The notes beneath the pieces were generated by a model. The model did not search any database and was not told the DNA's origin. It saw only the letters and a program-made list of their open reading frames with translations. Of a stretch of DNA of 64,000 nt, positions 1-64,000 are shown piece after piece (positions within the stretch are counted from its first letter, which is position 1; the number at the start of each line of letters is the position of its first letter). The stretch is taken from contig CAZSFZ010000005.1 of NCBI GenBank assembly GCA_964606385.1, positions 40,650-104,649 on the forward strand, written 5' to 3'. This stretch comes from an uncultured bacterium (GTDB lineage Bacteria > Omnitrophota > Omnitrophia > Omnitrophales > Aquincolibacteriaceae). The position numbers and the translations under genes are program-made.

Positions 1-19
1 GGAAGAAAACCCCGTTTTT

Positions 20-3000
20 ATGAACATCGAAGAGTTTCGTCAGGCTTTGAGAACGCCGGGAGGTATCGCGGGTCTTAAGGCCAGGCTTGAGATCGCGGGC
101 ATGAGCGATTCCAAGACCGATGCGCTCCGTAAAGAACTGGAAGCCCTCAGGCAGATGCGAAGAGGGATCCACAGCAAACAATTCACCAGCGTGTGGGCGA
201 AGCTGGGCTATGACACCGGAGCTTTCCGCGCGAACGTGGGCATGAACATGAGGCTTTTCGGGGGCGATTACCGTGCGCGTCTCAAGGTCAACGAGTATGA
301 GCAGGAAAAGAAAGCAGACCAGATCGAAGAGCGTGAACAGGCGCTTTTGTTTGAAATGGAACGGAACCTCACGAGCCTCATCAGCACCGCGGAGCAAAAG
401 GATCTCGCGCGCCAAAGGCTGCAGGTCCTTATGAACGGGTGGGAAGAGAATCGGAGGAGCACGGCGCTTGGCCTTATCGGTGGTGATGCGGGTTTTGATG
501 ACGAGAGGAAACTTGTAGAGGCTTACCATGCCTTAAATGCCGTCGATCAGGCACACATGTGGAATTGGACGGATTTTAATCTGTTCCTTGTGAGGGGGAA
601 TATTAATCCAAGTATCCTGGGTGTTGCCGCCCAGGCTGCTGCCGGGACTGCCGAGATCACTCCCGTTCCGGCTCAGTCGAAGGCGAAAGTCGAGGTGCTG
701 ACGAAAGAAGATATCGGCCTTGATGCATTTCAATCGGACAGAAAGGTGATCGGGGAGACCGACAAGCGGGCTGAATTTCAACCCAATGCACGCGACCTGA
801 TGACGTCTCTTGGACTTGGCGTTTCCCTGTCTGCTGCAGAAGTTCAAAAATCAGAGGCTCTTTTCAAGGAGGCTGAAGAAGGACTGAAGGCCGCCAGGTC
901 CGGGCGCGATGCGGCTGCACGTAGGGTCCAGGAGCAGCAAAAGAAGGTGGATTCCCTTGCCAGGGAGCTTGAAAGTCTAAAAGTGTCTGAAAAAGCGAAA
1001 GCGGAGAAGAAAGACGGTTTTCTGAATTGGTTGTTAGGGCTTTTTGGCGTGGGGGAACAGTTTTCAGGGACTTTGAAGAGTGCTCTCATCGCAAAAGATC
1101 TTGAAAAGGCGGAACAGGAACTGGTGCGGCTCAAGGCCGATCTGGCGAAGGCTGAGCAGGATCGCCAGGAATGGGAAGTAAAGGCGCGGGAGGCGGACGG
1201 GCAGAGGAGGGCTTCGCTGTCCGCACAGGGTCTGGAAGAACTTATTGCTAAGATCCTAGGGGCTAATGTGGACAGCCATAACCTGGCGTCCACCCTTGGG
1301 AAAGAGGGCCTCCAACTGCGTTATCTCAATGCCTTGATCCAAGCGGCAAAATTTGACGGTGCGGAACGTATTTTGGAAAAGTTGCTCAACGGTCAAAAGC
1401 TTCAGGCATTCTGGGAGCAGGATGTGGGGGCTTCCTTTTTGGCGGATCCGGCGGCTACCGATGCCTTGCAGGAGATAAGGCTTGGGGCTGTCAAGTCCGA
1501 GGATCCCTCGAAAGATGTCAGCTTTTTGAGGTATGTCGGCTTTCTGGATTTTGTGGTGGCGCGGCATGTGGATTGGGCGCTTTTGAGTCCGGAGTTCCGC
1601 GCGAAGGCGAAGATCAATACACCTGCAGATGCGAACCGCTGGTTCCTCGAGCTTTTTGGGACCTTGGTTCAGGCTCGGGATCTTTTACAACAGCATTACC
1701 GTAATCTTCCCGATTCTGCGTTTCCCGCCGGTACGGATAAGGTCGCGATGGCAAAGTTGAAGCTCGGGATCCCGCTCGATATTAACGCTCCGGCCGAATT
1801 CGGTATGATCTGGGGGCTTGCATATGATGCCAAGCTTCGCGGGATCGATCTCGGGCGGGGTGAAGCGATCTTTAATGAAGAGATCACCGAGGAGAAGGAT
1901 TTTGACGGGGATAAAAAGCCGGATGTCACTGTGACGAGGAAGTATGAGGAGATCCTGAGGGAGAGTTTTCCGGATTACTCGCTTAACAAGCGTTGGCGCG
2001 CCGTACAGGATCGCCGTATCAATAGCGACGAGCGCCGCTATGGCATGGAAGAGGCCTGGGAATTCCGTGCGATCGTTCACGGAAAGTTTGCGCCGGACGG
2101 CAGCGTGACGCTTAACCAGATCGATCAGGATCAGACGGTAGAACAGGCGAGGACCCTCGCGGTGCAGGCGGCCCTCCGTCAATCGGGAGTCCGGAAGGAA
2201 CATTGGGGCAAGGTCGCTTATGCGGTCGGGATGATGAAGACCCTGATGGATACGAATATTCCCGCACCTATGGAAGGGTTTGAAGCGCTTGCCCGGCTGA
2301 GACAGATCGCCGCTGACGTGGCTGCTGTGCAATCCAAAAAATCCGGCGGGGCAGTGCTGACCCCGGTAGAGGAAAAAATACTGGCAGATGCTGCTGAAAA
2401 GGAAAAAGTCGCTATGCGCATTCTTGTTCAGGATAAGTTCGTGCAGTCTTCCGGAGCTTTTGCCGCGCGCGAATCCCTGACGCTGCTGCTCAAGAACGTG
2501 GGGACCCTGAGCCCGTCGGATAAAACCGCATACTACGATCTTATTGAGACCTCCATGGTCGACGCCAAGGATGGTATCGAGTTGGGCCGTGCGATGGGCC
2601 TTTTGAATACCCTGCTCCATGGTTCCGGTTTTGAAAGCTCGGAGGAGCGTGCGGCGTGGATCAAAATGGATCTATCGAAGCGCATCGAAAAAATGAAACA
2701 GCTTCTTGGGACCGCGTTCAACCTTAATAAGGTTATTAGCTATCCTATTGCGTCCGATGAAACAGGGGAACTGCTCGGACGGCTCCTTGCTATTGCCGGG
2801 GATCTTGATAAGGGGACGGATGCTTGGACGGAATTTTTCGATAAGGACGGAAATTTAGCCGGCACAGAGGAGAAGAACCAGGTCAAGATCGATCGTGCCC
2901 GTCGGCTTTCAACGAAACTGTTCCACACGATCCTGACGCCCGAGGGCCAGGCGGCTATTCTGAAATATGCGGCCGATGTGGATGAAATGAGTATCCATGA

Positions 3001-6000
3001 AAGTAAAAACAAACGCGGCAAAGAAGGTGACGTGGCGGCCATTGCCCGCGATCTCGCGCTCAATGACAGGCTGCAGACCTTGGATGACGTCAAAGAAGAA
3101 TTGAGTATTCGCACGCAAATATTCCAGGAGGCTCCGAAGCTTGGCGAAGATTTTAGGCTGCATGCCACCGAGCTGAACTTTTACTCCGACATGTTCCGTG
3201 AATTCAGGGATCTTTATACCCAGATGACCGTGCCGCAGTTGTTTGATCTCATCAAAGCGGCCATGAGTTCCCGGGGAGAGCTTTTGCAGACCACGATCCC
3301 GTCTTTAGAACAAAGGGTGAAGCCTGAGTTGCTAACGACGGACGATTACAAGGCGTTTCTTGAAAAGGCGCGCTATCTGTCCGGGCAGACCATGGATTTC
3401 AGCGCAGCCTTTCAGCTCGTGACGGACTTTTTCAACGATCAGAAAAGACGGGTTCCGGAAAAGAGGGCGGCATTCGAAGATGCGGCCTCCTGGATCGCGG
3501 AACAAGAAAAAATAAAAACGCTCTTGCAGGCAGGATACATGCTCACGCATTTTGATGAAGCGGGCGATCCCCTGCCTATGGAAGGCTCGGACATTTCTTC
3601 CTGGATTGATAATATCCGCCGGGGATTTTTTGGTGAGGACCAGATTGCTGCAGTGATGGATAACGTTCAGGTGCTTAAATACGATGGTGATATCGAGATC
3701 TTGAACAACGTGGCCAAGGGGAAATTCCTGCGCGCCTATGCGGGGCGCGTGCTTCTTGCCGGCGCCATGTCTGAAGCGGATGTTTCGAAGGTGCTGGACG
3801 CCATTTTCTCGAAGATCGACAGCCGCGGACGGTATGATTTTAAGGCGATCGAGGCGGAGATCCAGGCGCGGATCCAAAATCCGGAAGCAAGACAGAAGGT
3901 CCTTGAGGCCATGAACAAGTTCCCGGTCTTTAAGTATTGGGAAAAAATGGGGCTTGCCAGGGACGCAGTTAACCTGAAGCGTTCCCCGGAATGGATGCGT
4001 TTGTGGTTCGATTTTGTCGCCGTTTTGGAAGAAGCATCCCTGGTCGAAGCGAATAAAATGGTCGATACGGCCCAGTTGAGTTTTGCGGTTCGCCGTTCCT
4101 TGAAGGGGACGGTGACCGTTGATTCCATGAAGTCCTTTTTAATGGGCCCGGAGGATCCTTGGTATAAGAAACCCTTTAGCTGGGCTCAGAATAAGAGGCT
4201 TTTTAGACAAATGCGTTTCGTGGATGAGTATCATGATTTTGCATTTATGGATATGGGGCCTGCGATCAATGACTATCAGCGGTTGGTGGGGACCTGGAAT
4301 ATGGTTTTCAAACAGCTTCCGGGCACGGCCGAGGTCGATTTCGGGACCGAAATCTGGAATGCGATGGATAAGGATCCGGTTTTCTCACAGTGGAAGATTT
4401 CTGACCGTGAAGCCTTGCAGCGGCAGGCGATCGCTCACTTTCAGATGATCGATGCGTCGTTCGCGGATAAATATTACGCCGCTCTTGTGGGGAAGCGTAC
4501 TCAACTCACAGAAGCCGAGAATCAGGAAATATGGGGTAAGGTCCGGGCAGCCCAGGAGGCGGTCCGCGCTCAGATGAAACAGACGGTTATTGACTCGCTG
4601 ATTTCCCGGGCGAAAGGAGAGCCGGATCGCGCCGCTTTCCGGAAGGAGAGCCTCACGCTTAGTGCAGAGCTTTTAGGATTACGGGGTGCGGCAAAAGACG
4701 CATGGAAATCCCGGCGCGATTTTTATGATGAAAATCGCGCGTTCCCCGAAGGTAAAACGGAAAAAGAGATCGCGAGCGGACTTCAAACAATGTATACGGA
4801 ACTTCTTGCGAAGATCCCCGCCGGAGATCGAGGGTTCTATCCTAAAGAACTCGATAAATACACGCTGGAGGCTCTTGTAAAGGAGATGATCGTTTGGGGC
4901 TATACCATGAACGACGTCTTTTACCGGTTTGTTCAGTTGAATTATGAGGTCGAAGGGGCCTACCGCAAGGCGCTCAAGATCCCGGACTCGACCCGGTTGA
5001 CGCGTGTGCAATCGGGAGAGGTCAGTGCGTATACCGAAGAGCTTTTTAAGTCCGTGGGATTCCTGATTTCAGGCGCATATCCCGGTGAAGCAGAAGCTCT
5101 GAAAAGGGTCGGAAGGCCGCTCGACGGGATCATAACGACGGAGTTGGCGCGTTTTCAGGACCGGCTGGTGCTGAGGGATCAGTTGAAAGATCTTTTCACC
5201 AAGAAGTTCGGTAATACGACCCAGATCCATGAAAGTAAAACCGAAGTGGATAGAAAGGCCTATCTCTGGGCCACCAAGTTGCAGGAGCGAGTAAAAACCG
5301 TTAAAGATGTTGAGGTGTGGGTTACTCAGGCCCAGGCTTTGATGACGACCGCGCCGCAGCTCTCCGTCAGTGAAGCATTAGCCCTGATGGATACTTGGAT
5401 CGACCTAGGCATCGCGGATGCACCGTCTACAGAGAAAGTCTGGGATGATGCTCAGATGAAGTCTGAGTGGGATACTTACCGGACCGGCCTTGTTGCTTAT
5501 GCGCAAGGTCCGGGTTATGAAAAAGCATGGCGTAACTTCTGGCTGTATGATCCGGCCACGCAGGTGATGCGTGATTTCAATTCCCCTGAATTCCAGGCGC
5601 TGGTCAATGCCAGGATCGCTCAGCGTAAAATATCGCCGGTCCAGCTTAAAGCCTTGATCGACCAGGTGATGAAGACCGATGCCCTGATCCGTAAGATCAT
5701 GCGCCAGCAAGACGAAAAAAGCATCTCCGACAAAACACGTCTCATCGAGGGGATCCGTTCCATTTCCATCGTGGACCTTCTGTTCTACTACGACGCCATT
5801 TCGAACCCCGGTGAAAAGATCGATTTTATAGACATTGCGGCAGAGACGTCCGGGCGGAGGGACGAAATGCTCCCGCAGATGCAGGCTTGGCAGAAAATGG
5901 TCCAGGACGCCATAAGTTCCGCGAAGAAATTCGAGCTCGAGGAGGGGATGCTTCCGGAAAAGTTCGATCTAACAGAGTTTACTACGCCCAAGGCGCCGGC

Positions 6001-9000
6001 GCCGGTTGAGGGTAAATTCCAGCAATGGCGCAACGAATTCGACTGGAAGTTCAAACAAATGTTGCGGGGGACGCTGGACCTCGAGAAGCATGGTTGGGTC
6101 AATATCGCCATCATATCGGCGATCGCAGGCGCATTGCTTTTTATCGTCAGCTTGCTTCGCGACATTGCACGAAAAACAGTTTTGAAAAAAATAGGGCATG
6201 GAAAAATATATGACAATGATTTAAAAAGCCCGCAAAGTCAGCAGGGTTTTGACTGGGGATATCGCTTTTACGCCGCATTTATTTTTGCCGCGACCACGGG
6301 GATCATGGGGGTCTTTGCCTCGGTCAAGAATCTTGATGTTTTCTGGAGTCCGGCGTTTGTTTTCACGATCGCGGCTAATTTCTATCTCATTTATCACATC
6401 GTTAATATCTTCTTTCAGTATTTTGTCGGGAATCTCGGCGCCCGGCCGGTTTATCCGATGAAACCTTCCGGAGGAAGCCAGCCACTCCTTTCCGGAGAGA
6501 GTGATGAGCTTCAAGCCAAGGTTCTCGTGAGGCTGCTTCAAAAATTAGCGGCTGCTTCTCCAGACGCCCGTCCTCTTATTGGTGATCAAGTAGAAGCTTC
6601 CATTACACGTGTATTGAAGCAAAGGACGGGAGAATATCCGGCCACGGCCGATATCGTACCGTCCATTGTAGGTCAGTTAGCGGCTGCTCCCGACACGGAG
6701 GTTGCTGTCCGGGATTGGCTCGACAGCCTTCCCGCTGCTCGGTCAGAAACTAGAGCGGAGTCTCAGCCGAGATCCCAGATGCGGTTGACGGATGTGCAGG
6801 AAAAACAATTCCAGAAGGCAATGGATGGTGCGCAGGATAAATGGTGGTATAACTTTTTTCCAGATGGTGGTGAAAAGCGCAGAATTGATGCAATGCAAGC
6901 CTTAGCCGAGTTCAAAGACTCGAGAGCTATTCCCACATTAATTAAGATTTGGGAGAGCTCATTATCAGGTGGAAATGCTGATTCTTTCTTAGAGCGTGCT
7001 ATTCGAAACAGTGCGCAGCGCGCACTCAAGACATTTGAGTCGCATGAGTTTGTTCCCGAGCTTATTGATGCTTTAAATAATGCAACGGATTCTGGCATGC
7101 GTTATGTTTTTAGAATCTTTTCCACGCTTAAAGATCCGAGGACTTTCCCAGTCCTTCTCAATGCCTTAAAAGATGCTCGCCTCAGTTATCGGTTAAGTGC
7201 CGTTAGAGCTTTGACCGAGATGAGCGATGCCCAATTCGTTCCCGAGCTAATGACTGTTTTAAATGATGATAGCCCTGAGGTCTGCGTGCTTGCCGCTGGA
7301 GCCATTTTAAAATTTAACGATCCCCAAACCTTTCCGAAGTTAGTTGACGCTTTGGTCAGGGTTTTGGAAAGGTTGCCTCGTGGTGGTGAACATACAACGG
7401 CAGGTGATGATGCTATGAAACTCTTGGGTGAGTTAAAAGACCCTCGGGCAATTCCGGCATTGTCTCAGTTCGAAAGACGCCATGGACATGCTCAGTGGAC
7501 ATCATTGCGGGTTTGGTCCGATGCCTTAGAATCAATCAAAAAAGGCACTCAGGAACGTTCCGAACTCCGTTCCGAGGAAGATGAAGCTCGGGAAGATGCG
7601 GAACTTGAATTTCGCGAAGCCGCGGCACGAGGGAAGTGGAAAACCATGCCGCCGATGCCGCCGGTGGGGCAGATCCAGGCGTTACAAGAACTGCTTCGTC
7701 CGGACCGGGATGATCTCGGGGAAATGCAGGCCTGGATCGGACATCTCGTCCGGGTGCTTGAAGAGACGCCGCCTTCCTTAAAGCTTTTCCTTTTTGCTCG
7801 TGATTGGGACAGCCCCACGTCCAAAGAAGAGGGGATGACGGCGAAGGAGTTTATGCTTGCCGCAATGCGCAATGCCAAAACGGTCGACGGGCGAAGGGTT
7901 GATCTTTTGAAAGAATTTGGGGACCGTGTCGTGGTCTTCACCCGGAGCGGGTCGTTTGAAAAGCCTTATGATTACCAGGCCATTATGCGGTGGCTGAAGA
8001 CCGGGAAGCATACGCTGGAAGGTCGCATTAGCGAAGATATTGCGGATCCTGCTAAGCGTGCAGCTTTTGAGCATAAGTGGGGCGCTGATAAGGAGTGGGA
8101 TAAGTGGGAAGGGCATAATGCCCGGAAAGCCCTTGAACCGGTGCCTAGCAATGAGCCTGAGTTGGATGAACAAGGCCTTCCCAGAAAAGATGAAAAAGGC
8201 AATATCGTTTATAAACCTACATTGGATGAGAATGGTAATGTCGTGTATCCGCTTGAGCGCATTCCGCTGATCAACGGTGTGCTGGACAACAGGACTGGTG
8301 AGGAGATATCTCTCGATGCTGATCCGAAGAAATGGCCTCCCTTGGTTCAATCGCTACGAAATACGGAGCTCGGGAAATCCTCGGTAGAACACCTTCTCGT
8401 TTTTGATGCTGAGATCGGCATGACAGGGGAAGACGTGTTCTGGACGTTCGCAAAGATGAACGATCCGCGCAACAAACGTCACGGGATGTTCGAACCCCGC
8501 CAGATCGTCCGCAACGAAGCGGAAACAGTCCAAACTTTCAATGAGGCCACTGCCGGTGGTTCTCTCTGGTTCACGCATGGCGCCCTCAGCCGGTTCTTTA
8601 ACAGGATCCGCGCGTTCGGCAAGTTCGGGATCAAAGTAAACAAGTACTACGACGACATTATGGAGCCGACGGTCGATGACCCGTACGGTCCGTATATCGG
8701 GGCGTCGGTCAGAGCCAGCGATATGATCTTGCATCCCACGGCTTTCAAGCTCACTAAATTCTTTATTTTTATCGTTGTTCCCGTCGCGGTCACTTTATGC
8801 GTGAATGCGGTGATCGGATTGGGCGTCTTCCTGGCGGCATTCTCACTCCTGCCGAGGTTTTTTGCGAAGTGGCCGCACGTAAAAGGCTCGGGGACTTCCC
8901 GAGCGCTTTTGAGTCATGACGAATGGGAAGCGGTTTTTACGCCGGTAGCGCTGATGAACGACATTGTCATGGAGGATGACGCGAAGCCGAAGCCGATCAA

Positions 9001-12000
9001 CTGGCTTGAGCGTTTGTATCGCTGGATCGGAACTTTTGATGCCAACAGTATCCTTGCGAGGGCCCGTAACGCCCATATTTTCCGCCAGTCGAGTCGCGTG
9101 TTCAATAACGTGATCATTCGCGGGTTATTCGCGACCGCGATCTGGCTGGTCGTGATCCTTGTCGGGGGAGCTGAGACGTCGGTACCGGGTCTGGGTGGGG
9201 TTGCGCGGCCGTTGCTCGGGGAACTGTTGTATGCCGGCACGATGATCGCGCTATTGCATACCAAGATCACCGGACCGCTGATGAACTATTTAAAGAAGCT
9301 CGGATGGGGTTGGGGCTCCGTTGTCGCGGTCATCATGGGCGCGGCTATTTGGAAATTCCAATTGGACGCTCTCTTCTTTATGGTCGCGTTGTCAGGGCTA
9401 GTCGCATTGGTCGCTATCTTTCTGCCCCACGGGTGGGGTACGAACCTCTATTTCCACATAGGGGAAAGGGAGCTTTCCGGAACTGTAAGACTGAAAGGCG
9501 ACATTAAGCAAACCCGTCTGAAAACGGCGCTTTCCGCTCCTCTCCAGATGGGCGACATCGTTAATCAGGGCGGGGAGGAGACGGTTGCTTCGACCGGTTT
9601 TCTTCTGAATTACCTGGATTATTCGGTTCGTTACATTCGAAAGGCTTTTTCGAGCGTTTTTGCCATGCTTAAGACCAAGCGGGTCACGGCACTTGCACAG
9701 CCCAAGATCCCGAAAGAAACCATTTTTGATGCTATTCGAGCACTTCGCGTGACCGTGACCATTGGACTAGTCCTCCTTTTTGGAATGTGGGGGGCGGGGT
9801 GGATGCCGGATGCCGGGCTCGGAGCTTTACAGGTAGGGTTCTGGGGGCAGTTGGGGATCGCTTTGTTTTATTCCCTCGTTTTCCTCGGAAATTATGTGCA
9901 TATTTTTCAAAAATGGATCGCTACTAAAATTAATTTGGCCAAGGCAAAGGAAAACCTTGAAAAGGAAAAAATCAAAGAAAAAGAAATGGAAGTGATTGCG
10001 GCGAGAAATGCAACCGCTAATGGGACCACCCTTGAAGAGGAAAAGATAAAATTACGGAAAGCAGGGATGGGAGCGAATCTAAGCAGGTCCGCGGATTTTC
10101 AGGCTGAGATTGATGATGCGAAGCATGCTTCACGTCTGAACAAGAAGGATATTTTAAGGACGCTCTTTCATCCGATCGCTTTGCTGGCCGCAGTATACTT
10201 GGCACCGTATTATGGCCCGCTGCTCGATCAGCACCTCTTGGGACGTGCGCTCCCGATCCATCTGGCTTTGATCGGAGGGCCTTTCATCGCCTTCTTTCTC
10301 GGATTCGAATTCCACAAAACGAAGTTGTTGAAATATTTTGCCGAGAAATCCAGGCCTATCGCGACGCTCATCGGATCAATAACATGGGCAGGTACTTTCT
10401 GGTACTACGTGGCCATGGAACGTTTGCCGTGGCTTGGTGCGCTCTACCATAATGCGTTAGGTTGGCTCGGGATTATGTCCACGACGAGTTCCGCCGAAGG
10501 GTTTGTGATCAGCGGAACCGGACTTGGCGCGATGCTGGGTACAAATCCCGTCTTTGTCCTTCTTCATATTTTCGTGTTTGTGGGGGTCTCTCTCCTGGTG
10601 GTTATCGGTGCCGGTCTGGGAATCTACCATTATGTAGAAAGCCTTTTAACGAAAAACATCAAAAACACAGAAATTGGGGTTTTGAAAAAAGCTCTTAAAG
10701 ATTGGAAGAAGTACAATGAAAAAATGGCCGAACGAAAAGCTGCCTCGCAGGCTCAGTCACCTGACGCGCGGTCTGAGATGAGGAATGCGGTGTTGACGGA
10801 TCTCACCAAGATCATGGCGCGGCAGGATGCGCTGCCGGAAAAAGCGGATCTCATCATGGTGTTCGGGAGCGGGGATCTGCGCGTGGCGGCGGAGGTGGCG
10901 GAGATGTACAAGGCCTATGCCGCGAAGGGTGTGTCGCTGAAGGTCCTGGTTGCCGGAAAAGGCGACAAGACCGAGAAGCCTGAAGCCGAACTTTATAAGA
11001 ATGAGATGGTGGCCCGCGGTGTCCCGGCTGAAGCGGTGCTGATTGAACCGACCTCCATGAATATGAAGGAAAACGCTGAGTTTACGCAGAAGGTCCTGGT
11101 TGTTGAAAAGGAAAAATCGGGATTCGATCCTCAGGATATTATTTTTGTTCACGCACCGTTCCATGTTTTAAGAGGCGCGGATGCCGCAGTCAAGGTTTTT
11201 GGAACAAAGATCAAGGCCATCCACGCGGCGTATGTACCGACTGCGACTGAGTTACAGGACGCCAAAGTCATCGCCACGCTTGAAAAACAGGCGCCCAGGG
11301 TTGCCGAGATGCCGTCGATCGCCGAATCCGCAGCCATTAAGGCAAAACTCGACGAATATAAGGCGCTTACGGCACCCTCAGCTGTGCCACCCGCCCGCTC
11401 CGAGTTGCGTACGCCGGAGCAGGAGGCGTTGGTCCAGCCGGTGCGTATGATGACGGATGCGATGCTCGAAATGGTCACGACGGAAACTCTCGCAAATAAA
11501 TTCCGGGAGTTCATGCGCGCGGACATCCTTTTGACGCTCGCTCCCGAAAACAAGATGCTTTTCTACTCCGCGGGACCGGCGACCGGAAAAGGCGCCGTGC
11601 TTGGGGCCTCCTTCCTCGCCGAAGATGGGGAAATCGCGGCTCCGTATCAGGACCTTGTTCAAAAATTTGTCCTGGGCCACCAACGGGATTTCAGGCCCGG
11701 CGATAAGGAGAAAGACGGCCGGCATTATCATTTCCGGTCTCAGAGAGGCTATTGGGCTTCGAAATATGCCGCGCTTAAAGATGCGGGGTATTTCGAGATC
11801 CGAATGATCAACAACCAGGAGCAGATGCTGCCGATCAGGACTTTCACCGACTATGATGTTCCAGTCGAGCACGTTCAGAATGCCGGCCTGATCAATCCGC
11901 AGGATGTTGTGGTCAGCTACGAGATCCCGGAAGGACAGCGCATGAGGACGGAGCTAGTCGTTGAACGTCCTGGAGAAGGGCGTGTGACGCTACGCGATAT

Positions 12001-15000
12001 TATTATTCCCGCGGACAAGCAGGGGACATTCTTGCCGGAAGACGAAGTTGTCAATGTGTCGGGCTCTACGGTCACCGTGAACCGGCGCATCATAGGACTC
12101 AATGAGATGCTTGCCGCCAACCGTTTTACGGTTTTTGAAGGCGGTTACGATTGGTTCCGCTGGATCCAGGAAAATCATCCCGGCGCCTTGACCCTTTTCC
12201 TCTCACCGTTCGAGGAAGCGGATTTTGAAAAACGCTCCAAGAATATGGCGTGGATCCTCAGCGCGAAAGATTCGGCAGGAAGAAAACTGTTCCAGACCCC
12301 TCTCGATGTGTACCTGGCTTTTGAAGCAATTGACATGTTGGTGGAAGGAAAAGATCTAGGAGCTTTTGGGAAGATTGCGCCGAGAGGGGAGCTTGACATC
12401 ACCGGTCAGACCGATCTTCAGGAAACTGTGGTGAGGATTGTCCAACATTTGCGGTCGGGCGCTTACCCGGTCCAAGAGGCCAATGAGAGCGTCATTTTGG
12501 GTTCCCGTTTTATACAGGACCTCAATAATGTCATGGGCAATTTCGGCGCGCCTCAGATCGCTGCAAAGGATTACATGCTGGCTCGTGCGCTTGCCAATGA
12601 ATTGCAGCATCGGACCATGAGCCGCAAGGGAGCTGAACCGCAGCCTTTCTATGTATCCAATAAGCAGTCTAATGCTTATGAAAGGATTTTAGAGGGGATC
12701 TTCCAGATCATGACGCGCCACAACTATGGCGCGGGGAATGTTCTTCCGAACGCGCGGATTGCCGATGAGCAGCAGCGCAAAGAGGCGTTGGCGAAACTTG
12801 GCGACAAATTTGCGCGCCGGCTCTTTGAGCACACCATTGCGGGTATCCGCCGTTCCGAACTCCGCGAAGATGAAACGCCGGTCACCGTTTCGCGGTCTGA
12901 AGTGCGATCTGCGGAGGAGGTCATCCGGCATGTCAAGGAAATGCCCGCTGCAGATTTTGATGCTTTGAAGGTGCCGGAATTGGTTGAGTTGACCCGCGCG
13001 ATGATCCGTACGGGAGCTTTTAAACATTTCCCGGGTCTCGAAGAAAAAATGATGGTTTTTTCGGCCGGACCCGGAACGGGGAAAGGTACGCTTCTCAAAG
13101 TTACTTTTAAAGTTGAAGCGGCGGATCTTGAGAAAGATCCGACTGCCAGGGCGCCTTTCGAAGACTTAGTTGATCGGTTTGTGCTTTACCATTCTCGTGC
13201 TGCGCGCATTGATGTAGAGACTGGTTTGTCGGAAAAAGACGGGGAAGATTATCACTTCCGGAACAACACGGATTATCAGTTCGAAGTTCAACCGGAAAAT
13301 GTGAAGAAAGGTACCTATTTAAGAAGTTTGGCCGCCCAAGGACTGCCGCTGGAGATACAAGAGATTAACCGTCAGGCCCAAGGCATGGCGGTCAATGATT
13401 TTCCGGATGGAGAACCCGGGGTAGTCGTTGCAGATGTCGGCGGAACGGGTCTGTCTCAGTTAAAGACCGGAGATCTCGTGATTGACTTTGACCGAAGGCA
13501 GGGGTTGCTTCGAGTCATGCACCAGGAGAACGAAAGAACGGAAGTCTTGGGGATCTCTATCCCGAGGGACAAAAAAGGTCTTTTTCTCCCTGGAGATCGT
13601 ATCGAGGGTGTGCACGGGACAACGGTGACCGTGAAACGTTCGATCCGTGGCATTACGGGACTTTTTTCAGGTGACCGGCTTGGATTTCTGGAGGGGGGCT
13701 ACGAGTGGTTCCGGTACCTGAAAGATCAGTACCCGAAGATTTGGACATGCTTTCTTGCGCCATTGTCCCCGGCAGAACTTCAACAGCGAATTTATAATGA
13801 AGCCGCTATCGATTCAGCTTTTAAAGATCCCGAGGCGAACGCGTTGGCGCACCATATCATGTTTGCCCGCATGGCTGAATTGAACCGCGAAATAGATCTT
13901 CGCCTTCAGACAGAGATGGAAATGATCCGGGCCGAAGTGGCGAAAGGAGAAAATGGAAAATATGGCTCTATGGATCCTGTGCTTCTTAATAATTCGAAAC
14001 TTATTAAGTCCCCTCGCTTTAAGCGGGAACTCGATTCTCTGCTGCAAAAATACAACATGCCGCCTGTTAGCGTGGAGAGGCTGAAACAGGCCGAGGCGCT
14101 TGCATATGAGATCCAGCGCAGGCTTATCACTCGTGACCCCATACAACCCTTTTTGGATGGGGCGGACAAACCGACGGATCGTCTTAATCGTGTTCTGACG
14201 GGGATCTTCCAAAATTTCACGAGTGAGCAGTATAGCCAGACTGTTGTCAACCGATTCGGATATACAAGGGAGCAAAGAAAGGCAAATCTTGCGCAACTAT
14301 CAGATGAATTCATGGACGGCTATTTGAGGCATGTGCTGGCCGCTGTGCGTCGCTCCGAAGTGCGTGTCCAAACGGTTTCGGACCTTCTGGATGTGGTGGG
14401 TGAGGATGACCAGGCGACGGGGCAGCAGGTGGAGCGGAACGTGGCCCATGAAACGGGTGTCCGTCATCGCGCTGCGGTGCTTTTCGCCTTCAACCGGAAA
14501 GGGGAACTGCTGATCCAGAAGCGGGGTATGGAGAAGGACGTTTTCCCGGATACGTGGACATTCTCGGCAAGCGGTCATGTGGATGCCGGAATGAGCTACG
14601 CCAAAACGATCTTGAAAGAAGCTCCCGAGGAAATGGGTATGTCGCTCGATCCGCAGAGGCTGAATGTCATCGGGGCTACGGGGATGCCGTGGTCGTCCCT
14701 GAAGCAGTACGCTTATACTTTTTCGACTGATGACGTTGCTAAAACCCAGGAGGCGATCGAAAAGGCCCATGAAAGATTAGTCCGTGACGGAGTGCTGCCC
14801 GCCCGGCTTGAATTTGATAATCTTCTTTGGAGAGTTTGGCCGGATCCCGCCAAGGGGAAGGTGACGGTATTCTTGTATAAGTTGAGCTCGAAGCTGGACA
14901 CGGCTTTGGATGCGGCCCGCGACAAAGTAAGTCCCGTGCTGAGAGAAATGGTCGGGGAGTATGAACAGCGGACCATCATGAACCGGGATAACCGGACCCA

Positions 15001-17764
15001 TTACGCGTACCGCTTGAACGAACAGGAAGAGGAATTCCTCGCAAAACGTGCCGAGGAGATCCGCCGGAAGGCCGGGGCCGAGCCGTCCGCCGAGGTGACC
15101 GACCTGAAGTTCGCTTCCCTTGAAGATATCCGGCAGCAGTTCCGTCAGCATCCGACGCTCTTTGTCGAGGACATGCTGATCCTCTTCGACCCGCAGTTGA
15201 ATCGGGACCTGGAGGTCACGGAAGACCTTCTTCGCGAAAGCAAGGTCCAGGAAAAGATTCCGGCTGTGGCGGGTCTGAGCCAGAACGTGCGGGAGGTCAA
15301 GCAGCGGCTCCAGAGGTCGCTTGAGGATCCGAGAGAGGATTTCGACGCGGTCGTGCTGGTCGTGAACCCGGCGTTTACGGGTGTGGTGCGCGAGGCCTTG
15401 GAGGGATTGAAGGGGATCGCGTATAACCCCGCGCTCAGGATCGCGGTCGTGGAAGAAGAGCCCGCGGGGAGCATTACGGATTCATTGGTCGGTGCCGACA
15501 TAGCATTGCGTCAAATGTTCGGAGAAAACTACGCGTCGCAAGTGGCCGATAAGAAGGTCGCGATCATCACGATGTCCGGTTTCGGAGCGCGGATGCCGAC
15601 CGATTTCGGTAAAGGGCTCTTGTCCTTGCCGGGCGGACGGACATACCTGGAACAAATACTGCGACAGCGTTTCTTCTTCCTGGACAAGAACTTCCGCGGG
15701 TTGATGGTCCTTTCGATCGATGGCATCAAGATCCCTCAGTTCATGCCTGAGATGGGCAAGGCCGGTATCCAGGTCATCGGATTGCCGATGGCCCGGACGG
15801 ATGAGAACGTCGGAGAACTGGGGCTTTTCGTCGTGAGCGATCCGTTCCGTCCCGGTGCGCAACCCATCCAATATGCTTTTGAAAAGTTACCGCGCTCTCA
15901 ACGGGATGATTATGCCGCCCGGCAGTTGATCCCGGGCCGGTACGTCAATGTATCGCAGGCGGATTATCCTCTTTCCTGGGAAGCTTATACATGGCTGCTG
16001 GAACAGGTGCGGGCGATGCAGCAAACGCTTGAAACGAAATATCGGGCCGAAGGGAAGAGCTATCGCGACGATAATGTGGCTTACAACTGGGCCGAGCATT
16101 TGTTCGAGCTGGCGTTTTTGCCGGAAGACCTGGTTCCGGACTATCTGGAGCGCTCGGTGGAGCGTTCGGGTCCCATGGACAAGGATGTTTTTGATCAGTT
16201 CCTGCGCATCGCGCGCGAGGCGAGGCAGCGTTTCGGTATGGAATTCGTCAACGTGGGGACCGATTCCGTTTACCATAACACGAACCGTCCCGATCAATAC
16301 CGCGATTTTCTGATCTCGCTCCTGTCGAACGCGGCCGTGCGGGACATGTTCGATCTTGTGGAGCGCCAAGGAAAGCTGGTCGATCTGCAGGCGGAGCAGG
16401 TCAGTCCGTCCGTGTTCAGCTCTCCGATCGAGAGCGGCGTGCTGGTCTCCAAAAGTATCATTGACCTCGGCGTGCAGATGAAAAAAGGAAGCGTTGTTTT
16501 CAATAGCGCGCTGGTGGCGGGTACCAAGATCGACACGCAGGGAGCCGTCATCAACAGCGTGGGGCGCTTCATCGTGCCGCGCGGGGCGATCGTGGACTCC
16601 GTGATCGCTCCTGCGGAAGGTCTGGAAGTGCTGCCGGATAGCTACACGCGGGGGTATTTTGTCAAAAGGCCGGACGGAAAGATCGAGCAGATCCTCGTGT
16701 CGCTCCCGGTGAAGATCCTGGTTACAAGCGGGCAGGCGGCTGATCTAAAGGTGACGGATGTGAAGAGCGCCTTGGATGGTAAACGCTTGAGCCGTTTCGA
16801 GATCTTCCCTCGAGCGGAGCATTTGGCGAATAGGATCCCGTCCTTGGCTGAAGAATCCCCGGAAAAATATTCATTGGATGAGATCCGCAAAGATCTCGAT
16901 CGTGACATGGCTTGGCAGTTCCGTCGGCAGTTGGTCCAGGCCGCCCAAGATCAATCGATGACCGCCTTCCGCCTTGCGGAGAACATGAAAGCTTCTCTTG
17001 CTCAAAAAGGCATGGTCGAAATGAAGCGTTCGGAATTGCGGGAAACGGAAGCGGAAGTCCTCCCGGCAGAAACCGGCGATATTCAGGCAAAAACGGAAGC
17101 TGCCCTCGTGGAATCGCGCGATGATGAGATCGCCGAGGCGATCCAGGCGGCCGTGAAGGAATCTGCGGCGATGCGTCAGGAGATCAGGCTGCAGACCGAA
17201 GTTTTGAGTCAGGATGCGATGCGTGCCGAGGTGCGGATGACCGCGAAAATCATTGAGATGATGAAAGACCTGGGCTTGCAGTCTTACGGCGATCAGACGC
17301 GCTTTGTGGTGCCTTTTGACCAGGATCTCATCCAGAGTCTGATCAAGAATAACCCGAAGGCCAAGATCGTGATCGTGACGAAGTCGTTGGAGGAGAAAGC
17401 GACGGCCGAAGAGCGTACGGCGGGATTCACGGAAGCCACGGGTGTTGTGTTCGATTACGTAGTGAGCAGGAACTTCCAGCTCGATGTCCGTAATATTGCC
17501 GCCGACCAGGCGAAGGAACTGGGTCTCGAGGTCGTCTCCGGTCAACGGAACCGCAGCGTTCTCTTGGTCCGTAAGATCGCGGATGCCGCCATGACGGCCG
17601 AGAAGATCAACCGGGCTTATGCTCTGGTAGGCCAGATGTTCGGTATTGTCGCGATCGTGGGCTTCCAACCCGATGTGTCCGTCGATTTCGCGACCGATCA
17701 CTCGATCGCCGACATCCTGCAATCCGAGATCAGCGCCCAGCAGGCGATCGGCAAGTCCGCATAA
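20..17764 (+). CDS. Giant multidomain membrane-associated protein (5914 aa); the 5' end may extend beyond the window, since the frame is open from nt 2. Modules: N-terminal charged/coiled-coil region; 3 TM helices (~6098-6430); HEAT/PBS-lyase-like repeats (~6790-7500); 12+ TM helix block (~8740-10640); DUF218/YdcF-like (~10850-11230); two tandem ~500-aa modules (~11396-14365); Nudix-like (~14430-14890); sugar-nucleotidyltransferase-like plus left-handed beta-helix (~15550-16620)
   Basis: A single stop-free frame of 17.7 kb in the standard code, which cannot arise by chance at this GC content. Motifs read directly from the sequence: DPRAIPAL/DSRAIPTL HEAT-like repeats; LIMVFGSGDLRV...IFVHAPFHVLRG (DUF218-like); GHVDAGMSYAKTILKEAPEEMGM (degenerate Nudix box); ITMSGFGARMPTDFGKGLLSLPGG (NTP-transferase-like G-x-G-x-R) followed by hexapeptide-repeat segment VVFNSALVAGTKIDTQGAVINSVGRFIVPRGAIVDSV; many hydrophobic 20-23 aa segments. 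RSE[LV]R motifs at 7556, 11396, 12851, 12893, 14351 and 17027. Confidence 0.85.
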   Translation: MNIEEFRQALRTPGGIAGLKARLEIAGMSDSKTDALRKELEALRQMRRGIHSKQFTSVWAKLGYDTGAFRANVGMNMRLFGGDYRARLKVNEYEQEKKADQIEEREQALLFEMERNLTSLISTAEQKDLARQRLQVLMNGWEENRRSTALGLIGGDAGFDDERKLVEAYHALNAVDQAHMWNWTDFNLFLVRGNINPSILGVAAQAAAGTAEITPVPAQSKAKVEVLTKEDIGLDAFQSDRKVIGETDKRAEFQPNARDLMTSLGLGVSLSAAEVQKSEALFKEAEEGLKAARSGRDAAARRVQEQQKKVDSLARELESLKVSEKAKAEKKDGFLNWLLGLFGVGEQFSGTLKSALIAKDLEKAEQELVRLKADLAKAEQDRQEWEVKAREADGQRRASLSAQGLEELIAKILGANVDSHNLASTLGKEGLQLRYLNALIQAAKFDGAERILEKLLNGQKLQAFWEQDVGASFLADPAATDALQEIRLGAVKSEDPSKDVSFLRYVGFLDFVVARHVDWALLSPEFRAKAKINTPADANRWFLELFGTLVQARDLLQQHYRNLPDSAFPAGTDKVAMAKLKLGIPLDINAPAEFGMIWGLAYDAKLRGIDLGRGEAIFNEEITEEKDFDGDKKPDVTVTRKYEEILRESFPDYSLNKRWRAVQDRRINSDERRYGMEEAWEFRAIVHGKFAPDGSVTLNQIDQDQTVEQARTLAVQAALRQSGVRKEHWGKVAYAVGMMKTLMDTNIPAPMEGFEALARLRQIAADVAAVQSKKSGGAVLTPVEEKILADAAEKEKVAMRILVQDKFVQSSGAFAARESLTLLLKNVGTLSPSDKTAYYDLIETSMVDAKDGIELGRAMGLLNTLLHGSGFESSEERAAWIKMDLSKRIEKMKQLLGTAFNLNKVISYPIASDETGELLGRLLAIAGDLDKGTDAWTEFFDKDGNLAGTEEKNQVKIDRARRLSTKLFHTILTPEGQAAILKYAADVDEMSIHESKNKRGKEGDVAAIARDLALNDRLQTLDDVKEELSIRTQIFQEAPKLGEDFRLHATELNFYSDMFREFRDLYTQMTVPQLFDLIKAAMSSRGELLQTTIPSLEQRVKPELLTTDDYKAFLEKARYLSGQTMDFSAAFQLVTDFFNDQKRRVPEKRAAFEDAASWIAEQEKIKTLLQAGYMLTHFDEAGDPLPMEGSDISSWIDNIRRGFFGEDQIAAVMDNVQVLKYDGDIEILNNVAKGKFLRAYAGRVLLAGAMSEADVSKVLDAIFSKIDSRGRYDFKAIEAEIQARIQNPEARQKVLEAMNKFPVFKYWEKMGLARDAVNLKRSPEWMRLWFDFVAVLEEASLVEANKMVDTAQLSFAVRRSLKGTVTVDSMKSFLMGPEDPWYKKPFSWAQNKRLFRQMRFVDEYHDFAFMDMGPAINDYQRLVGTWNMVFKQLPGTAEVDFGTEIWNAMDKDPVFSQWKISDREALQRQAIAHFQMIDASFADKYYAALVGKRTQLTEAENQEIWGKVRAAQEAVRAQMKQTVIDSLISRAKGEPDRAAFRKESLTLSAELLGLRGAAKDAWKSRRDFYDENRAFPEGKTEKEIASGLQTMYTELLAKIPAGDRGFYPKELDKYTLEALVKEMIVWGYTMNDVFYRFVQLNYEVEGAYRKALKIPDSTRLTRVQSGEVSAYTEELFKSVGFLISGAYPGEAEALKRVGRPLDGIITTELARFQDRLVLRDQLKDLFTKKFGNTTQIHESKTEVDRKAYLWATKLQERVKTVKDVEVWVTQAQALMTTAPQLSVSEALALMDTWIDLGIADAPSTEKVWDDAQMKSEWDTYRTGLVAYAQGPGYEKAWRNFWLYDPATQVMRDFNSPEFQALVNARIAQRKISPVQLKALIDQVMKTDALIRKIMRQQDEKSISDKTRLIEGIRSISIVDLLFYYDAISNPGEKIDFIDIAAETSGRRDEMLPQMQAWQKMVQDAISSAKKFELEEGMLPEKFDLTEFTTPKAPAPVEGKFQQWRNEFDWKFKQMLRGTLDLEKHGWVNIAIISAIAGALLFIVSLLRDIARKTVLKKIGHGKIYDNDLKSPQSQQGFDWGYRFYAAFIFAATTGIMGVFASVKNLDVFWSPAFVFTIAANFYLIYHIVNIFFQYFVGNLGARPVYPMKPSGGSQPLLSGESDELQAKVLVRLLQKLAAASPDARPLIGDQVEASITRVLKQRTGEYPATADIVPSIVGQLAAAPDTEVAVRDWLDSLPAARSETRAESQPRSQMRLTDVQEKQFQKAMDGAQDKWWYNFFPDGGEKRRIDAMQALAEFKDSRAIPTLIKIWESSLSGGNADSFLERAIRNSAQRALKTFESHEFVPELIDALNNATDSGMRYVFRIFSTLKDPRTFPVLLNALKDARLSYRLSAVRALTEMSDAQFVPELMTVLNDDSPEVCVLAAGAILKFNDPQTFPKLVDALVRVLERLPRGGEHTTAGDDAMKLLGELKDPRAIPALSQFERRHGHAQWTSLRVWSDALESIKKGTQERSELRSEEDEAREDAELEFREAAARGKWKTMPPMPPVGQIQALQELLRPDRDDLGEMQAWIGHLVRVLEETPPSLKLFLFARDWDSPTSKEEGMTAKEFMLAAMRNAKTVDGRRVDLLKEFGDRVVVFTRSGSFEKPYDYQAIMRWLKTGKHTLEGRISEDIADPAKRAAFEHKWGADKEWDKWEGHNARKALEPVPSNEPELDEQGLPRKDEKGNIVYKPTLDENGNVVYPLERIPLINGVLDNRTGEEISLDADPKKWPPLVQSLRNTELGKSSVEHLLVFDAEIGMTGEDVFWTFAKMNDPRNKRHGMFEPRQIVRNEAETVQTFNEATAGGSLWFTHGALSRFFNRIRAFGKFGIKVNKYYDDIMEPTVDDPYGPYIGASVRASDMILHPTAFKLTKFFIFIVVPVAVTLCVNAVIGLGVFLAAFSLLPRFFAKWPHVKGSGTSRALLSHDEWEAVFTPVALMNDIVMEDDAKPKPINWLERLYRWIGTFDANSILARARNAHIFRQSSRVFNNVIIRGLFATAIWLVVILVGGAETSVPGLGGVARPLLGELLYAGTMIALLHTKITGPLMNYLKKLGWGWGSVVAVIMGAAIWKFQLDALFFMVALSGLVALVAIFLPHGWGTNLYFHIGERELSGTVRLKGDIKQTRLKTALSAPLQMGDIVNQGGEETVASTGFLLNYLDYSVRYIRKAFSSVFAMLKTKRVTALAQPKIPKETIFDAIRALRVTVTIGLVLLFGMWGAGWMPDAGLGALQVGFWGQLGIALFYSLVFLGNYVHIFQKWIATKINLAKAKENLEKEKIKEKEMEVIAARNATANGTTLEEEKIKLRKAGMGANLSRSADFQAEIDDAKHASRLNKKDILRTLFHPIALLAAVYLAPYYGPLLDQHLLGRALPIHLALIGGPFIAFFLGFEFHKTKLLKYFAEKSRPIATLIGSITWAGTFWYYVAMERLPWLGALYHNALGWLGIMSTTSSAEGFVISGTGLGAMLGTNPVFVLLHIFVFVGVSLLVVIGAGLGIYHYVESLLTKNIKNTEIGVLKKALKDWKKYNEKMAERKAASQAQSPDARSEMRNAVLTDLTKIMARQDALPEKADLIMVFGSGDLRVAAEVAEMYKAYAAKGVSLKVLVAGKGDKTEKPEAELYKNEMVARGVPAEAVLIEPTSMNMKENAEFTQKVLVVEKEKSGFDPQDIIFVHAPFHVLRGADAAVKVFGTKIKAIHAAYVPTATELQDAKVIATLEKQAPRVAEMPSIAESAAIKAKLDEYKALTAPSAVPPARSELRTPEQEALVQPVRMMTDAMLEMVTTETLANKFREFMRADILLTLAPENKMLFYSAGPATGKGAVLGASFLAEDGEIAAPYQDLVQKFVLGHQRDFRPGDKEKDGRHYHFRSQRGYWASKYAALKDAGYFEIRMINNQEQMLPIRTFTDYDVPVEHVQNAGLINPQDVVVSYEIPEGQRMRTELVVERPGEGRVTLRDIIIPADKQGTFLPEDEVVNVSGSTVTVNRRIIGLNEMLAANRFTVFEGGYDWFRWIQENHPGALTLFLSPFEEADFEKRSKNMAWILSAKDSAGRKLFQTPLDVYLAFEAIDMLVEGKDLGAFGKIAPRGELDITGQTDLQETVVRIVQHLRSGAYPVQEANESVILGSRFIQDLNNVMGNFGAPQIAAKDYMLARALANELQHRTMSRKGAEPQPFYVSNKQSNAYERILEGIFQIMTRHNYGAGNVLPNARIADEQQRKEALAKLGDKFARRLFEHTIAGIRRSELREDETPVTVSRSEVRSAEEVIRHVKEMPAADFDALKVPELVELTRAMIRTGAFKHFPGLEEKMMVFSAGPGTGKGTLLKVTFKVEAADLEKDPTARAPFEDLVDRFVLYHSRAARIDVETGLSEKDGEDYHFRNNTDYQFEVQPENVKKGTYLRSLAAQGLPLEIQEINRQAQGMAVNDFPDGEPGVVVADVGGTGLSQLKTGDLVIDFDRRQGLLRVMHQENERTEVLGISIPRDKKGLFLPGDRIEGVHGTTVTVKRSIRGITGLFSGDRLGFLEGGYEWFRYLKDQYPKIWTCFLAPLSPAELQQRIYNEAAIDSAFKDPEANALAHHIMFARMAELNREIDLRLQTEMEMIRAEVAKGENGKYGSMDPVLLNNSKLIKSPRFKRELDSLLQKYNMPPVSVERLKQAEALAYEIQRRLITRDPIQPFLDGADKPTDRLNRVLTGIFQNFTSEQYSQTVVNRFGYTREQRKANLAQLSDEFMDGYLRHVLAAVRRSEVRVQTVSDLLDVVGEDDQATGQQVERNVAHETGVRHRAAVLFAFNRKGELLIQKRGMEKDVFPDTWTFSASGHVDAGMSYAKTILKEAPEEMGMSLDPQRLNVIGATGMPWSSLKQYAYTFSTDDVAKTQEAIEKAHERLVRDGVLPARLEFDNLLWRVWPDPAKGKVTVFLYKLSSKLDTALDAARDKVSPVLREMVGEYEQRTIMNRDNRTHYAYRLNEQEEEFLAKRAEEIRRKAGAEPSAEVTDLKFASLEDIRQQFRQHPTLFVEDMLILFDPQLNRDLEVTEDLLRESKVQEKIPAVAGLSQNVREVKQRLQRSLEDPREDFDAVVLVVNPAFTGVVREALEGLKGIAYNPALRIAVVEEEPAGSITDSLVGADIALRQMFGENYASQVADKKVAIITMSGFGARMPTDFGKGLLSLPGGRTYLEQILRQRFFFLDKNFRGLMVLSIDGIKIPQFMPEMGKAGIQVIGLPMARTDENVGELGLFVVSDPFRPGAQPIQYAFEKLPRSQRDDYAARQLIPGRYVNVSQADYPLSWEAYTWLLEQVRAMQQTLETKYRAEGKSYRDDNVAYNWAEHLFELAFLPEDLVPDYLERSVERSGPMDKDVFDQFLRIAREARQRFGMEFVNVGTDSVYHNTNRPDQYRDFLISLLSNAAVRDMFDLVERQGKLVDLQAEQVSPSVFSSPIESGVLVSKSIIDLGVQMKKGSVVFNSALVAGTKIDTQGAVINSVGRFIVPRGAIVDSVIAPAEGLEVLPDSYTRGYFVKRPDGKIEQILVSLPVKILVTSGQAADLKVTDVKSALDGKRLSRFEIFPRAEHLANRIPSLAEESPEKYSLDEIRKDLDRDMAWQFRRQLVQAAQDQSMTAFRLAENMKASLAQKGMVEMKRSELRETEAEVLPAETGDIQAKTEAALVESRDDEIAEAIQAAVKESAAMRQEIRLQTEVLSQDAMRAEVRMTAKIIEMMKDLGLQSYGDQTRFVVPFDQDLIQSLIKNNPKAKIVIVTKSLEEKATAEERTAGFTEATGVVFDYVVSRNFQLDVRNIAADQAKELGLEVVSGQRNRSVLLVRKIADAAMTAEKINRAYALVGQMFGIVAIVGFQPDVSVDFATDHSIADILQSEISAQQAIGKSA
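11396..14365 (+). repeat. Intragenic tandem duplication of a ~1.47-kb (~490 aa) module inside giant ORF 1 (copy A ~11396-12865, copy B ~12893-14365); copies are diverged at the DNA level but clearly homologous at the protein level
   Basis: Both copies share the ordered motifs M(L/V)F(Y/F)SAGPxTGKG, DLV(Q/D)(K/R)FVL(G/Y)H, (K/D)GxxYHFR, GxTVTV(N/K)R, (F/L)EGGY(D/E)WFR(W/Y), QPF...GIFQ, and both end in (I/V)RRSE(L/V)R. Confidence 0.7.
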
Positions 17765-17787
17765 CACAAGCCTCACTATGGCTTGTC

Positions 17788-17857
17788 GTGGAACGGGGAA
17801 CGCAGAACGGTAAACGATGCTTTAGACGTTCCGCGTTTCCCGTTTCCCGTTACCCGG
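17788..17857. repeat. Inverted-repeat element made of tandem GGNAACG-type heptamers (4 units per arm, 10-nt loop), 24 nt after the stop of giant ORF 1; likely intrinsic terminator or REP-like element
   Basis: Forward arm GTGGAACG GGGAACG CAGAACG GTAAACG, loop ATGCTTTAGA, reverse arm CGTTCCG CGTTTCC CGTTTCC CGTTACC CGG; the arms are reverse complements unit by unit. Confidence 0.6.
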
Positions 17858-17862
17858 CCTTT

Positions 17863-17871
17863 TGCTATACT
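17863..17871 (+). promoter_or_regulatory. Extended -10 element TGcTATACT ending 7 nt before the nadE ATG; implies a leaderless or near-leaderless nadE transcript
   Basis: TGCTATACT at 17863-17871; nadE ATG at 17879 with no Shine-Dalgarno sequence in between. The same 9-mer recurs at 20094-20102 and 24615-24623 upstream of other genes. Confidence 0.4.
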
Positions 17872-17878
17872 TCCACTC

Positions 17879-19549
17879 ATGAAAACTCCCTTGAAGATCG
17901 CCATCGCGCAAATGAATCCGACCGTGGGGGACTATGAGTCCAATACGGCGCGGATCCTGCGGTGGATCGATCTTGCCGAGCGGCAGGGCGCGGATCTGAT
18001 CGTTTTTCCCGAAGCCGCGCTTTGCGGTTATCCCGTCTGGGACCTGGCCAATAAAAAGCAATTCCTCGCGGAAGGGATGAAGAGTCTTGGCCGTATCGCG
18101 GCTTCAACCAAGCGAAAAAAGATCGCGGCTGTTGTGGGCTTTATTGCTCCGTGCAAACTGCACGGCAAACGGACCACGGGGAACTCGCATAACGCCTTGG
18201 CCTGGGTCGAAAAGGGGAAGGTCCGGACGGTCTATCACAAACAGCTTCTGCCCACCTATGATGTCTTCCTCGAGGAGATCTTCTTCCGCCCCGGAACTGA
18301 TACCAAAGTCATTCCGTTCAAGGGCCATAAGATAGGCCTTACGGTCTGCGAGGATATCTGGGACGAGAAGTATGAGGTGAAGCCGCTCGCTGCTCTTGCG
18401 AAAAAGAAAGTAGATCTTGTGATCAATATTTCCGCCTCGCCCTATTACCGCGGTGTCGCCGCTTCTCGTGAGAAACTTTTGAAAGGCCATGTGCAGCGTT
18501 ACGGTTTCCCGATCCTTTATGTGAATCAGGTAGGGGGGCAGGATGATCTTCTCTTCGACGGGCAGAGCATGTTTGTGGGTGAAAACGGCAAGATCCTTTT
18601 CAGGGCTCCCGCGTTCAAAGAAGATCTCTTCTTTTTCGATCCGACCCAGATCCGACCCCGGAGGTCGGATGGGCCGTTTCGACCTCCGGGGTCGGATCCG
18701 GTTAGCGAGCTGTATCAAGGGCTTGTCATGGGAGTGCAGGATTATTTTCGCAAGAACGGTTTCAAGAAGGCCGTGATAGGGTTAAGCGGCGGCATTGATT
18801 CGGCGCTTGTGGCCGCGATCGCGGTGGATGCCTTGGGAAAAGAGGCTGTCAAGGGCGTGACGATGCCCGGGCCGTTCTCATCGGAGGGGAGCTGGAAGGA
18901 TTCGGCGGAGCTTGCGAAAGCGCTTGGGATCGAGTTTGAGGTGTGGCCGATTAAGGAAATGTACCGGACGTTTCTTAAACAACCGCCTCGGGGAACGGGG
19001 AACGGGGAACGCAAACTTACATTAGCAATGGAAAATCTCCAGGCACGTCTCCGCGGGATGGAGCTTATGTATATTTCCAATGATGAAAACCGGCTTGTTC
19101 TGACGACCGGGAATAAGTCCGAGCTCGCGATGGGATACTGCACGCTGTACGGCGATATGGCGGGCGGCCTGGCCGTGATCGGGGATGTGTATAAGACCGA
19201 GGTCTACCGCTTGGCGCGATACAGGAATTCCATTCGCAAAGCAATCCCGGAATCCACGCTGACCAAGGCGCCTTCCGCAGAACTCCGGCCGAACCAAAAG
19301 GACCAGGATTCGCTGCCCTCGTATGAGGTGCTTGATGAGATCCTCGGGCTTTATATCGAAAAGAACCTGAGCCGCGACGAGATTGTCCGTAAGGTTCGCA
19401 AGAGGATCCCTGAGGCGGTCGTGGCCGATGTGGTTCGCAAGGTCGATCATAATGAGTACAAACGCCGCCAGACGCCGCCCATCCTGCGTGTGACCGAAAA
19501 GGCGTGGTTTGGCCGCCGCATGCCGATCACGAACCGATTTGCCGGATAG
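17879..19549 (+). CDS. nadE: Glutamine-dependent NAD+ synthetase (N-terminal nitrilase/CN-hydrolase domain plus C-terminal NAD synthetase domain)
   Basis: KIAIAQMNPTVGDYESN...LIVFPEAALCGYP (CN-hydrolase) and GLSGGIDSALVAAIA (SGGxDS PP-loop) ...GNKSELAMGYCTLYGD. The start is taken at the internal ATG 17879 (MKTPLKIAIAQ) rather than the ORF-track start 17783, which overlaps the upstream repeat element. Confidence 0.9.
   Translation: MKTPLKIAIAQMNPTVGDYESNTARILRWIDLAERQGADLIVFPEAALCGYPVWDLANKKQFLAEGMKSLGRIAASTKRKKIAAVVGFIAPCKLHGKRTTGNSHNALAWVEKGKVRTVYHKQLLPTYDVFLEEIFFRPGTDTKVIPFKGHKIGLTVCEDIWDEKYEVKPLAALAKKKVDLVINISASPYYRGVAASREKLLKGHVQRYGFPILYVNQVGGQDDLLFDGQSMFVGENGKILFRAPAFKEDLFFFDPTQIRPRRSDGPFRPPGSDPVSELYQGLVMGVQDYFRKNGFKKAVIGLSGGIDSALVAAIAVDALGKEAVKGVTMPGPFSSEGSWKDSAELAKALGIEFEVWPIKEMYRTFLKQPPRGTGNGERKLTLAMENLQARLRGMELMYISNDENRLVLTTGNKSELAMGYCTLYGDMAGGLAVIGDVYKTEVYRLARYRNSIRKAIPESTLTKAPSAELRPNQKDQDSLPSYEVLDEILGLYIEKNLSRDEIVRKVRKRIPEAVVADVVRKVDHNEYKRRQTPPILRVTEKAWFGRRMPITNRFAG
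18649..18698. repeat. Perfect 19-bp inverted repeat (GATCCGACCCCGGAGGTCG / CGACCTCCGGGGTCGGATC) with a 12-nt loop, lying in-frame inside the nadE inter-domain linker; preceded by a direct repeat of GATCCGACCC
   Basis: Arms 18649-18667 and 18680-18698 are exact reverse complements. The element translates as RPRRSDGPFRPPGSDP without disrupting the frame. Confidence 0.8.
18989..19011 (+). repeat. Three tandem CGGGGAACG heptamer units inside the nadE coding sequence (encoding GTGNGE); the same unit family as the intergenic inverted-repeat elements
   Basis: cggggaacggggaacggggaacg, read directly from the sequence. Confidence 0.6.
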
Positions 19550-19583
19550 CAAATCGGAGCCCACGGCCGACAGACTGCAGCAA

Positions 19584-20063
19584 ATGAACAGCCTACAAAA
19601 AACACCGGTCAAAACAAAGGCCGGGATTTTTATGCTTGAGTTCAGCCCGAAGGGGCTTTATGCGGTCCGTTTTCCGTCTAAGATGCCTGATTCCACCCCA
19701 CCTGCGAGGTGGGGTGGGTTCGGGAAGAAGCGATTGAAGCTCGATTTGACGGGCTACACACCATTCCAACGCAGGGTGTACGCGGCGCTTCGAAAAGTCC
19801 CTGCGGGAAAGACCATTACCTATGGGGAACTCGCCAAGCGGGCGGGATATCCGGGGGCAGCCCGCGCGGTCGGGAGCGCGATGCGCAAGAACCGGCTTCC
19901 GATCGTGATCCCATGTCACCGGGTCATTCAAGGAGACGGAAGCTTGGGAGCCTATTCGGCGGGAGTGAAGTGGAAAAGGTTTTTGCTCGAGTGTGAGAAA
20001 GTATTGGCGTGTCAGAGTGTCAACGTATCAAAGTGTTATAACGATAGGGCCATGACACGCTGA
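19584..20063 (+). CDS. ogt: Methylated-DNA--protein-cysteine S-methyltransferase (Ogt/MGMT)
   Basis: The active-site motif PCHRVI and a helix-turn-helix DNA-binding region (TYGELAKRAGYPGAARAVGSAMRKN) are present. Start is uncertain: ATG 19584 or ATG 19632. The ORF-track start 19509 would overlap nadE. Confidence 0.8.
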   Translation: MNSLQKTPVKTKAGIFMLEFSPKGLYAVRFPSKMPDSTPPARWGGFGKKRLKLDLTGYTPFQRRVYAALRKVPAGKTITYGELAKRAGYPGAARAVGSAMRKNRLPIVIPCHRVIQGDGSLGAYSAGVKWKRFLLECEKVLACQSVNVSKCYNDRAMTR

Positions 20064-20093
20064 TACTTTGATACCCTGAAACTTTATTTTTTG

Positions 20094-20102
20094 TGCTATA
20101 CT
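20094..20102 (+). promoter_or_regulatory. Extended -10 element TGcTATACT upstream of rsfS-argS
   Basis: The identical 9-mer TGCTATACT is found upstream of nadE and tal-pgi; it lies ~50 nt upstream of the rsfS TTG start. Confidence 0.35.
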
Positions 20103-20152
20103 CCTCAAAATTCGATACAGTATTTCATCCGTTTTAGGGAGGAATTTGATAC

Positions 20153-20485
20153 TTGCAGCCTAAAAAGATCGCGGAGTTGTTGCGGACGCTTGCGGAGGAC
20201 AAAAAGGCCGAAGATCCGGTCCTTCTTGACATTTCCAAGCATTCCAGCCTGGCCCATTATTTCTTTGTCTGTCATGGGAATAGCGACCGTCATGTGAAGA
20301 CGATCGCCATGCACCTGGCGGATGAAATGAAACATCGCAAGATGCCGGCTTACCATATCGAAGGCCTGGTCGAGGGGAAATGGGTCCTCCTCGATTTCGG
20401 GCCGGTCATCGCCCATATTTTTTACCACGAAACCCGGCAATTCTATGGTCTCGAACGCCTGTGGGGCGAAGCGAAGAAGGTCTAA
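20153..20485 (+). CDS. rsfS: Ribosomal silencing factor RsfS (iojap family), with a TTG start
   Basis: Iojap-like sequence ...DPVLLDISKHSSLAHYFFVCHGNSDRHVKTIA...WVLLDFGPVIAHIF; RBS AGGGAGG 11 nt upstream of TTG. Confidence 0.8.
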   Translation: MQPKKIAELLRTLAEDKKAEDPVLLDISKHSSLAHYFFVCHGNSDRHVKTIAMHLADEMKHRKMPAYHIEGLVEGKWVLLDFGPVIAHIFYHETRQFYGLERLWGEAKKV

Positions 20486-20488
20486 AAG

Positions 20489-20554
20489 CCGGGTAACGGG
20501 TAACGGGTAACGCCGAACGCTTTCGTTGATCGTTTCCCGTTCACCGTTCCCCGC
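20489..20554. repeat. Heptamer inverted-repeat element (GGGTAACG x3 + CCGAACG / CGTTTCC CGTTCAC CGTTCCC), 4 nt after the rsfS stop; likely terminator or REP-like
   Basis: The arms are reverse complements built of GGNAACG units with an ~11-nt loop; same family as 17788-17857 and 46888-46970. Confidence 0.6.
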
Positions 20555-20566
20555 TGAAACCATCCT

Positions 20567-22228
20567 ATGAAAAGTAAAATCGAATCCATTGTTGATGAAG
20601 CTGTAAAAGACTATTGCAGGACGCAGAATACCGCCGTACCGGATGGTTTCAGCTACGACCTCCATCCCCCCAAAGACAGCCAGCACGGGGATCTCGCCTG
20701 TAACGTCGCGTTCAAGCTTGCCAAGGTGACGCGCCAAAAGCCCGCTGAGATCGCCGCGGCATTCATCAAGCTGCTTGCAGAAAAAAACGCCAAGGATTCC
20801 CCGGTCGAAAAGACAGAGCTCGCCGGCGGTGGTTTCATCAATTTCTATCTCAAAAAAGAGGACCTGGGTGCGGTGCTCCTGGAGATCCATAAACAGGACA
20901 AGCATTACGGCAGTTCGGATTTCGGGAAAGGGAAGAAGGTCATTCTGGAATTCGTGAGCGCGAATCCCACGGGTCCGCTCACGATCGCGCACGGGCGTCA
21001 GGCCGCGGTCGGGGATTGCCTCGGGCGTATCCTGAAGTTCACCGGGCACGGGGTCCACGCGGAATATTACCTGAACGACGCGGGCCGCCAGATGCGGATG
21101 CTCGCACAAAGCGTCTGGGCGCGTTACAACGAGCTTCTTGGCATGGAAATGGCGTTCCCGGAGGACGGCTACCAGGGCGACTATATCCGGGATATCGCGC
21201 GCGATATCATCGAAAAGGAAAAGAAGGACTCGCTCCTCAAAGAAACCGAAGAAAAAGCGGTGGAGTATTGCGGCCATTACGCGGTGAAATACCTGATGGG
21301 AACGATCGAGTCGGATCTCGCCAAGATGCGGGTCCATTTTGACCAGTATTTCAGCGAGAAATCGCTTTACGCGAAGAACGCCGTCGAGCACGCGCTCAAG
21401 GTGCTGAAAGACAAAGGGTATCTCTTTGAAAGCGAGGGGGCTCTCTGGTTCCGCTCGACCGATCTCGGTGACGATAAGGACCGCGTGGTCAAAAAATCCA
21501 CGGGGGAATACACCTACCTCGCGCCGGATATTGCGTACCACCTTTCCAAGTATGAGCGTGGCTACAATGTGCTCGTGAACTTCTGGGGACCGGACCACCA
21601 CGGGTATATCCCGCGCCTCAAAGCGGCTTGCCGGGTGCTCGGCTACCCACCGGAAGCGATCCATATCGGGATCGTCCAGCTCACCACGCTTTTCCGCAAA
21701 GGCCAGCCGGTACGCATGTCGACGCGGGCGGGGGAATTTGTGACCCTGCGTGAACTTTATGAAGAGGTCGGCGTCGACGCGACGCGGTTTTTCTTCGTGA
21801 TGCGCCGGCAGGAGAGCCATCTGGATTTCGATCTCGATCTCGCGAAAGAACAGTCCCAGGAAAATCCCGTGTATTACCTTCAGTATGCCCACGCGCGCAT
21901 CGCGAGCCTTGTGAAGTTCGCGGATCAGCCCGTCACGACGAAAGTGGACTTGAAGCTTCTGGTTGAACCCGAAGAAGCGGAACTCATCGGCTGTCTCTCG
22001 CAATTCTCCGATTATTGTATTCAGGCAAGCCGTTCGACCGAGCCATACCGCCTAGCGGATTATCTGCGCCAGGTGGCCGCGTGTTTCCACAAGTTCTACA
22101 GCCATCACCGCGTGGTCACCGAAAACAAGGAGCTCACCAAGGCCCGGCTGCTTCTGGCCGACGCAACCCGCATCGTGCTCCGGAATGGCCTGGAACTTCT
22201 CGGCATCTCCCAACCGGAATCCATGTAA
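20567..22228 (+). CDS. argS: Arginine--tRNA ligase
   Basis: SANPTGPLTIAHGRQAAVGD (HIGH-region equivalent) and RMSTRAGEFVTL (KMSKS-like), with overall class I ArgS layout. Confidence 0.92.
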   Translation: MKSKIESIVDEAVKDYCRTQNTAVPDGFSYDLHPPKDSQHGDLACNVAFKLAKVTRQKPAEIAAAFIKLLAEKNAKDSPVEKTELAGGGFINFYLKKEDLGAVLLEIHKQDKHYGSSDFGKGKKVILEFVSANPTGPLTIAHGRQAAVGDCLGRILKFTGHGVHAEYYLNDAGRQMRMLAQSVWARYNELLGMEMAFPEDGYQGDYIRDIARDIIEKEKKDSLLKETEEKAVEYCGHYAVKYLMGTIESDLAKMRVHFDQYFSEKSLYAKNAVEHALKVLKDKGYLFESEGALWFRSTDLGDDKDRVVKKSTGEYTYLAPDIAYHLSKYERGYNVLVNFWGPDHHGYIPRLKAACRVLGYPPEAIHIGIVQLTTLFRKGQPVRMSTRAGEFVTLRELYEEVGVDATRFFFVMRRQESHLDFDLDLAKEQSQENPVYYLQYAHARIASLVKFADQPVTTKVDLKLLVEPEEAELIGCLSQFSDYCIQASRSTEPYRLADYLRQVAACFHKFYSHHRVVTENKELTKARLLLADATRIVLRNGLELLGISQPESM

Positions 22229-22232
22229 TTGC

Positions 22233-22360
22233 AAACCCGAAATCCTAAACTCGAAACCCGAAACAAATCCAAATGCTTCAATAATAAAAACGTTTTTTTT
22301 GAGTTTTGAACTTTGCTTGTTTGAGTTTGTTTCGAATTTCGGATTTAGAGTTTCGGGTTT
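22233..22360. repeat. AT-rich ~130-bp imperfect inverted repeat (35-nt arms with ~6 mismatches, reiterated CCCGAAA units) and a nested AAAAACGTTTTTTTT palindrome; bidirectional terminator or MITE-like element between argS and miaA
   Basis: Left arm AAACCCGAAATCCTAAACTCGAAACCCGAAACAAA (22233-22267); right arm TTTGTTTCGAATTTCGGATTTAGAGTTTCGGGTTT (22326-22360); the centre is AT-rich with a T8 run. Confidence 0.55.
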
Positions 22361-22391
22361 AAGATGAGCCAGTGAGGCCAAAGTTAAAAAG

Positions 22392-23492
22392 ATGCAACGA
22401 ACGATGAAAAGCAGGCCTTTGGTGCTGTTTATCGTGGGTCCCACAGCCATCGGGAAGTCGGCGCTTGCCGTAGCTCTGGCCAAGAAACTCGATGGCGAAA
22501 TCCTTTCCGCGGATTCCATGCTTGTTTATCAGGGGATGGATATCGGGACCGCGAAACCCACCCCCAAAGAACGGGGCGGCATTCCGCATCACGGGATCGA
22601 CCTTATTCCTCCCACAAAAAGCTTCTCGGTTTTTGCTTACCGCCAATACGCCCTCAAGGCGGTCCGGGGGATCGTTAAAAGGGGCAAAATCCCTATTGTG
22701 GCGGGGGGGACCGGCTTTTACATTAGGGCCCTTTTAGAGGGGCTTTCTCCTCTACCCGGCACGAATGCCCAGATCAGGGGTAAACTCGAGCGGGAGGCCC
22801 AGGAAAAGGGCTTGCCGGCCCTCTATAGGAGGCTCCTAAAGATCGACCCCTCCCGGGCTAGGGCGATTGGCCCCCATAACCAAAGGCGTATTATCCGGGC
22901 CCTGGAGATCTACCTGACCTCGGGAAAGAAGCCCTCCCGGGCGGACCGGAAAACACCGGGTCTCCGGCAGTTGGGTTACAGGCCGATCGTGATCGGGATC
23001 CACCGCGACCGGGAAGCGCTATACGGGAAGATCAACCGGCGGGTGGATGCGATGTTCCGAAAAGGCCTTGTGCGCGAAGTGAAACGGCTCGGGCGGAAGA
23101 AATTGTCTCAAACCTCGCTTCAGGGGGTAGGATATAAAGAAATTCTAGAATGGCTTCGGGATTGTCATTGCGAGAAGCGAAGCGACGCCTGGCTTTCACC
23201 AAATCTGATATCAGAAGCCAGTGCTGTACTTGCCTCCTTTAGAAAAAGAACAGAGGGCAAGTACGAAGCAATCTTAAAGACAAGATCGCCGCGTCGCCTC
23301 AAAGAGGCTCCTCGCGATGACAAGAGTTTGACGGAAGTCAAAGACAGGATCAAACAGGCGACGCGTCATTTCGCCAAACGGCAGTGGACCTGGTTCAAAC
23401 GGGAGCAGGGCATCCGCTGGGTTTGGTGGCCGGAAGGCGCGAATCTTCAAAGCGTTCGTGATCTTGTTCTGAAAAAGATAAAGAGGCCTTAG
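22392..23492 (+). CDS. miaA: tRNA dimethylallyltransferase, with a ~60-aa C-terminal insertion/extension
   Basis: GPTAIGKSALAVALAKKLDGEILSADSMLVYQGMDIGTAKPT P-loop plus DMAPP-binding region; ...ATRHFAKRQWTWFK near the C-terminus. Confidence 0.9.
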   Translation: MQRTMKSRPLVLFIVGPTAIGKSALAVALAKKLDGEILSADSMLVYQGMDIGTAKPTPKERGGIPHHGIDLIPPTKSFSVFAYRQYALKAVRGIVKRGKIPIVAGGTGFYIRALLEGLSPLPGTNAQIRGKLEREAQEKGLPALYRRLLKIDPSRARAIGPHNQRRIIRALEIYLTSGKKPSRADRKTPGLRQLGYRPIVIGIHRDREALYGKINRRVDAMFRKGLVREVKRLGRKKLSQTSLQGVGYKEILEWLRDCHCEKRSDAWLSPNLISEASAVLASFRKRTEGKYEAILKTRSPRRLKEAPRDDKSLTEVKDRIKQATRHFAKRQWTWFKREQGIRWVWWPEGANLQSVRDLVLKKIKRP

Positions 23493-23493
23493 T

Positions 23494-24597
23494 ATGCCGC
23501 GCGATAAAGTTTGTCTTGTGATCATCAAAAATTACGGGAAAGACGACGCGGACCCGCGTGAGGTGCTCGAGGAAATGATCGAGCTCACCGAATCGGCGAA
23601 CGGGATCGTGGTCGCGAATCTTGCGGGGAATGTTCCGCACCCGAGCCCCAGCCATTTTATTCGCGGCGGAAAGATCGCCGAGATCCGGGAGGAGATCGCA
23701 AGATCCGGGGCGAATGTCCTGATCTTCAGTGTGGATCTCACGCCGGTCCAGGCCAGGAATCTCGAAGCGGAATGCGGGGTGCGGATCGTGGACCGCACGG
23801 GACTGATCCTCGATATCTTTGCCCGGCGCGCAGTCTCAAGCGACGGGAAACTCCAGGTCGAGCTCGCGCAGATGCAATATCTTTTACCGCGGCTTCTGGG
23901 GCTGGGCGTGGTCCTCTCGCGTCTTGGGGGCGGCATCGGGACCCGCGGGCCCGGTGAACAAATGAAGGAAGTCGACCGCCGCAAGATCCAGAGGCGTATC
24001 GAATCCATCAAAGAACAGCTCGAGAAACTCCGGACGCACCGGGCCCAGATCCGAAAAGGGCGCCGGCAAAAGGGGCTCCCGCAGGTCGCGATCGTGGGTT
24101 ATACGAACGCCGGGAAATCCACACTCCTGAATGCTCTGACCGGGGCCGACGCGTATGTTGAAGACAAGTTGTTCGCCACGCTCGATTCGAAGACGCGTGT
24201 CTACGAGGACGGCCAAGGGTCTGGAATTCTTTTCACAGACACCGTCGGTTTTATTCGGAACCTGCCGCACGGGCTCGTGAAGGCCTTCCACGCGACGCTG
24301 GAGGAAGTGCTCGAGGCGGACCTGATCCTTATCGTGATCGACGCGGCCAGCGAGCACGCCGTTCATCACAAGAGTGTGGTTGATGAAGTGCTGAAAGAGA
24401 TCGGAGCGGAAGCGAACCCGAAACTTCTCGCTTTGAACAAGACGGACCTTTTGACGGGACCGGAAAAGAACCGGATCCAGGATGTTTTTCCCGAGGCGGT
24501 GCTGATCTCAGCTGCCCAGAAACAGGGGTTTGAGGAACTGATCGTGAGGATCCGTCAGTCCATTCAGGCCGGGCAGGAATTCAAAAAGGCGGTGTAG
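23494..24597 (+). CDS. hflX: GTPase HflX
   Basis: HflX N-terminal domain followed by a GTPase domain (VAIVGYTNAGKSTLLNALTG, DTVGFI, NKTD). The start is 1 nt after the miaA stop. Confidence 0.9.
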   Translation: MPRDKVCLVIIKNYGKDDADPREVLEEMIELTESANGIVVANLAGNVPHPSPSHFIRGGKIAEIREEIARSGANVLIFSVDLTPVQARNLEAECGVRIVDRTGLILDIFARRAVSSDGKLQVELAQMQYLLPRLLGLGVVLSRLGGGIGTRGPGEQMKEVDRRKIQRRIESIKEQLEKLRTHRAQIRKGRRQKGLPQVAIVGYTNAGKSTLLNALTGADAYVEDKLFATLDSKTRVYEDGQGSGILFTDTVGFIRNLPHGLVKAFHATLEEVLEADLILIVIDAASEHAVHHKSVVDEVLKEIGAEANPKLLALNKTDLLTGPEKNRIQDVFPEAVLISAAQKQGFEELIVRIRQSIQAGQEFKKAV

Positions 24598-24614
24598 CCG
24601 AGGGCATGGGGCTA

Positions 24615-24623
24615 TGCTATACT
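24615..24623 (+). promoter_or_regulatory. Extended -10 element TGcTATACT ~60 nt upstream of tal-pgi
   Basis: Third copy of TGCTATACT; an RBS-like GGAAAGGGAA precedes the ATG at 24683. Confidence 0.35.
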
Positions 24624-24682
24624 TTCCGCGTTTTTCCTCCCAGATTTTCTAAAAATTCATAAGCCGAAATGGAAAGGGAATC

Positions 24683-27556
24683 ATGGATACTGCGACGAAA
24701 CAATTGCCGAGCATCGAACTCTATAAAGCCGGTCAGGGACCGTGGCTCGACACGATCAGCCGCAAACTTTTAAGGTCCGGAACGCTCAAGGCCTATATCG
24801 AAGAAAGCGGCCTGCTCGGAGTGACGTCGAATCCTTCTATTTTCCAGCAATCGATCAGCCACGGGGAGGGTTACGAGCAGGATATCCAGAAGATGGTGAA
24901 GCGCGGCGCGAGCACGGTGGAGATCTATGACGCGCTGACGATCAGCGATATCCGCGAAGCGTGCGATCTTTTCCTGCCGGTGTTCCAGAAGACCTGCGGC
25001 GAACACGGTTTTGTGAGCCTTGAAGTCCTGCCGAACCTCGCGTTTAACGAAGAAGCGACGGTCGGAGAAGCGCGCCGTCTTTACCGGCTCGTGAACCGTC
25101 CGAACGTGATGATCAAAGTTCCCGCGACCGCGCAAGGGGTTGCCGCGGTCCGCCGTTTGATCGGGGAAGGCATCAACGTTAACGTGACGCTCATTTTCTC
25201 CCAGAAAAATTACCGTGATGTCGCGAACGCCTATTTGGAAGGACTCGAGGCGCTCGCAAAAAAAGGCGGCGATCTTGGCAAAGTGCATTCGGTGGCGAGC
25301 GTATTTGTCAGCCGCATCGACACGGATATCGATAAACAGCTCGACGCGAAGATCGCGACGGAAACCGAGAATTCCCGGCGGATGCTTCTGACGGACCTGA
25401 AAGGGAAGTCGGCGGTCGCGAATTCCAAAATGGTCTACCTGGCTTTTAAGGAAATTTTCGGGACGAACCGTTTCCAGAAACTCAAGAACCAGGGCGCCTA
25501 TGTGCAAAAGCCGCTCTGGGCGAGCACCAGCTGCAAGAACCCATCCTATCCCGATCTGATCTATGTGGAGACGCTTGTCGGAAAAGATACCGTGAACACG
25601 CTGCCGCAGGCCACATGGGAAGCGCTTCTCGCGCATGGCGAGATCCGGCCGGGAACGGTGGAAGAGGATATCCAGGATTCCCAGGCGGTCATTGCCGAGC
25701 TCAAGAATATCGGGATCGATATCCATGCCGTTTGCGACCGCCTGCAAAAGGACGGCGTTAAAGCTTTCGTTCAATCCTTTGAATCCCTCATGACAACCCT
25801 CGAAAAGAAAAGAGAATTTTCCATGGCCGCTCCCGTGAAGACGAATTTTTTGCTCCCTCAAAACCTTGAAAAGACCTTTTCGGACACCTTGAATCAGCTC
25901 GCGAAAAAAGATGTCCACGCCCGCTGGCTCGCGAAAGATCCGACGCTTTGGTCAAACGACGCCGCTCATCAGAAGGTGATCCTGAACCGCCTGGGGTGGG
26001 TGGAGAACTGCGAGAAGATCCGCGGCCAGCTTTATGAGATCGATGAGCTCCAGCAAAAACTTTTCAGCGCGAAAGTCCGCGACATCGTGTTGCTGGGTAT
26101 GGGCGGATCAAGCCTCGCGGCCGAAGTGCTGTCGCTCATTCTGAAGAAACCTTCCCAGAAAGTGAAGGGCGCCCTCAAGGGCATCCGTTTCCATCTGCTC
26201 GATACGACGGATCCGGCGAGTATCCTGAAGGTTGAAAAAGCCGTCCGTTATCCTTCCACCCTGTTCATCGTGGGCAGCAAGTCCGGTTCCACGATCGAGA
26301 CGCGGTCCCAGTACCAGTATTTCTTCGATCGCGTGAAAAAGTTCTACAAGAACGATGAAAATAAGGCCGCGGAGCGATTTGTGATCATCACAGATCATGG
26401 TTCGCCGCTTGAGACGCTCGGCTGCAGCAAAACCTTCGGCGGGCTTTTTCTGAACCCTCAGGACATCGGGGGCCGGTATTCCGCGCTCTCTTTCTTCGGG
26501 CTTGTGCCTGCGGCGCTTCTGGGGATCGATATCCGCCAGATCCTGGCCGACGCGCAGCGTTTTCTTGACGCGATGCGCTCCACCAAGGATATCGCCAAGA
26601 ACGAAGGGATCGCGCTGGGGGTCCTTTTAGGCGCGTTGGCCGTCAAAGGGAAGGATAAATTAACTTTTTGGACTTCACCCGAGCTTGCGTCGTTCGCGGA
26701 TTGGGCGGAGCAATTGATTGCCGAAAGTACCGGGAAAGAAGGAAAAGGGATCACCCCGGTGGCGGGGGAACCTCCAGTCGGTCTTGAACGGTACGGCAGC
26801 GACCGCGTCTTCGTCATGCTCCGTTTTAAAGGGGAGAACGAAAAGCTTTGGACGAAACGTATCAAGGACCTCAAAGCGAAGGGTTTTCCGGTCCTGGATT
26901 TTGTCTGGAGCGACGGCATGAACGTGGGCGGGGAGTTCCTCCGCTGGGAAGTTGCCACGAGTTTCGCGAGTGTGGTGCTCAAAGTGAACCCTTTTGATGA
27001 ACCGAACGTGACGGAATCCAAGAACATTACGAGCCGGCTCCTGGAAGATGTGAAGAAGAAAAAGGCGTTGCCCAAACCCGGAAAACTTCTTACGGCGAAG
27101 GGTGCCGTCCTGACCCCGGGGGATAAGAAAATTCTTGAGGCGTTTTTCTCGAAGCGTCCGAAACATGGTTTTGTGTCGCTTCTGGCGTATGTGGACCGTT
27201 CGCCCGCGACGAAAAAAGTTCTTCAGGGGTTGCAGAGGTCCATGGCCGCGGTGTTGAAAGTCCCGGTGCTGTCCGGATTCGGCCCCCGTTATCTGCATTC
27301 CATCGGCCAGCTTTATAAAGGCGGGCCGAAGCAGGGGATCTTTGTCGAGTTTTTTGTGAAGGACGGCAAGGACGTGAAGATCCCGGGCGAGGTTTACGGG
27401 TTCAGCCAGCTCAAGCAGGCCCAGGCGATGGGGGACTATGAGGCGATCTCGAGTAAAGGGCTTCCGATCCTCGGGGTGGATCTCGGGTCCAATCTTGCTT
27501 CCGGGTTCGCTTCTTTCCAGAAAAAGATGGTTTGTTTTCTTAAGGGCCGCAGCTGA
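24683..27556 (+). CDS. Bifunctional transaldolase / glucose-6-phosphate isomerase fusion
   Basis: N-terminal transaldolase motifs (LGVTSNPSIF, active-site Lys region KVPAT) and C-terminal PGI motifs (LLGMGGSSLAAEV, ...GGRYSALS). Confidence 0.85.
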   Translation: MDTATKQLPSIELYKAGQGPWLDTISRKLLRSGTLKAYIEESGLLGVTSNPSIFQQSISHGEGYEQDIQKMVKRGASTVEIYDALTISDIREACDLFLPVFQKTCGEHGFVSLEVLPNLAFNEEATVGEARRLYRLVNRPNVMIKVPATAQGVAAVRRLIGEGINVNVTLIFSQKNYRDVANAYLEGLEALAKKGGDLGKVHSVASVFVSRIDTDIDKQLDAKIATETENSRRMLLTDLKGKSAVANSKMVYLAFKEIFGTNRFQKLKNQGAYVQKPLWASTSCKNPSYPDLIYVETLVGKDTVNTLPQATWEALLAHGEIRPGTVEEDIQDSQAVIAELKNIGIDIHAVCDRLQKDGVKAFVQSFESLMTTLEKKREFSMAAPVKTNFLLPQNLEKTFSDTLNQLAKKDVHARWLAKDPTLWSNDAAHQKVILNRLGWVENCEKIRGQLYEIDELQQKLFSAKVRDIVLLGMGGSSLAAEVLSLILKKPSQKVKGALKGIRFHLLDTTDPASILKVEKAVRYPSTLFIVGSKSGSTIETRSQYQYFFDRVKKFYKNDENKAAERFVIITDHGSPLETLGCSKTFGGLFLNPQDIGGRYSALSFFGLVPAALLGIDIRQILADAQRFLDAMRSTKDIAKNEGIALGVLLGALAVKGKDKLTFWTSPELASFADWAEQLIAESTGKEGKGITPVAGEPPVGLERYGSDRVFVMLRFKGENEKLWTKRIKDLKAKGFPVLDFVWSDGMNVGGEFLRWEVATSFASVVLKVNPFDEPNVTESKNITSRLLEDVKKKKALPKPGKLLTAKGAVLTPGDKKILEAFFSKRPKHGFVSLLAYVDRSPATKKVLQGLQRSMAAVLKVPVLSGFGPRYLHSIGQLYKGGPKQGIFVEFFVKDGKDVKIPGEVYGFSQLKQAQAMGDYEAISSKGLPILGVDLGSNLASGFASFQKKMVCFLKGRS

Positions 27557-27616
27557 AATTTGTCCTAAAGACCTTGGGATTTTTGGCGTAAATCTTTATC
27601 AATAAGGATTCCAGCG

Positions 27617-28429
27617 GTGTTACCACAAGCCATATTCCATAGATCGTTGAACAGGTATCTTGGGACGGTTTTTACTCTCCTGATCGGGGCGGGCTTTCTC
27701 TCGGGTTGCGCATCGTCATCCGCCGTCCGTCCTGCTTCCTATGTGCCGCCGCGTTCGACGTCCGCGATCACGACCATGCTTCCGGCGCCTGGCGGTGTTC
27801 CGCGCAATATTTATCATGAGGTCGGCCCGTCGGAGACTTTGTGGCGTATTTCGACGATCTACAGCGTGGATATGGCGACGATCATGCGGGTGAACAACCT
27901 CAAGGATCCGACCCAGATCAAGAACGGCATGAAGCTTCTGATCCCCAACACGCGGGGGCCCCGGCCCAATATTCCTCTTTATCCTACGACGCGCTGGACC
28001 CATATCGTGATCCATCATACGGTCACCGACCAGGGAAGCGCTTATACGATCAACGGGCTTCATCAGCAGCGCGGCTGGGAGAACGGCATGGGGTATCATT
28101 TCCTGATCGATAACGGAACCCGCGGCAAAGCCCTCGGGCAGATCGAAGTGGGGCCCCGATGGATCAAGCAAATGGACGGCGCCCACACGAAGGCGGGGGA
28201 CTATAACCAGAAAGGTATCGGTATCGCCGTTGTGGGAGATTACAGTCAGTCCGGATTGCCGGACAAGATGTTTGATAATCTTGTTTTTCTCACCGTCACG
28301 CTTCAAAAATTTTACAATATCCCTGATCAGAATGTGGTAGGTCATCGGAACGTCCCCGGCGCCGCGACGGAATGCCCCGGGAAATTCTTTCCTTGGAGCG
28401 AATTTAAACGCCGTCTTGCCCAGTACTGA
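27617..28429 (+). CDS. N-acetylmuramoyl-L-alanine amidase (amidase_2/AmpD-PGRP type) with a LysM domain and a lipoprotein signal; GTG start
   Basis: Lipobox LSGC; LysM YHEVGPSETLWRISTIYSVDMATIMRVNNL; amidase_2 WTHIVIHHT...GYHFLIDNG...AHT...GIGIAVVGDY...CPG. Confidence 0.85.
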   Translation: MLPQAIFHRSLNRYLGTVFTLLIGAGFLSGCASSSAVRPASYVPPRSTSAITTMLPAPGGVPRNIYHEVGPSETLWRISTIYSVDMATIMRVNNLKDPTQIKNGMKLLIPNTRGPRPNIPLYPTTRWTHIVIHHTVTDQGSAYTINGLHQQRGWENGMGYHFLIDNGTRGKALGQIEVGPRWIKQMDGAHTKAGDYNQKGIGIAVVGDYSQSGLPDKMFDNLVFLTVTLQKFYNIPDQNVVGHRNVPGAATECPGKFFPWSEFKRRLAQY

Positions 28430-28454
28430 TCCCTCCCCGATTCTCACGCAAGAT

Positions 28455-28482
28455 TTGACAAATTTCCGGAATCTGTTACATT
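28455..28482 (+). promoter_or_regulatory. Sigma70-like promoter: perfect -35 TTGACA, 16-nt spacer, extended -10 TGtTACATT
   Basis: TTGACA at 28455-28460; TG at 28474-28475; TACATT at 28477-28482. It sits ~30 nt upstream of the small ORF at 28512 and ~210 nt upstream of the intrinsic terminator at 28692. Confidence 0.45.
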
Positions 28483-28511
28483 CCCCTTGTAAGCCATCAG
28501 TCAGGAAAGCT

Positions 28512-28658
28512 ATGAAAAAGCGTAACCTCATTAAAAACCATGGCCTGAAATACCCCATGACGATTGTCATGGCGCAGGCGTGGTTTCTGTCCACGAAGTG
28601 CCGCCATACGGTTCGCGGCCGTGGGCTTTTGAGGGACGTTCGGGAGGATCTAGCGTAA
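28512..28658 (+). CDS. Hypothetical basic 48-aa small protein, or alternatively a non-coding RNA transcribed from the upstream promoter
   Basis: ATG with GGAAAG 5 nt upstream; MKKRNLIKNHGLKYPMTIVMAQAWFLSTKCRHTVRGRGLLRDVREDLA. The unit is bracketed by a promoter and a strong terminator. Confidence 0.3.
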   Translation: MKKRNLIKNHGLKYPMTIVMAQAWFLSTKCRHTVRGRGLLRDVREDLA

Positions 28659-28691
28659 GGCAGTAGCAGGATAAACCGGAATCATTCAAAA

Positions 28692-28727
28692 GCCCATGAT
28701 CGCAATAGCGGTCATGGGCTTTTTTTT
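28692..28727 (+). terminator. Rho-independent terminator (12-bp stem GCCCATGATCGC/GCGGTCATGGGC, AATA loop, T8 tail)
   Basis: Hairpin plus U-run read directly. The ORF-track ORF starting at 28696 merely translates this hairpin. Confidence 0.8.
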
Positions 28728-28914
28728 CGCCCGCGCTGGTTTTTTGCGCGGGACGAATCCGCCGGATTTTTGGCGGAGCATTGCCCGATTTCGTATGTTG
28801 CGAAAACGGGATAGTAAGAAAGATCCGCCACAAGGCTTTGGCGGATTTAACTCGCACAGTAGCTTGCGTTCACGATGTTCCGCAAGTTGCGTGCTCATAA
28901 AAGGAGGAGTGAAC

Positions 28915-29130
28915 ATGAGTACAGCCACTAACTCAACCAGCATCTCAAGATCCAGACGTCGAACACGGGATCCCGTGAAGTTGACGGCCTTGATCTACCT
29001 GAGGGAGGCGTTGATCGCGGAGCGGTACGAGAATTGCGCCGACTTCATCGCGATCGCGAAAGAATTCGGAGCCCTGGATGCAGAGATACGCGTCTTACTC
29101 GAAGATCCTCGAAGACACCCGAGTTCGTAA
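28915..29130 (+). CDS. Hypothetical small protein (71 aa)
   Basis: Strong RBS AAAGGAGGAG 5 nt upstream of ATG 28915; MSTATNSTSISRSRRRTRDPVKLTALIYLREALIAERYENCADFIAIAKEFGALDAEIRVLLEDPRRHPSS. Confidence 0.6.
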   Translation: MSTATNSTSISRSRRRTRDPVKLTALIYLREALIAERYENCADFIAIAKEFGALDAEIRVLLEDPRRHPSS

Positions 29131-29392
29131 GCGTGAGGCGGTAGCGACCCTGGTCACCGACAGGAGGGGTGTGCCCAGTTTTTTAAATACCAATCACCAA
29201 GGGACAAGAACCAAGCGGACCACGGGAAGAATTCGGATGTGGTTTTGGAGCTCGAATGTCGCTTGGAAATTGGATCTTGGGATTTTGCCGCCGGGAGGGG
29301 TGTATTCGCAGGAAATTTTTTTTAAAAAATGCGTGAAACGATTCAAGATTTCATCATTTTGTCCGTTAAATATAGCAACAAAGGGGGACACA

Positions 29393-29605
29393 ATGATCAA
29401 CAACATGGTTTTATCGCGTGAGATTGAATGGATCGGTTACGAACATAAGCGCAACATGCTTCAGGTTGAATTCATTGTGGGTTCCATTTACCAGTACGAG
29501 AACGTCCCCGAGACCGTTTATCAGGAATTCCTCACGGCGCCATCCTACGGCCGCTATTTTGAGTCCAATATCAAGAATAAATACCACGTCCGTAAGGTCC
29601 GCTAG
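29393..29605 (+). CDS. KTSC-domain small protein (70 aa)
   Basis: RBS AAGGGGGA upstream of ATG 29393; EWIGYEHKRNMLQVEFIVGSIYQYENVPETVYQEFLTAPSYGRYFESNIKNKYHVRKV matches the KTSC domain pattern (GY...L.V.F..G..Y.Y..VP...Y..L..A.S.G.YF...IK..Y). Confidence 0.65.
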   Translation: MINNMVLSREIEWIGYEHKRNMLQVEFIVGSIYQYENVPETVYQEFLTAPSYGRYFESNIKNKYHVRKVR

Positions 29606-29666
29606 ATCGTTTGTTTTTAGCTCTATTTTGTTGAATCCCTAGCCGATTTTCGTTAGTCTTTCCGCC

Positions 29667-31241
29667 ATGACCCAATCCAATCCCAAGCCCCGGGAGCAAT
29701 GGGGCACTCGTTTCGGACTTATCATGGCCATGGCCGCCAATGCCGTGGGTCTCGGCAACTTCCTCCGGTTTCCCGTCCAATGCGCCAATAACGGCGGCGG
29801 TGCTTTCATGATCCCGTACTTTGTGGCGTTCATCCTTCTCGGGATCCCGCTTTTATGGATCGAGTGGGGGATCGGCCGCTTCGGCGGGAAGTACGGTCAC
29901 GGCACCACGCCGGGCATGTTCCACTACCTTTGGAAACATCCTCTCGCGAAGTATATCGGGGCCATTGGCCTCATGATCCCGTTCGCCCTGGTGATCTATT
30001 ACAACTACATCGTGTCGTGGACACTAGGGTACAGCGTTTTTTCCTTCATCGGGAAGTACGGCGGCATCACGAACTTTCAGGGGATGGCGGATTTTCTGGC
30101 AGCTTACCAGGGAAAGGTCTCCAACCAGTATTTCCCGAGCATCGCGACCGCGTTCCTTTTTTTCTGCATTACCCATTTCTGCATGATCTGGATCATTTCG
30201 CACGGCGTTTCCAAGGGGATCGAGCGGCTCGCCAAGACCGCAATGCCTCTGATCTTTATCTTTGGGATCATCCTGGTGGTCCGGGTGCTTTTTCTGGGGA
30301 CGCCGGACCCCGCGTCGCCGGACAACAATATCGCGAACGGCTTCGGGTTTATCTGGAATCCTGATTTCAGCATGCTGAAACAGAGCAAAGTATGGCTTGC
30401 GGCAACGGGGCAGATCTTCTTCACTTTGAGTGTCGGTTTTGGCGCGATCCAGACCTACGCGAGTTATTTAAAGCCCAAGGACGATGTGGTTCTTTCGGGG
30501 CTTGCCACCGCCTCCACGAATGAATTTTGCGAGGTCATTTTGGGCGGGTCGATCGCGATCCCCGTGATGGTGGCTTTTTTCGGTTTGGCACAGACCCAGG
30601 CGATCGCGGCCGGCGGCGCGTTTGACCTCGGATTTTTTGCGATGCCCGTGATCTTTCAGAAAATGGCCTTCGGCAGTATCTTCGGGACGATCTGGTTCTT
30701 CCTGCTTTTTTTGGCTGGCGTGACCTCGTCGGTCGCGATGGCGCAGCCGATGATGGCCTTCCTTCAGGAGGAGTTCAAGATGACGCGCAAGGGGGCGGCC
30801 TGGATCGTCGGGACGATGACTTTTTTCTTTACGCTTCCCATCATCTTTTTCCTGAAGCACGGGTTTTTGAATGAGATCGATTTCTGGATCGGGACGTTCG
30901 GGCTCGTGGTGTTCGCGATCATCGAAGTGGTGCTTTTTATCTGGGTGTTTGGCTCCGAGAACGCCTGGAAAGAGATCAACTCCGGGGCCGATCTCCGGCT
31001 TCCCAAATTTGTTCTGCCGATCATGAAATATGTGACGCTGGCTTATTTGGTGGTCCTCATGGTGTTCTGGTTTATTCAGGACGGATGGGGAGTGCTCACC
31101 ATGAAGGGTGTTCCGCAAGCGGATTACCCTTATGTCTGGTTCGCCCGGTTCATGTTGATCGGGATCGGGGTGTGCATGGTTTTTCTGGTCCGACTTGCCT
31201 GGCAACGGCGCCATATCATCCAGCAGAGGATCCCCGAATGA
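29667..31241 (+). CDS. Sodium-dependent transporter, neurotransmitter:sodium symporter (SNF/NSS) family
   Basis: NAVGLGNFLRFPVQCANNGGGAFMIPYFVAFILLGIPLLWIEWGIGR (NSS TM1 signature); ~12 TM helices. Confidence 0.9.
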   Translation: MTQSNPKPREQWGTRFGLIMAMAANAVGLGNFLRFPVQCANNGGGAFMIPYFVAFILLGIPLLWIEWGIGRFGGKYGHGTTPGMFHYLWKHPLAKYIGAIGLMIPFALVIYYNYIVSWTLGYSVFSFIGKYGGITNFQGMADFLAAYQGKVSNQYFPSIATAFLFFCITHFCMIWIISHGVSKGIERLAKTAMPLIFIFGIILVVRVLFLGTPDPASPDNNIANGFGFIWNPDFSMLKQSKVWLAATGQIFFTLSVGFGAIQTYASYLKPKDDVVLSGLATASTNEFCEVILGGSIAIPVMVAFFGLAQTQAIAAGGAFDLGFFAMPVIFQKMAFGSIFGTIWFFLLFLAGVTSSVAMAQPMMAFLQEEFKMTRKGAAWIVGTMTFFFTLPIIFFLKHGFLNEIDFWIGTFGLVVFAIIEVVLFIWVFGSENAWKEINSGADLRLPKFVLPIMKYVTLAYLVVLMVFWFIQDGWGVLTMKGVPQADYPYVWFARFMLIGIGVCMVFLVRLAWQRRHIIQQRIPE

Positions 31242-31333
31242 AGACCGGCGGTTGGATATTCCTCGCACTAAGTTGGGCCTTTATTCTTGTCATGATGATC
31301 ACGTCGTTTGCCCGAGTTCTCCGAAATAAATAA
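31238..31333 (+). CDS. Putative 31-aa single-TM protein, translationally coupled (ATGA overlap) to the SNF transporter
   Basis: MKTGGWIFLALSWAFILVMMITSFARVLRNK; its start overlaps the transporter stop codon. Confidence 0.4.
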   Translation: MKTGGWIFLALSWAFILVMMITSFARVLRNK

Positions 31334-31339
31334 GTTTTT

Positions 31340-31636
31340 CCACTTTTCGCTGAGTCTAGCCTCCTAGGTTGATCCCTCGATTTAAACCCTATTGGGAATT
31401 TTTGACTTTTTGATATAGCAATAAATATCATTCATAGCTAATTATAGCAATTTATAACCAATATTAATCAAATATATCCTTTTAAACCCTTGTAATAACT
31501 ATATTCAAATGGCATATTTTTAGTAGAGATAAAACACGGAGCAAATTGAATGGAATATCGCATTAACAAATAAGTTAGCTCGCGTCAGAAATTGAACTAA
31601 ACGCTAACTTCGGGAATGGAATAAGGGACATAAAAC
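31340..31636 (+). promoter_or_regulatory. Strongly AT-rich ~300-bp island upstream of giant ORF 2; probable promoter/regulatory region containing direct repeats (ATAGCAATAAATA / ATAGCAATTTATA / ATAGCTAATTATA)
   Basis: Base composition contrasts sharply with the ~58% GC flanks. Repeated ATAGC(A/T)AT motifs lie ~190-230 nt upstream of the ATG at 31637. Confidence 0.5.
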
Positions 31637-34600
31637 ATGTTTAAAAAAAGTGGCCAAACCCATCGAAGAGGATCAAGAGCCATTGCTCTTGGCGTGGCGT
31701 TTGTGTTCACTCTGACCAGCATCACCTGGTCCACGCCGACTCTGGCTGCACCTTCGGATGTCTCCCTTGCCCCTGCCATGCCGATTGAGAAACTTTCCAT
31801 TCCAGCTGAGATGGGCTCTATAAGTAAAACTTATCGTGGATCGGGAGACGTGGCCCCGCACGACCGCATGGTCGTGCTCATCCAGGACGCGCATGCGGTG
31901 GTGGACGCCCAGGAAAACATCTCGAAGATCCTGGGGCATCTCGGTAAGGCCTACGGCATACGTCTCACAGCGCTTGAAGGCGCCAAGGGCCGGCTCGAAC
32001 CCATTCTCTTCAGGGCGTTCCCGGATCCGATCGTGAAACGAAATATTCTTGCCGGTTACGAGAACCGGGCTGAGCTTTCGGGGCCGGAGATGGCTTCAGT
32101 ATTCCAGGAAGAAGCTGCTGATTTCCGGGGGATGGAAGATTGGGCCCTGTATGAGCAGAACTATTTCGCGTATCTCCGGGGCCAGGAGAAAAAAGAAGCC
32201 CTTCTTAAAAAATGGAGCGGCTTCAAGGAAAAGCGCGACAAGGAACGCGCCAAGGTCTATGACGAAAAACTCAACGAATTCCAGGAAGCCCGGGAAAATT
32301 TTCTCGCGGAAAGATCTTCATTGCTTGACCTCTTGGTGTATCTGTCGAACTTTAAGCCGCTTTTTAGTTCCGGGGACTACAAGGAGCTTCCGGGTCTGAT
32401 CGATTCGATGGGATATGAAAAGGCCGGGAAATCCGAGGCTCTTGTCCCGATGGTGCGGAAGATCGCGGATGAATTCAAGGTGAAATACCTTCGCAGCCTT
32501 GGCGTCAAGACCGAGATGAATTTTTATAACCGCTATCAGGCTTTCATGACCGGACAGATCACGGCAGGCCAGATGCTTCAGTATCTCGTTCAGGTGGGCC
32601 GCGAACACGGGAAGAACATCAAGCTGACGCCGGCCCTCAAGAAACTGCTCGGACACGCGGAGCTCCTTTCCGAGATCCGCGGGAGCACCCTCTATGAAGA
32701 ATTGCAGCGCTTTCTGCCGGTGGTGGAGGCCAGTCTTCTCAAGACCCCGGAACAGAGAAAAATGGCGGATGTTTACGGGAAGCTTTTTCTCCTCCGGGAA
32801 CTGATCGAACTTGAGCTCACGCACGAAGCTTTGGAGAAATACCAAAAAGAACCCGACGCCTACCTGGACCTTTTGGGAGACCCGCAATTCAGGAAAGACC
32901 TTGTTCCCGCGTTGGAATTTTACCGTGCAGCGTTAGAGCGCGATCAGGCATTTCTTGCCAAGATCAACGCGATGATGGCGGATTCGAAACAAAACAACGC
33001 GGCGGTGGTCGCGGGCGGTTTTCATACGAACGGGATCGAACGTCTTCTGAAAAATAAGGGGATCTCCTACGCGGTCGTGACCCCGAAGATCGCCTCGCTG
33101 GCCGGTATCGAGAATTACGCCAAGGTCATGAAGGGGGACATTTCTTTCAAGGACGATCTCAAGACCACTTATTTCGACGCGCTGATGCGGCATGCGTCCA
33201 AAGCATTGATCGAGGCATTACCGATCCCGGACCGTGTCAGGACTTTAAAGACCTGGCGGGACAATCTGATCCGCGAACTCGCCAAGCAGGGCCGCATTAC
33301 GGAGGCGGGAAAATACCTGCCGTATATCGACGGGATCCTCCAAACCATGCCGGAAATGGTCAGCGCTGTGGGACCCGTGCGAACGAAGGAAGAAACGCTT
33401 GACCTTATCCGCAAAGAACTCGAGCGGTTCAAAAAAGATTCCCTGGAGCGGATCTGGAAGACCTTTGAGTTTCAACTGGGTGTCTTCACCGACGGTCTCA
33501 AGCAGCTGATCGCGAAGAAAGATCTGAATGAGAGCTCCGTTTCATTACTGCTTAATCGTGCCAGTCAGACCAAGCCGCAATTCGTGAGCTGGGTGCAGTG
33601 TCTTGATGGGGAGATAGGAGTGCTTGGCCAATCTGTTCCCATGGTTCCGGACACCTCCAATATTTTCGCGACCCGGCCGCAGATTCTCGATGAGCTCGGC
33701 CGTATTGCGCAGGGAACCCCGCTAGGGATCGCAGGTCCCGCCATAGCTGCGACAGCAGCACAGTTATCCAAAATCGGAATGGCAACAGAAGAGGCTGTCC
33801 GGAGCGGAGAGATCGGAACCCCGGAGCCTTCAGTAACCGGTCCGGCAGTGGAGGGGATCGTGGATCAATTGGCCGCGGGGGCGGACAAGCGTGTCGTGGC
33901 CGCGCAGCTCGCAAACGAGATGAACTCGCAACTGCCCGGGCGTATCGCTCCCACGTCCGATCTTCGCTCGGAGGCCCGGTCTGAATTACGGGCGGAATTG
34001 GAAAAGAGGCTTGGTGCGATGCGCTCCTTTGGGCGGAATGAAAGATTTGCCGGAGCCACGGTTAGGATTTATCTGGAGAAGAAGGGGGAATTCTACGAAT
34101 GGGTCGTGAAGGCGAGTGATGCGAATATTTTTCATTTTGTGATGCGCGAGAACCTTGCCGGAGAATTGGTGGGCTATTACCAGCGTTTTGAAGTGGACAG
34201 ACAAAGTAGGTCTGAGACGGCCCAAGGTGACATTCATACCGTAGGGGAATCCAAGGCCTTCGGGAACCACCATTTTTTTGCCGGGAAGCGCGATCAGAGT
34301 ATGGATCCGCTTCATTTCTCGGTTCGTCCGGGCAAGGACGCGAAGGGAGCTTTCGTCAATATCGAGGTCGAAAGCAAGGAAAAAGGCGTCGAAGTCCGGT
34401 GGGATGGATCGATGGAAAAGGTTCCGGAGAAGGTTCTCGAAGCCAAAAAGGAAGAAGTGCCGCATGATGACACCCCGACGGCTGAAACGGTTGAAACTCT
34501 AGAACCCGAAGAGAGCGTGACCAACCGGGAAGCCTTTGGCCCTGAGCAGTACACGCTTGCCGGCATAACACGGTCGCCCCGGACCATTTCGGTGGATGTC

Positions 34601-37600
34601 CCGGCGTTCCGCTTCAGGAACGGCCGGATCGAGCAGAACCCGGATTACCACAATCCGGCGCTTGAAGGCGATGAGTCTTTTTCCGAGATCGTGAGAGCGC
34701 TTGAAAAAGAGCTCAGCGGTTTGTCGCAGCAAGATCAAGCGGTTCTGACGCAGGCAGCCAACGGATGGATCTTGGGAGATGACGCGGTTTCGGATTGGAT
34801 CACTCACGCGGTTCATCTTTTGAACGAGCGGGATTATACGAAGCGGGATCTGGGACTGCGGGATTTTATAAGGCAATATTTGAAAGATTCCCTGCGTTAT
34901 CTGCGTGCCTCCGGGCAGGAACAGGCGCGGTTTGCGGAAGAACTTGCCAAACATTACAGGTATTTTTCCCGAACGCAGCTCCTTCGGGAAAAACCGCAGA
35001 GCAAATTTTCGGTTCTTCATGGCAGCGATCTGAGCCGATTGCGCATTGCCCCTGAAGGGGATTCGAGATCGTTGAGCCCCCATGTGATGACGATCGAGCC
35101 CATCGTCTACCAGTTCAACAAAGGCAGACGTTTCCGGGGGGAGGAGATACCGCCCGAGAAGTTGGTGTTCGCCAAGTGGAAGGGAAGGACCTTTCTTTTT
35201 TATACTTCGCGGACGCATGCCGTTGCGGGAGTGACCCAGCACACATGGAGGCACGCGGAAGCTTATTTTGGATTAAGGGGCGGTTGGCTCGTAAAACATA
35301 TGGGCGAAAGTTATCCGGAGAACATGGATGATCTTCCTCCGCAAATAGGGCAATTGCTGGATGAGATCATTTACTCGCCTGACGTTCGTACGCTTCAGAG
35401 TTCTGAGGCCTTCGTGAAACGCGCGGATGAACTGGGCCTGCTCAATTTTACGGATTGGAACGAACTCGCGACTATTTTTGAGGCAAGGTCGGCGGATGAT
35501 CTCAAACGGACCATGGGGAAGGTGCGGGGTGCGGGACTTGTTGACAAATTATCGGGCATGAAAGTAAACCCTCAGATTTTGCAAGCTCGGGATTACATGC
35601 TTGAACAGTTCAACAATCCTGATGCGGACGATGAATCTCCCACGCAGAATTTTGAAGAACCGGAAACCGAGACCTGGGATACTCCCACCCGCTCCGAGGT
35701 CCGGGATGCTCTTTCGTCTGAACAAAACATTGCCGGCAGTGTTGAGCGTATCGGTCAAGCCCTGTTAAAGGTGGCCCCGAAAAACCTTGCGGGGGTTGAT
35801 ATTGCGGAAGCTGCCGTGGCGGTTCAAGCGTTCCGGTCCGATATGGGCGGGAATGTCAAAGTGGTTTTTCAACCTGACCGTACTGCTGAAAATCCTCGCC
35901 CCAAGAAGGTGATGCTGAGTGACGGCGAAGGGGAGATTATTTTACTTCGCAGCCAGGATCTTCTCGACATGATCGACCTACGGTATGTGGGTCGGGAAAT
36001 GAATATCAAGGAAAACATAAGAGAAGAGGATATCCCCGCTTTCAAGCGTCCCGAAGTAGCGGAGATCCACCAGGAACTCAAGCTCTTCCTTTCCACGCTA
36101 ACGAGGAACCGGTTCCTTGAAATGGTGAGAAATATTTCAGGAGATAGCTCCCTGCAATGGGAGGATCTGGGCGGGGACGTTTCCTTGGATGCGTACATGG
36201 CGGGTTCGAATAAGCATGTTTTTAAGGTGACGTTGACGAGATCAGCCGGAGATGCCCTGAGCTTTGCGGTCGCCACCAAAATAGGCCGCACAGACGCTTC
36301 GATCGCTCAAACCGAAATCAACGAGATGGAAGTGCTGAATGACAGGCCCGAGCAGGTGACGCCGCGATTTGGAGGGGCGCGGCATACAAAAGGCCGCCGC
36401 TGGTATGTTGAGGAGTTCATTGAAGGAAAGACCGTAAGGGACTTGGAGAAGGAAAATCGGGTCACGGAGGATGTGCGTCGTGGTGTGATCTCGGCCCTGC
36501 TGTCGGTTTCGATGGGGCTTAAAGGCAAAATGCCGCGCGATATGCACAGCAATAATTTTGTCGTCCGCCAAAGCGATGGGCGCGTCATTATGGTGGATAT
36601 CGGCGTAAACCGGTTCAATGTGCTCGACCAAATTGATAATGCGATCCAGAAGGAAACGCAGGCGCATCACCGGATCGCCAGTCTTGCTGTGATCCTGGCG
36701 CAGTATGGATATGTGGAGGGTTCTCCGGAGCAGAATGATTTTATTTTCGACACTCTCATGAACGATGAGGACCTCCCGCCCGGAGAGGGAAAAAGATGGG
36801 TCGAAGGCGTTTATCAGAATTTGGCAGGCAGGGACGTCTCCGAAATTGCGGACTTTTTGCATAACCGGAAATGGCTGAATCACTTCCGCAGTATTTTTGA
36901 ATCCCGAGGGTATGGCGAGTATCCCACCGAAGAACAATCGAAAAGCGCATTGCGGTCTGTAGCTTCCATGCTGCAAACAAGCATTACCCGGTACGCGGAA
37001 GAGCGAGGAATGAAATCAGGCCAGCCCTCTGTTTCTTTGATTCCTTCCGTCGGGGAACGCTCAACCCGCTCTGAGGTCCGAACGGGATCCGACGGAGCAG
37101 ACGCGTCCATCCCGGGGAATGTCCGGACCCAGGCGCTGGCGGAGATCGGTGGGGTGATGATAAGCGCCCGTTCTTTGGCGGATATGGTTCCGTTTGTCCA
37201 GGATGCGATCCGGGTTGCTGTAGCCGGGAACAACTACCAAGGTTTGGAAGAATTTTCAGAGATCTTGACAGTTATGGTTCCTGCTTTAGACGGGCAGGAT
37301 CATGTTTTTATCGTGGCTCCGCGATTTCCGACAAAAGAAAACAAAGTCGGAACATTTCATCAGGAACTTGTCGAAAAGGCCGGATTGGGATCCAGAAAAA
37401 AGGAAATGATCCGGGCCTCCCTTGATTTTGCCCCAATGGGAGTCCTCGAGGAGATTTATCTTATTCCGAGTATTTCAGGATTGCGTGTGGGCGATGACGG
37501 AACGGTCGATGCTTCCTCTAAACTGCCCGAGCTGAAACAGTTCGGATCATTTCTTTTCGATGTTTTTTCCGGGATGGGATACACGCCGCAGGATCTGGAT

Positions 37601-40600
37601 AAGATCAAGTTGACTCTGGATAGTTCTGTACAGGACGCCTTGGGCGGGCGTGAGATCCGTTTGTCTCAGCTAGCGGAGGTGAGTGCCGAAGACGCTTCTC
37701 GTTCCGAATTGCGGCTGCGGGACATGTACGGCTATTTGATGAATAAAGTGCTGATGCCCGCGGTGCTGGCTGTGTGGCTGGCGTTGCCTTCGTTCGCGAC
37801 AGCTCAGCCTAACCAACCTTACAGCGCGCGTTTCGATCCTGCAATGGGCATGGAAGCCGGCGCTGAAAATCTTTACTCCGGTTATCGGGCGCTGAATGAA
37901 TTTGCGATCGATCCTGTGACCGGGAGCATTCCTTACCTTGAGAATAACCCGTTGGGCAGGTTCGTGAAATTGTTTGCTGTGGACCGTATAAGCGCTGACT
38001 TTTTCTGGGTGGCCCAGCATGAATTTTTCGGTCACGGGGCGCAGTCGCGCGAGGTCGGGGATTATGGATCTTCGTATCGTATGAATTTTGAGACACCGAG
38101 GCTGGAGTATTTCAACGGCTATAGGATCTTCGGTTGGTGGTCGGGGGCTGCGTCGCGAGGCGACCGGGAATATTCGACGGACGAATCTCTCGAAACTATT
38201 GCCGGCGGCATGGAAAGCACACAGGTCATGTCAGACTGGATCCGCTGGAACATGTTCCGTTACGGCGCAACGGCACAGGACGCGGTTCTTTATTATGTCT
38301 CAAAACTCGATCTGACGGATTACATTGAGACGACGCCCAGCCCGGCTTCTCGCGCGGGATTGATCGTGAAGGGTGGCGGTAACAGCGATGTGGATGCCTA
38401 TGGTGAAGAGATGACCGCGAAGTACGGGGAGGATGCGGATCTTTGGAGCGATATGGAGCGGGCCGCGCTTTGGAATGCGCTGGATCCCACGATTTGGATC
38501 TCGGCTTTCCGCCAGCTGGATTATGTAGCGCGGGGAACCCGGGAATTCCGGTTGCCCCGGATCCTGCCCTATACTGGAGCCAATCTGACGCCGCTGGGCC
38601 CCGAATATTATTTGGGAGCTCATTTTACGGCTGCGGAGCTTTACTATGACGTATATGGTAGAAAAGGCGTTGGGCCTGCGGGCGAATTTTATGGGGCGGG
38701 TCTTCGTGTTGGAGATATTGATCTGGGGAACGGCTACTCACTTGGGATGAACCTCGATGCGTGGGACCAGGAACGATTCGGCTTTGCGGTGAGGACAACT
38801 GTAAGCAAAAGTTTGAGTGATCGATTCAGGATCAGCGCTGGCGCCGATTATAAAACAGAAGGTTATCTGAAAGGGCGTCAAAGCGATGAGGGAGTCTCTG
38901 GCTTTATCAGTGTTCAAGGGGCTTTGTCGCGTCCGGAGGTTCGCTCGACCTCTGGCCGCTCGGAATTGCGCGAAGGAGAGGTAAGCGTCAAGGCTGGATT
39001 ATTTGATGCCGTGATCCAATTGAATGAAGCGGTTAAATATCTCATTATGCCCGCTAGCATGCTGGCGGGATTCTATTTGTGGAAAAGCTCGCTGCTCTTG
39101 CTCGCCAAAGCCTCCCTATTGCCTGAAGGAACGCTCATGATCGTGGCCAGTTTCACCACAGCATTTCTCGGTGTTGTATTAGGTGCTAATGCGATGCTTC
39201 GACTGCTGTTTAATCCGGAGAGGACCACGATCTATCGGGGCATTCATGGGAGCGCGGATACCATTCTTGATGTTCTCAGACGCGGTGACATTGTTGAAGC
39301 GCCCAAACCAAGTGACGAGATCGCCTGGAGCGAAGTGATAGGGCATTTTGGAGGCAAACCCAGCTCCTCTCTCAAATCCATGACGCCACAAAAACGATGG
39401 GCTGAATATTACACGCTATTTTCCGCTTACGGGCAGAAGGATGTTTCGCGGGGCGAAAGATTTCTTAATGCGTTCAAAGAAATCTTTGCCAGAAAATTCA
39501 TGAAAGATCAGCGTATTAAGATCGTCACGACCCCCGAGGAGGGCGCGCAACTGCTTTCGGAGTTGCAGGAGCAGGGCGGAATTAACGGAGAAATAGGCTT
39601 GCTTGAAACGGTGCCGGGCGTGCCCAACGCGCAAAGCCGTATGCTTTACTGGAATCCGTTCGGTGGACATATCGAAATTGCGCTTGCTTACGGTGTGACG
39701 CCGAAAGAGATCTCGACGGTGGAGATCTTTATCCCGCGCGAAGGTAACGAGCATCTCGGTTTAGAAGCCTTATCCGAAAGAGCGGCTGGGAGTGTTCGTT
39801 CCGAGTTGCGGGGAATGATTTCACGCATGACGCTGGGATTAACGATGGCGGCGATCCTGTCGTTCTCGGCGCTTTCGGCGGAAGGTGCGCAGAAGCGTGA
39901 CGCGAAGACGAGTCAGATACAGACGGAACTTGTTTCGATGGGATATTTGCAAGACAGCGATGTCCAAGGGAACTATGGGTTCTACGGACCTAAAACGAAA
40001 GCGGCGGTTACGCGGCTTCAGACCGATCTAAAAAAGACTGGCCATTATAAGGGGCCGATCGATGGCGACTATGGCCCCGGGACTGATCGGGCGCTCAGAG
40101 CTTGGCAGCAAGCTCAGGGAACCGCTCCGGCCGTGCCGGAGGCGGCTGTGCCTGTCGAAGGGGATCAGGATGTTATCGATGCTCTTGAAGATCTCAGGGG
40201 CCTTCGGCGTGATGCTCCCGAACATATATTTAATCTGCTGTTAGACAGCGGTCAAAGGCGTCTTTCATTTGACGCGAAATCAGAGCTTGTTTCACAAATG
40301 AGTTTTCAAGAGGTCTTGGAAAAAGTTTCGGTTCGCTCCGGGCTTGCGGCATCTGAATTTGAAAGGATCGCGCAGAAATATGATGTCCCGGTTGAATCCC
40401 TGATCGCCCGCGGCTTTAAAGAGAATCCCAAATTTGATCCGTTGGTCAGCGGGCCGGACGGAAGGGATATCGGATTATTCCAGGTAAGGATCGACACGGT
40501 TCGGGACGGGAGGTTTTTCCCGCTGCTCAAGGATCTTGCCGTTCAGGAGGGGTTGCTCAAAGGGGCCGAAGCGAAAGCAAGTTCGCGTTCGATCACGGAT

Positions 40601-43600
40601 GCCAAGCTGAAACAGATCCTCAAAGATTCTTCCATCAATGCGGAAATGAGTATCATGATCCACAAGACTTATTCTCAAGAAGTGGCAAGGCTGAAAACTG
40701 TTACCGTCACGGGAGCCGCCGGGATCGGAAGCCAAGCCCTTGAAGTTTATTTGTCGGGGGATTATTTAGAAAAAGGGCAGGCTGCTTATAACATCGGGGT
40801 CGGGAATTTCCAGAAGATCGTGAATACCGTTTCGGTCTCGGGGATTTCGGGATTGCCGGCCTCACTGGCAAAAGTCGCCCGGCGCGGGCAGGCTTACGCA
40901 GCGGAAATAGAGGGATTCCAGGAAGTTCTGGAGGCTACCAACAATGTCCCTTCGACCGGCCAAGATCTTTTAGCCATGAATACCCGTGGCCGCTCCGAGG
41001 TGAGGACTGTGGATCAAAGTGAAATTGCAGAACGTGTCGCGGCGAAGCATCCGTCGTCCAGCCGGTTTTCGAAAGAACCGATCTTGGGTTTTGAGATCAT
41101 GAGCGTGGATTGGAAAAATATTCCCAAGGCGATTCGGGACCGGCTTGGGAAAGTGGATCAAACCTACAAGGAGGGAGTCGAAAAAGTTCTCGCGGCGAAT
41201 ATCGGGGGATTCATTGCGCTTCAGATGAAAGGGGACCAGCCGGATTTTTATATCGTTAGCCCCCGGGTGGCGCAGGGGAAATACCAGAAAACCGTGATCG
41301 GTTATGAGGGGTATGACAAACTGGTCCGGGCGATGAAAGCGGGTGTGGTCGAGATGATCCGCATGTCGGATCTCGGCTATTCAAAAGACGAATCCGTTTC
41401 CATTCAAGTGGATTGGGGGAGCGGTCCCGAGAAGCAGACGAAGCCCGCGGGTCAGGATGCCTATCTCGCCCATGACGGGAAACAGTGGTACATGCTGAAT
41501 GTCAACGTCGAGGGGCTTCCCATCAGTTATGTTCCCGTTTCAGCGTCCGGATCTGCGGCGAATCGTGTCGATCTGATGATCAAAGGACTGATCGATGTGA
41601 TCGCGCGCCGGCAGAATTTGTCCGATGAAGACCGGAAAAAAGTTGAGATGATTGCGGAACTTGCCAAAACGGCGCATTCGGGCCAGAAACGGAAGAACGG
41701 GGATCCGTATTTCCGGCATCCGCTCGAAATGGCGTGGTACATGATGACGCGATTCGGTAATTATTCGCCGGTTGAGTTTCAAGTCAATCTTCTGCATGAC
41801 ACTCGCGAGGACCAGGCCGAATTTTATGAAGCGATCAAAGCGATCCTGGATGATATGTTCGCGCAGTTGGAAAAACTGGGAGATTCCGCCCAAACCGAAC
41901 AGGATCGCAGGAATTACAACTTGATCCGACTTGGCGTGAGGCTTTTAACGAAGATCGTGCCTGAGGAGGTCCGGGGCGCGGATGGGACTGTCAAATGGCA
42001 AATTACCCACAAGGATGTGAACGGAAAGGATGTTACGAGGACTTTTGATAGCGAGGCCGATGCCGATGCGGCCGGACAGATCCAATACTACACGCAAATG
42101 TTGAATCCGCACCGCTATTTCAGAAAAGAGATCATTGCCGCGGGGATTTCCGAGGATGAGGCCGCGCGGATCCGCGGTCGGTACGCGGATTATGACGATG
42201 CCTTTATTCGCGGGATCCAGCAAGCCAAATTAAGTGACAGGATCGTTAACACACGGGACCTGATGAACCTTTTCAACCCGCAAGTCGAGCAGACCGATTC
42301 GATCCGGAAATTTCCCGCGCGGATGATCGGTAAAACGCTGGATTGGATGATCCCGAATCTGGTTGAAGCGGAAAATGCCGGGCAAGGGCTGCATCCCGAT
42401 GATCGCCGGATGTTCTATGAGGGATTTGTGGGGATCCTTGTGGATTACGCCAATCTTGATACGGGATTAAATCCCATGGTCAAGCCGCTGAAAGACGCCG
42501 CCCTCGCGACGCTCCGGGATCCCCGCTTGCAAGTCGGTATTGAGATCGCGGGAATGCGCCGGGAGGTCGACGAGGCGATACAACATCGTTCCGAAGTCCG
42601 TGCGGGAGAGGTTCAGCCGCTCCGGCTGAACGAGCAAAAAGAGAATGAGTTTTATGAGAGGTGGGGAGAGTCATTAAAGAAGAGCGGCCATCGTTCACCT
42701 CAAGCCCTTATCAATATTGCGCAACATATCCGCGAAAGCCGGCAGGTCGTAAGCTATGCGGATTTTCTTGGGCAAATGAAGGGGATGCAGCCGAAGCTGG
42801 CAGCGGCCTTGGGGACCACGGGATCTTATGCGGTTGTTTGGGATGAGCCGGCGGAAGGCGAGGCGGATCACATGAAATTGCACAAATCCCGCCGCTGGGC
42901 GTGGTCGCTTATCCGTGATGGCTTGCGCGCGCCGTCAGCCGAGATCTATGGGAACGAGCTCGGTAAGGCTCGCGGCGTCTCAACATTTGTGATCGCGGAT
43001 GACGCGAGTTATAGCGGAACTCAGATCCGGGAAACGATTGAAAGGATCTCAAAGGCGAATCCGAGGGCTCAAATCACTATAGCTGTTCCCTACATGACAA
43101 GCCGGGCCGAACGCGTGATACGGTCCCGGAGAGGGCTTCCGGAGGGCGTTTCCATTAGAGTTCTGGAACATGAGACCATGCCGACGCTTTCTGAGATTCT
43201 CACGAAGTCCGAACGCGACCTTTTTGCCGATAACCGTACTGCATTCGGGACGGTGACGATCGATGGGAAATCCTACGATGTGCTGCTGACGGCCGTGACG
43301 CTCTTCGATCATAAGGTCGCTGATTCTTGGTCGGTTTATCAGCGTCTCGCACAATTCTATGATCCAGTGACGCCGCCCTACAAGAATGAGCGGAGCGCGT
43401 ATTATCAGGAAGAATCAGGAACGCTTGCTGCCGAAGAAGTTCCGGTGCGGGCGGAGGTGCTAGAGCCTGAATTTTATAAAACAGAGACAAAGTTCCAGCT
43501 TGTGGATTCGAGCGCGCGACCGGGGGAACCGGAAGCCCAAAAGGTTCCCACGCTGCGAGCGTTTGAAGTGTTTAATCTGGATCTGACCACAGAGGAACAG

Positions 43601-46600
43601 CGGAATGTTGTAGAACGGATCCAGAACGGACAAGCCCCGAATGTGATGCTCTTGACCCGTGAGGCGTTGCTTAGCAAAGGAGCGTTCACGGCGGATACAA
43701 AAGCGGGAATTTTCCCTGCGGAGCTGAGGGGAACGGAGTTGGCATTGGGGGATAACGGAAAAGCTTTGTTCCAGACCTTGTATGTGAATCTTTTGGATCC
43801 GAGGCTGCAGGGTGAAGGAAATATCCGTGTCAGCGTCGCCGGTTTGTTCCGAATTAGAGTTGACCGGGCCGATATCACGGGATTTTCAGAACCTCTTTAC
43901 CTGGTGATTCTCAATAAAAATCGTCGGACTCCCGAAGGCCTTTTGACCGTTGGAGCGATCGGCGGAGCTTATCAAACCCAAGGTGTGGCGGCGCCGCAGG
44001 ATATACGCGGACTTATAGAAAAACCGGATTCCGAAGCTTTCCTGCAATGGTTCGTGACGGGACAGGGGCGGGAAACCAACCCTTTGAGAGAATTTGAAGA
44101 AGAGGTCCTTGGCGCAGCCGGCGACCAGGTAAATCTTTTTGACGAGCTTCCCACAGCCCTTCGTAATTTCAAGACCCGTTCGGAAGCACGGGAGCAAATG
44201 GTAGACATGGATGTAGGTAAAACATACGCGATGACGCTTGGCTCGAATGGCGTATGGGAAAAGAAAGAAGTCGGGGCGGATGTATGGCCCAAGAATGCGG
44301 AAGATATCAAGCCGGGCCGTATGGGGATGATCGATCTGACCGCGGCAGGTCATCGGCCGATCGGTTTTGAACTGAATTTTTGCAGCGCGTTGGTTCTTTT
44401 TACCCCGACCGCAGTCTATTATGCCCATTCGTTTTTTGAGAATCTGAATAATCTGCACGATACCAACCGGTTGATCCGAAATCAGTTTTACGGCCGCGAA
44501 CAGCAAGTCACCGCGATGTTAGGATGGGGGACGGATTATCAGCGGATGCCGGCTGAGAAACAGGAGAAGCTTGTGTCGCAGCAAAAGGCCTTTGGCGACA
44601 TTCTGTCCGAAGGATTTAATACATTATCCCTGGAGCCCGGTGAAAATATCATCCTAAAAGTCGCTTTTGATCCCAAAACACAGACGCTCTATGCGCGGCA
44701 GGAAAAACCGGTGGGCCGTTCTGAAGCGAGAGAAGAGGATGCAACCTCGAGCGTTCTCCGGGTCAAAGGGGACAAAATACCGATCCTGGTGCGTGATTTT
44801 ATCGGAACGCAGATCAAATCGGGCACGAGTGCCCTTGAGATGGGCATCGGGTCGGGGGCCTTGACACGCGATCTCGCCGAAGGGGCCTCCCGATTGAAGG
44901 ACGTTCAATTCGTTGGCGTGGATATCAATCCGGAAGCGGTGCAGATGTCCCGGTCGCTGCTCGGCAAATACAGGAATGTGCGCGTCTTGGAAAGTGATCT
45001 CTTCTCAGCCTTCACAAAGGGAGAAAAATTCGATGTGATTTTCTGGAATCCTCCCTGGTCCTCCCAGGGCGAGGCCGGCACGCTGGCGCTCGCAAAATCC
45101 GATCCCGGCTTCGAGACTCTTAGCCGCTTCTTTAAAGAAGCACCCATGTTTTTGAAGCCTGGGGGAAAAGTGTTCCTGATCATGCCTGTCGAGGCCATGG
45201 AGGAGATCTGGGAGGATGCCTCCGCGAAGTTCGAGATCGATAGAAAAGGCTGGGAGAAAACCAAGAATTCCAACATTGGAATTTTTGAGTTGAAACCTAG
45301 GGCGCTTGAGCAAGTTCAGGCGTCGGATGCCGTGATTTCATCGGATTCCGATTGGCGGGAGGTTTTTCAGGACAATAGTCGTCCGTTATTTGTGGAAGTT
45401 GGCGTGGGAGACGGCAAGAAAAGCATGTTGGTCGCTGAAAGCCGTCCGGACGCGAATTTCATCTTGATTGAACCGGAGGCAAGCGCTTTCCAAAAATTGC
45501 AGCAGACGGTTCGTGATTCGGGATTAACTAATATCCGGATCGTACGGGGTCAGGACGGCGACCTGTTTGATCTTCAAAAGGGAAGCGGCTTTATCGACCT
45601 GATCTATTGCGTGGCGCCGTTCGTGAACACGCCGTGGCCTTATTTCTTTTCCGAAGGTCCGAAGGCGCCCACATACCAGCGTGCATTGAGCTTATTGAAA
45701 AGCCGCGGGGAGATACTGGTCATGCCCGATGAAACGCTTGCTGGCGAGTGGTACGACCATTTTGAAGGGCAATACCCGAATGCCGAGATCGTGCCGCAAA
45801 GCCGTGTTTTCCCGGGATTGAATGCCGCCCTGGAACGCTATCATCAACAAGTGCTCGATTTTAAATATAGCGACCCTATTGTGATCACACGGCGCTCAGA
45901 GAATCGCGCAGTTTCAGGTTTTTGGTCTTCTGTGGAGTCGAAAGATATTGTCGCGGAAGCTCGGGACAAGGGGCCGGACGCGGCACGTGCGATGTTTGAA
46001 CGATCAGGCCGCACGGAATTGGGAAAGATTGGTGATGCTTACGATGCGGGAAGTACGGATTTGATGTCGGTTTTGAGAGATGCGCCGTCAATGTCCGCGG
46101 CGCTTCCCGAGGCAGTCGCGCAGCTATCCGGCCGTATGGGGAATGATGCCAATTTGTTCAACTGGCCCGCCCTGCAAGCCGGCCTTGAGAATATCCTGAT
46201 GCCGACGGCGATGGCGCTCGAAACCGTGAACGCGGATGTGGCGAATATTGTTCCCGCCCAGATGAAGCTTCTCATCGATACGTTGGCAAATATCAAAGGA
46301 TCGCTCACGATCGGTCTGGACCTCGGAACGGGGAAGGATGCGGAGATCGGCAGCGCGGTTTTGGAACAGCTTATCAAAGCGATCGGCGAGCGCAGCGGCA
46401 TCGTCAATGAACTTGCCGTGAGCGGTAAGCTGCCCGGGCCGGCGCGTCAAACCCTGAAATCAAGGGGTATCAATGACCGGCCGATCCGGCCGAACCAGTC
46501 CTTTATTCCGATCAATGCGCAGGATGCTGTTCCGCTGGTCATGAGTTCGAGCGCGGCGAACGGTGTGATCCATCAAGTATTCTATCCGATCGTCGGCGAT

Positions 46601-46882
46601 CGAGGAGCCGTGACCGATACGCTTGTGAACGATTACGCGAATCTCCTGGAAGTGGTGGCGGCGATCCACTGTGCGGATATCATTTCACGTCAGCCCAATT
46701 TGCTGAAGCAGCCCGAGCTTTTGAAAGCCGAACTTCTTAAGACGCTTTTCCGTCAGGAGCAGGGCGCTGTTGAGAACCTGATCCAGGTGCGCGCGGGAGG
46801 ACGCGGATTTACGGTCTCGAGCGCGGCGGTGAAGGTCTATCTCGAGATGATGGCGAAGCAGTCGGTCGAGAAGGCAGCGTAA
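31637..46882 (+). CDS. Giant secreted/membrane multidomain protein (5081 aa). N-terminal signal/TM; kinase-like (~36120-36650); internal signal-like segment (37739-37808) followed by HEFFGH metallopeptidase motif (38018-38035); TM pair (~39040-39210); second internal signal-like segment (39815-39890) followed by PG_binding_1 domain (~39900-40110) and SLT-like region; SpoT-type HD domain (~41650-41830); PRTase-like motif (~42985-43025); HemK-like methyltransferase (~44790-45290, NPPW); TrmB-like methyltransferase (~45370-45600)
   Basis: 15.2-kb stop-free frame. Motifs read: AIALGVAFVFTLTSITWSTPTLAAPS; KVTLTRSAGD...EEFIEG...PRDMHSNNFVV...MVDIG (kinase-like); AQHEFFGHG; YGFYGPKTKAAVTRLQ...DGDYGPGTDRALRAWQ; AHSGQKRKNGDPYFRHPLEMA...LLHDTRED; FVIADDASYSGTQI; LEMGIGSGALT...FDVIFWNPPW; LFVEVGVGDGKKSMLVAESRPDANFILIEPE. 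Ten RSE[VLA]R motifs mark the boundaries. Confidence 0.85.
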   Translation: MFKKSGQTHRRGSRAIALGVAFVFTLTSITWSTPTLAAPSDVSLAPAMPIEKLSIPAEMGSISKTYRGSGDVAPHDRMVVLIQDAHAVVDAQENISKILGHLGKAYGIRLTALEGAKGRLEPILFRAFPDPIVKRNILAGYENRAELSGPEMASVFQEEAADFRGMEDWALYEQNYFAYLRGQEKKEALLKKWSGFKEKRDKERAKVYDEKLNEFQEARENFLAERSSLLDLLVYLSNFKPLFSSGDYKELPGLIDSMGYEKAGKSEALVPMVRKIADEFKVKYLRSLGVKTEMNFYNRYQAFMTGQITAGQMLQYLVQVGREHGKNIKLTPALKKLLGHAELLSEIRGSTLYEELQRFLPVVEASLLKTPEQRKMADVYGKLFLLRELIELELTHEALEKYQKEPDAYLDLLGDPQFRKDLVPALEFYRAALERDQAFLAKINAMMADSKQNNAAVVAGGFHTNGIERLLKNKGISYAVVTPKIASLAGIENYAKVMKGDISFKDDLKTTYFDALMRHASKALIEALPIPDRVRTLKTWRDNLIRELAKQGRITEAGKYLPYIDGILQTMPEMVSAVGPVRTKEETLDLIRKELERFKKDSLERIWKTFEFQLGVFTDGLKQLIAKKDLNESSVSLLLNRASQTKPQFVSWVQCLDGEIGVLGQSVPMVPDTSNIFATRPQILDELGRIAQGTPLGIAGPAIAATAAQLSKIGMATEEAVRSGEIGTPEPSVTGPAVEGIVDQLAAGADKRVVAAQLANEMNSQLPGRIAPTSDLRSEARSELRAELEKRLGAMRSFGRNERFAGATVRIYLEKKGEFYEWVVKASDANIFHFVMRENLAGELVGYYQRFEVDRQSRSETAQGDIHTVGESKAFGNHHFFAGKRDQSMDPLHFSVRPGKDAKGAFVNIEVESKEKGVEVRWDGSMEKVPEKVLEAKKEEVPHDDTPTAETVETLEPEESVTNREAFGPEQYTLAGITRSPRTISVDVPAFRFRNGRIEQNPDYHNPALEGDESFSEIVRALEKELSGLSQQDQAVLTQAANGWILGDDAVSDWITHAVHLLNERDYTKRDLGLRDFIRQYLKDSLRYLRASGQEQARFAEELAKHYRYFSRTQLLREKPQSKFSVLHGSDLSRLRIAPEGDSRSLSPHVMTIEPIVYQFNKGRRFRGEEIPPEKLVFAKWKGRTFLFYTSRTHAVAGVTQHTWRHAEAYFGLRGGWLVKHMGESYPENMDDLPPQIGQLLDEIIYSPDVRTLQSSEAFVKRADELGLLNFTDWNELATIFEARSADDLKRTMGKVRGAGLVDKLSGMKVNPQILQARDYMLEQFNNPDADDESPTQNFEEPETETWDTPTRSEVRDALSSEQNIAGSVERIGQALLKVAPKNLAGVDIAEAAVAVQAFRSDMGGNVKVVFQPDRTAENPRPKKVMLSDGEGEIILLRSQDLLDMIDLRYVGREMNIKENIREEDIPAFKRPEVAEIHQELKLFLSTLTRNRFLEMVRNISGDSSLQWEDLGGDVSLDAYMAGSNKHVFKVTLTRSAGDALSFAVATKIGRTDASIAQTEINEMEVLNDRPEQVTPRFGGARHTKGRRWYVEEFIEGKTVRDLEKENRVTEDVRRGVISALLSVSMGLKGKMPRDMHSNNFVVRQSDGRVIMVDIGVNRFNVLDQIDNAIQKETQAHHRIASLAVILAQYGYVEGSPEQNDFIFDTLMNDEDLPPGEGKRWVEGVYQNLAGRDVSEIADFLHNRKWLNHFRSIFESRGYGEYPTEEQSKSALRSVASMLQTSITRYAEERGMKSGQPSVSLIPSVGERSTRSEVRTGSDGADASIPGNVRTQALAEIGGVMISARSLADMVPFVQDAIRVAVAGNNYQGLEEFSEILTVMVPALDGQDHVFIVAPRFPTKENKVGTFHQELVEKAGLGSRKKEMIRASLDFAPMGVLEEIYLIPSISGLRVGDDGTVDASSKLPELKQFGSFLFDVFSGMGYTPQDLDKIKLTLDSSVQDALGGREIRLSQLAEVSAEDASRSELRLRDMYGYLMNKVLMPAVLAVWLALPSFATAQPNQPYSARFDPAMGMEAGAENLYSGYRALNEFAIDPVTGSIPYLENNPLGRFVKLFAVDRISADFFWVAQHEFFGHGAQSREVGDYGSSYRMNFETPRLEYFNGYRIFGWWSGAASRGDREYSTDESLETIAGGMESTQVMSDWIRWNMFRYGATAQDAVLYYVSKLDLTDYIETTPSPASRAGLIVKGGGNSDVDAYGEEMTAKYGEDADLWSDMERAALWNALDPTIWISAFRQLDYVARGTREFRLPRILPYTGANLTPLGPEYYLGAHFTAAELYYDVYGRKGVGPAGEFYGAGLRVGDIDLGNGYSLGMNLDAWDQERFGFAVRTTVSKSLSDRFRISAGADYKTEGYLKGRQSDEGVSGFISVQGALSRPEVRSTSGRSELREGEVSVKAGLFDAVIQLNEAVKYLIMPASMLAGFYLWKSSLLLLAKASLLPEGTLMIVASFTTAFLGVVLGANAMLRLLFNPERTTIYRGIHGSADTILDVLRRGDIVEAPKPSDEIAWSEVIGHFGGKPSSSLKSMTPQKRWAEYYTLFSAYGQKDVSRGERFLNAFKEIFARKFMKDQRIKIVTTPEEGAQLLSELQEQGGINGEIGLLETVPGVPNAQSRMLYWNPFGGHIEIALAYGVTPKEISTVEIFIPREGNEHLGLEALSERAAGSVRSELRGMISRMTLGLTMAAILSFSALSAEGAQKRDAKTSQIQTELVSMGYLQDSDVQGNYGFYGPKTKAAVTRLQTDLKKTGHYKGPIDGDYGPGTDRALRAWQQAQGTAPAVPEAAVPVEGDQDVIDALEDLRGLRRDAPEHIFNLLLDSGQRRLSFDAKSELVSQMSFQEVLEKVSVRSGLAASEFERIAQKYDVPVESLIARGFKENPKFDPLVSGPDGRDIGLFQVRIDTVRDGRFFPLLKDLAVQEGLLKGAEAKASSRSITDAKLKQILKDSSINAEMSIMIHKTYSQEVARLKTVTVTGAAGIGSQALEVYLSGDYLEKGQAAYNIGVGNFQKIVNTVSVSGISGLPASLAKVARRGQAYAAEIEGFQEVLEATNNVPSTGQDLLAMNTRGRSEVRTVDQSEIAERVAAKHPSSSRFSKEPILGFEIMSVDWKNIPKAIRDRLGKVDQTYKEGVEKVLAANIGGFIALQMKGDQPDFYIVSPRVAQGKYQKTVIGYEGYDKLVRAMKAGVVEMIRMSDLGYSKDESVSIQVDWGSGPEKQTKPAGQDAYLAHDGKQWYMLNVNVEGLPISYVPVSASGSAANRVDLMIKGLIDVIARRQNLSDEDRKKVEMIAELAKTAHSGQKRKNGDPYFRHPLEMAWYMMTRFGNYSPVEFQVNLLHDTREDQAEFYEAIKAILDDMFAQLEKLGDSAQTEQDRRNYNLIRLGVRLLTKIVPEEVRGADGTVKWQITHKDVNGKDVTRTFDSEADADAAGQIQYYTQMLNPHRYFRKEIIAAGISEDEAARIRGRYADYDDAFIRGIQQAKLSDRIVNTRDLMNLFNPQVEQTDSIRKFPARMIGKTLDWMIPNLVEAENAGQGLHPDDRRMFYEGFVGILVDYANLDTGLNPMVKPLKDAALATLRDPRLQVGIEIAGMRREVDEAIQHRSEVRAGEVQPLRLNEQKENEFYERWGESLKKSGHRSPQALINIAQHIRESRQVVSYADFLGQMKGMQPKLAAALGTTGSYAVVWDEPAEGEADHMKLHKSRRWAWSLIRDGLRAPSAEIYGNELGKARGVSTFVIADDASYSGTQIRETIERISKANPRAQITIAVPYMTSRAERVIRSRRGLPEGVSIRVLEHETMPTLSEILTKSERDLFADNRTAFGTVTIDGKSYDVLLTAVTLFDHKVADSWSVYQRLAQFYDPVTPPYKNERSAYYQEESGTLAAEEVPVRAEVLEPEFYKTETKFQLVDSSARPGEPEAQKVPTLRAFEVFNLDLTTEEQRNVVERIQNGQAPNVMLLTREALLSKGAFTADTKAGIFPAELRGTELALGDNGKALFQTLYVNLLDPRLQGEGNIRVSVAGLFRIRVDRADITGFSEPLYLVILNKNRRTPEGLLTVGAIGGAYQTQGVAAPQDIRGLIEKPDSEAFLQWFVTGQGRETNPLREFEEEVLGAAGDQVNLFDELPTALRNFKTRSEAREQMVDMDVGKTYAMTLGSNGVWEKKEVGADVWPKNAEDIKPGRMGMIDLTAAGHRPIGFELNFCSALVLFTPTAVYYAHSFFENLNNLHDTNRLIRNQFYGREQQVTAMLGWGTDYQRMPAEKQEKLVSQQKAFGDILSEGFNTLSLEPGENIILKVAFDPKTQTLYARQEKPVGRSEAREEDATSSVLRVKGDKIPILVRDFIGTQIKSGTSALEMGIGSGALTRDLAEGASRLKDVQFVGVDINPEAVQMSRSLLGKYRNVRVLESDLFSAFTKGEKFDVIFWNPPWSSQGEAGTLALAKSDPGFETLSRFFKEAPMFLKPGGKVFLIMPVEAMEEIWEDASAKFEIDRKGWEKTKNSNIGIFELKPRALEQVQASDAVISSDSDWREVFQDNSRPLFVEVGVGDGKKSMLVAESRPDANFILIEPEASAFQKLQQTVRDSGLTNIRIVRGQDGDLFDLQKGSGFIDLIYCVAPFVNTPWPYFFSEGPKAPTYQRALSLLKSRGEILVMPDETLAGEWYDHFEGQYPNAEIVPQSRVFPGLNAALERYHQQVLDFKYSDPIVITRRSENRAVSGFWSSVESKDIVAEARDKGPDAARAMFERSGRTELGKIGDAYDAGSTDLMSVLRDAPSMSAALPEAVAQLSGRMGNDANLFNWPALQAGLENILMPTAMALETVNADVANIVPAQMKLLIDTLANIKGSLTIGLDLGTGKDAEIGSAVLEQLIKAIGERSGIVNELAVSGKLPGPARQTLKSRGINDRPIRPNQSFIPINAQDAVPLVMSSSAANGVIHQVFYPIVGDRGAVTDTLVNDYANLLEVVAAIHCADIISRQPNLLKQPELLKAELLKTLFRQEQGAVENLIQVRAGGRGFTVSSAAVKVYLEMMAKQSVEKAA

Positions 46883-46887
46883 GGCCA

Positions 46888-46970
46888 CGTAGAACGCGGC
46901 CGGGAAACGTGGAACGGTTAACGTTAAAGCAGTCGTGCGTTCAGCGTTTCCCGTTCACCGTTCCCCGCGG
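46888..46970. repeat. Heptamer inverted-repeat element between the convergent giant ORF 2 and the minus-strand transporter; likely bidirectional terminator
   Basis: CGTAGAACG..GGGAAACG TGGAACG GTTAACG / CGTTCAG CGTTTCC CGTTCAC CGTTCCC; it starts 6 nt after the giant ORF 2 stop and ends 4 nt before the stop of the minus-strand gene. Confidence 0.6.
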
Positions 46971-46973
46971 TTC

Positions 46974-48218
46974 TCAGCGAAAGAATATCAGCGTAAGGAT
47001 CAGGAAAAGCGGTAGCAGGACCGCTCCCGACCACAAAACATATCCGAAAAAGCTCGGCATCTTCCAGCCCCGGTGCTGAGCGATCGAGCGCACCATGAAA
47101 TTCGGAGCGTTTCCGATGTAGGTCATCGCTCCGAAAAAAACAGCTCCCACGCTGATCGCGACCAGTAGCGCTTCCGGAATGTTTAGATGAGGCCCCGCGA
47201 GTTTCAATCCCTGGGCAAGCGAAACGAAGGTTAGATAAGTCGGCGCGTTATCGAGGAAGGATGAAAACGCTCCGGTGGCCCAGAAGAACTGCCAGGGAGC
47301 CGTGACACCCAATTCGCCGCCGCGGAGGTAAAGGATCTCAAGGGCGGGTTCCATGGTAATGAAAATGCCGAGAAAGAGGATCGCGACCTCCAGAATGGGA
47401 TAAAAATTGAAACCGTTCGCGTGGTGATAGGTCTTGGGGGTGATCCTGAGCGACAACAGAGCGGCCGCGACCATGACGATCTCCCGGGCGGGCTGGGGGA
47501 CCCAGATCGTGGATGCGATGATCATGGCGAGACATCCGAGGTTCCGCAATCCCTTGATGTGAACAGGAATATCCGAGCGTGCTTCTTTCTGGAGACGTTT
47601 GGTTTCATGATCGAAAGCCCTGTGGTCGATCACGTAGAAAAGAACCAGGAGGATGCCCGTCGCGAGGAGCCAGAAAGGGAAAAGTTTGAGGGTCCAGAAA
47701 AAGGGAACGCCCAATAAAAATCCCAGGAAAAGGGGCGGATCTCCGAGTGGCGTCAGAAGCCCGCCGATATTGCTGACGAGCATGATAAAAAAGATCGGGA
47801 TGTGAATATGGTGTTTGCGGTACTGGTTCGCGAAAAGAAGGGGGCGGATCAGGACCATGCTGGCGCCCGTGGTTCCGATGAAATTGGCAAGTACTGCGCC
47901 CAGAGCGAGCATCAGGGTATTCGCCAGGGGCGTGCTGACGAGATCTCCCGTAATGCAGATGCCGCCTGAGATGATGAAAAGGGAGCCAAGAAGAATGACG
48001 AAGGATAGATAATGCTCCAGGCCTGACAAAAGAAGGTAAGAATTATTGACGAGGCATAAATAGACGACCGGGATCGAAAAGAAAGCGGCCACCCACGCTT
48101 GGTTCTTCAGGGAATGCCAGAATTTCGGAGCGGCAAGCGGCAGGATCGCGATCGAGAGAAGAAGACCGATAAAAGGGGTGGTCATCCAGAATTCCGGCAG
48201 CCATTCGTGATGGTTCAT
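46974..48218 (-). CDS. Polytopic membrane transporter, ion-transporter (ArsB/NhaD-like) superfamily, putative Na+/H+ antiporter
   Basis: ~12 TM helices with paired re-entrant-loop-like motifs (TPLGDPPLFLGF and IGNAPNFMV). The family assignment is by pattern recall only. Confidence 0.7.
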   Translation of the reverse strand: MNHHEWLPEFWMTTPFIGLLLSIAILPLAAPKFWHSLKNQAWVAAFFSIPVVYLCLVNNSYLLLSGLEHYLSFVILLGSLFIISGGICITGDLVSTPLANTLMLALGAVLANFIGTTGASMVLIRPLLFANQYRKHHIHIPIFFIMLVSNIGGLLTPLGDPPLFLGFLLGVPFFWTLKLFPFWLLATGILLVLFYVIDHRAFDHETKRLQKEARSDIPVHIKGLRNLGCLAMIIASTIWVPQPAREIVMVAAALLSLRITPKTYHHANGFNFYPILEVAILFLGIFITMEPALEILYLRGGELGVTAPWQFFWATGAFSSFLDNAPTYLTFVSLAQGLKLAGPHLNIPEALLVAISVGAVFFGAMTYIGNAPNFMVRSIAQHRGWKMPSFFGYVLWSGAVLLPLFLILTLIFFR

Positions 48219-48219
48219 A

Positions 48220-48615
48220 TCAGCCCGGACGTTTCTCGATCATCAGATAGGATTCGAAATGGACCTTCCAGTCCAGGATGACGCGGATATGGAGCAGGCC
48301 GTCTTCCTTGATCTCGAGTTCCGGCGGGAAGGCGTGTTTGTGCCAACGAAAAAGAACGCTCGAGGTGACGGGTTCGATATCCATCGGGGGAGTTTTCAGG
48401 ATCCGACCGTCTTCCGTGGAATATTCGATCACTTCTTTATGGAACATCTTGTCCTTGCGCCAGCAAGTGACGGCATAGAGTTTGTCGAAGCGATAAGGGA
48501 AGGCCGTCACATGAAGATTGCTCCGGACGACGTTCGCGGTGTAAGAATCCTGTTCGCCCGGTTCGAAATCCCTGCAGACCATGAATTGTAGGAGGCGGAT
48601 CTTGTCGTGGGACAT
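48220..48615 (-). CDS. Hypothetical protein (131 aa), adjacent (1-nt gap) to the downstream transporter gene
   Basis: Only sizeable minus-strand ORF in this gap; its operon-like adjacency to the transporter supports it. No motif recognised. Confidence 0.5.
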   Translation of the reverse strand: MSHDKIRLLQFMVCRDFEPGEQDSYTANVVRSNLHVTAFPYRFDKLYAVTCWRKDKMFHKEVIEYSTEDGRILKTPPMDIEPVTSSVLFRWHKHAFPPELEIKEDGLLHIRVILDWKVHFESYLMIEKRPG

Positions 48616-48670
48616 GGAGGAATATTAATCAATGAGGCCTGATAATGCAAGGATTGAACAGGCCCCGGGG

Positions 48671-48748
48671 GATGTGGAACGGGTAACTTAGATCGTGACA
48701 GTTGGTTTTCTCTTACCCTATGCTGCATTCCACGTTTGGCGTTTCCCG
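48671..48748. repeat. Weaker copy of the heptamer inverted-repeat family (GTGGAACG GGTAAC ... CACGTTTGG CGTTTCCCG) in the divergent intergenic region
   Basis: GTGGAACGGGTAA at 48674-48686 pairs with TTACCC/TTCCAC around 48714-48732, with a wider loop than the other copies. Confidence 0.35.
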
Positions 48749-49007
48749 ATCCCGTATTTTCCCTTGAAAATCGCGTCTTAAAATCATACAATGCAGGCTA
48801 CAAGTCGCAGGGGTTGGTGAGGGCCCGTCAGAGGCCTTCGAACGACTTAGAAGCCTTTCAAAGTACCCCCGTTCCATGCCTCATACTTGGAATATCCGGT
48901 GGATACGCAGTAGAAAGAAGTAGGCGCTCCGTGTGTTTTGATACGGGTTCTTTTTCTGCCCGCTTTGCATTGACATTATAAACCTCGAACCGATAAGGAA
49001 TTATAAA

Positions 49008-52000
49008 ATGGCCGAACAAACCCTCGAAAAATCCGAAGCAAAATCCACCGGTAAAAAATTCGTTACGATGGATGGCGGCGAAGCCGTCGCCCACGTAGCG
49101 TTCCGCATCAACGAATGTATCGCGATCTATCCCATTACGCCTTCCTCCACCATGGGGGAATGGGCGGATGAATGGGCCGCCCAGGGCAGGAAGAATATCT
49201 GGGGGACCGTTCCGTCGGTTTCCGAGCTCCAGAGCGAAGCGGGCGCGGCGGGTGCCGTGCACGGCGCGCTTCAGCGCGGCGCTTTGACGACGACTTTTAC
49301 CGCGTCGCAGGGTCTTCTTCTCATGATCCCGAATATGTATAAGATCGCCGGCGAACTCACCGCGACCGTGATGCATGTCTCCGCTCGTTCTCTCGCGTGC
49401 CAGGCGCTCTCGATCTTCGGCGACCATTCGGATGTCATGTCGGTGCGTCAGACCGGTTACGCGCTTCTGGCTTCGAACTCAGTCCAGGAAGCGATGGATT
49501 TCGCGCTTATCTCACAAGCGGCCAGCCTTGAGTCCCGTATTCCTTTCCTTCATTTCTTTGACGGTTTCCGGACCTCCCACGAAGTTCAAAAGATATGCGT
49601 TGTTTCCGATGACCAGATCCGCAGCATGATCGATATGAACCGGGTCTTGGAACATCGTGCCCGCGCGCTTTCCCCGGACAATCCCGTGCTTCGCGGCACC
49701 GCGCAGAACCCGGACGTTTATTTCCAGGGCCGTGAGACGGTGAACAAGTTCTATACCGCCTGTCCCGATATCGTCCAGAAGACGATGGATAAATTCGCAA
49801 GCATCACCGGCCGGAAATACCAGTTGTTCGAATATTTCGGAGCCAAGGACGCCGATCAGGTCATCGTGATCATGGGTTCGGGCGTCGAAGTGGTCACCGA
49901 GACCGTCAAAGCGCTGAACGCCAAGGGCGCGAAATTCGGCTGCCTGAAGGTTTCTTTGTACCGTCCTTTCGATGTGAAACGTTTCATGAGCCTCATCCCG
50001 CAGACGGTCAAGAACCTGATCGTGTTGGACCGCACCAAAGAACCGGGGTCGCTCGGCGAGCCTCTTTATATGGATGTGGCCACCGCACTCCAGGAAGCCG
50101 CGCAGAACGGCTGGGCCAAGTTCAATCAGACGCCTAAGGTCTATGGCGGCCGTTACGGTCTTTCCTCAAAGGAATTCACACCCGCGATGGTGAAAGGTAT
50201 TTTCGACGCCTTTGCGGCCGGGAAAGGGAAACACGGGTTCACGATCGGTATTACCGACGATGTGACGAACCTGAGCCTTGATTATGACTCGGAATTTTCG
50301 ATTGAGTCCGATTCCACCAAGCGCGCGCTTTTCTACGGCTTGGGCGCGGACGGTACGGTGGGCGCGAACAAGAACTCCATCAAGATCATTGGGGAAAATA
50401 CGGAAAACTACGGTCAGGGGTATTTCGTCTACGATTCCAAAAAGTCCGGCGCGATCACGGTGTCGCATCTCCGCTTCGGGCCCGAGCCTATCCGCTCTCC
50501 GTATCTCATCAGTAAGGCTCATTTTGTGGCGTGTCATCAGACCGTATTCCTCGAAAAATACGATATGCTTCGCAATGTCATGCCGGGCGGAACTTTTCTC
50601 CTGAACGCTCCCTGGGGCGCCGAAGAAGTGTGGCCGAATATTCCCGTCGAAGTCCAGAAGCAGATCATCGAGAAAAAACTGAAATTGTTCGTGATCGATG
50701 CTTACAAGGTCGCGGCCGACAGCGGCATGGGGATGAGGATCAACACGATCATGCAGGTCTGCTTTTTCGCGATCTCCGGCGTGCTGCCGCGCGAGCAGGC
50801 GATCGAAGAGATCAAGAAATCGATCAAGAAGACGTATGGCAAGAAGGGCGATGAGGTCGTTCAGCAGAATCTCAAGGCCGTGGATATGACGCTCGCGCAT
50901 CTCCATGAAGTGAAAGTGCCCGCGACAGCCGATAGCAAGCTTAAACGGCTTGCTCCTGTGACTGAGAATGCCCCGGAGTTCGTGAAAAATGTTCTTGGCC
51001 TTATTGTTCAGGGCCGCGGCGACGAACTTCCCGTGAGCGCGATGCCGGTCGACGGCACCTTTCCAACTGCAACGACCCAGTACGAAAAGCGCAATATCGC
51101 GCTGGAGATCCCGGTGTGGGAGCAAGACATTTGTATCCAGTGCGGTAAGTGTAATTTTGTGTGTCCGCATGCCGTGATCCGCATGAAGGTTTATGACCCG
51201 AAGCATCTTGAAGGCGCTCCGGAAGGATTTAAATCCGCGGATGCCAAGATGCCGGATTTTAAAGGACAGAAGTTCACGATCCAGATCGCGCCCGAGGATT
51301 GCACCGGTTGCGGCCTTTGCGTGGATACGTGTCCGGCGAAGAGCAAAACGGATCCCAAGAAAAAAGCCATCAATATGGCGCCTCAGATGCCGCTTCGCTG
51401 CGTCGAGGCTCCCAAGTGGGAGTTCTTCCTCAATATTCCGGAATATGACCGCCGGAAGTTGAAAACGACGATGATCAATCAGCAGCAAGCAATGCGTCCG
51501 CTCTTTGAATTCTCCGGGGCTTGCGCCGGTTGCGGCGAAACGCCTTACGTTAAGATCGTGTCCCAGCTTTTCGGGGACCGGGCCGTGATCGCCAATGCTA
51601 CCGGTTGTTCTTCCATTTACGGAGGCAACCTGCCGACGACGCCATGGGCCCAGGACGCGAACGGCCGTGGTCCGGCGTGGTCGAATTCACTTTTTGAGGA
51701 TTGCGCCGAATTCGGATTCGGTTTCCGGATGGCGATCGATAAGCAGAAAGAATATGCCTCGGAACTTCTCGTGAAGCTTCAAGACAAGATCGGCGCGGAC
51801 CTCGTGCAGGGGCTTTTAAAGGCTTCGCAGCAGACCGAAGCCGAGATCTACGATCAACGCGAACGCGTCGCCGAGCTCAAAAAGAAACTTGCGACGCTTG
51901 GTAATGACGCGGATGTTAAGGACCTTCTTAGCATTGCGGATACGCTTGTGAAAAAGAGCGTCTGGTTGTTTGGCGGCGACGGTTGGGCTTACGATATCGG

Positions 52001-52631
52001 GTTCGGCGGCCTGGATCATGTGCTCGCTTCGGGCAAGAACGTGAATGCCTTCGTGCTTGATACGGAGGTTTATTCCAACACGGGCGGTCAGGCTTCAAAA
52101 TCCACCCCGCGCGCCGCGACGGCAAAGTTTGCGATGGGTGGAAAAGCCGGCGGCAAGAAAGACCTCGGCATGATCGCTATGTCTTACGGGAATATCTATG
52201 TTGCGACGATCGCGATGGGGGCGAACGATCAGCAGGCCCTGAAGGCGATCCAGGAGGCCGAGTCCTATGACGGCCCATCGCTTATCATCGCGTACAGCCA
52301 TTGCATCGCGCACGGCATCAATATGATCAACGGGCTTCAGGATCAAAAGGCCGCGGTGGCGTCCGGTCAATGGATCCTTTACCGATTCGATCCGCGCCGT
52401 ACCGAAAAGGGGGAGAATCCGCTTGTGCTGGATTCTAAGGCGCCCACGATCCCGCTTGAGCAGTACCTCAAGATGGAGAACCGTTTCAAGATGATCATGA
52501 AGAGCAATCCCGAAGAAGCCAAGAAGCTTTTCGAGATCGCGCAAAAAGAAGTCACGGCGCGGTGGAAGCGTTTCGAGTATTTGGCGCAGGCGAAACCTTC
52601 GATCGAAGCCCCCAACCCGACGACCGTTTAA
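49008..52631 (+). CDS. nifJ: Pyruvate:ferredoxin (flavodoxin) oxidoreductase, single-chain PFOR
   Basis: Two 4Fe-4S ferredoxin motifs (CIQCGKCNFVCPHA; CTGCGLCVDTCPA), TPP-binding GGDGWAYDIGFGGLDHV, ~1200 aa. Confidence 0.95.
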   Translation: MAEQTLEKSEAKSTGKKFVTMDGGEAVAHVAFRINECIAIYPITPSSTMGEWADEWAAQGRKNIWGTVPSVSELQSEAGAAGAVHGALQRGALTTTFTASQGLLLMIPNMYKIAGELTATVMHVSARSLACQALSIFGDHSDVMSVRQTGYALLASNSVQEAMDFALISQAASLESRIPFLHFFDGFRTSHEVQKICVVSDDQIRSMIDMNRVLEHRARALSPDNPVLRGTAQNPDVYFQGRETVNKFYTACPDIVQKTMDKFASITGRKYQLFEYFGAKDADQVIVIMGSGVEVVTETVKALNAKGAKFGCLKVSLYRPFDVKRFMSLIPQTVKNLIVLDRTKEPGSLGEPLYMDVATALQEAAQNGWAKFNQTPKVYGGRYGLSSKEFTPAMVKGIFDAFAAGKGKHGFTIGITDDVTNLSLDYDSEFSIESDSTKRALFYGLGADGTVGANKNSIKIIGENTENYGQGYFVYDSKKSGAITVSHLRFGPEPIRSPYLISKAHFVACHQTVFLEKYDMLRNVMPGGTFLLNAPWGAEEVWPNIPVEVQKQIIEKKLKLFVIDAYKVAADSGMGMRINTIMQVCFFAISGVLPREQAIEEIKKSIKKTYGKKGDEVVQQNLKAVDMTLAHLHEVKVPATADSKLKRLAPVTENAPEFVKNVLGLIVQGRGDELPVSAMPVDGTFPTATTQYEKRNIALEIPVWEQDICIQCGKCNFVCPHAVIRMKVYDPKHLEGAPEGFKSADAKMPDFKGQKFTIQIAPEDCTGCGLCVDTCPAKSKTDPKKKAINMAPQMPLRCVEAPKWEFFLNIPEYDRRKLKTTMINQQQAMRPLFEFSGACAGCGETPYVKIVSQLFGDRAVIANATGCSSIYGGNLPTTPWAQDANGRGPAWSNSLFEDCAEFGFGFRMAIDKQKEYASELLVKLQDKIGADLVQGLLKASQQTEAEIYDQRERVAELKKKLATLGNDADVKDLLSIADTLVKKSVWLFGGDGWAYDIGFGGLDHVLASGKNVNAFVLDTEVYSNTGGQASKSTPRAATAKFAMGGKAGGKKDLGMIAMSYGNIYVATIAMGANDQQALKAIQEAESYDGPSLIIAYSHCIAHGINMINGLQDQKAAVASGQWILYRFDPRRTEKGENPLVLDSKAPTIPLEQYLKMENRFKMIMKSNPEEAKKLFEIAQKEVTARWKRFEYLAQAKPSIEAPNPTTV

Positions 52632-52642
52632 GGAGAAAAAGT

Positions 52643-54781
52643 ATGAGCGCAGAGGCTGTGGTGACATCCAAGAAGAAAGATCTGAAGGCCCTTTTTGAAC
52701 CGAAGGTCATCGCGGTGGTCGGAGCCTCCCGGCGTACCGAGGCGGTAGGCTACGCCATTCTTAAAAACCTTTTGCAGACCGGGTATAAAGGCAAGATCTA
52801 TCCGGTGAACCCCAAAGCGGCGGATATCCTGGGTGTGAAATGCATCCCGACCGTGGCGGAGATCCCTGAAGAGATCGATATGGCGGTCTTTATCATTCCC
52901 GGGGCTTCCGTTCCTGCGGAGCTGGAGGCTTGCGCGAAAAAAGGCGCGCGCGCCGCGATCGTTATTTCGGCTGGTTTCCGGGAGATCGGGGGCGAAGGGG
53001 TCAAGCTCGAACAGGAGATCAAACGTATTTCCGATCAATACGGCATCGCCGTGTTGGGTCCCAATTGTCTCGGGCTTATCAACAATGACCCGAACTTTTC
53101 CGTCAATGCGAGTTTTGCCGGAACGATCCCCAAGAACGGGAACATCGCTTTCATTTCTCAGAGCGGGGCATTGGGGACGGCGCTTTTGGATTATGCTCAC
53201 GGCGAAAATGTCGGCTTTTCGAAATTTGTGAGCCTTGGGAATAAAGTGGATGTCACGGAGCTCGAGATCCTTCAATACCTGAAAGACGATCCGAATACCG
53301 ATGTGATCATGATGTACCTTGAGGACATCGGAAAAGGCCAGGAATTCATTGAGATCGCCCGCGAGATCACGGGAGATATCGCCAAGACTAAACCGATCCT
53401 TGTACTCAAGTCGGGCCGTACGGCACAAGGCGCCAAAGCTGCGAGTTCTCATACGGGCTCCCTGATGGGGGCCGACGAGGTTTATGACGCCGTATTCACT
53501 CAATCGGGTGTCATGCGCGTGGATTCCGCGCAGGAAATGTTCGATCTCGCGATCGTGTTCGCGAATCAGCCCCTCATGAAGGGGAACCGCGTTGCGATCG
53601 TGACGAATGCCGGAGGGCCGGGCATTATGGCGACGGATGCCTGCGTCAAGTTCGGACTTCAGATGGCCGAGATGAGCCCGGTGACGGTCGCCAAGCTCAA
53701 GGAAAAACTTCCGCCCACCTCAAATTTCTCCAATCCGATCGATGTGATCGGGGATGCCCAGCACGATCGCTACGAACACGCGCTGCGCTGCGTGATCGCG
53801 GAACCCAATGTGGACGGTGTGTTGGTTCTTCTCACGCCTCAGGCGATGACAGAGGCGGAGGCAACGGCAAAAATTATTGTGGATGTTGATAAAGAATCGG
53901 ACAAAACGATCGTGACTTGCTTCATGGGGCATTCGGATGTCGAGGCGGGTGTGAAAGTCCTCAAAGAGCACATGATCCCTCATTGTTCTTTCCCGGAGGA
54001 TTCGGCGCGGACGCTGGCCGCGATGAACCGGTACCAGCAGTGGCTTCACCGATCCCGGACCGGCGTGAAGCATTATCCCGTGGACCGCCAGGCTGCGGAT
54101 GTTGTTATTATGAGAGCGCAGAAGGAAAAGCAAAAGTTCCTTCCGATCAATCAGTCGATGGAGATTTTTAGCGCTTACAAGTTTCCGGTGATCCCTTGGG
54201 CGTTTGTCCGTACGGCCGAAGATGCCTGGGAGCAGGCGGTGAAGATCGGTTTTCCGGTCGTGATGAAAGTTGTTTCCCAGCAGATCATCCACAAAGTCGA
54301 CGTGGGCGGCGTGCGTCTTAATTTGAACAACGCGGATGATGTTCAGCATGCGTTCAAGGACATCATGGCGGTGGGCGAACGGCTCCGGGCCAAGATCGAC
54401 GGTGTTTTCATGCAGCGTATGGCCCCTAAAGGCAGGGAAGTTATCCTCGGGATGAAGCGGGATCCCCATTTCGGTCCGATCCTGATGTTCGGGCTCGGCG
54501 GCATCTATGTGGAAGCCTTAAAGGACGTCACGTTCCGCGTGGCTCCGATCCGTGAGCTGAGCGCTTATGACATGCTGCGCAACATCCGCGCTTTCAAGCT
54601 TCTCGAAGGCGTGCGCGGCGAACCGCCGGCGGACCTTGAAGCGATCGCGGACTGTCTCAAACGGCTTTCCCAGCTTTCCTGTGACCATCCCGACATCGAC
54701 GAGATCGATATCAATCCCTTGATGGTGTATGGCGAAGGCAAGGGTGCCGGCGTGATTGATGCCCGCATCATTTTAAAATAA
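52643..54781 (+). CDS. Acetyl-CoA synthetase (ADP-forming), fused alpha/beta; acetate--CoA ligase
   Basis: CoA-binding KVIAVVGASRRTEAVGYAI, succinyl-CoA-synthetase-like ligase-CoA domain, C-terminal ATP-grasp; RBS AGGAGA 6 nt upstream of ATG 52643, 11 nt after the PFOR stop. Confidence 0.88.
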   Translation: MSAEAVVTSKKKDLKALFEPKVIAVVGASRRTEAVGYAILKNLLQTGYKGKIYPVNPKAADILGVKCIPTVAEIPEEIDMAVFIIPGASVPAELEACAKKGARAAIVISAGFREIGGEGVKLEQEIKRISDQYGIAVLGPNCLGLINNDPNFSVNASFAGTIPKNGNIAFISQSGALGTALLDYAHGENVGFSKFVSLGNKVDVTELEILQYLKDDPNTDVIMMYLEDIGKGQEFIEIAREITGDIAKTKPILVLKSGRTAQGAKAASSHTGSLMGADEVYDAVFTQSGVMRVDSAQEMFDLAIVFANQPLMKGNRVAIVTNAGGPGIMATDACVKFGLQMAEMSPVTVAKLKEKLPPTSNFSNPIDVIGDAQHDRYEHALRCVIAEPNVDGVLVLLTPQAMTEAEATAKIIVDVDKESDKTIVTCFMGHSDVEAGVKVLKEHMIPHCSFPEDSARTLAAMNRYQQWLHRSRTGVKHYPVDRQAADVVIMRAQKEKQKFLPINQSMEIFSAYKFPVIPWAFVRTAEDAWEQAVKIGFPVVMKVVSQQIIHKVDVGGVRLNLNNADDVQHAFKDIMAVGERLRAKIDGVFMQRMAPKGREVILGMKRDPHFGPILMFGLGGIYVEALKDVTFRVAPIRELSAYDMLRNIRAFKLLEGVRGEPPADLEAIADCLKRLSQLSCDHPDIDEIDINPLMVYGEGKGAGVIDARIILK

Positions 54782-54840
54782 AGTAGTTATCGGGAGTCGG
54801 GTACTCGCGTGCTATGATGGATGTGGAATAGAGGTGGTTT

Positions 54841-55566
54841 ATGACCGAGATCCATAAGCTGACGTCATTCATTGACAGTCTTCACTACCGGGAACAAACC
54901 GGTCCCCAGATCAATCCCCAAAGAGGTTGTTTCCCCTTCATCACGATATCACGCCAGGCCGGTGCCGGGGGGAACGCCCTCGCGGCCGCTCTCGAACAAA
55001 AGATCCAGAAACTCCAGACGGAACCTCTCTTTCGCGGATGGCAGGTGTACGGCCATCAATTATGCGAAATCGTCGCGCAAGATCCCAAGCTCCGGGACCT
55101 TGTCGATTCCCTGAGGCGCATCGAATATCATTCCCAGGCCGAAGATATGATCGCGCAGCTCATTCACGGCGGCTCCTCGCAGGATCTTGTCGTCAAAAAG
55201 ATGTTCCATCTGATAAGGACTTTCGCGATCCACGGAAAGGTAATCTTCGTCGGCCGGGGATCGACCCATTTGACCCAGGATCTGCCGCTCGGGATCCATG
55301 TGAGGCTCGAGGCGTCCATGGAATCAAGGATCAAGCGCATGATGGCGGATTTCGGCCCGGACGAAAAGAAGGTGCGGCAGGTCATCGAAGAAAAGGACAA
55401 GGCGAAGGCCGTTCTCGTAAAGACTTTCTTCAATAAGGACGTCGGCAATCCTCTTTTGTACGATGTCCAGTGGAATACGGACCGCGTTTCGATCGACGAG
55501 ATCGCCAAGATCCTGATCGAGATGATCCGCGACAAGGCCGCACTGAACAACCCAAAAAGCTTTTGA
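54841..55566 (+). CDS. Cytidylate kinase-like family protein
   Basis: FPFITISRQAGAGGNALAAALEQK, matching the N-terminal motif of the cytidylate-kinase-like family. Confidence 0.7.
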   Translation: MTEIHKLTSFIDSLHYREQTGPQINPQRGCFPFITISRQAGAGGNALAAALEQKIQKLQTEPLFRGWQVYGHQLCEIVAQDPKLRDLVDSLRRIEYHSQAEDMIAQLIHGGSSQDLVVKKMFHLIRTFAIHGKVIFVGRGSTHLTQDLPLGIHVRLEASMESRIKRMMADFGPDEKKVRQVIEEKDKAKAVLVKTFFNKDVGNPLLYDVQWNTDRVSIDEIAKILIEMIRDKAALNNPKSF

Positions 55567-55579
55567 AGGAATGTTTAGT

Positions 55580-55650
55580 GCGGCACTCGCTTTCAATAAA
55601 ATTTTTATGAGAGCCAGTGCCGCCGGAGTTTATTAGCGTCGTTTTTTTAT
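55580..55650 (+). terminator. Possible terminator: 11/12-bp hairpin (GCGGCACTCGCT ... AGCCAGTGCCGC) with a downstream T-run
   Basis: The hairpin is 14 nt after the stop; the T7 run is ~18 nt downstream of the stem, so this is atypical. Confidence 0.3.
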
Positions 55651-55982
55651 TTTCAAGTATTTTTTTCGAAAAAAAATATCTCCGACCGTTCCCTCGCTAA
55701 AAAAATCTGATTATTTTTCTTGAAACTTTTTTCTGATGCGAATATCATCCTCGCTGTTTGAAATAAATCCTTGTGGGGCGGCATCCATTAAAATTTTTCA
55801 GAGGTTCGGGATTCATAAGCAACCCGCAAAACAAAGTTCGCTTCAGAGTTCTAGCAGCATTCAATATGGTTCATAACGAGAGTTCATGATTCACCGCTTG
55901 TACTAGATATGGGGCAGGGCCAAAAAAAACTACAATATATGGCCTTGTAGCCGATAACTAGGAGGCGAATAAGGGAGATCCT
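55651..55982 (+). promoter_or_regulatory. AT-rich leader/promoter region of nrdD with an A/T palindrome (ATTTTTTTTCGAAAAAAAAT) and two NrdR-box-like sequences (CAATATATGG at ~55936; CAATATGG at ~55860)
   Basis: Composition shift; palindromes read directly; partial resemblance to the NrdR box core (C-w-A-t-A-T-a-T-w-G). Confidence 0.35.
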
Positions 55983-58043
55983 ATGGCTGATATGTTCCTT
56001 TCCAAGAAGATCACCAGCATCCGCAAACGCGATGGTTCCATCGTTCCGTTCGATGGCGCCAAGATCTATAACGCGATCGTGAAGGCGGGGCAGGCGACGG
56101 GGGAATATGACGGCGCGGAAGCCCAGATCTTAACCTTAGAAGTTGTAAAAGTTATTGATAACCGTTACTCTCCGGGATTCCTCGATATCGAAAAGATCCA
56201 GGATATCGTGGAGCAGGTCCTCATCTCCTCGAATCATCTCAAAACCGCCCGCGCGTACATCGTCTACCGCGAACAGCACAAGAAGTTGCGCCGTGATAAG
56301 AAGACGGTAGTCGACGTTACCTCGTCCGTGAACGAATACCTTTATAAGCTCGATTGGCGCGTGAACGCGAACGCCAATCAGGGTTATTCCCTCGGCGGCA
56401 TGATCCTCAATATATCCGGCAAGGTGATCGCGAACTATTGGCTCTCTCATGTCTATCCCGAAGAAGTCGCGAACGCCCATCGCCACGGGGATGTCCATAT
56501 CCACGATCTGGACATGCTCTCGGGTTATTGCGCGGGGTGGTCTCTCAAAACGCTCATCCGCGAAGGTTTCAACGGGGTTCCCGACAAAGTGGAATCGGCT
56601 CCCCCGAAACATCTGAGCTCCGCGGTCGGGCAAATGGTGAATTTTCTCGGTACGCTACAGAACGAATGGGCAGGCGCGCAGGCGTTCTCTTCTTTCGATA
56701 CCTATCTTGCGCCGTTCATCCGGATCGACAAGCTTCCGTATGAAGAGGTGAAACAGAGCATTCAGGAATTCATCTATAACCTGAATGTTCCTTCCCGCTG
56801 GGGGACGCAGACGCCTTTCACGAACGTGACCTTTGACTGGACCTGCCCGGAGGACCTCAAGAACGAGCATCCGGTCATCGGCGGCAAGGAAGTGGATTTT
56901 GTGTACGGGGACCTGCAGGAAGAAATGGCCATGATCAACAAGGCTTATATCGAGGTCATGATGCGCGGCGACGCCAAGGGCCGCGTGTTCACGTTCCCGA
57001 TCCCGACCTACAACATTACGCCGGACTTTGACTGGGACCATCCCAACTGTGAGCCGCTTTTTGAGATGACCGCGAAGTACGGGTTGCCTTATTTTCAGAA
57101 CTTCCTCAATTCAGACCTCAAACCGAATCATGTCCGTTCCATGTGCTGCCGGCTTCAGCTCGATCTCCGCGAACTCCTGAAACGCGGGAACGGCCTTTTT
57201 GGTTCCGCGGAACAGACCGGTTCGCTCGGCGTCGTGACGCTCAATTGTGCCAGGATCGGTTATCTCTCTAAAGGGGACGAAAATGCTTTCTTTAACCGCA
57301 TCGATACGCTTCTCCAGATCGCGAAGACGAGCCTCGAGCTCAAACGCAAGATCATCCAGCGTCACATGGACGCCGGGCTTTTCCCGTATACCAAACGCTA
57401 TCTCGGGACGCTCCGTAATCATTTTTCAACGATCGGCGTGAACGGGATCAATGAATGCGTCCGCAATTTCACAAGCGGCAAGGAGAATATTACGACCCAG
57501 GCCGGCTATGAGTTCGCGCTCAAGATGCTCGATCATATCCGCGCGCGCATCGTCGCTTTTCAGGAGGAGACGGGTCATCTGTACAATCTTGAAGCGACGC
57601 CCGCGGAAGGCGCGACCTATCGTTTTGCCAGAGAGGACCTCAAGCGCTTTCCGGACATTCTCCATGCCGGGACCGCCGAGCGCCCCTACTACACGAATTC
57701 TTCCCAGCTGCCGGCGGGGTTCACGGACGATCCGTTCGAAGCTTTGGGGCGCCAGGAGGCCTTGCAGCGGCGCTATACCGGCGGGACGGTGCTGCATCTT
57801 TACATGGGGGAACGCGTTTCGAGTTCGGAGTCCTGCAAAAAGCTTGTGCGGCGGGCCCTGGAAGGCTACCGGATCCCTTATATCACGATCACGCCGACCT
57901 TTTCGATCTGTCCGACGCACGGTTATCTGGCCGGCGAACATGAATTCTGCACGAAGTGTGATCAGGAGCTTATCAATCAAAAAATGTTCCAGCCTGAGAC
58001 CGCGGGATCCGAGTCCGCCGCGGCCACGGAAATCAAGGTTTAA
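55983..58043 (+). CDS. nrdD: Anaerobic ribonucleoside-triphosphate reductase (class III) large protein, lacking the C-terminal glycyl-radical segment
   Basis: N-terminal ATP-cone (ITSIRKRDGSIVPFDGAKIYNAIVKAG), class III RNR core, C-terminal Cys cluster CPTHGYLAGEHEFCTKCD. It ends at TAA 58041-58043, in-frame with the next ORF. Confidence 0.9.
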   Translation: MADMFLSKKITSIRKRDGSIVPFDGAKIYNAIVKAGQATGEYDGAEAQILTLEVVKVIDNRYSPGFLDIEKIQDIVEQVLISSNHLKTARAYIVYREQHKKLRRDKKTVVDVTSSVNEYLYKLDWRVNANANQGYSLGGMILNISGKVIANYWLSHVYPEEVANAHRHGDVHIHDLDMLSGYCAGWSLKTLIREGFNGVPDKVESAPPKHLSSAVGQMVNFLGTLQNEWAGAQAFSSFDTYLAPFIRIDKLPYEEVKQSIQEFIYNLNVPSRWGTQTPFTNVTFDWTCPEDLKNEHPVIGGKEVDFVYGDLQEEMAMINKAYIEVMMRGDAKGRVFTFPIPTYNITPDFDWDHPNCEPLFEMTAKYGLPYFQNFLNSDLKPNHVRSMCCRLQLDLRELLKRGNGLFGSAEQTGSLGVVTLNCARIGYLSKGDENAFFNRIDTLLQIAKTSLELKRKIIQRHMDAGLFPYTKRYLGTLRNHFSTIGVNGINECVRNFTSGKENITTQAGYEFALKMLDHIRARIVAFQEETGHLYNLEATPAEGATYRFAREDLKRFPDILHAGTAERPYYTNSSQLPAGFTDDPFEALGRQEALQRRYTGGTVLHLYMGERVSSSESCKKLVRRALEGYRIPYITITPTFSICPTHGYLAGEHEFCTKCDQELINQKMFQPETAGSESAAATEIKV

Positions 58044-58058
58044 ACAGAGGAGGCAAGG

Positions 58059-58232
58059 ATGACCCAGGATCAAGTCGTTTTGAAAGACGAAGAACGGACG
58101 CGCTGCGAGGTCTGGACGCGCGTGATGGGGTATCATCGCCCGGTCGCCGGGTTCAATGTGGGGAAAAAAGGCGAATTTTATGAACGGAAATATTTCGCCG
58201 AGCCCAAAGAAGCCGGGTGCGGTTGTTCCTAG
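58059..58232 (+). CDS. Stand-alone NrdD C-terminal glycyl-radical domain (57 aa)
   Basis: RCEVWTRVMGYHRPVAGFNVGKKGEFYERKYF matches the class III RNR glycyl-radical motif (R-V-x-G-Y-x-R-P-V ... G-K ... E-R-K). RBS GAGGAGG 6 nt upstream. Same reading frame as nrdD, separated only by one TAA and 5 codons. Confidence 0.65.
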   Translation: MTQDQVVLKDEERTRCEVWTRVMGYHRPVAGFNVGKKGEFYERKYFAEPKEAGCGCS

Positions 58233-58265
58233 CACTGCATTTTAAAAAATAACGGTTTGCAGTGC
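58232..58265. repeat. 8-bp perfect palindrome pair GCACTGCA...TGCAGTGC with an AT-rich 18-nt loop, overlapping the stop of the glycyl-radical mini-ORF
   Basis: Read directly; possible attenuator or terminator between the mini-ORF and nrdG. Confidence 0.4.
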
Positions 58266-58290
58266 TTGTACCGTTAACCCATGAAATCTA

Positions 58291-59013
58291 ATGAAGAACG
58301 GTGCTGAAGCTCTGACCGATATCTGCGTCGCGGGCATCACGCCCTTTACGACGATAGATTTCCCCGGCCGTCTGGCCGGGGTTTTCTATCTCCAGGGGTG
58401 TCCGTGGCGGTGCCGTTACTGCTATAACGCCGAGTTCTGGCCATTACCTCCCGAAGGACAGCGCGTTCCCGCCGAGAAGATCCTCGAGTTCCTGGATTCC
58501 CGTAAAAATCATCTTGATGGCATTGTCTTTTCAGGTGGAGATCCTACGGTCCATGAGCGTCTTCCTGTCTGGATGAAAACCGTGAAAGACATGGGGTTTG
58601 AAATCGGTCTTCACACCGGCGGGATGTTTCCGGACCGTCTTGTCAACATCCTGCCGCTTTGCGATTGGGTCGGCCTCGATATCAAAGCTCCTTTCGATCG
58701 CTATGAAAAAGTGACGCAAATCGCTGGAAGCGGGGAGAAGGCCCATCGGAGCGCGGAACTTGTCCTTGCGAGCGGCGTATCCTATGAATTCCGCACGACT
58801 TTTCATCCCGCGTTGCTTTCTGAAGAAGATGTGCTCGCGATGGCCCAAAAGCTTGCCGGAATGGGATGTAAGCGTTATGCTCTTCAAATGTTCCGACCCG
58901 ATCATTGTGCTGATAAAGAGCTTCGCGAAAGTTCTGTCCCTGCGGCCGGCATTTCCGCGGCGCTTCGCCAGAACCTCAAAACTTATTTCTCGGAATTTCT
59001 TATTAGGGAATAA
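58291..59013 (+). CDS. nrdG: Anaerobic ribonucleotide reductase activating protein (radical SAM)
   Basis: GCPWRCRYCYN (CxxxCxxC radical-SAM cluster), directly downstream of nrdD. Confidence 0.88.
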   Translation: MKNGAEALTDICVAGITPFTTIDFPGRLAGVFYLQGCPWRCRYCYNAEFWPLPPEGQRVPAEKILEFLDSRKNHLDGIVFSGGDPTVHERLPVWMKTVKDMGFEIGLHTGGMFPDRLVNILPLCDWVGLDIKAPFDRYEKVTQIAGSGEKAHRSAELVLASGVSYEFRTTFHPALLSEEDVLAMAQKLAGMGCKRYALQMFRPDHCADKELRESSVPAAGISAALRQNLKTYFSEFLIRE

Positions 59014-59225
59014 CGAAGTTTTCGATGAGGAAGAGGATCGTTTGGCTCTGTTTCCAAGCCAGATATCATCAAAATGCCCACGCTGAAAGTTATCGTAAGC
59101 AAAGGTTTTCCGCATGCTTTTTATGCCGGGTTAGTTGCTCCTGAAAGATCCCCGAAGTTCCTAGAAGACCTTGTTGAATTAGTGTAGATTGTCAATAGAA
59201 ACGCCGTTATAAATAAAAATATTCG

Positions 59226-60608
59226 ATGCGGAGGGGTATGACCACTCAGACCGTAACGGTGAAGAAAGCGTCAAAGAAGAATTTTTTGAAGAGGCTGGAG
59301 GAACCTCTCAAAATCGTCGAGGCTTTTCTTATTTTTATTTTCCTCCCGATGCTTGTTTATATCCTCATGTGGACCTGGGGGATCCCTTTCCGTTTTGTTT
59401 ATTACATTTGCGTGACCATCTATGGCTTTACGGCGGTGATGACGATCTTTGAAGCGCTTCTCGCCGTTAAGAGAAAGTACGCATTCAGCAGAAAAAAACA
59501 GGAAATCCCCATCCGGCCGACCTTCACCGTTATTATTTCCGCATTTCTTCCGAACGAACAGAATATCATTTTGGGCGTTCTTGATCATTTTCTCAATAAA
59601 ATGGGGGAATACGAAGGGCAAATCATTCAAATCATTCTGTGTTATGACACGCCGCACGATCTTCCCGTGGAAGATGATCTGAGACGTCTTGCGGCTGCTT
59701 ATCCTAAGTTCATGCCCTACAAGGCGGGAGGAGGAGGAAAAGCTGCCAGCTTGAATAAGGCGATCAAGTTCGTCAAGGGAGCTATCACTGTTCTTTTTGA
59801 TGCGGATCATCTTCCCGAAAGCGAGGCTTTTGGCAAGGCTGCGCGTTGGCTCTATGGGGGGTACGATATTGTCCAGGGAAGAAACATTATCAGGAACGCC
59901 GCTGAGAATCCTTTGACCGCCATGATCGCGGTTGAATTTGAGACAATCTACTCGATAGGCCATGTGGCCAAATCCCTTATCTGTGATACGGCCATTTTCG
60001 GTGGTTCCAATGGATATTTTCTGACGAGCTCGCTCAAGCAATATCATTTCGACCCTAATCAAATGACCGAAGATATCGATCTTTCGGTCCGGACCCTCTT
60101 GGATGGAGGACGGATCCTTCATGACCGGAGTCTTATTGCAAGCGAACTTGCACCGACGACCTGGAAAAGTCTCTGGCTCCAAAGAAAACGATGGTGCAAT
60201 GGATGGTTTCAGGTTATGTTGGCTCATCAGTGGAATGTTTGGTGGAGCAAGAATTTGAGACTCTCCCAAAAACTCTACTGGACCTATTTGCTTCTCTGGG
60301 CGCAGGCCATTTACCCGATCGGGGGTTTTCAGGTCTATGCCCTGATCCTTGCCTGGTGGATCGTGACGGGAAGATTTGATCTCGGTTTTGATTGGTATAT
60401 TCTCCTCACGCTTGTTCTTACGGTGATTTCGGGTCCCATCCAGATCTATTGCGCTTATTTGCGGCAGGCAAAGAAAATGCCGGCGTTCTATTTTGTTAAA
60501 TATGGCTTCTTCAATATCTACTACTCATTTTTCAAGATGCTTGTGGGCCTTGTGGGGATGAGGGATTGCATCGCGCATGAAAAAAAATGGGTTGTTACGA
60601 GCCGATGA
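59226..60608 (+). CDS. Membrane-embedded family 2 glycosyltransferase (processive, cellulose/chitin-synthase-like)
   Basis: DAD (VLFDADH) motif, then QRKRWCNGW (QxxRW), with TM helices on both sides. Confidence 0.8.
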   Translation: MRRGMTTQTVTVKKASKKNFLKRLEEPLKIVEAFLIFIFLPMLVYILMWTWGIPFRFVYYICVTIYGFTAVMTIFEALLAVKRKYAFSRKKQEIPIRPTFTVIISAFLPNEQNIILGVLDHFLNKMGEYEGQIIQIILCYDTPHDLPVEDDLRRLAAAYPKFMPYKAGGGGKAASLNKAIKFVKGAITVLFDADHLPESEAFGKAARWLYGGYDIVQGRNIIRNAAENPLTAMIAVEFETIYSIGHVAKSLICDTAIFGGSNGYFLTSSLKQYHFDPNQMTEDIDLSVRTLLDGGRILHDRSLIASELAPTTWKSLWLQRKRWCNGWFQVMLAHQWNVWWSKNLRLSQKLYWTYLLLWAQAIYPIGGFQVYALILAWWIVTGRFDLGFDWYILLTLVLTVISGPIQIYCAYLRQAKKMPAFYFVKYGFFNIYYSFFKMLVGLVGMRDCIAHEKKWVVTSR

Positions 60609-63600
60609 ACTTCGGCTCAGATAGGGGGACAACACATAAGCCCGTGTTGCTGAAAATACTTTGTCTTGTTTTGTATATAGGACTGTCATTCTTGGCTCCG
60701 GAAAGCATCTTGGGTGTCGAAAAAGATAAAGCCTCAGAAGCTTCCATCGAGCAGATGACCTCCGAAGCCGATATGCATCTGTGGAAGAATGATTTCCAAA
60801 CCGCCATCGAAATTTATGACAAGATCCTTGCGATTGATCCACCGAATTTTATAGCCGCCGCCCACAAGGCTTTGGCCTATTCCCGGAGCGGAGAATACGG
60901 CAAGGCGCTTGCCTTGTATGACAAACTTCTTGTCGCCCATCCTGCGTACACGGATCTTTTGTTGGACAAGGCGAACACTTTGAGATGGTCGGGTGATCTG
61001 GAGAAGGCAGAGCTTGCCTATTGGCGTGCCTACGACAAGAACTCCAATTATATACCGGTACTGCAGGCGTTGGGCGATCTTTTAAATTTAAGGGGAAAAC
61101 ATCGTGAGGCCACCGAGGTCTTCAGTGAGGCTATCAAGATCGACAGCACGAAGCACGATCTGTGGATCGGCCGCGCTTGGGCCTGGCGGTGGCTTGAAAA
61201 TTATCAAAAATCAGGCGAGGATCTGGCGCAGGCTCTTGCCCTTGATCCGAAAAATAAGTCAGCTTTTGAGCTCTCGGAACAATTAAAAGCATCGGCCACT
61301 GCGCAATATTCCGACCGCCTTGCTAAGGCGGATGATCTTCTGGCGAAGGGCGATCTTCAGACCGCTCATCAGATCTATGATGAAATCCTCCAAAAGGATC
61401 CTGCGAATCGCGTTGCTTTGGTCCGAAAAGCCGCGGCATATGTCGGCGGGGGCGAATATGAAAAAGCGGTTGAAATTTTTGACCAGCTTCTCGTTGTCGA
61501 TCCGGATAATACGGAGGTGCTTTTAAATCGGGCGAATGCTTTGAGACGAAAAGGTGCTTTGGATGAGGCGGAAGCCGCTTACCGTGAAGCATTTGCCAAA
61601 CACTCCAAAGATCTGTCGATTCTGGAGGGATTAGCCGAGACCCTGAATTTGCGAGGAAAACATCGAGAAGCTGTTAATGTTTATGATCAGGGGCTTGCGA
61701 TTGACGTAAAACGGTCCAGTCTCTGGAGCGGCCGGGCTTGGGGGTGGCGGTGGCTTGATGATCTTCCCAAAGCGAACGAAGATCTTGCGAAAGCCTTTGA
61801 GCTTGATCCGAAAAATAAATCCGCGCTTGAGTTGAAATCCCATATCTTCGCCTCAGGGCGGGAGGAAGTTATTGACCGTATGGCATCCGAGGCTGACGCG
61901 CACTTATGGGTTAAAGATTTTACCGAGGCCTTACGGGAATATGATGAGATCCTCAAAAAAGCCCCGTCTAATTTCCGCGCTCTTTCACATAAAGCGTTGG
62001 CTTACTCCTGGAACGGCGAGTATGAAAAATCCATCGAAATCCTGAACCATCTCCTCGTTTCCGATCCGGATAATCCGGAATTGCTTTTGAATCGAGCGGA
62101 TGCTCTGAAACGAAAGGGAGCGGTGGACGCCGCAGAGGTTGCTTACCATGAAGCTTTCAGCAAACATCCCAAGGATCTATCCATTCTGGAGGGATTAGCC
62201 GAGATCCTGAACCTGAGGGGGAAAAATCAGGAAGCCGTTGAAATCTACGATCAAGGATTGGTGCTTGATGCGAAAAGGTCGAGCTTGTGGAGCGGCCGAG
62301 CTTGGGCCTGGCATTGGCTGGGCATCCACACAAAGGCCGGTCAGGATATTGAGAAAGCCTTGGAGTTGGATCCCAAAAATCAATCGGCGCTTGAACTTCA
62401 AGCACAACGCTCTGCGGCCGCTAAGCAGCAACACGAGGACCGCCTTGCGGCTGCCGATAACTTTTTGTGGAAGCGGGATATTGTTAAGGCCATTCAGTTC
62501 TATGATGAAGTTCTCGTTCATGACCCCGAAAATTTCAGGGCTTTGTCTCATAAGGCATTGGCTTATTCCTGGAACGGCGAATACGGAAAATCCATTGAGA
62601 TTTTTGACAAGCTTCTTGTCTCCGATCCGAATAACGGGGAATTGCTTTTGAATCGGGCCAACGCCTTAAGATGGAAGGGTGATTTGGAAAGAGCTGAAAA
62701 AGCCTACCGTGAAGCCGTCGTCAAACATCCGAAGGATCTGAATATTCTGGAAGGATTGGCTGAGACACTGAATTTGAGGGGCAAGCATCAAGAAGCCGTC
62801 GAGATCTACGATCAAGGTTTGGAGCTTGACGAAAAACGGTCCAGTTTTTGGAGCGGTCGGGCGTGGGCCTGGTACTGGCTGGGCATCAAAACCAAGGTTG
62901 CGGAGGATATCGGGCAGGCGCTCAAACTTGATCCCAAGAATCAATCAGCGATCGAGTTACAAAAACAAATTCCCATGCCCGATATCACTCAATATGAGAA
63001 TCCGCTGGCGGCCGCGGACGATTTTTTATGGAAGAATGATTACCTTTTCGCTCTTCGTTTGTATGATGCTATTCTCCAAAAAGATCCAAAAAATCTCAAA
63101 GCGAAGTCCAATAAGGCGTTGGCATGTGCCCGGAGCGGTGATTATGAAGAGGCCTTGCATCTCTATGATGAATTGCTGGCACAGCAGCCGGACGAGGTCG
63201 AACTGCTTTTAAACAAGGCGAACGTTCTTCGGTGGAAGAAGGATCTGGAAGCTGCGGAGAAGGTCTATTGGGAAGCATTCGATAAAGATCCCAAAAATAG
63301 CGAGGTTGCGGAAGGGCTTGCCCAAACACTGAACCTGCTTGGAAAACATGAGACGGCGCTCGAAGTATGTAACAAGGGATTGACGATTAAAAATAAAAGC
63401 GTTCTTTTGTGGCTGACTCGTGCTTGGGCATGGTATTGGATGGGGGAATTCGAGCGTTCGAAGCAAGATCTGGCAAGAGTTTTTCAGCTGGATGTCAACA
63501 ACCGCTCCGCTTTTGAACTGCAGGGAAAGATCCTCCGTTCCCGGACCGATGCCTTAATCGGAAGTGCGGATAAGGACCTTTGGACGAATGAGTTTGACGC

Positions 63601-64000
63601 AGCTATCAAGAAGTATGATGAGGCTCTGGCTCAGGAACCGGAAAATTTTCACGTCCTAAACTATAAAGCATTGGCTTATTCGCGGTCAGGCCGGCAAGCT
63701 CAGGCGATTGCGATTTATGACAAGCTTCTTGCGACTTACCCGGACAATCCCGAGCTGCTTTTGAACAAGGCCAATGCTCAAAAGTGGAATGGAGATATGC
63801 GAGCCGCCGAGGTCACTTACTGGAGGGCGCTTGAGAAACGCCCTGCCAATGTTGTGATCCGGGAGGAGCTTGCGGAAACGCTGAACCGACTCGGAAAACA
63901 CAAAGAAGCTATCGCCATGGCGGATGAAGGGTTAGCGATCGATCCCCAAAGTGTAAAACTGTGGTTGACCCGGGCTTGGGCGTGGAGGTGGTTGGGAGAG
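60605..64000 (+). CDS. TPR-repeat protein with N-terminal signal/TM, built from ~187-aa super-repeats; 3' end truncated by the window (>=1132 aa); start overlaps the GT2 stop (ATGA)
   Basis: My own translation of frame 2 from ATG 60605 runs stop-free to nt 64000. This ORF is absent from the ORF track, presumably because no stop lies within the window. Repeated blocks: D..LW..DF..A...YDEIL..DP.NF.AL.HKALAYS..GEY.K.IEI...LLV.DP.N.ELLLNRA.AL..KG....AE.AY.EA..KHPKDL.ILEGLAE.LNLRGKH.EAV.IYDQGL.LD.KRSS.WSGRAWAW.WLG. Confidence 0.8.
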   Translation, partial: MNFGSDRGTTHKPVLLKILCLVLYIGLSFLAPESILGVEKDKASEASIEQMTSEADMHLWKNDFQTAIEIYDKILAIDPPNFIAAAHKALAYSRSGEYGKALALYDKLLVAHPAYTDLLLDKANTLRWSGDLEKAELAYWRAYDKNSNYIPVLQALGDLLNLRGKHREATEVFSEAIKIDSTKHDLWIGRAWAWRWLENYQKSGEDLAQALALDPKNKSAFELSEQLKASATAQYSDRLAKADDLLAKGDLQTAHQIYDEILQKDPANRVALVRKAAAYVGGGEYEKAVEIFDQLLVVDPDNTEVLLNRANALRRKGALDEAEAAYREAFAKHSKDLSILEGLAETLNLRGKHREAVNVYDQGLAIDVKRSSLWSGRAWGWRWLDDLPKANEDLAKAFELDPKNKSALELKSHIFASGREEVIDRMASEADAHLWVKDFTEALREYDEILKKAPSNFRALSHKALAYSWNGEYEKSIEILNHLLVSDPDNPELLLNRADALKRKGAVDAAEVAYHEAFSKHPKDLSILEGLAEILNLRGKNQEAVEIYDQGLVLDAKRSSLWSGRAWAWHWLGIHTKAGQDIEKALELDPKNQSALELQAQRSAAAKQQHEDRLAAADNFLWKRDIVKAIQFYDEVLVHDPENFRALSHKALAYSWNGEYGKSIEIFDKLLVSDPNNGELLLNRANALRWKGDLERAEKAYREAVVKHPKDLNILEGLAETLNLRGKHQEAVEIYDQGLELDEKRSSFWSGRAWAWYWLGIKTKVAEDIGQALKLDPKNQSAIELQKQIPMPDITQYENPLAAADDFLWKNDYLFALRLYDAILQKDPKNLKAKSNKALACARSGDYEEALHLYDELLAQQPDEVELLLNKANVLRWKKDLEAAEKVYWEAFDKDPKNSEVAEGLAQTLNLLGKHETALEVCNKGLTIKNKSVLLWLTRAWAWYWMGEFERSKQDLARVFQLDVNNRSAFELQGKILRSRTDALIGSADKDLWTNEFDAAIKKYDEALAQEPENFHVLNYKALAYSRSGRQAQAIAIYDKLLATYPDNPELLLNKANAQKWNGDMRAAEVTYWRALEKRPANVVIREELAETLNRLGKHKEAIAMADEGLAIDPQSVKLWLTRAWAWRWLGE
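60772..64000 (+). repeat. Tandem ~561-bp (187-codon) repeats, at least 6 copies, inside the TPR gene
   Basis: Repeat starts at ~60772, 61334, 61895, 62456, 63017 and 63569 (periods 562/561/561/561/552 nt). The spurious alternative-frame and antisense ORFs in this region reflect this repetitiveness. Confidence 0.75.

What the first reader, a model, noticed from the sequence alone, without database searches (positions are those of the whole stretch)
58041..58232. nrdD interrupted by a single in-frame TAA; the glycyl-radical domain is encoded as a separate 57-aa ORF with its own RBS
The class III RNR gene stops at TAA 58041-58043. The frame continues TEEAR and then ATG 58059 (RBS GAGGAGG) into MTQDQ...RCEVWTRVMGYHRPVAGFNVGKKGEFYERKYF, which is the canonical NrdD C-terminal glycyl-radical motif. 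Either the radical domain is a detachable mini-subunit, analogous to the GrcA/YfiD spare part for pyruvate formate-lyase, or the TAA is read through or recoded, or the gene is a recent pseudogene. Each option is mechanistically interesting for a radical enzyme.
Basis: partly seen in the sequence, partly recalled or inferred. Interest (0 to 1): 0.65.

Follow-up and report, generated by a model that had tools for sequence, protein, structure and literature searches.

The report
Two-piece anaerobic ribonucleotide reductase, detachable radical subunit
The anaerobic enzyme that makes DNA building blocks is encoded here in two pieces, a 686-residue catalytic body and a separately translated 57-residue mini-protein carrying the radical glycine; this is the conserved design of a large bacterial clade rather than a broken gene, and it seems not to have been described, although free-standing radical "spare parts" are so far known for only one other enzyme.

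Summary
nrdD (55983-58043) ends at TAA just after its zinc ribbon. A 57-aa ORF (58059-58232) with its own GAGGAGG and ATG carries the glycyl-radical motif RVMGY, and nrdG follows.

It is not an error, a pseudogene or a read-through site:
- Three independent assemblies are identical here.
- All 120 closest homologues of the large protein lack the glycine motif.
- The small protein has 441 clusters at E<=1e-10, and the best 150 are essentially all 53-117 aa.
- At least 600 species genomes carry its signature.
- In 79 adjacent gene pairs the small gene sits in frame 0, +1 or +2 (20/20/39). Gaps run from -41 to +287 nt, and all three stop codons are used.
- dN/dS is about 0.02.

So the in-frame TAA here is incidental.

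The enzyme belongs to the "MCCR" (NrdDh4-like) branch of class III reductases. Its sister clade is uniformly fused. The split probably arose once, and one phage lineage appears to have re-fused.

Orphan copies of the small gene occur in prophages, phage replication modules, a plasmid and beside an IS element.

Best reading: an obligate, separately made and probably exchangeable radical subunit. I found no paper describing it, and structure prediction could not resolve how it docks.

The parts
55900..55945 (+). Two NrdR-box-like 16-mers (GTACTAGATATGGGGC at 55900-55915 and CTACAATATATGGCCT at 55930-55945), 30 nt apart, upstream of nrdD. Probably the operator of the NrdR repressor.
   Evidence: Read directly. 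Similar box pairs at about -85 and -54 lie upstream of nrdD in relatives L014 and L016, and single boxes in L005, L009, L017, L018, L003, L007 and L011. In the window only the second box reached that scan's threshold. The first is my reading of the sequence, and it matches the first box of L014 at 14 of 16 positions. The consensus itself is recalled from the literature, not tested here. A loose pattern search over the window was non-specific.
55983..58043 (+). nrdD large subunit, 686 aa. It has an ATP-cone, a class III RNR barrel with MCCR (387-390), GNGLFG (402-407) and C183, and a zinc ribbon C643-P-x-H646 ... C656-x-x-C659-D. It ends in a 26-residue tail and carries no glycyl-radical motif.
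   Evidence: Pfam ATP-cone and NRDD positions 2-529/562. NCBIfam PRK08270 at 1138.7 bits. The listed residues are invariant in 49 sequences. The AF2 barrel has pLDDT 85-97 and matches solved class III RNRs with TM 0.64-0.74.
58041..58043 (+). TAA stop codon of the large subunit gene.
   Evidence: It is identical in two other assemblies. Homologous genes end in TGA (42), TAA (29) or TAG (8).
58047..58053 (+). Shine-Dalgarno sequence GAGGAGG of the small gene, 5 nt before its ATG.
   Evidence: All 85 distinct homologous small ORFs have an SD-like motif of at least 4 nt, and 84 of 85 start with ATG. My start-site choice favoured SD motifs, so this count is somewhat biased.
58059..58232 (+). Small glycyl-radical subunit gene, 57 aa: MTQDQVVLKDEERTRCEVWTRVMGYHRPVAGFNVGKKGEFYERKYFAEPKEAGCGCS. 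The radical glycine is Gly24 (codon 58128-58130).
   Evidence: Pfam NRDD positions 532-562/562. A profile of the family aligns to T. maritima NrdD residues 617-645, around Gly621. R13, C16, E17, W19, R21, V22, M23, G24, Y25, R27, P28, N33, K36, E39 and R43 are invariant in 41 diverse homologues. dN/dS is 0.012-0.045.
58231..58266 (+). Hairpin with a 9-bp stem (AGCACUGCA / UGCAGUGCU) and an 18-nt loop, between the small gene and nrdG. It could be a partial terminator or an mRNA stabiliser that sets a lower nrdG dose.
   Evidence: Fold energy is -14.3 kcal/mol, z = -2.44, and 3 of 200 shuffles fold as well. There is no T-run, and the terminator scan did not call it. The spacing between the small gene and nrdG is not conserved in relatives. 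This is weak evidence.
58291..59013 (+). nrdG, the radical-SAM activase of the NrdG2 type, 240 aa.
   Evidence: TIGR02495 NrdG2 at 187.5 bits against a cut-off of 131. Pfam Radical_SAM and Fer4_12. nrdG lies just downstream of the small gene in nearly all complete adjacent loci; in L015 it is 1.9 kb away.

Best explanation
This is a naturally split class III (anaerobic) ribonucleotide reductase made of two polypeptides.

The 686-aa large subunit supplies the ATP-cone, the catalytic barrel with the MCCR cysteines, and the zinc ribbon. The 57-aa small subunit is translated from its own ribosome-binding site and supplies the loop bearing the radical glycine (Gly24 in RVMGY).

Shown here: two separate genes with separate translation signals, conserved and under purifying selection across hundreds of species, and a large subunit that never carries the glycine.

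Inferred:
- NrdG abstracts the hydrogen from Gly24 of the small subunit, either free or bound.
- The small subunit docks non-covalently where the C-terminal radical domain sits in fused NrdD. Its loop inserts into the barrel next to the finger-loop cysteine and generates the thiyl radical.
- Oxygen destroys a glycyl-radical enzyme by cutting the chain at the radical glycine. In this design the cell loses only a 6.5-kDa cartridge, which can be replaced and re-armed while the large subunit is kept.

Orphan copies of the small gene in prophages, phage replication modules and a plasmid fit such exchangeability.

The in-frame position of the TAA in this window is a coincidence.
For: (1) The domains divide exactly between the two ORFs, and a family profile aligns the small ORF to the Gly621 loop of T. 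maritima NrdD.

(2) All 120 best homologues of the large subunit are at least 74% identical and come from Omnitrophota, Rhodospirillum rubrum, Sulfuricella, Coriobacteriia and others. All end right after the zinc ribbon and lack the glycine motif.

(3) The small protein has 4972 hits, and the top 120 are all 52-100 aa. In the library clustered at 50% identity there are 441 clusters at E<=1e-10. The best 150 are 53-117 aa apart from one spurious repeat protein.

(4) At least 600 species genomes carry the CE[VI]WTRVM signature. All 80 loci examined are split and none is fused.

(5) In 79 adjacent pairs the relative frame is 0/+1/+2 = 20/20/39, the gap runs from -41 to +287 nt, and the large gene stops at TGA, TAA or TAG. 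Every small ORF has its own start codon and SD-like motif.

(6) dN/dS is 0.012-0.045, with 11 synonymous and 0 non-synonymous changes against L013.

(7) The same arrangement is on Cupriavidus necator H16 pHG1, where RefSeq already lists a 66-aa 'nrdD' between the 676-aa reductase and nrdG. A genome paper cites earlier work showing that this locus is essential for full denitrification and anaerobic growth on nitrate (PMC2864759). So the split enzyme works in vivo.

(8) Fused relatives show where the break fell. In the phage fused form the sequence runs ...C-E-K-C-G-E-A-C-E-V-W-T-R-V-M-G-Y.

(9) Orphan small genes occur between a lysis cassette and an integrase (L106), in a phage replication module (L134), on an Allochromatium plasmid and beside an IS200/605 transposase-like gene in Sutterella (my reading of the ORF).
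Against: No direct evidence of translation, complex formation or radical formation on the small protein is available here.

Two AlphaFold2 runs on the concatenated pair left the zinc ribbon, the tail and the whole small subunit below pLDDT 50, so docking is not supported structurally.

The 'replaceable cartridge' advantage is an inference. The split also occurs in apparent strict anaerobes such as this Omnitrophota genome, which encodes PFOR, where oxygen damage may matter less.

Orphan copies in IMG/VR contigs could partly reflect host DNA in provirus predictions. No cultured phage in INPHARED carries the gene.
Confidence: 0.85

Rival explanations
1. Programmed read-through or recoding of the TAA yields a fused 749-aa NrdD, and the 57-aa ORF is not made on its own.
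For: In this window the small ORF is in frame with nrdD and only 15 nt downstream. The same is true of 20 of 79 adjacent pairs.
Against: The frame is not conserved. 59 of 79 pairs are out of frame, including relatives 89-96% identical to the window (L013 +2, L014 +2, L015 +1). Gaps reach 287 nt (Chitinilyticum) and 142 nt (C. necator), and some pairs overlap by 4-41 nt. All three stop codons occur. Every small ORF has its own ATG and SD-like motif. In some phage contigs the small gene lies 2.8 kb upstream of the large gene.
Confidence: 0.03
2. The stop is a sequencing or assembly error, or the gene is a recent pseudogene.
For: A single stop codon inside what looks like one gene is the usual signature of such artefacts.
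Against: Three independent assemblies are identical. All close and distant orthologues are split. Both parts are under strong purifying selection, and catalytic residues are invariant.
Confidence: 0.01
3. The small protein is not a catalytic subunit. It could be a regulator or decoy for NrdG, or a spare part for a different, fused NrdD. On this view the large protein works without it or is non-catalytic.
For: Orphan copies far from any large subunit gene exist. The docking model is unresolved.
Against: Class III RNR chemistry needs the glycyl radical, and the large subunit never carries it in any of 120 homologues. The locus is needed for anaerobic growth in C. necator. The two genes are adjacent in 79 of 85 distinct cases, nearly always followed by nrdG. 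The small protein keeps the family-specific radical-loop signature that is also found in the fused phage form of the same clade. The window holds no second nrdD.
Confidence: 0.06

Closest known systems
Class III ribonucleotide reductase NrdD-NrdG, RNRdb2 subclass NrdDh (T. maritima NrdD, PDB 4COI; N. bacilliformis NrdD), specifically the 'MCCR' group NrdDh4
   Same: ATP-cone, barrel, zinc ribbon, MCCR motif with Phe in the following GNGLFG motif, RVxGY radical loop, and an adjacent NrdG activase.
   Different: The radical loop is on a separate 57-aa polypeptide. All characterised NrdDs (T4, E. coli, L. lactis, T. maritima, N. bacilliformis, P. copri, S. thermophilus) are single chains. The paper that defines NrdDh4 does not mention a split.
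GrcA/YfiD of E. coli and Y06I of phage T4 (autonomous glycyl-radical cofactors, 'spare parts' for pyruvate formate-lyase)
   Same: A small free-standing protein that carries a glycyl-radical loop, presumably armed by the parent enzyme's activase and then inserted into a barrel. Phage-borne copies exist in both cases.
   Different: GrcA backs up a PFL that has its own radical domain and acts after oxygen cleavage. Here the large subunit has no radical domain, so the small protein is obligatory. It is homologous to the NrdD C-terminus, not the PFL C-terminus (Pfam NRDD), and is about 57-70 aa against 127 aa (the GrcA length is from my own knowledge). A 2026 review states that spare parts are known only for formate lyases (PMC13450708).
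Split class II RNR NrdJa/NrdJb of Pseudomonas aeruginosa
   Same: A ribonucleotide reductase whose C-terminal functional module is encoded by a separate adjacent gene and works as a two-chain enzyme.
   Different: It is a different class (B12-dependent). [quoted passage not shown] A 2022 analysis suggested split domains may be distinct to class II (PMC9669993).
Genes-in-pieces RNRs of phages (nrdA of Aeromonas phage Aeh1 split by a homing endonuclease; intron or intein-interrupted nrdD)
   Same: An RNR coding sequence divided into two ORFs that still gives an active enzyme.
   Different: Those splits are caused by an inserted mobile element that sits between the halves. Here nothing is inserted: the gaps are -41 to 287 nt with no ORF. 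The split is fixed across a large cellular clade. This comparison rests on my own knowledge and was not tested.

Membership tests
Class III RNR catalytic subunit (NrdD) | NRDD alpha/beta barrel with finger-loop cysteine | tested here: met
   Pfam PF13597 E 6e-178. The MCCR motif and C183 are invariant. The AF2 barrel matches solved NrdDs at TM 0.64-0.74.
Class III RNR catalytic subunit (NrdD) | C-terminal glycyl-radical motif (RVxGY) on the same polypeptide | tested here: not met
   The large ORF ends 27 residues after the last zinc-ribbon cysteine (C659), with no motif. The same holds for all 120 closest homologues. The motif is supplied by the adjacent 57-aa ORF.
Class III RNR catalytic subunit (NrdD) | Zinc ribbon before the radical loop | tested here: met
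   C643-P-x-H646 ... C656-x-x-C659 is invariant in 49 sequences. Metal binding itself is not testable here.
Class III RNR system | Dedicated radical-SAM activase NrdG encoded alongside | tested here: met
   TIGR02495 NrdG2 at 187.5 bits, above the cut-off of 131. The gene is at 58291-59013.
Class III RNR system | Glycyl radical formed and NTP reduced | not testable with these tools
   This needs EPR and activity assays. The only indirect support is the genetics of the homologous C. necator locus, as cited in PMC2864759.
RNRdb2 group NrdDh4 | MCCR instead of SCCR, with Phe in the putative finger-loop motif | tested here: met
   RSMCCRL (385-391) and GNGLFG (402-407). The definition comes from PMC4493059. 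The RNRdb profile itself was not run.
GrcA/YfiD spare-part proteins | Small stand-alone protein carrying a glycyl-radical loop | tested here: met
   A 57-aa ORF with RVMGY and its own SD and ATG. Homologues are 53-79 aa.
GrcA/YfiD spare-part proteins | Homology to the PFL C-terminal Gly_radical domain | tested here: not met
   The only Pfam hit is NRDD (PF13597), with no Gly_radical hit.
GrcA/YfiD spare-part proteins | Parent enzyme has its own radical domain, and the small protein replaces it after oxygen cleavage | tested here: not met
   The parent lacks the domain altogether, so the small protein is an obligate subunit. Replacement after damage is untested.
Programmed stop-codon read-through | Conserved in-frame downstream ORF, conserved stop context and no independent initiation | tested here: not met
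   Frames are 20/20/39, three stop codons are used, gaps are -41..287 nt, and own SD and ATG are present throughout.
Pseudogene | Relaxed selection and lineage-specific disruption | tested here: not met
   dN/dS is 0.012-0.045. The arrangement is shared by at least 600 species genomes.

The most novel reading that the evidence does not exclude
The small protein is a diffusible, exchangeable 'radical cartridge'. It would be armed by NrdG, docked into a large subunit that lacks a radical domain, discarded after oxygen cleavage and then replaced. Prophages, lytic-type phages and plasmids would carry orphan copies to arm or re-arm the host's large subunit. That would make it the first spare-part or autonomous glycyl-radical system outside pyruvate formate-lyase, and the first glycyl-radical enzyme whose radical domain is obligatorily supplied in trans. 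It is present in well-studied bacteria (Cupriavidus necator H16, Ralstonia solanacearum, Rhodospirillum rubrum, Bradyrhizobium, gut Sutterella), where it has been overlooked.
Probability: 0.45. Interest if true: 0.85.

Novelty: new variant of a known kind. Interest (0 to 1): 0.74.

Why it matters
Glycyl-radical enzymes are thought of as single chains whose C-terminal radical domain must swing out of the barrel to be activated, and which oxygen destroys by cutting the chain at the radical glycine.

A 2026 review states that free-standing radical 'spare parts' are known only for formate lyases and asks whether other such enzymes have them. This locus, and the clade it represents, answers that for ribonucleotide reductase. 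An entire widespread branch makes the radical domain as a separate ~60-residue protein.

Consequences:
- It is a natural two-piece system for studying activation in trans, domain docking and radical transfer.
- It suggests a cheap repair route after oxygen exposure in denitrifiers and facultative anaerobes.
- Many genome annotations either call a 670-aa protein a complete reductase or leave the small gene unannotated.
- Phages appear to carry the small gene alone.
- The evolutionary pattern (one fission, wide spread, one apparent re-fusion in phages) is a clean case of gene fission in an essential radical enzyme.

Tried and rejected
(1) AlphaFold2 of the concatenated large and small sequences was run twice. 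With 48 split-clade homologues the mean pLDDT was 66.6 and the small part scored 25-31. With 72 fused relatives plus 30 small homologues the mean was 76.2 and the barrel was good, but residues 639-743 stayed below 50. Docking is therefore unresolved.

(2) MAFFT could not place the small homologues correctly when split large subunits were in the same alignment (A3, A4, A6). Only an alignment without them (A7) was usable.

(3) I tested whether Cys16 of the small subunit completes an inter-subunit zinc site, and rejected the idea. The large subunit keeps four ligands of its own (C, H, C, C), and the fused sister clade has Thr or Ala at that position.

(4) I tested for an electrostatic 'zipper' between a basic large-subunit tail and the acidic LKDEER of the small subunit. 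Net charges are about 0 and -0.6, so it is not supported.

(5) I tested whether Cys pairs in the tails (CGCS here) are a conserved redox shuttle. Only 28 of 81 pairs have at least two Cys in either tail, and 24 have none.

(6) The small protein alone found nothing in the PDB by sequence. Only a family profile reached T. maritima NrdD, weakly (E 0.1).

(7) Cultured-phage records (INPHARED) hold no homologue of this small protein.

(8) Siedow et al. 1999 (PMC93980) and Wei et al. 2014 (PMC4246965) are not held. I could not check whether either noticed the small ORF.

(9) The annotation table for C. metallidurans CH34 was empty.

(10) A degenerate NrdR-box pattern search over the window was non-specific.
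Full report
**What is in the sequence**

- An ORF of 686 codons runs from 55983 to the TAA at 58041-58043.
- Fifteen nucleotides later, after GAGGAGG (58047-58053), an ATG at 58059 opens a 57-codon ORF that ends at 58232.
- nrdG (58291-59013) follows.

Against the Pfam NRDD model the large protein covers positions 2-529 of 562 and the small one covers 532-562. The large protein also has an N-terminal ATP-cone. NCBIfam gives the same division, and nrdG is of the NrdG2 type.

The break lies between the zinc ribbon (C643-P-x-H646 ... C656-x-x-C659) and the radical loop. The large protein aligns to T. maritima NrdD residues 100-614. A profile of the small protein aligns to residues 617-645, around the radical Gly621.

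**Not an artefact**

Two independent assemblies from other samples are identical over 400 nt including the TAA. Only one copy of each gene exists in the window.

**The split is the rule in this clade**

The 120 best homologues of the large protein are 74-100% identical and 670-748 aa long. They come from Omnitrophota, Rhodospirillum rubrum, Rhodocista, Sulfuricella, Coriobacteriia and others. All end shortly after the zinc ribbon, and none has the glycine motif.

The small protein has 4972 hits, and the top 120 are all 52-100 aa. In a library clustered at 50% identity there are 441 clusters at E<=1e-10. The best 150 are 53-117 aa, except one spurious repeat protein.

The 80 loci retrieved span Omnitrophota, Alpha-, Beta- and Gammaproteobacteria, gut Sutterella, Parachlamydiales and Holosporaceae. 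All are split.

In plasmid records the large protein's matches are bimodal. 158 records lie at 60-80% identity (Ralstonia, Cupriavidus, Bradyrhizobium, Paracoccus). In the rows listed, identity then falls straight to 26% or less, the classical fused NrdDs, apart from one fragmented Ralstonia match.

**Read-through and pseudogene are excluded**

Among 79 distinct adjacent pairs:
- The small gene is in frame 0, +1 or +2 relative to the large gene in 20, 20 and 39 cases.
- The gap ranges from -41 to +287 nt, with a median of 31.
- The large gene stops at TGA (42), TAA (29) or TAG (8).
- 84 of 85 small ORFs start with ATG, and all have an SD-like motif.

Even relatives 89-96% identical to the window differ in frame: L013 and L014 are +2, L015 is +1, and L016-L018 are 0. 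The in-frame TAA here is therefore incidental.

In the 41-codon core, the window differs from L013 by 11 synonymous and 0 non-synonymous changes. Unsaturated comparisons give dN/dS of 0.012-0.045.

**Functionality**

Catalytic and structural residues of the large protein are invariant. These include C183, M387-C-C-R390, GNGLFG and the zinc ligands.

The same three-gene arrangement lies on Cupriavidus necator H16 megaplasmid pHG1. RefSeq already lists a 66-aa 'nrdD' (WP_011154154) between the 676-aa reductase and nrdG. A genome paper reports, citing Siedow et al. 1999, that this locus is essential for full denitrification and anaerobic growth on nitrate. The same paper names the C. metallidurans genes Rmet_5137 and Rmet_5139, skipping the one in between (PMC2864759). 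I could not read the 1999 paper.

**Place in the family and origin of the split**

The MCCR motif, and the Phe in the motif that follows it, place the enzyme in the group called NrdDh4 in RNRdb2. This is a relative of the T. maritima enzyme and of the thioredoxin-using N. bacilliformis enzyme (PMC4493059).

A fused MCCR-type NrdD from a viral contig (L195, 704 aa) retrieved 120 homologues. They are cellular, largely Fibrobacterota and relatives, and also about 55% identical to the window protein. All are fused and all are MCCR-type, with the junction ...C-P-x-C-x-x-x-T-E-V-Y-S-R-I-V-G-Y.

Viral contigs hold 54 fused, 13 adjacent-split and several non-adjacent forms. The fused viral group closest to the window is 66-71% identical and lacks the ATP-cone. 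It reads ...C-E-K-C-G-E-A-C-E-V-W-T-R-V-M-G-Y-F, which is the radical-loop signature of the split clade.

A neighbour-joining tree (57 sequences, 547 columns, no support values) gives an all-fused clade and a split clade, with that fused viral group nested inside the split clade. The tentative reading is one fission, wide spread and one re-fusion in phages.

Compared with the fused forms, the split forms have gained three things:
- a 12-35-residue tail on the large subunit, beginning D-x-E-L-I-A-K-K;
- the intergenic signals;
- an N-terminal segment on the small subunit, of which L-K-D-E-E-R-x-x is conserved.

**Orphan small genes**

399 IMG/VR contigs encode a relative of the small protein. 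Of the best 80, 73 have neither a large subunit gene nor nrdG within 4 kb.
- In L106 the gene sits between holin-endolysin-spanin and an integrase.
- In L134 it sits between a family A DNA polymerase and a clamp-loader-like ATPase.
- In L177, L204 and L206 it lies 2.8 kb upstream of the large gene.
- Orphans also occur on Allochromatium vinosum plasmid pALVIN01.
- In Sutterella genomes, one lies beside what I read as an IS200/605 transposase gene.

PHROGs files the phage proteins under an 'unknown function' family. No cultured phage record has the gene. Some IMG/VR contigs may also include host DNA.

**Mechanism**

Shown: two genes, two translation starts, strong conservation, and a large subunit that never carries the radical glycine.

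Inferred from what is established for glycyl-radical enzymes: NrdG arms Gly24 of the small protein, whose loop then occupies the barrel position held by the C-terminal loop in T. maritima NrdD.

Oxygen cleaves these enzymes at the radical glycine, and GrcA can replace the damaged part of PFL (PMC13450708). A separate small subunit would likewise make the damaged part replaceable.

Two AlphaFold2 attempts gave a confident barrel that matches solved class III enzymes (TM 0.64-0.74). They left the zinc ribbon and the small subunit unresolved, so the docking step has no structural support here.

**Novelty**

None of nine full-text searches found a paper describing a split class III enzyme, or a free-standing radical protein for it.
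- A 2022 analysis suggests that split domains may be distinct to class II.
- A June 2026 review says spare-part proteins are known only for formate lyases and that it is 'yet to be determined' whether others exist.
- Annotation pipelines have seen the small gene: RefSeq names it nrdD.

The library lacks most subscription-journal papers, so prior description cannot be excluded. I class this as a new variant of a known kind.

Noticed in passing
window 20-17764 and 31637-46882 (+ strand): Two giant ORFs of 5914 and 5081 codons. A further long ORF starts after the glycosyltransferase gene; in L001 it is 1682 aa. Giant genes are a reported trait of Omnitrophota (my own knowledge). Their content was not examined.
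   Followed up: no
L106 4001-4165; L134 4001-4150; 73 of the 80 loci L093-L172: Orphan genes for the NrdD-type glycyl-radical mini-protein lie in viral contigs with no large subunit gene or nrdG within 4 kb. One sits between a lysis cassette and an integrase, and another in a replication module.
   Followed up: partly
L093 1234-3530 and L098 2699-3994: In one group of viral contigs the orphan small gene directly follows radical-SAM protein genes (phrog_1802; two in L093, one checked in L098). These are not NrdG-like. They could be alternative activases.
   Followed up: no
L197, L199, L201, L202, L205, L207-L211, L213, L214, L216, L217, L219-L227 and others: Many fused phage NrdDs of the MCCR type carry an extra C-terminal stretch with a T-C-P-N-C-K motif that looks thioredoxin- or NrdH-like. 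This would fit a redoxin-dependent enzyme with its reductant fused on. The identification is by eye, and no domain search was run.
   Followed up: no
L178-L191, L232, L239, L245, L247: A phage group about 48 kb long has a fused NrdD without an ATP-cone that carries the radical-loop signature of the split clade (CEVWTRVMGYF). It nests inside the split clade in an NJ tree, which suggests secondary re-fusion.
   Followed up: partly
window 58218-58229 (small subunit C-terminus GCGCS): Small subunits often end in Cys pairs (CGCS, CCQ, CGCSK), and some large-subunit tails end in CC. The feature is not universal: 28 of 81 pairs have at least two Cys in either tail, and 24 of 81 have none. Its function is unexplained.
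   Followed up: partly
L012 3501-3710 (Allochromatium vinosum pALVIN01); L042, L051, L055, L072 (Sutterella): Cellular orphan copies of the small gene lie away from any nrdD or nrdG. One is on a plasmid next to a CHAP-domain gene. Another lies beside what I read as an IS200/605 TnpB-like gene.
   Followed up: partly
plasmid and chromid records of Ralstonia solanacearum and C. metallidurans (hits H10-H27): The small ORF lies under 'none' in the PLSDB gene table for most Ralstonia megaplasmids. The CH34 genome paper lists NrdDG as Rmet_5137 and Rmet_5139, skipping the gene between them. The PLSDB table is incomplete, so this may overstate the annotation gap.
   Followed up: partly
P0254 (988 aa): This protein has ten repeats ending in GRCEVWTR and matched the small subunit by chance. 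The repeats are cysteine-rich and PAN/apple-like by eye. It is unrelated to RNR.
   Followed up: no
window 24683-27556: A 957-aa ORF combines transaldolase and phosphoglucose isomerase domains.
   Followed up: no
window 49008-54781: Pyruvate:ferredoxin oxidoreductase and an ADP-forming acetyl-CoA synthetase-like gene lie just upstream of the nrd operon. This is consistent with an anaerobic fermentative organism. Synteny with Omnitrophota MAGs (L005, L009) is conserved.
   Followed up: partly
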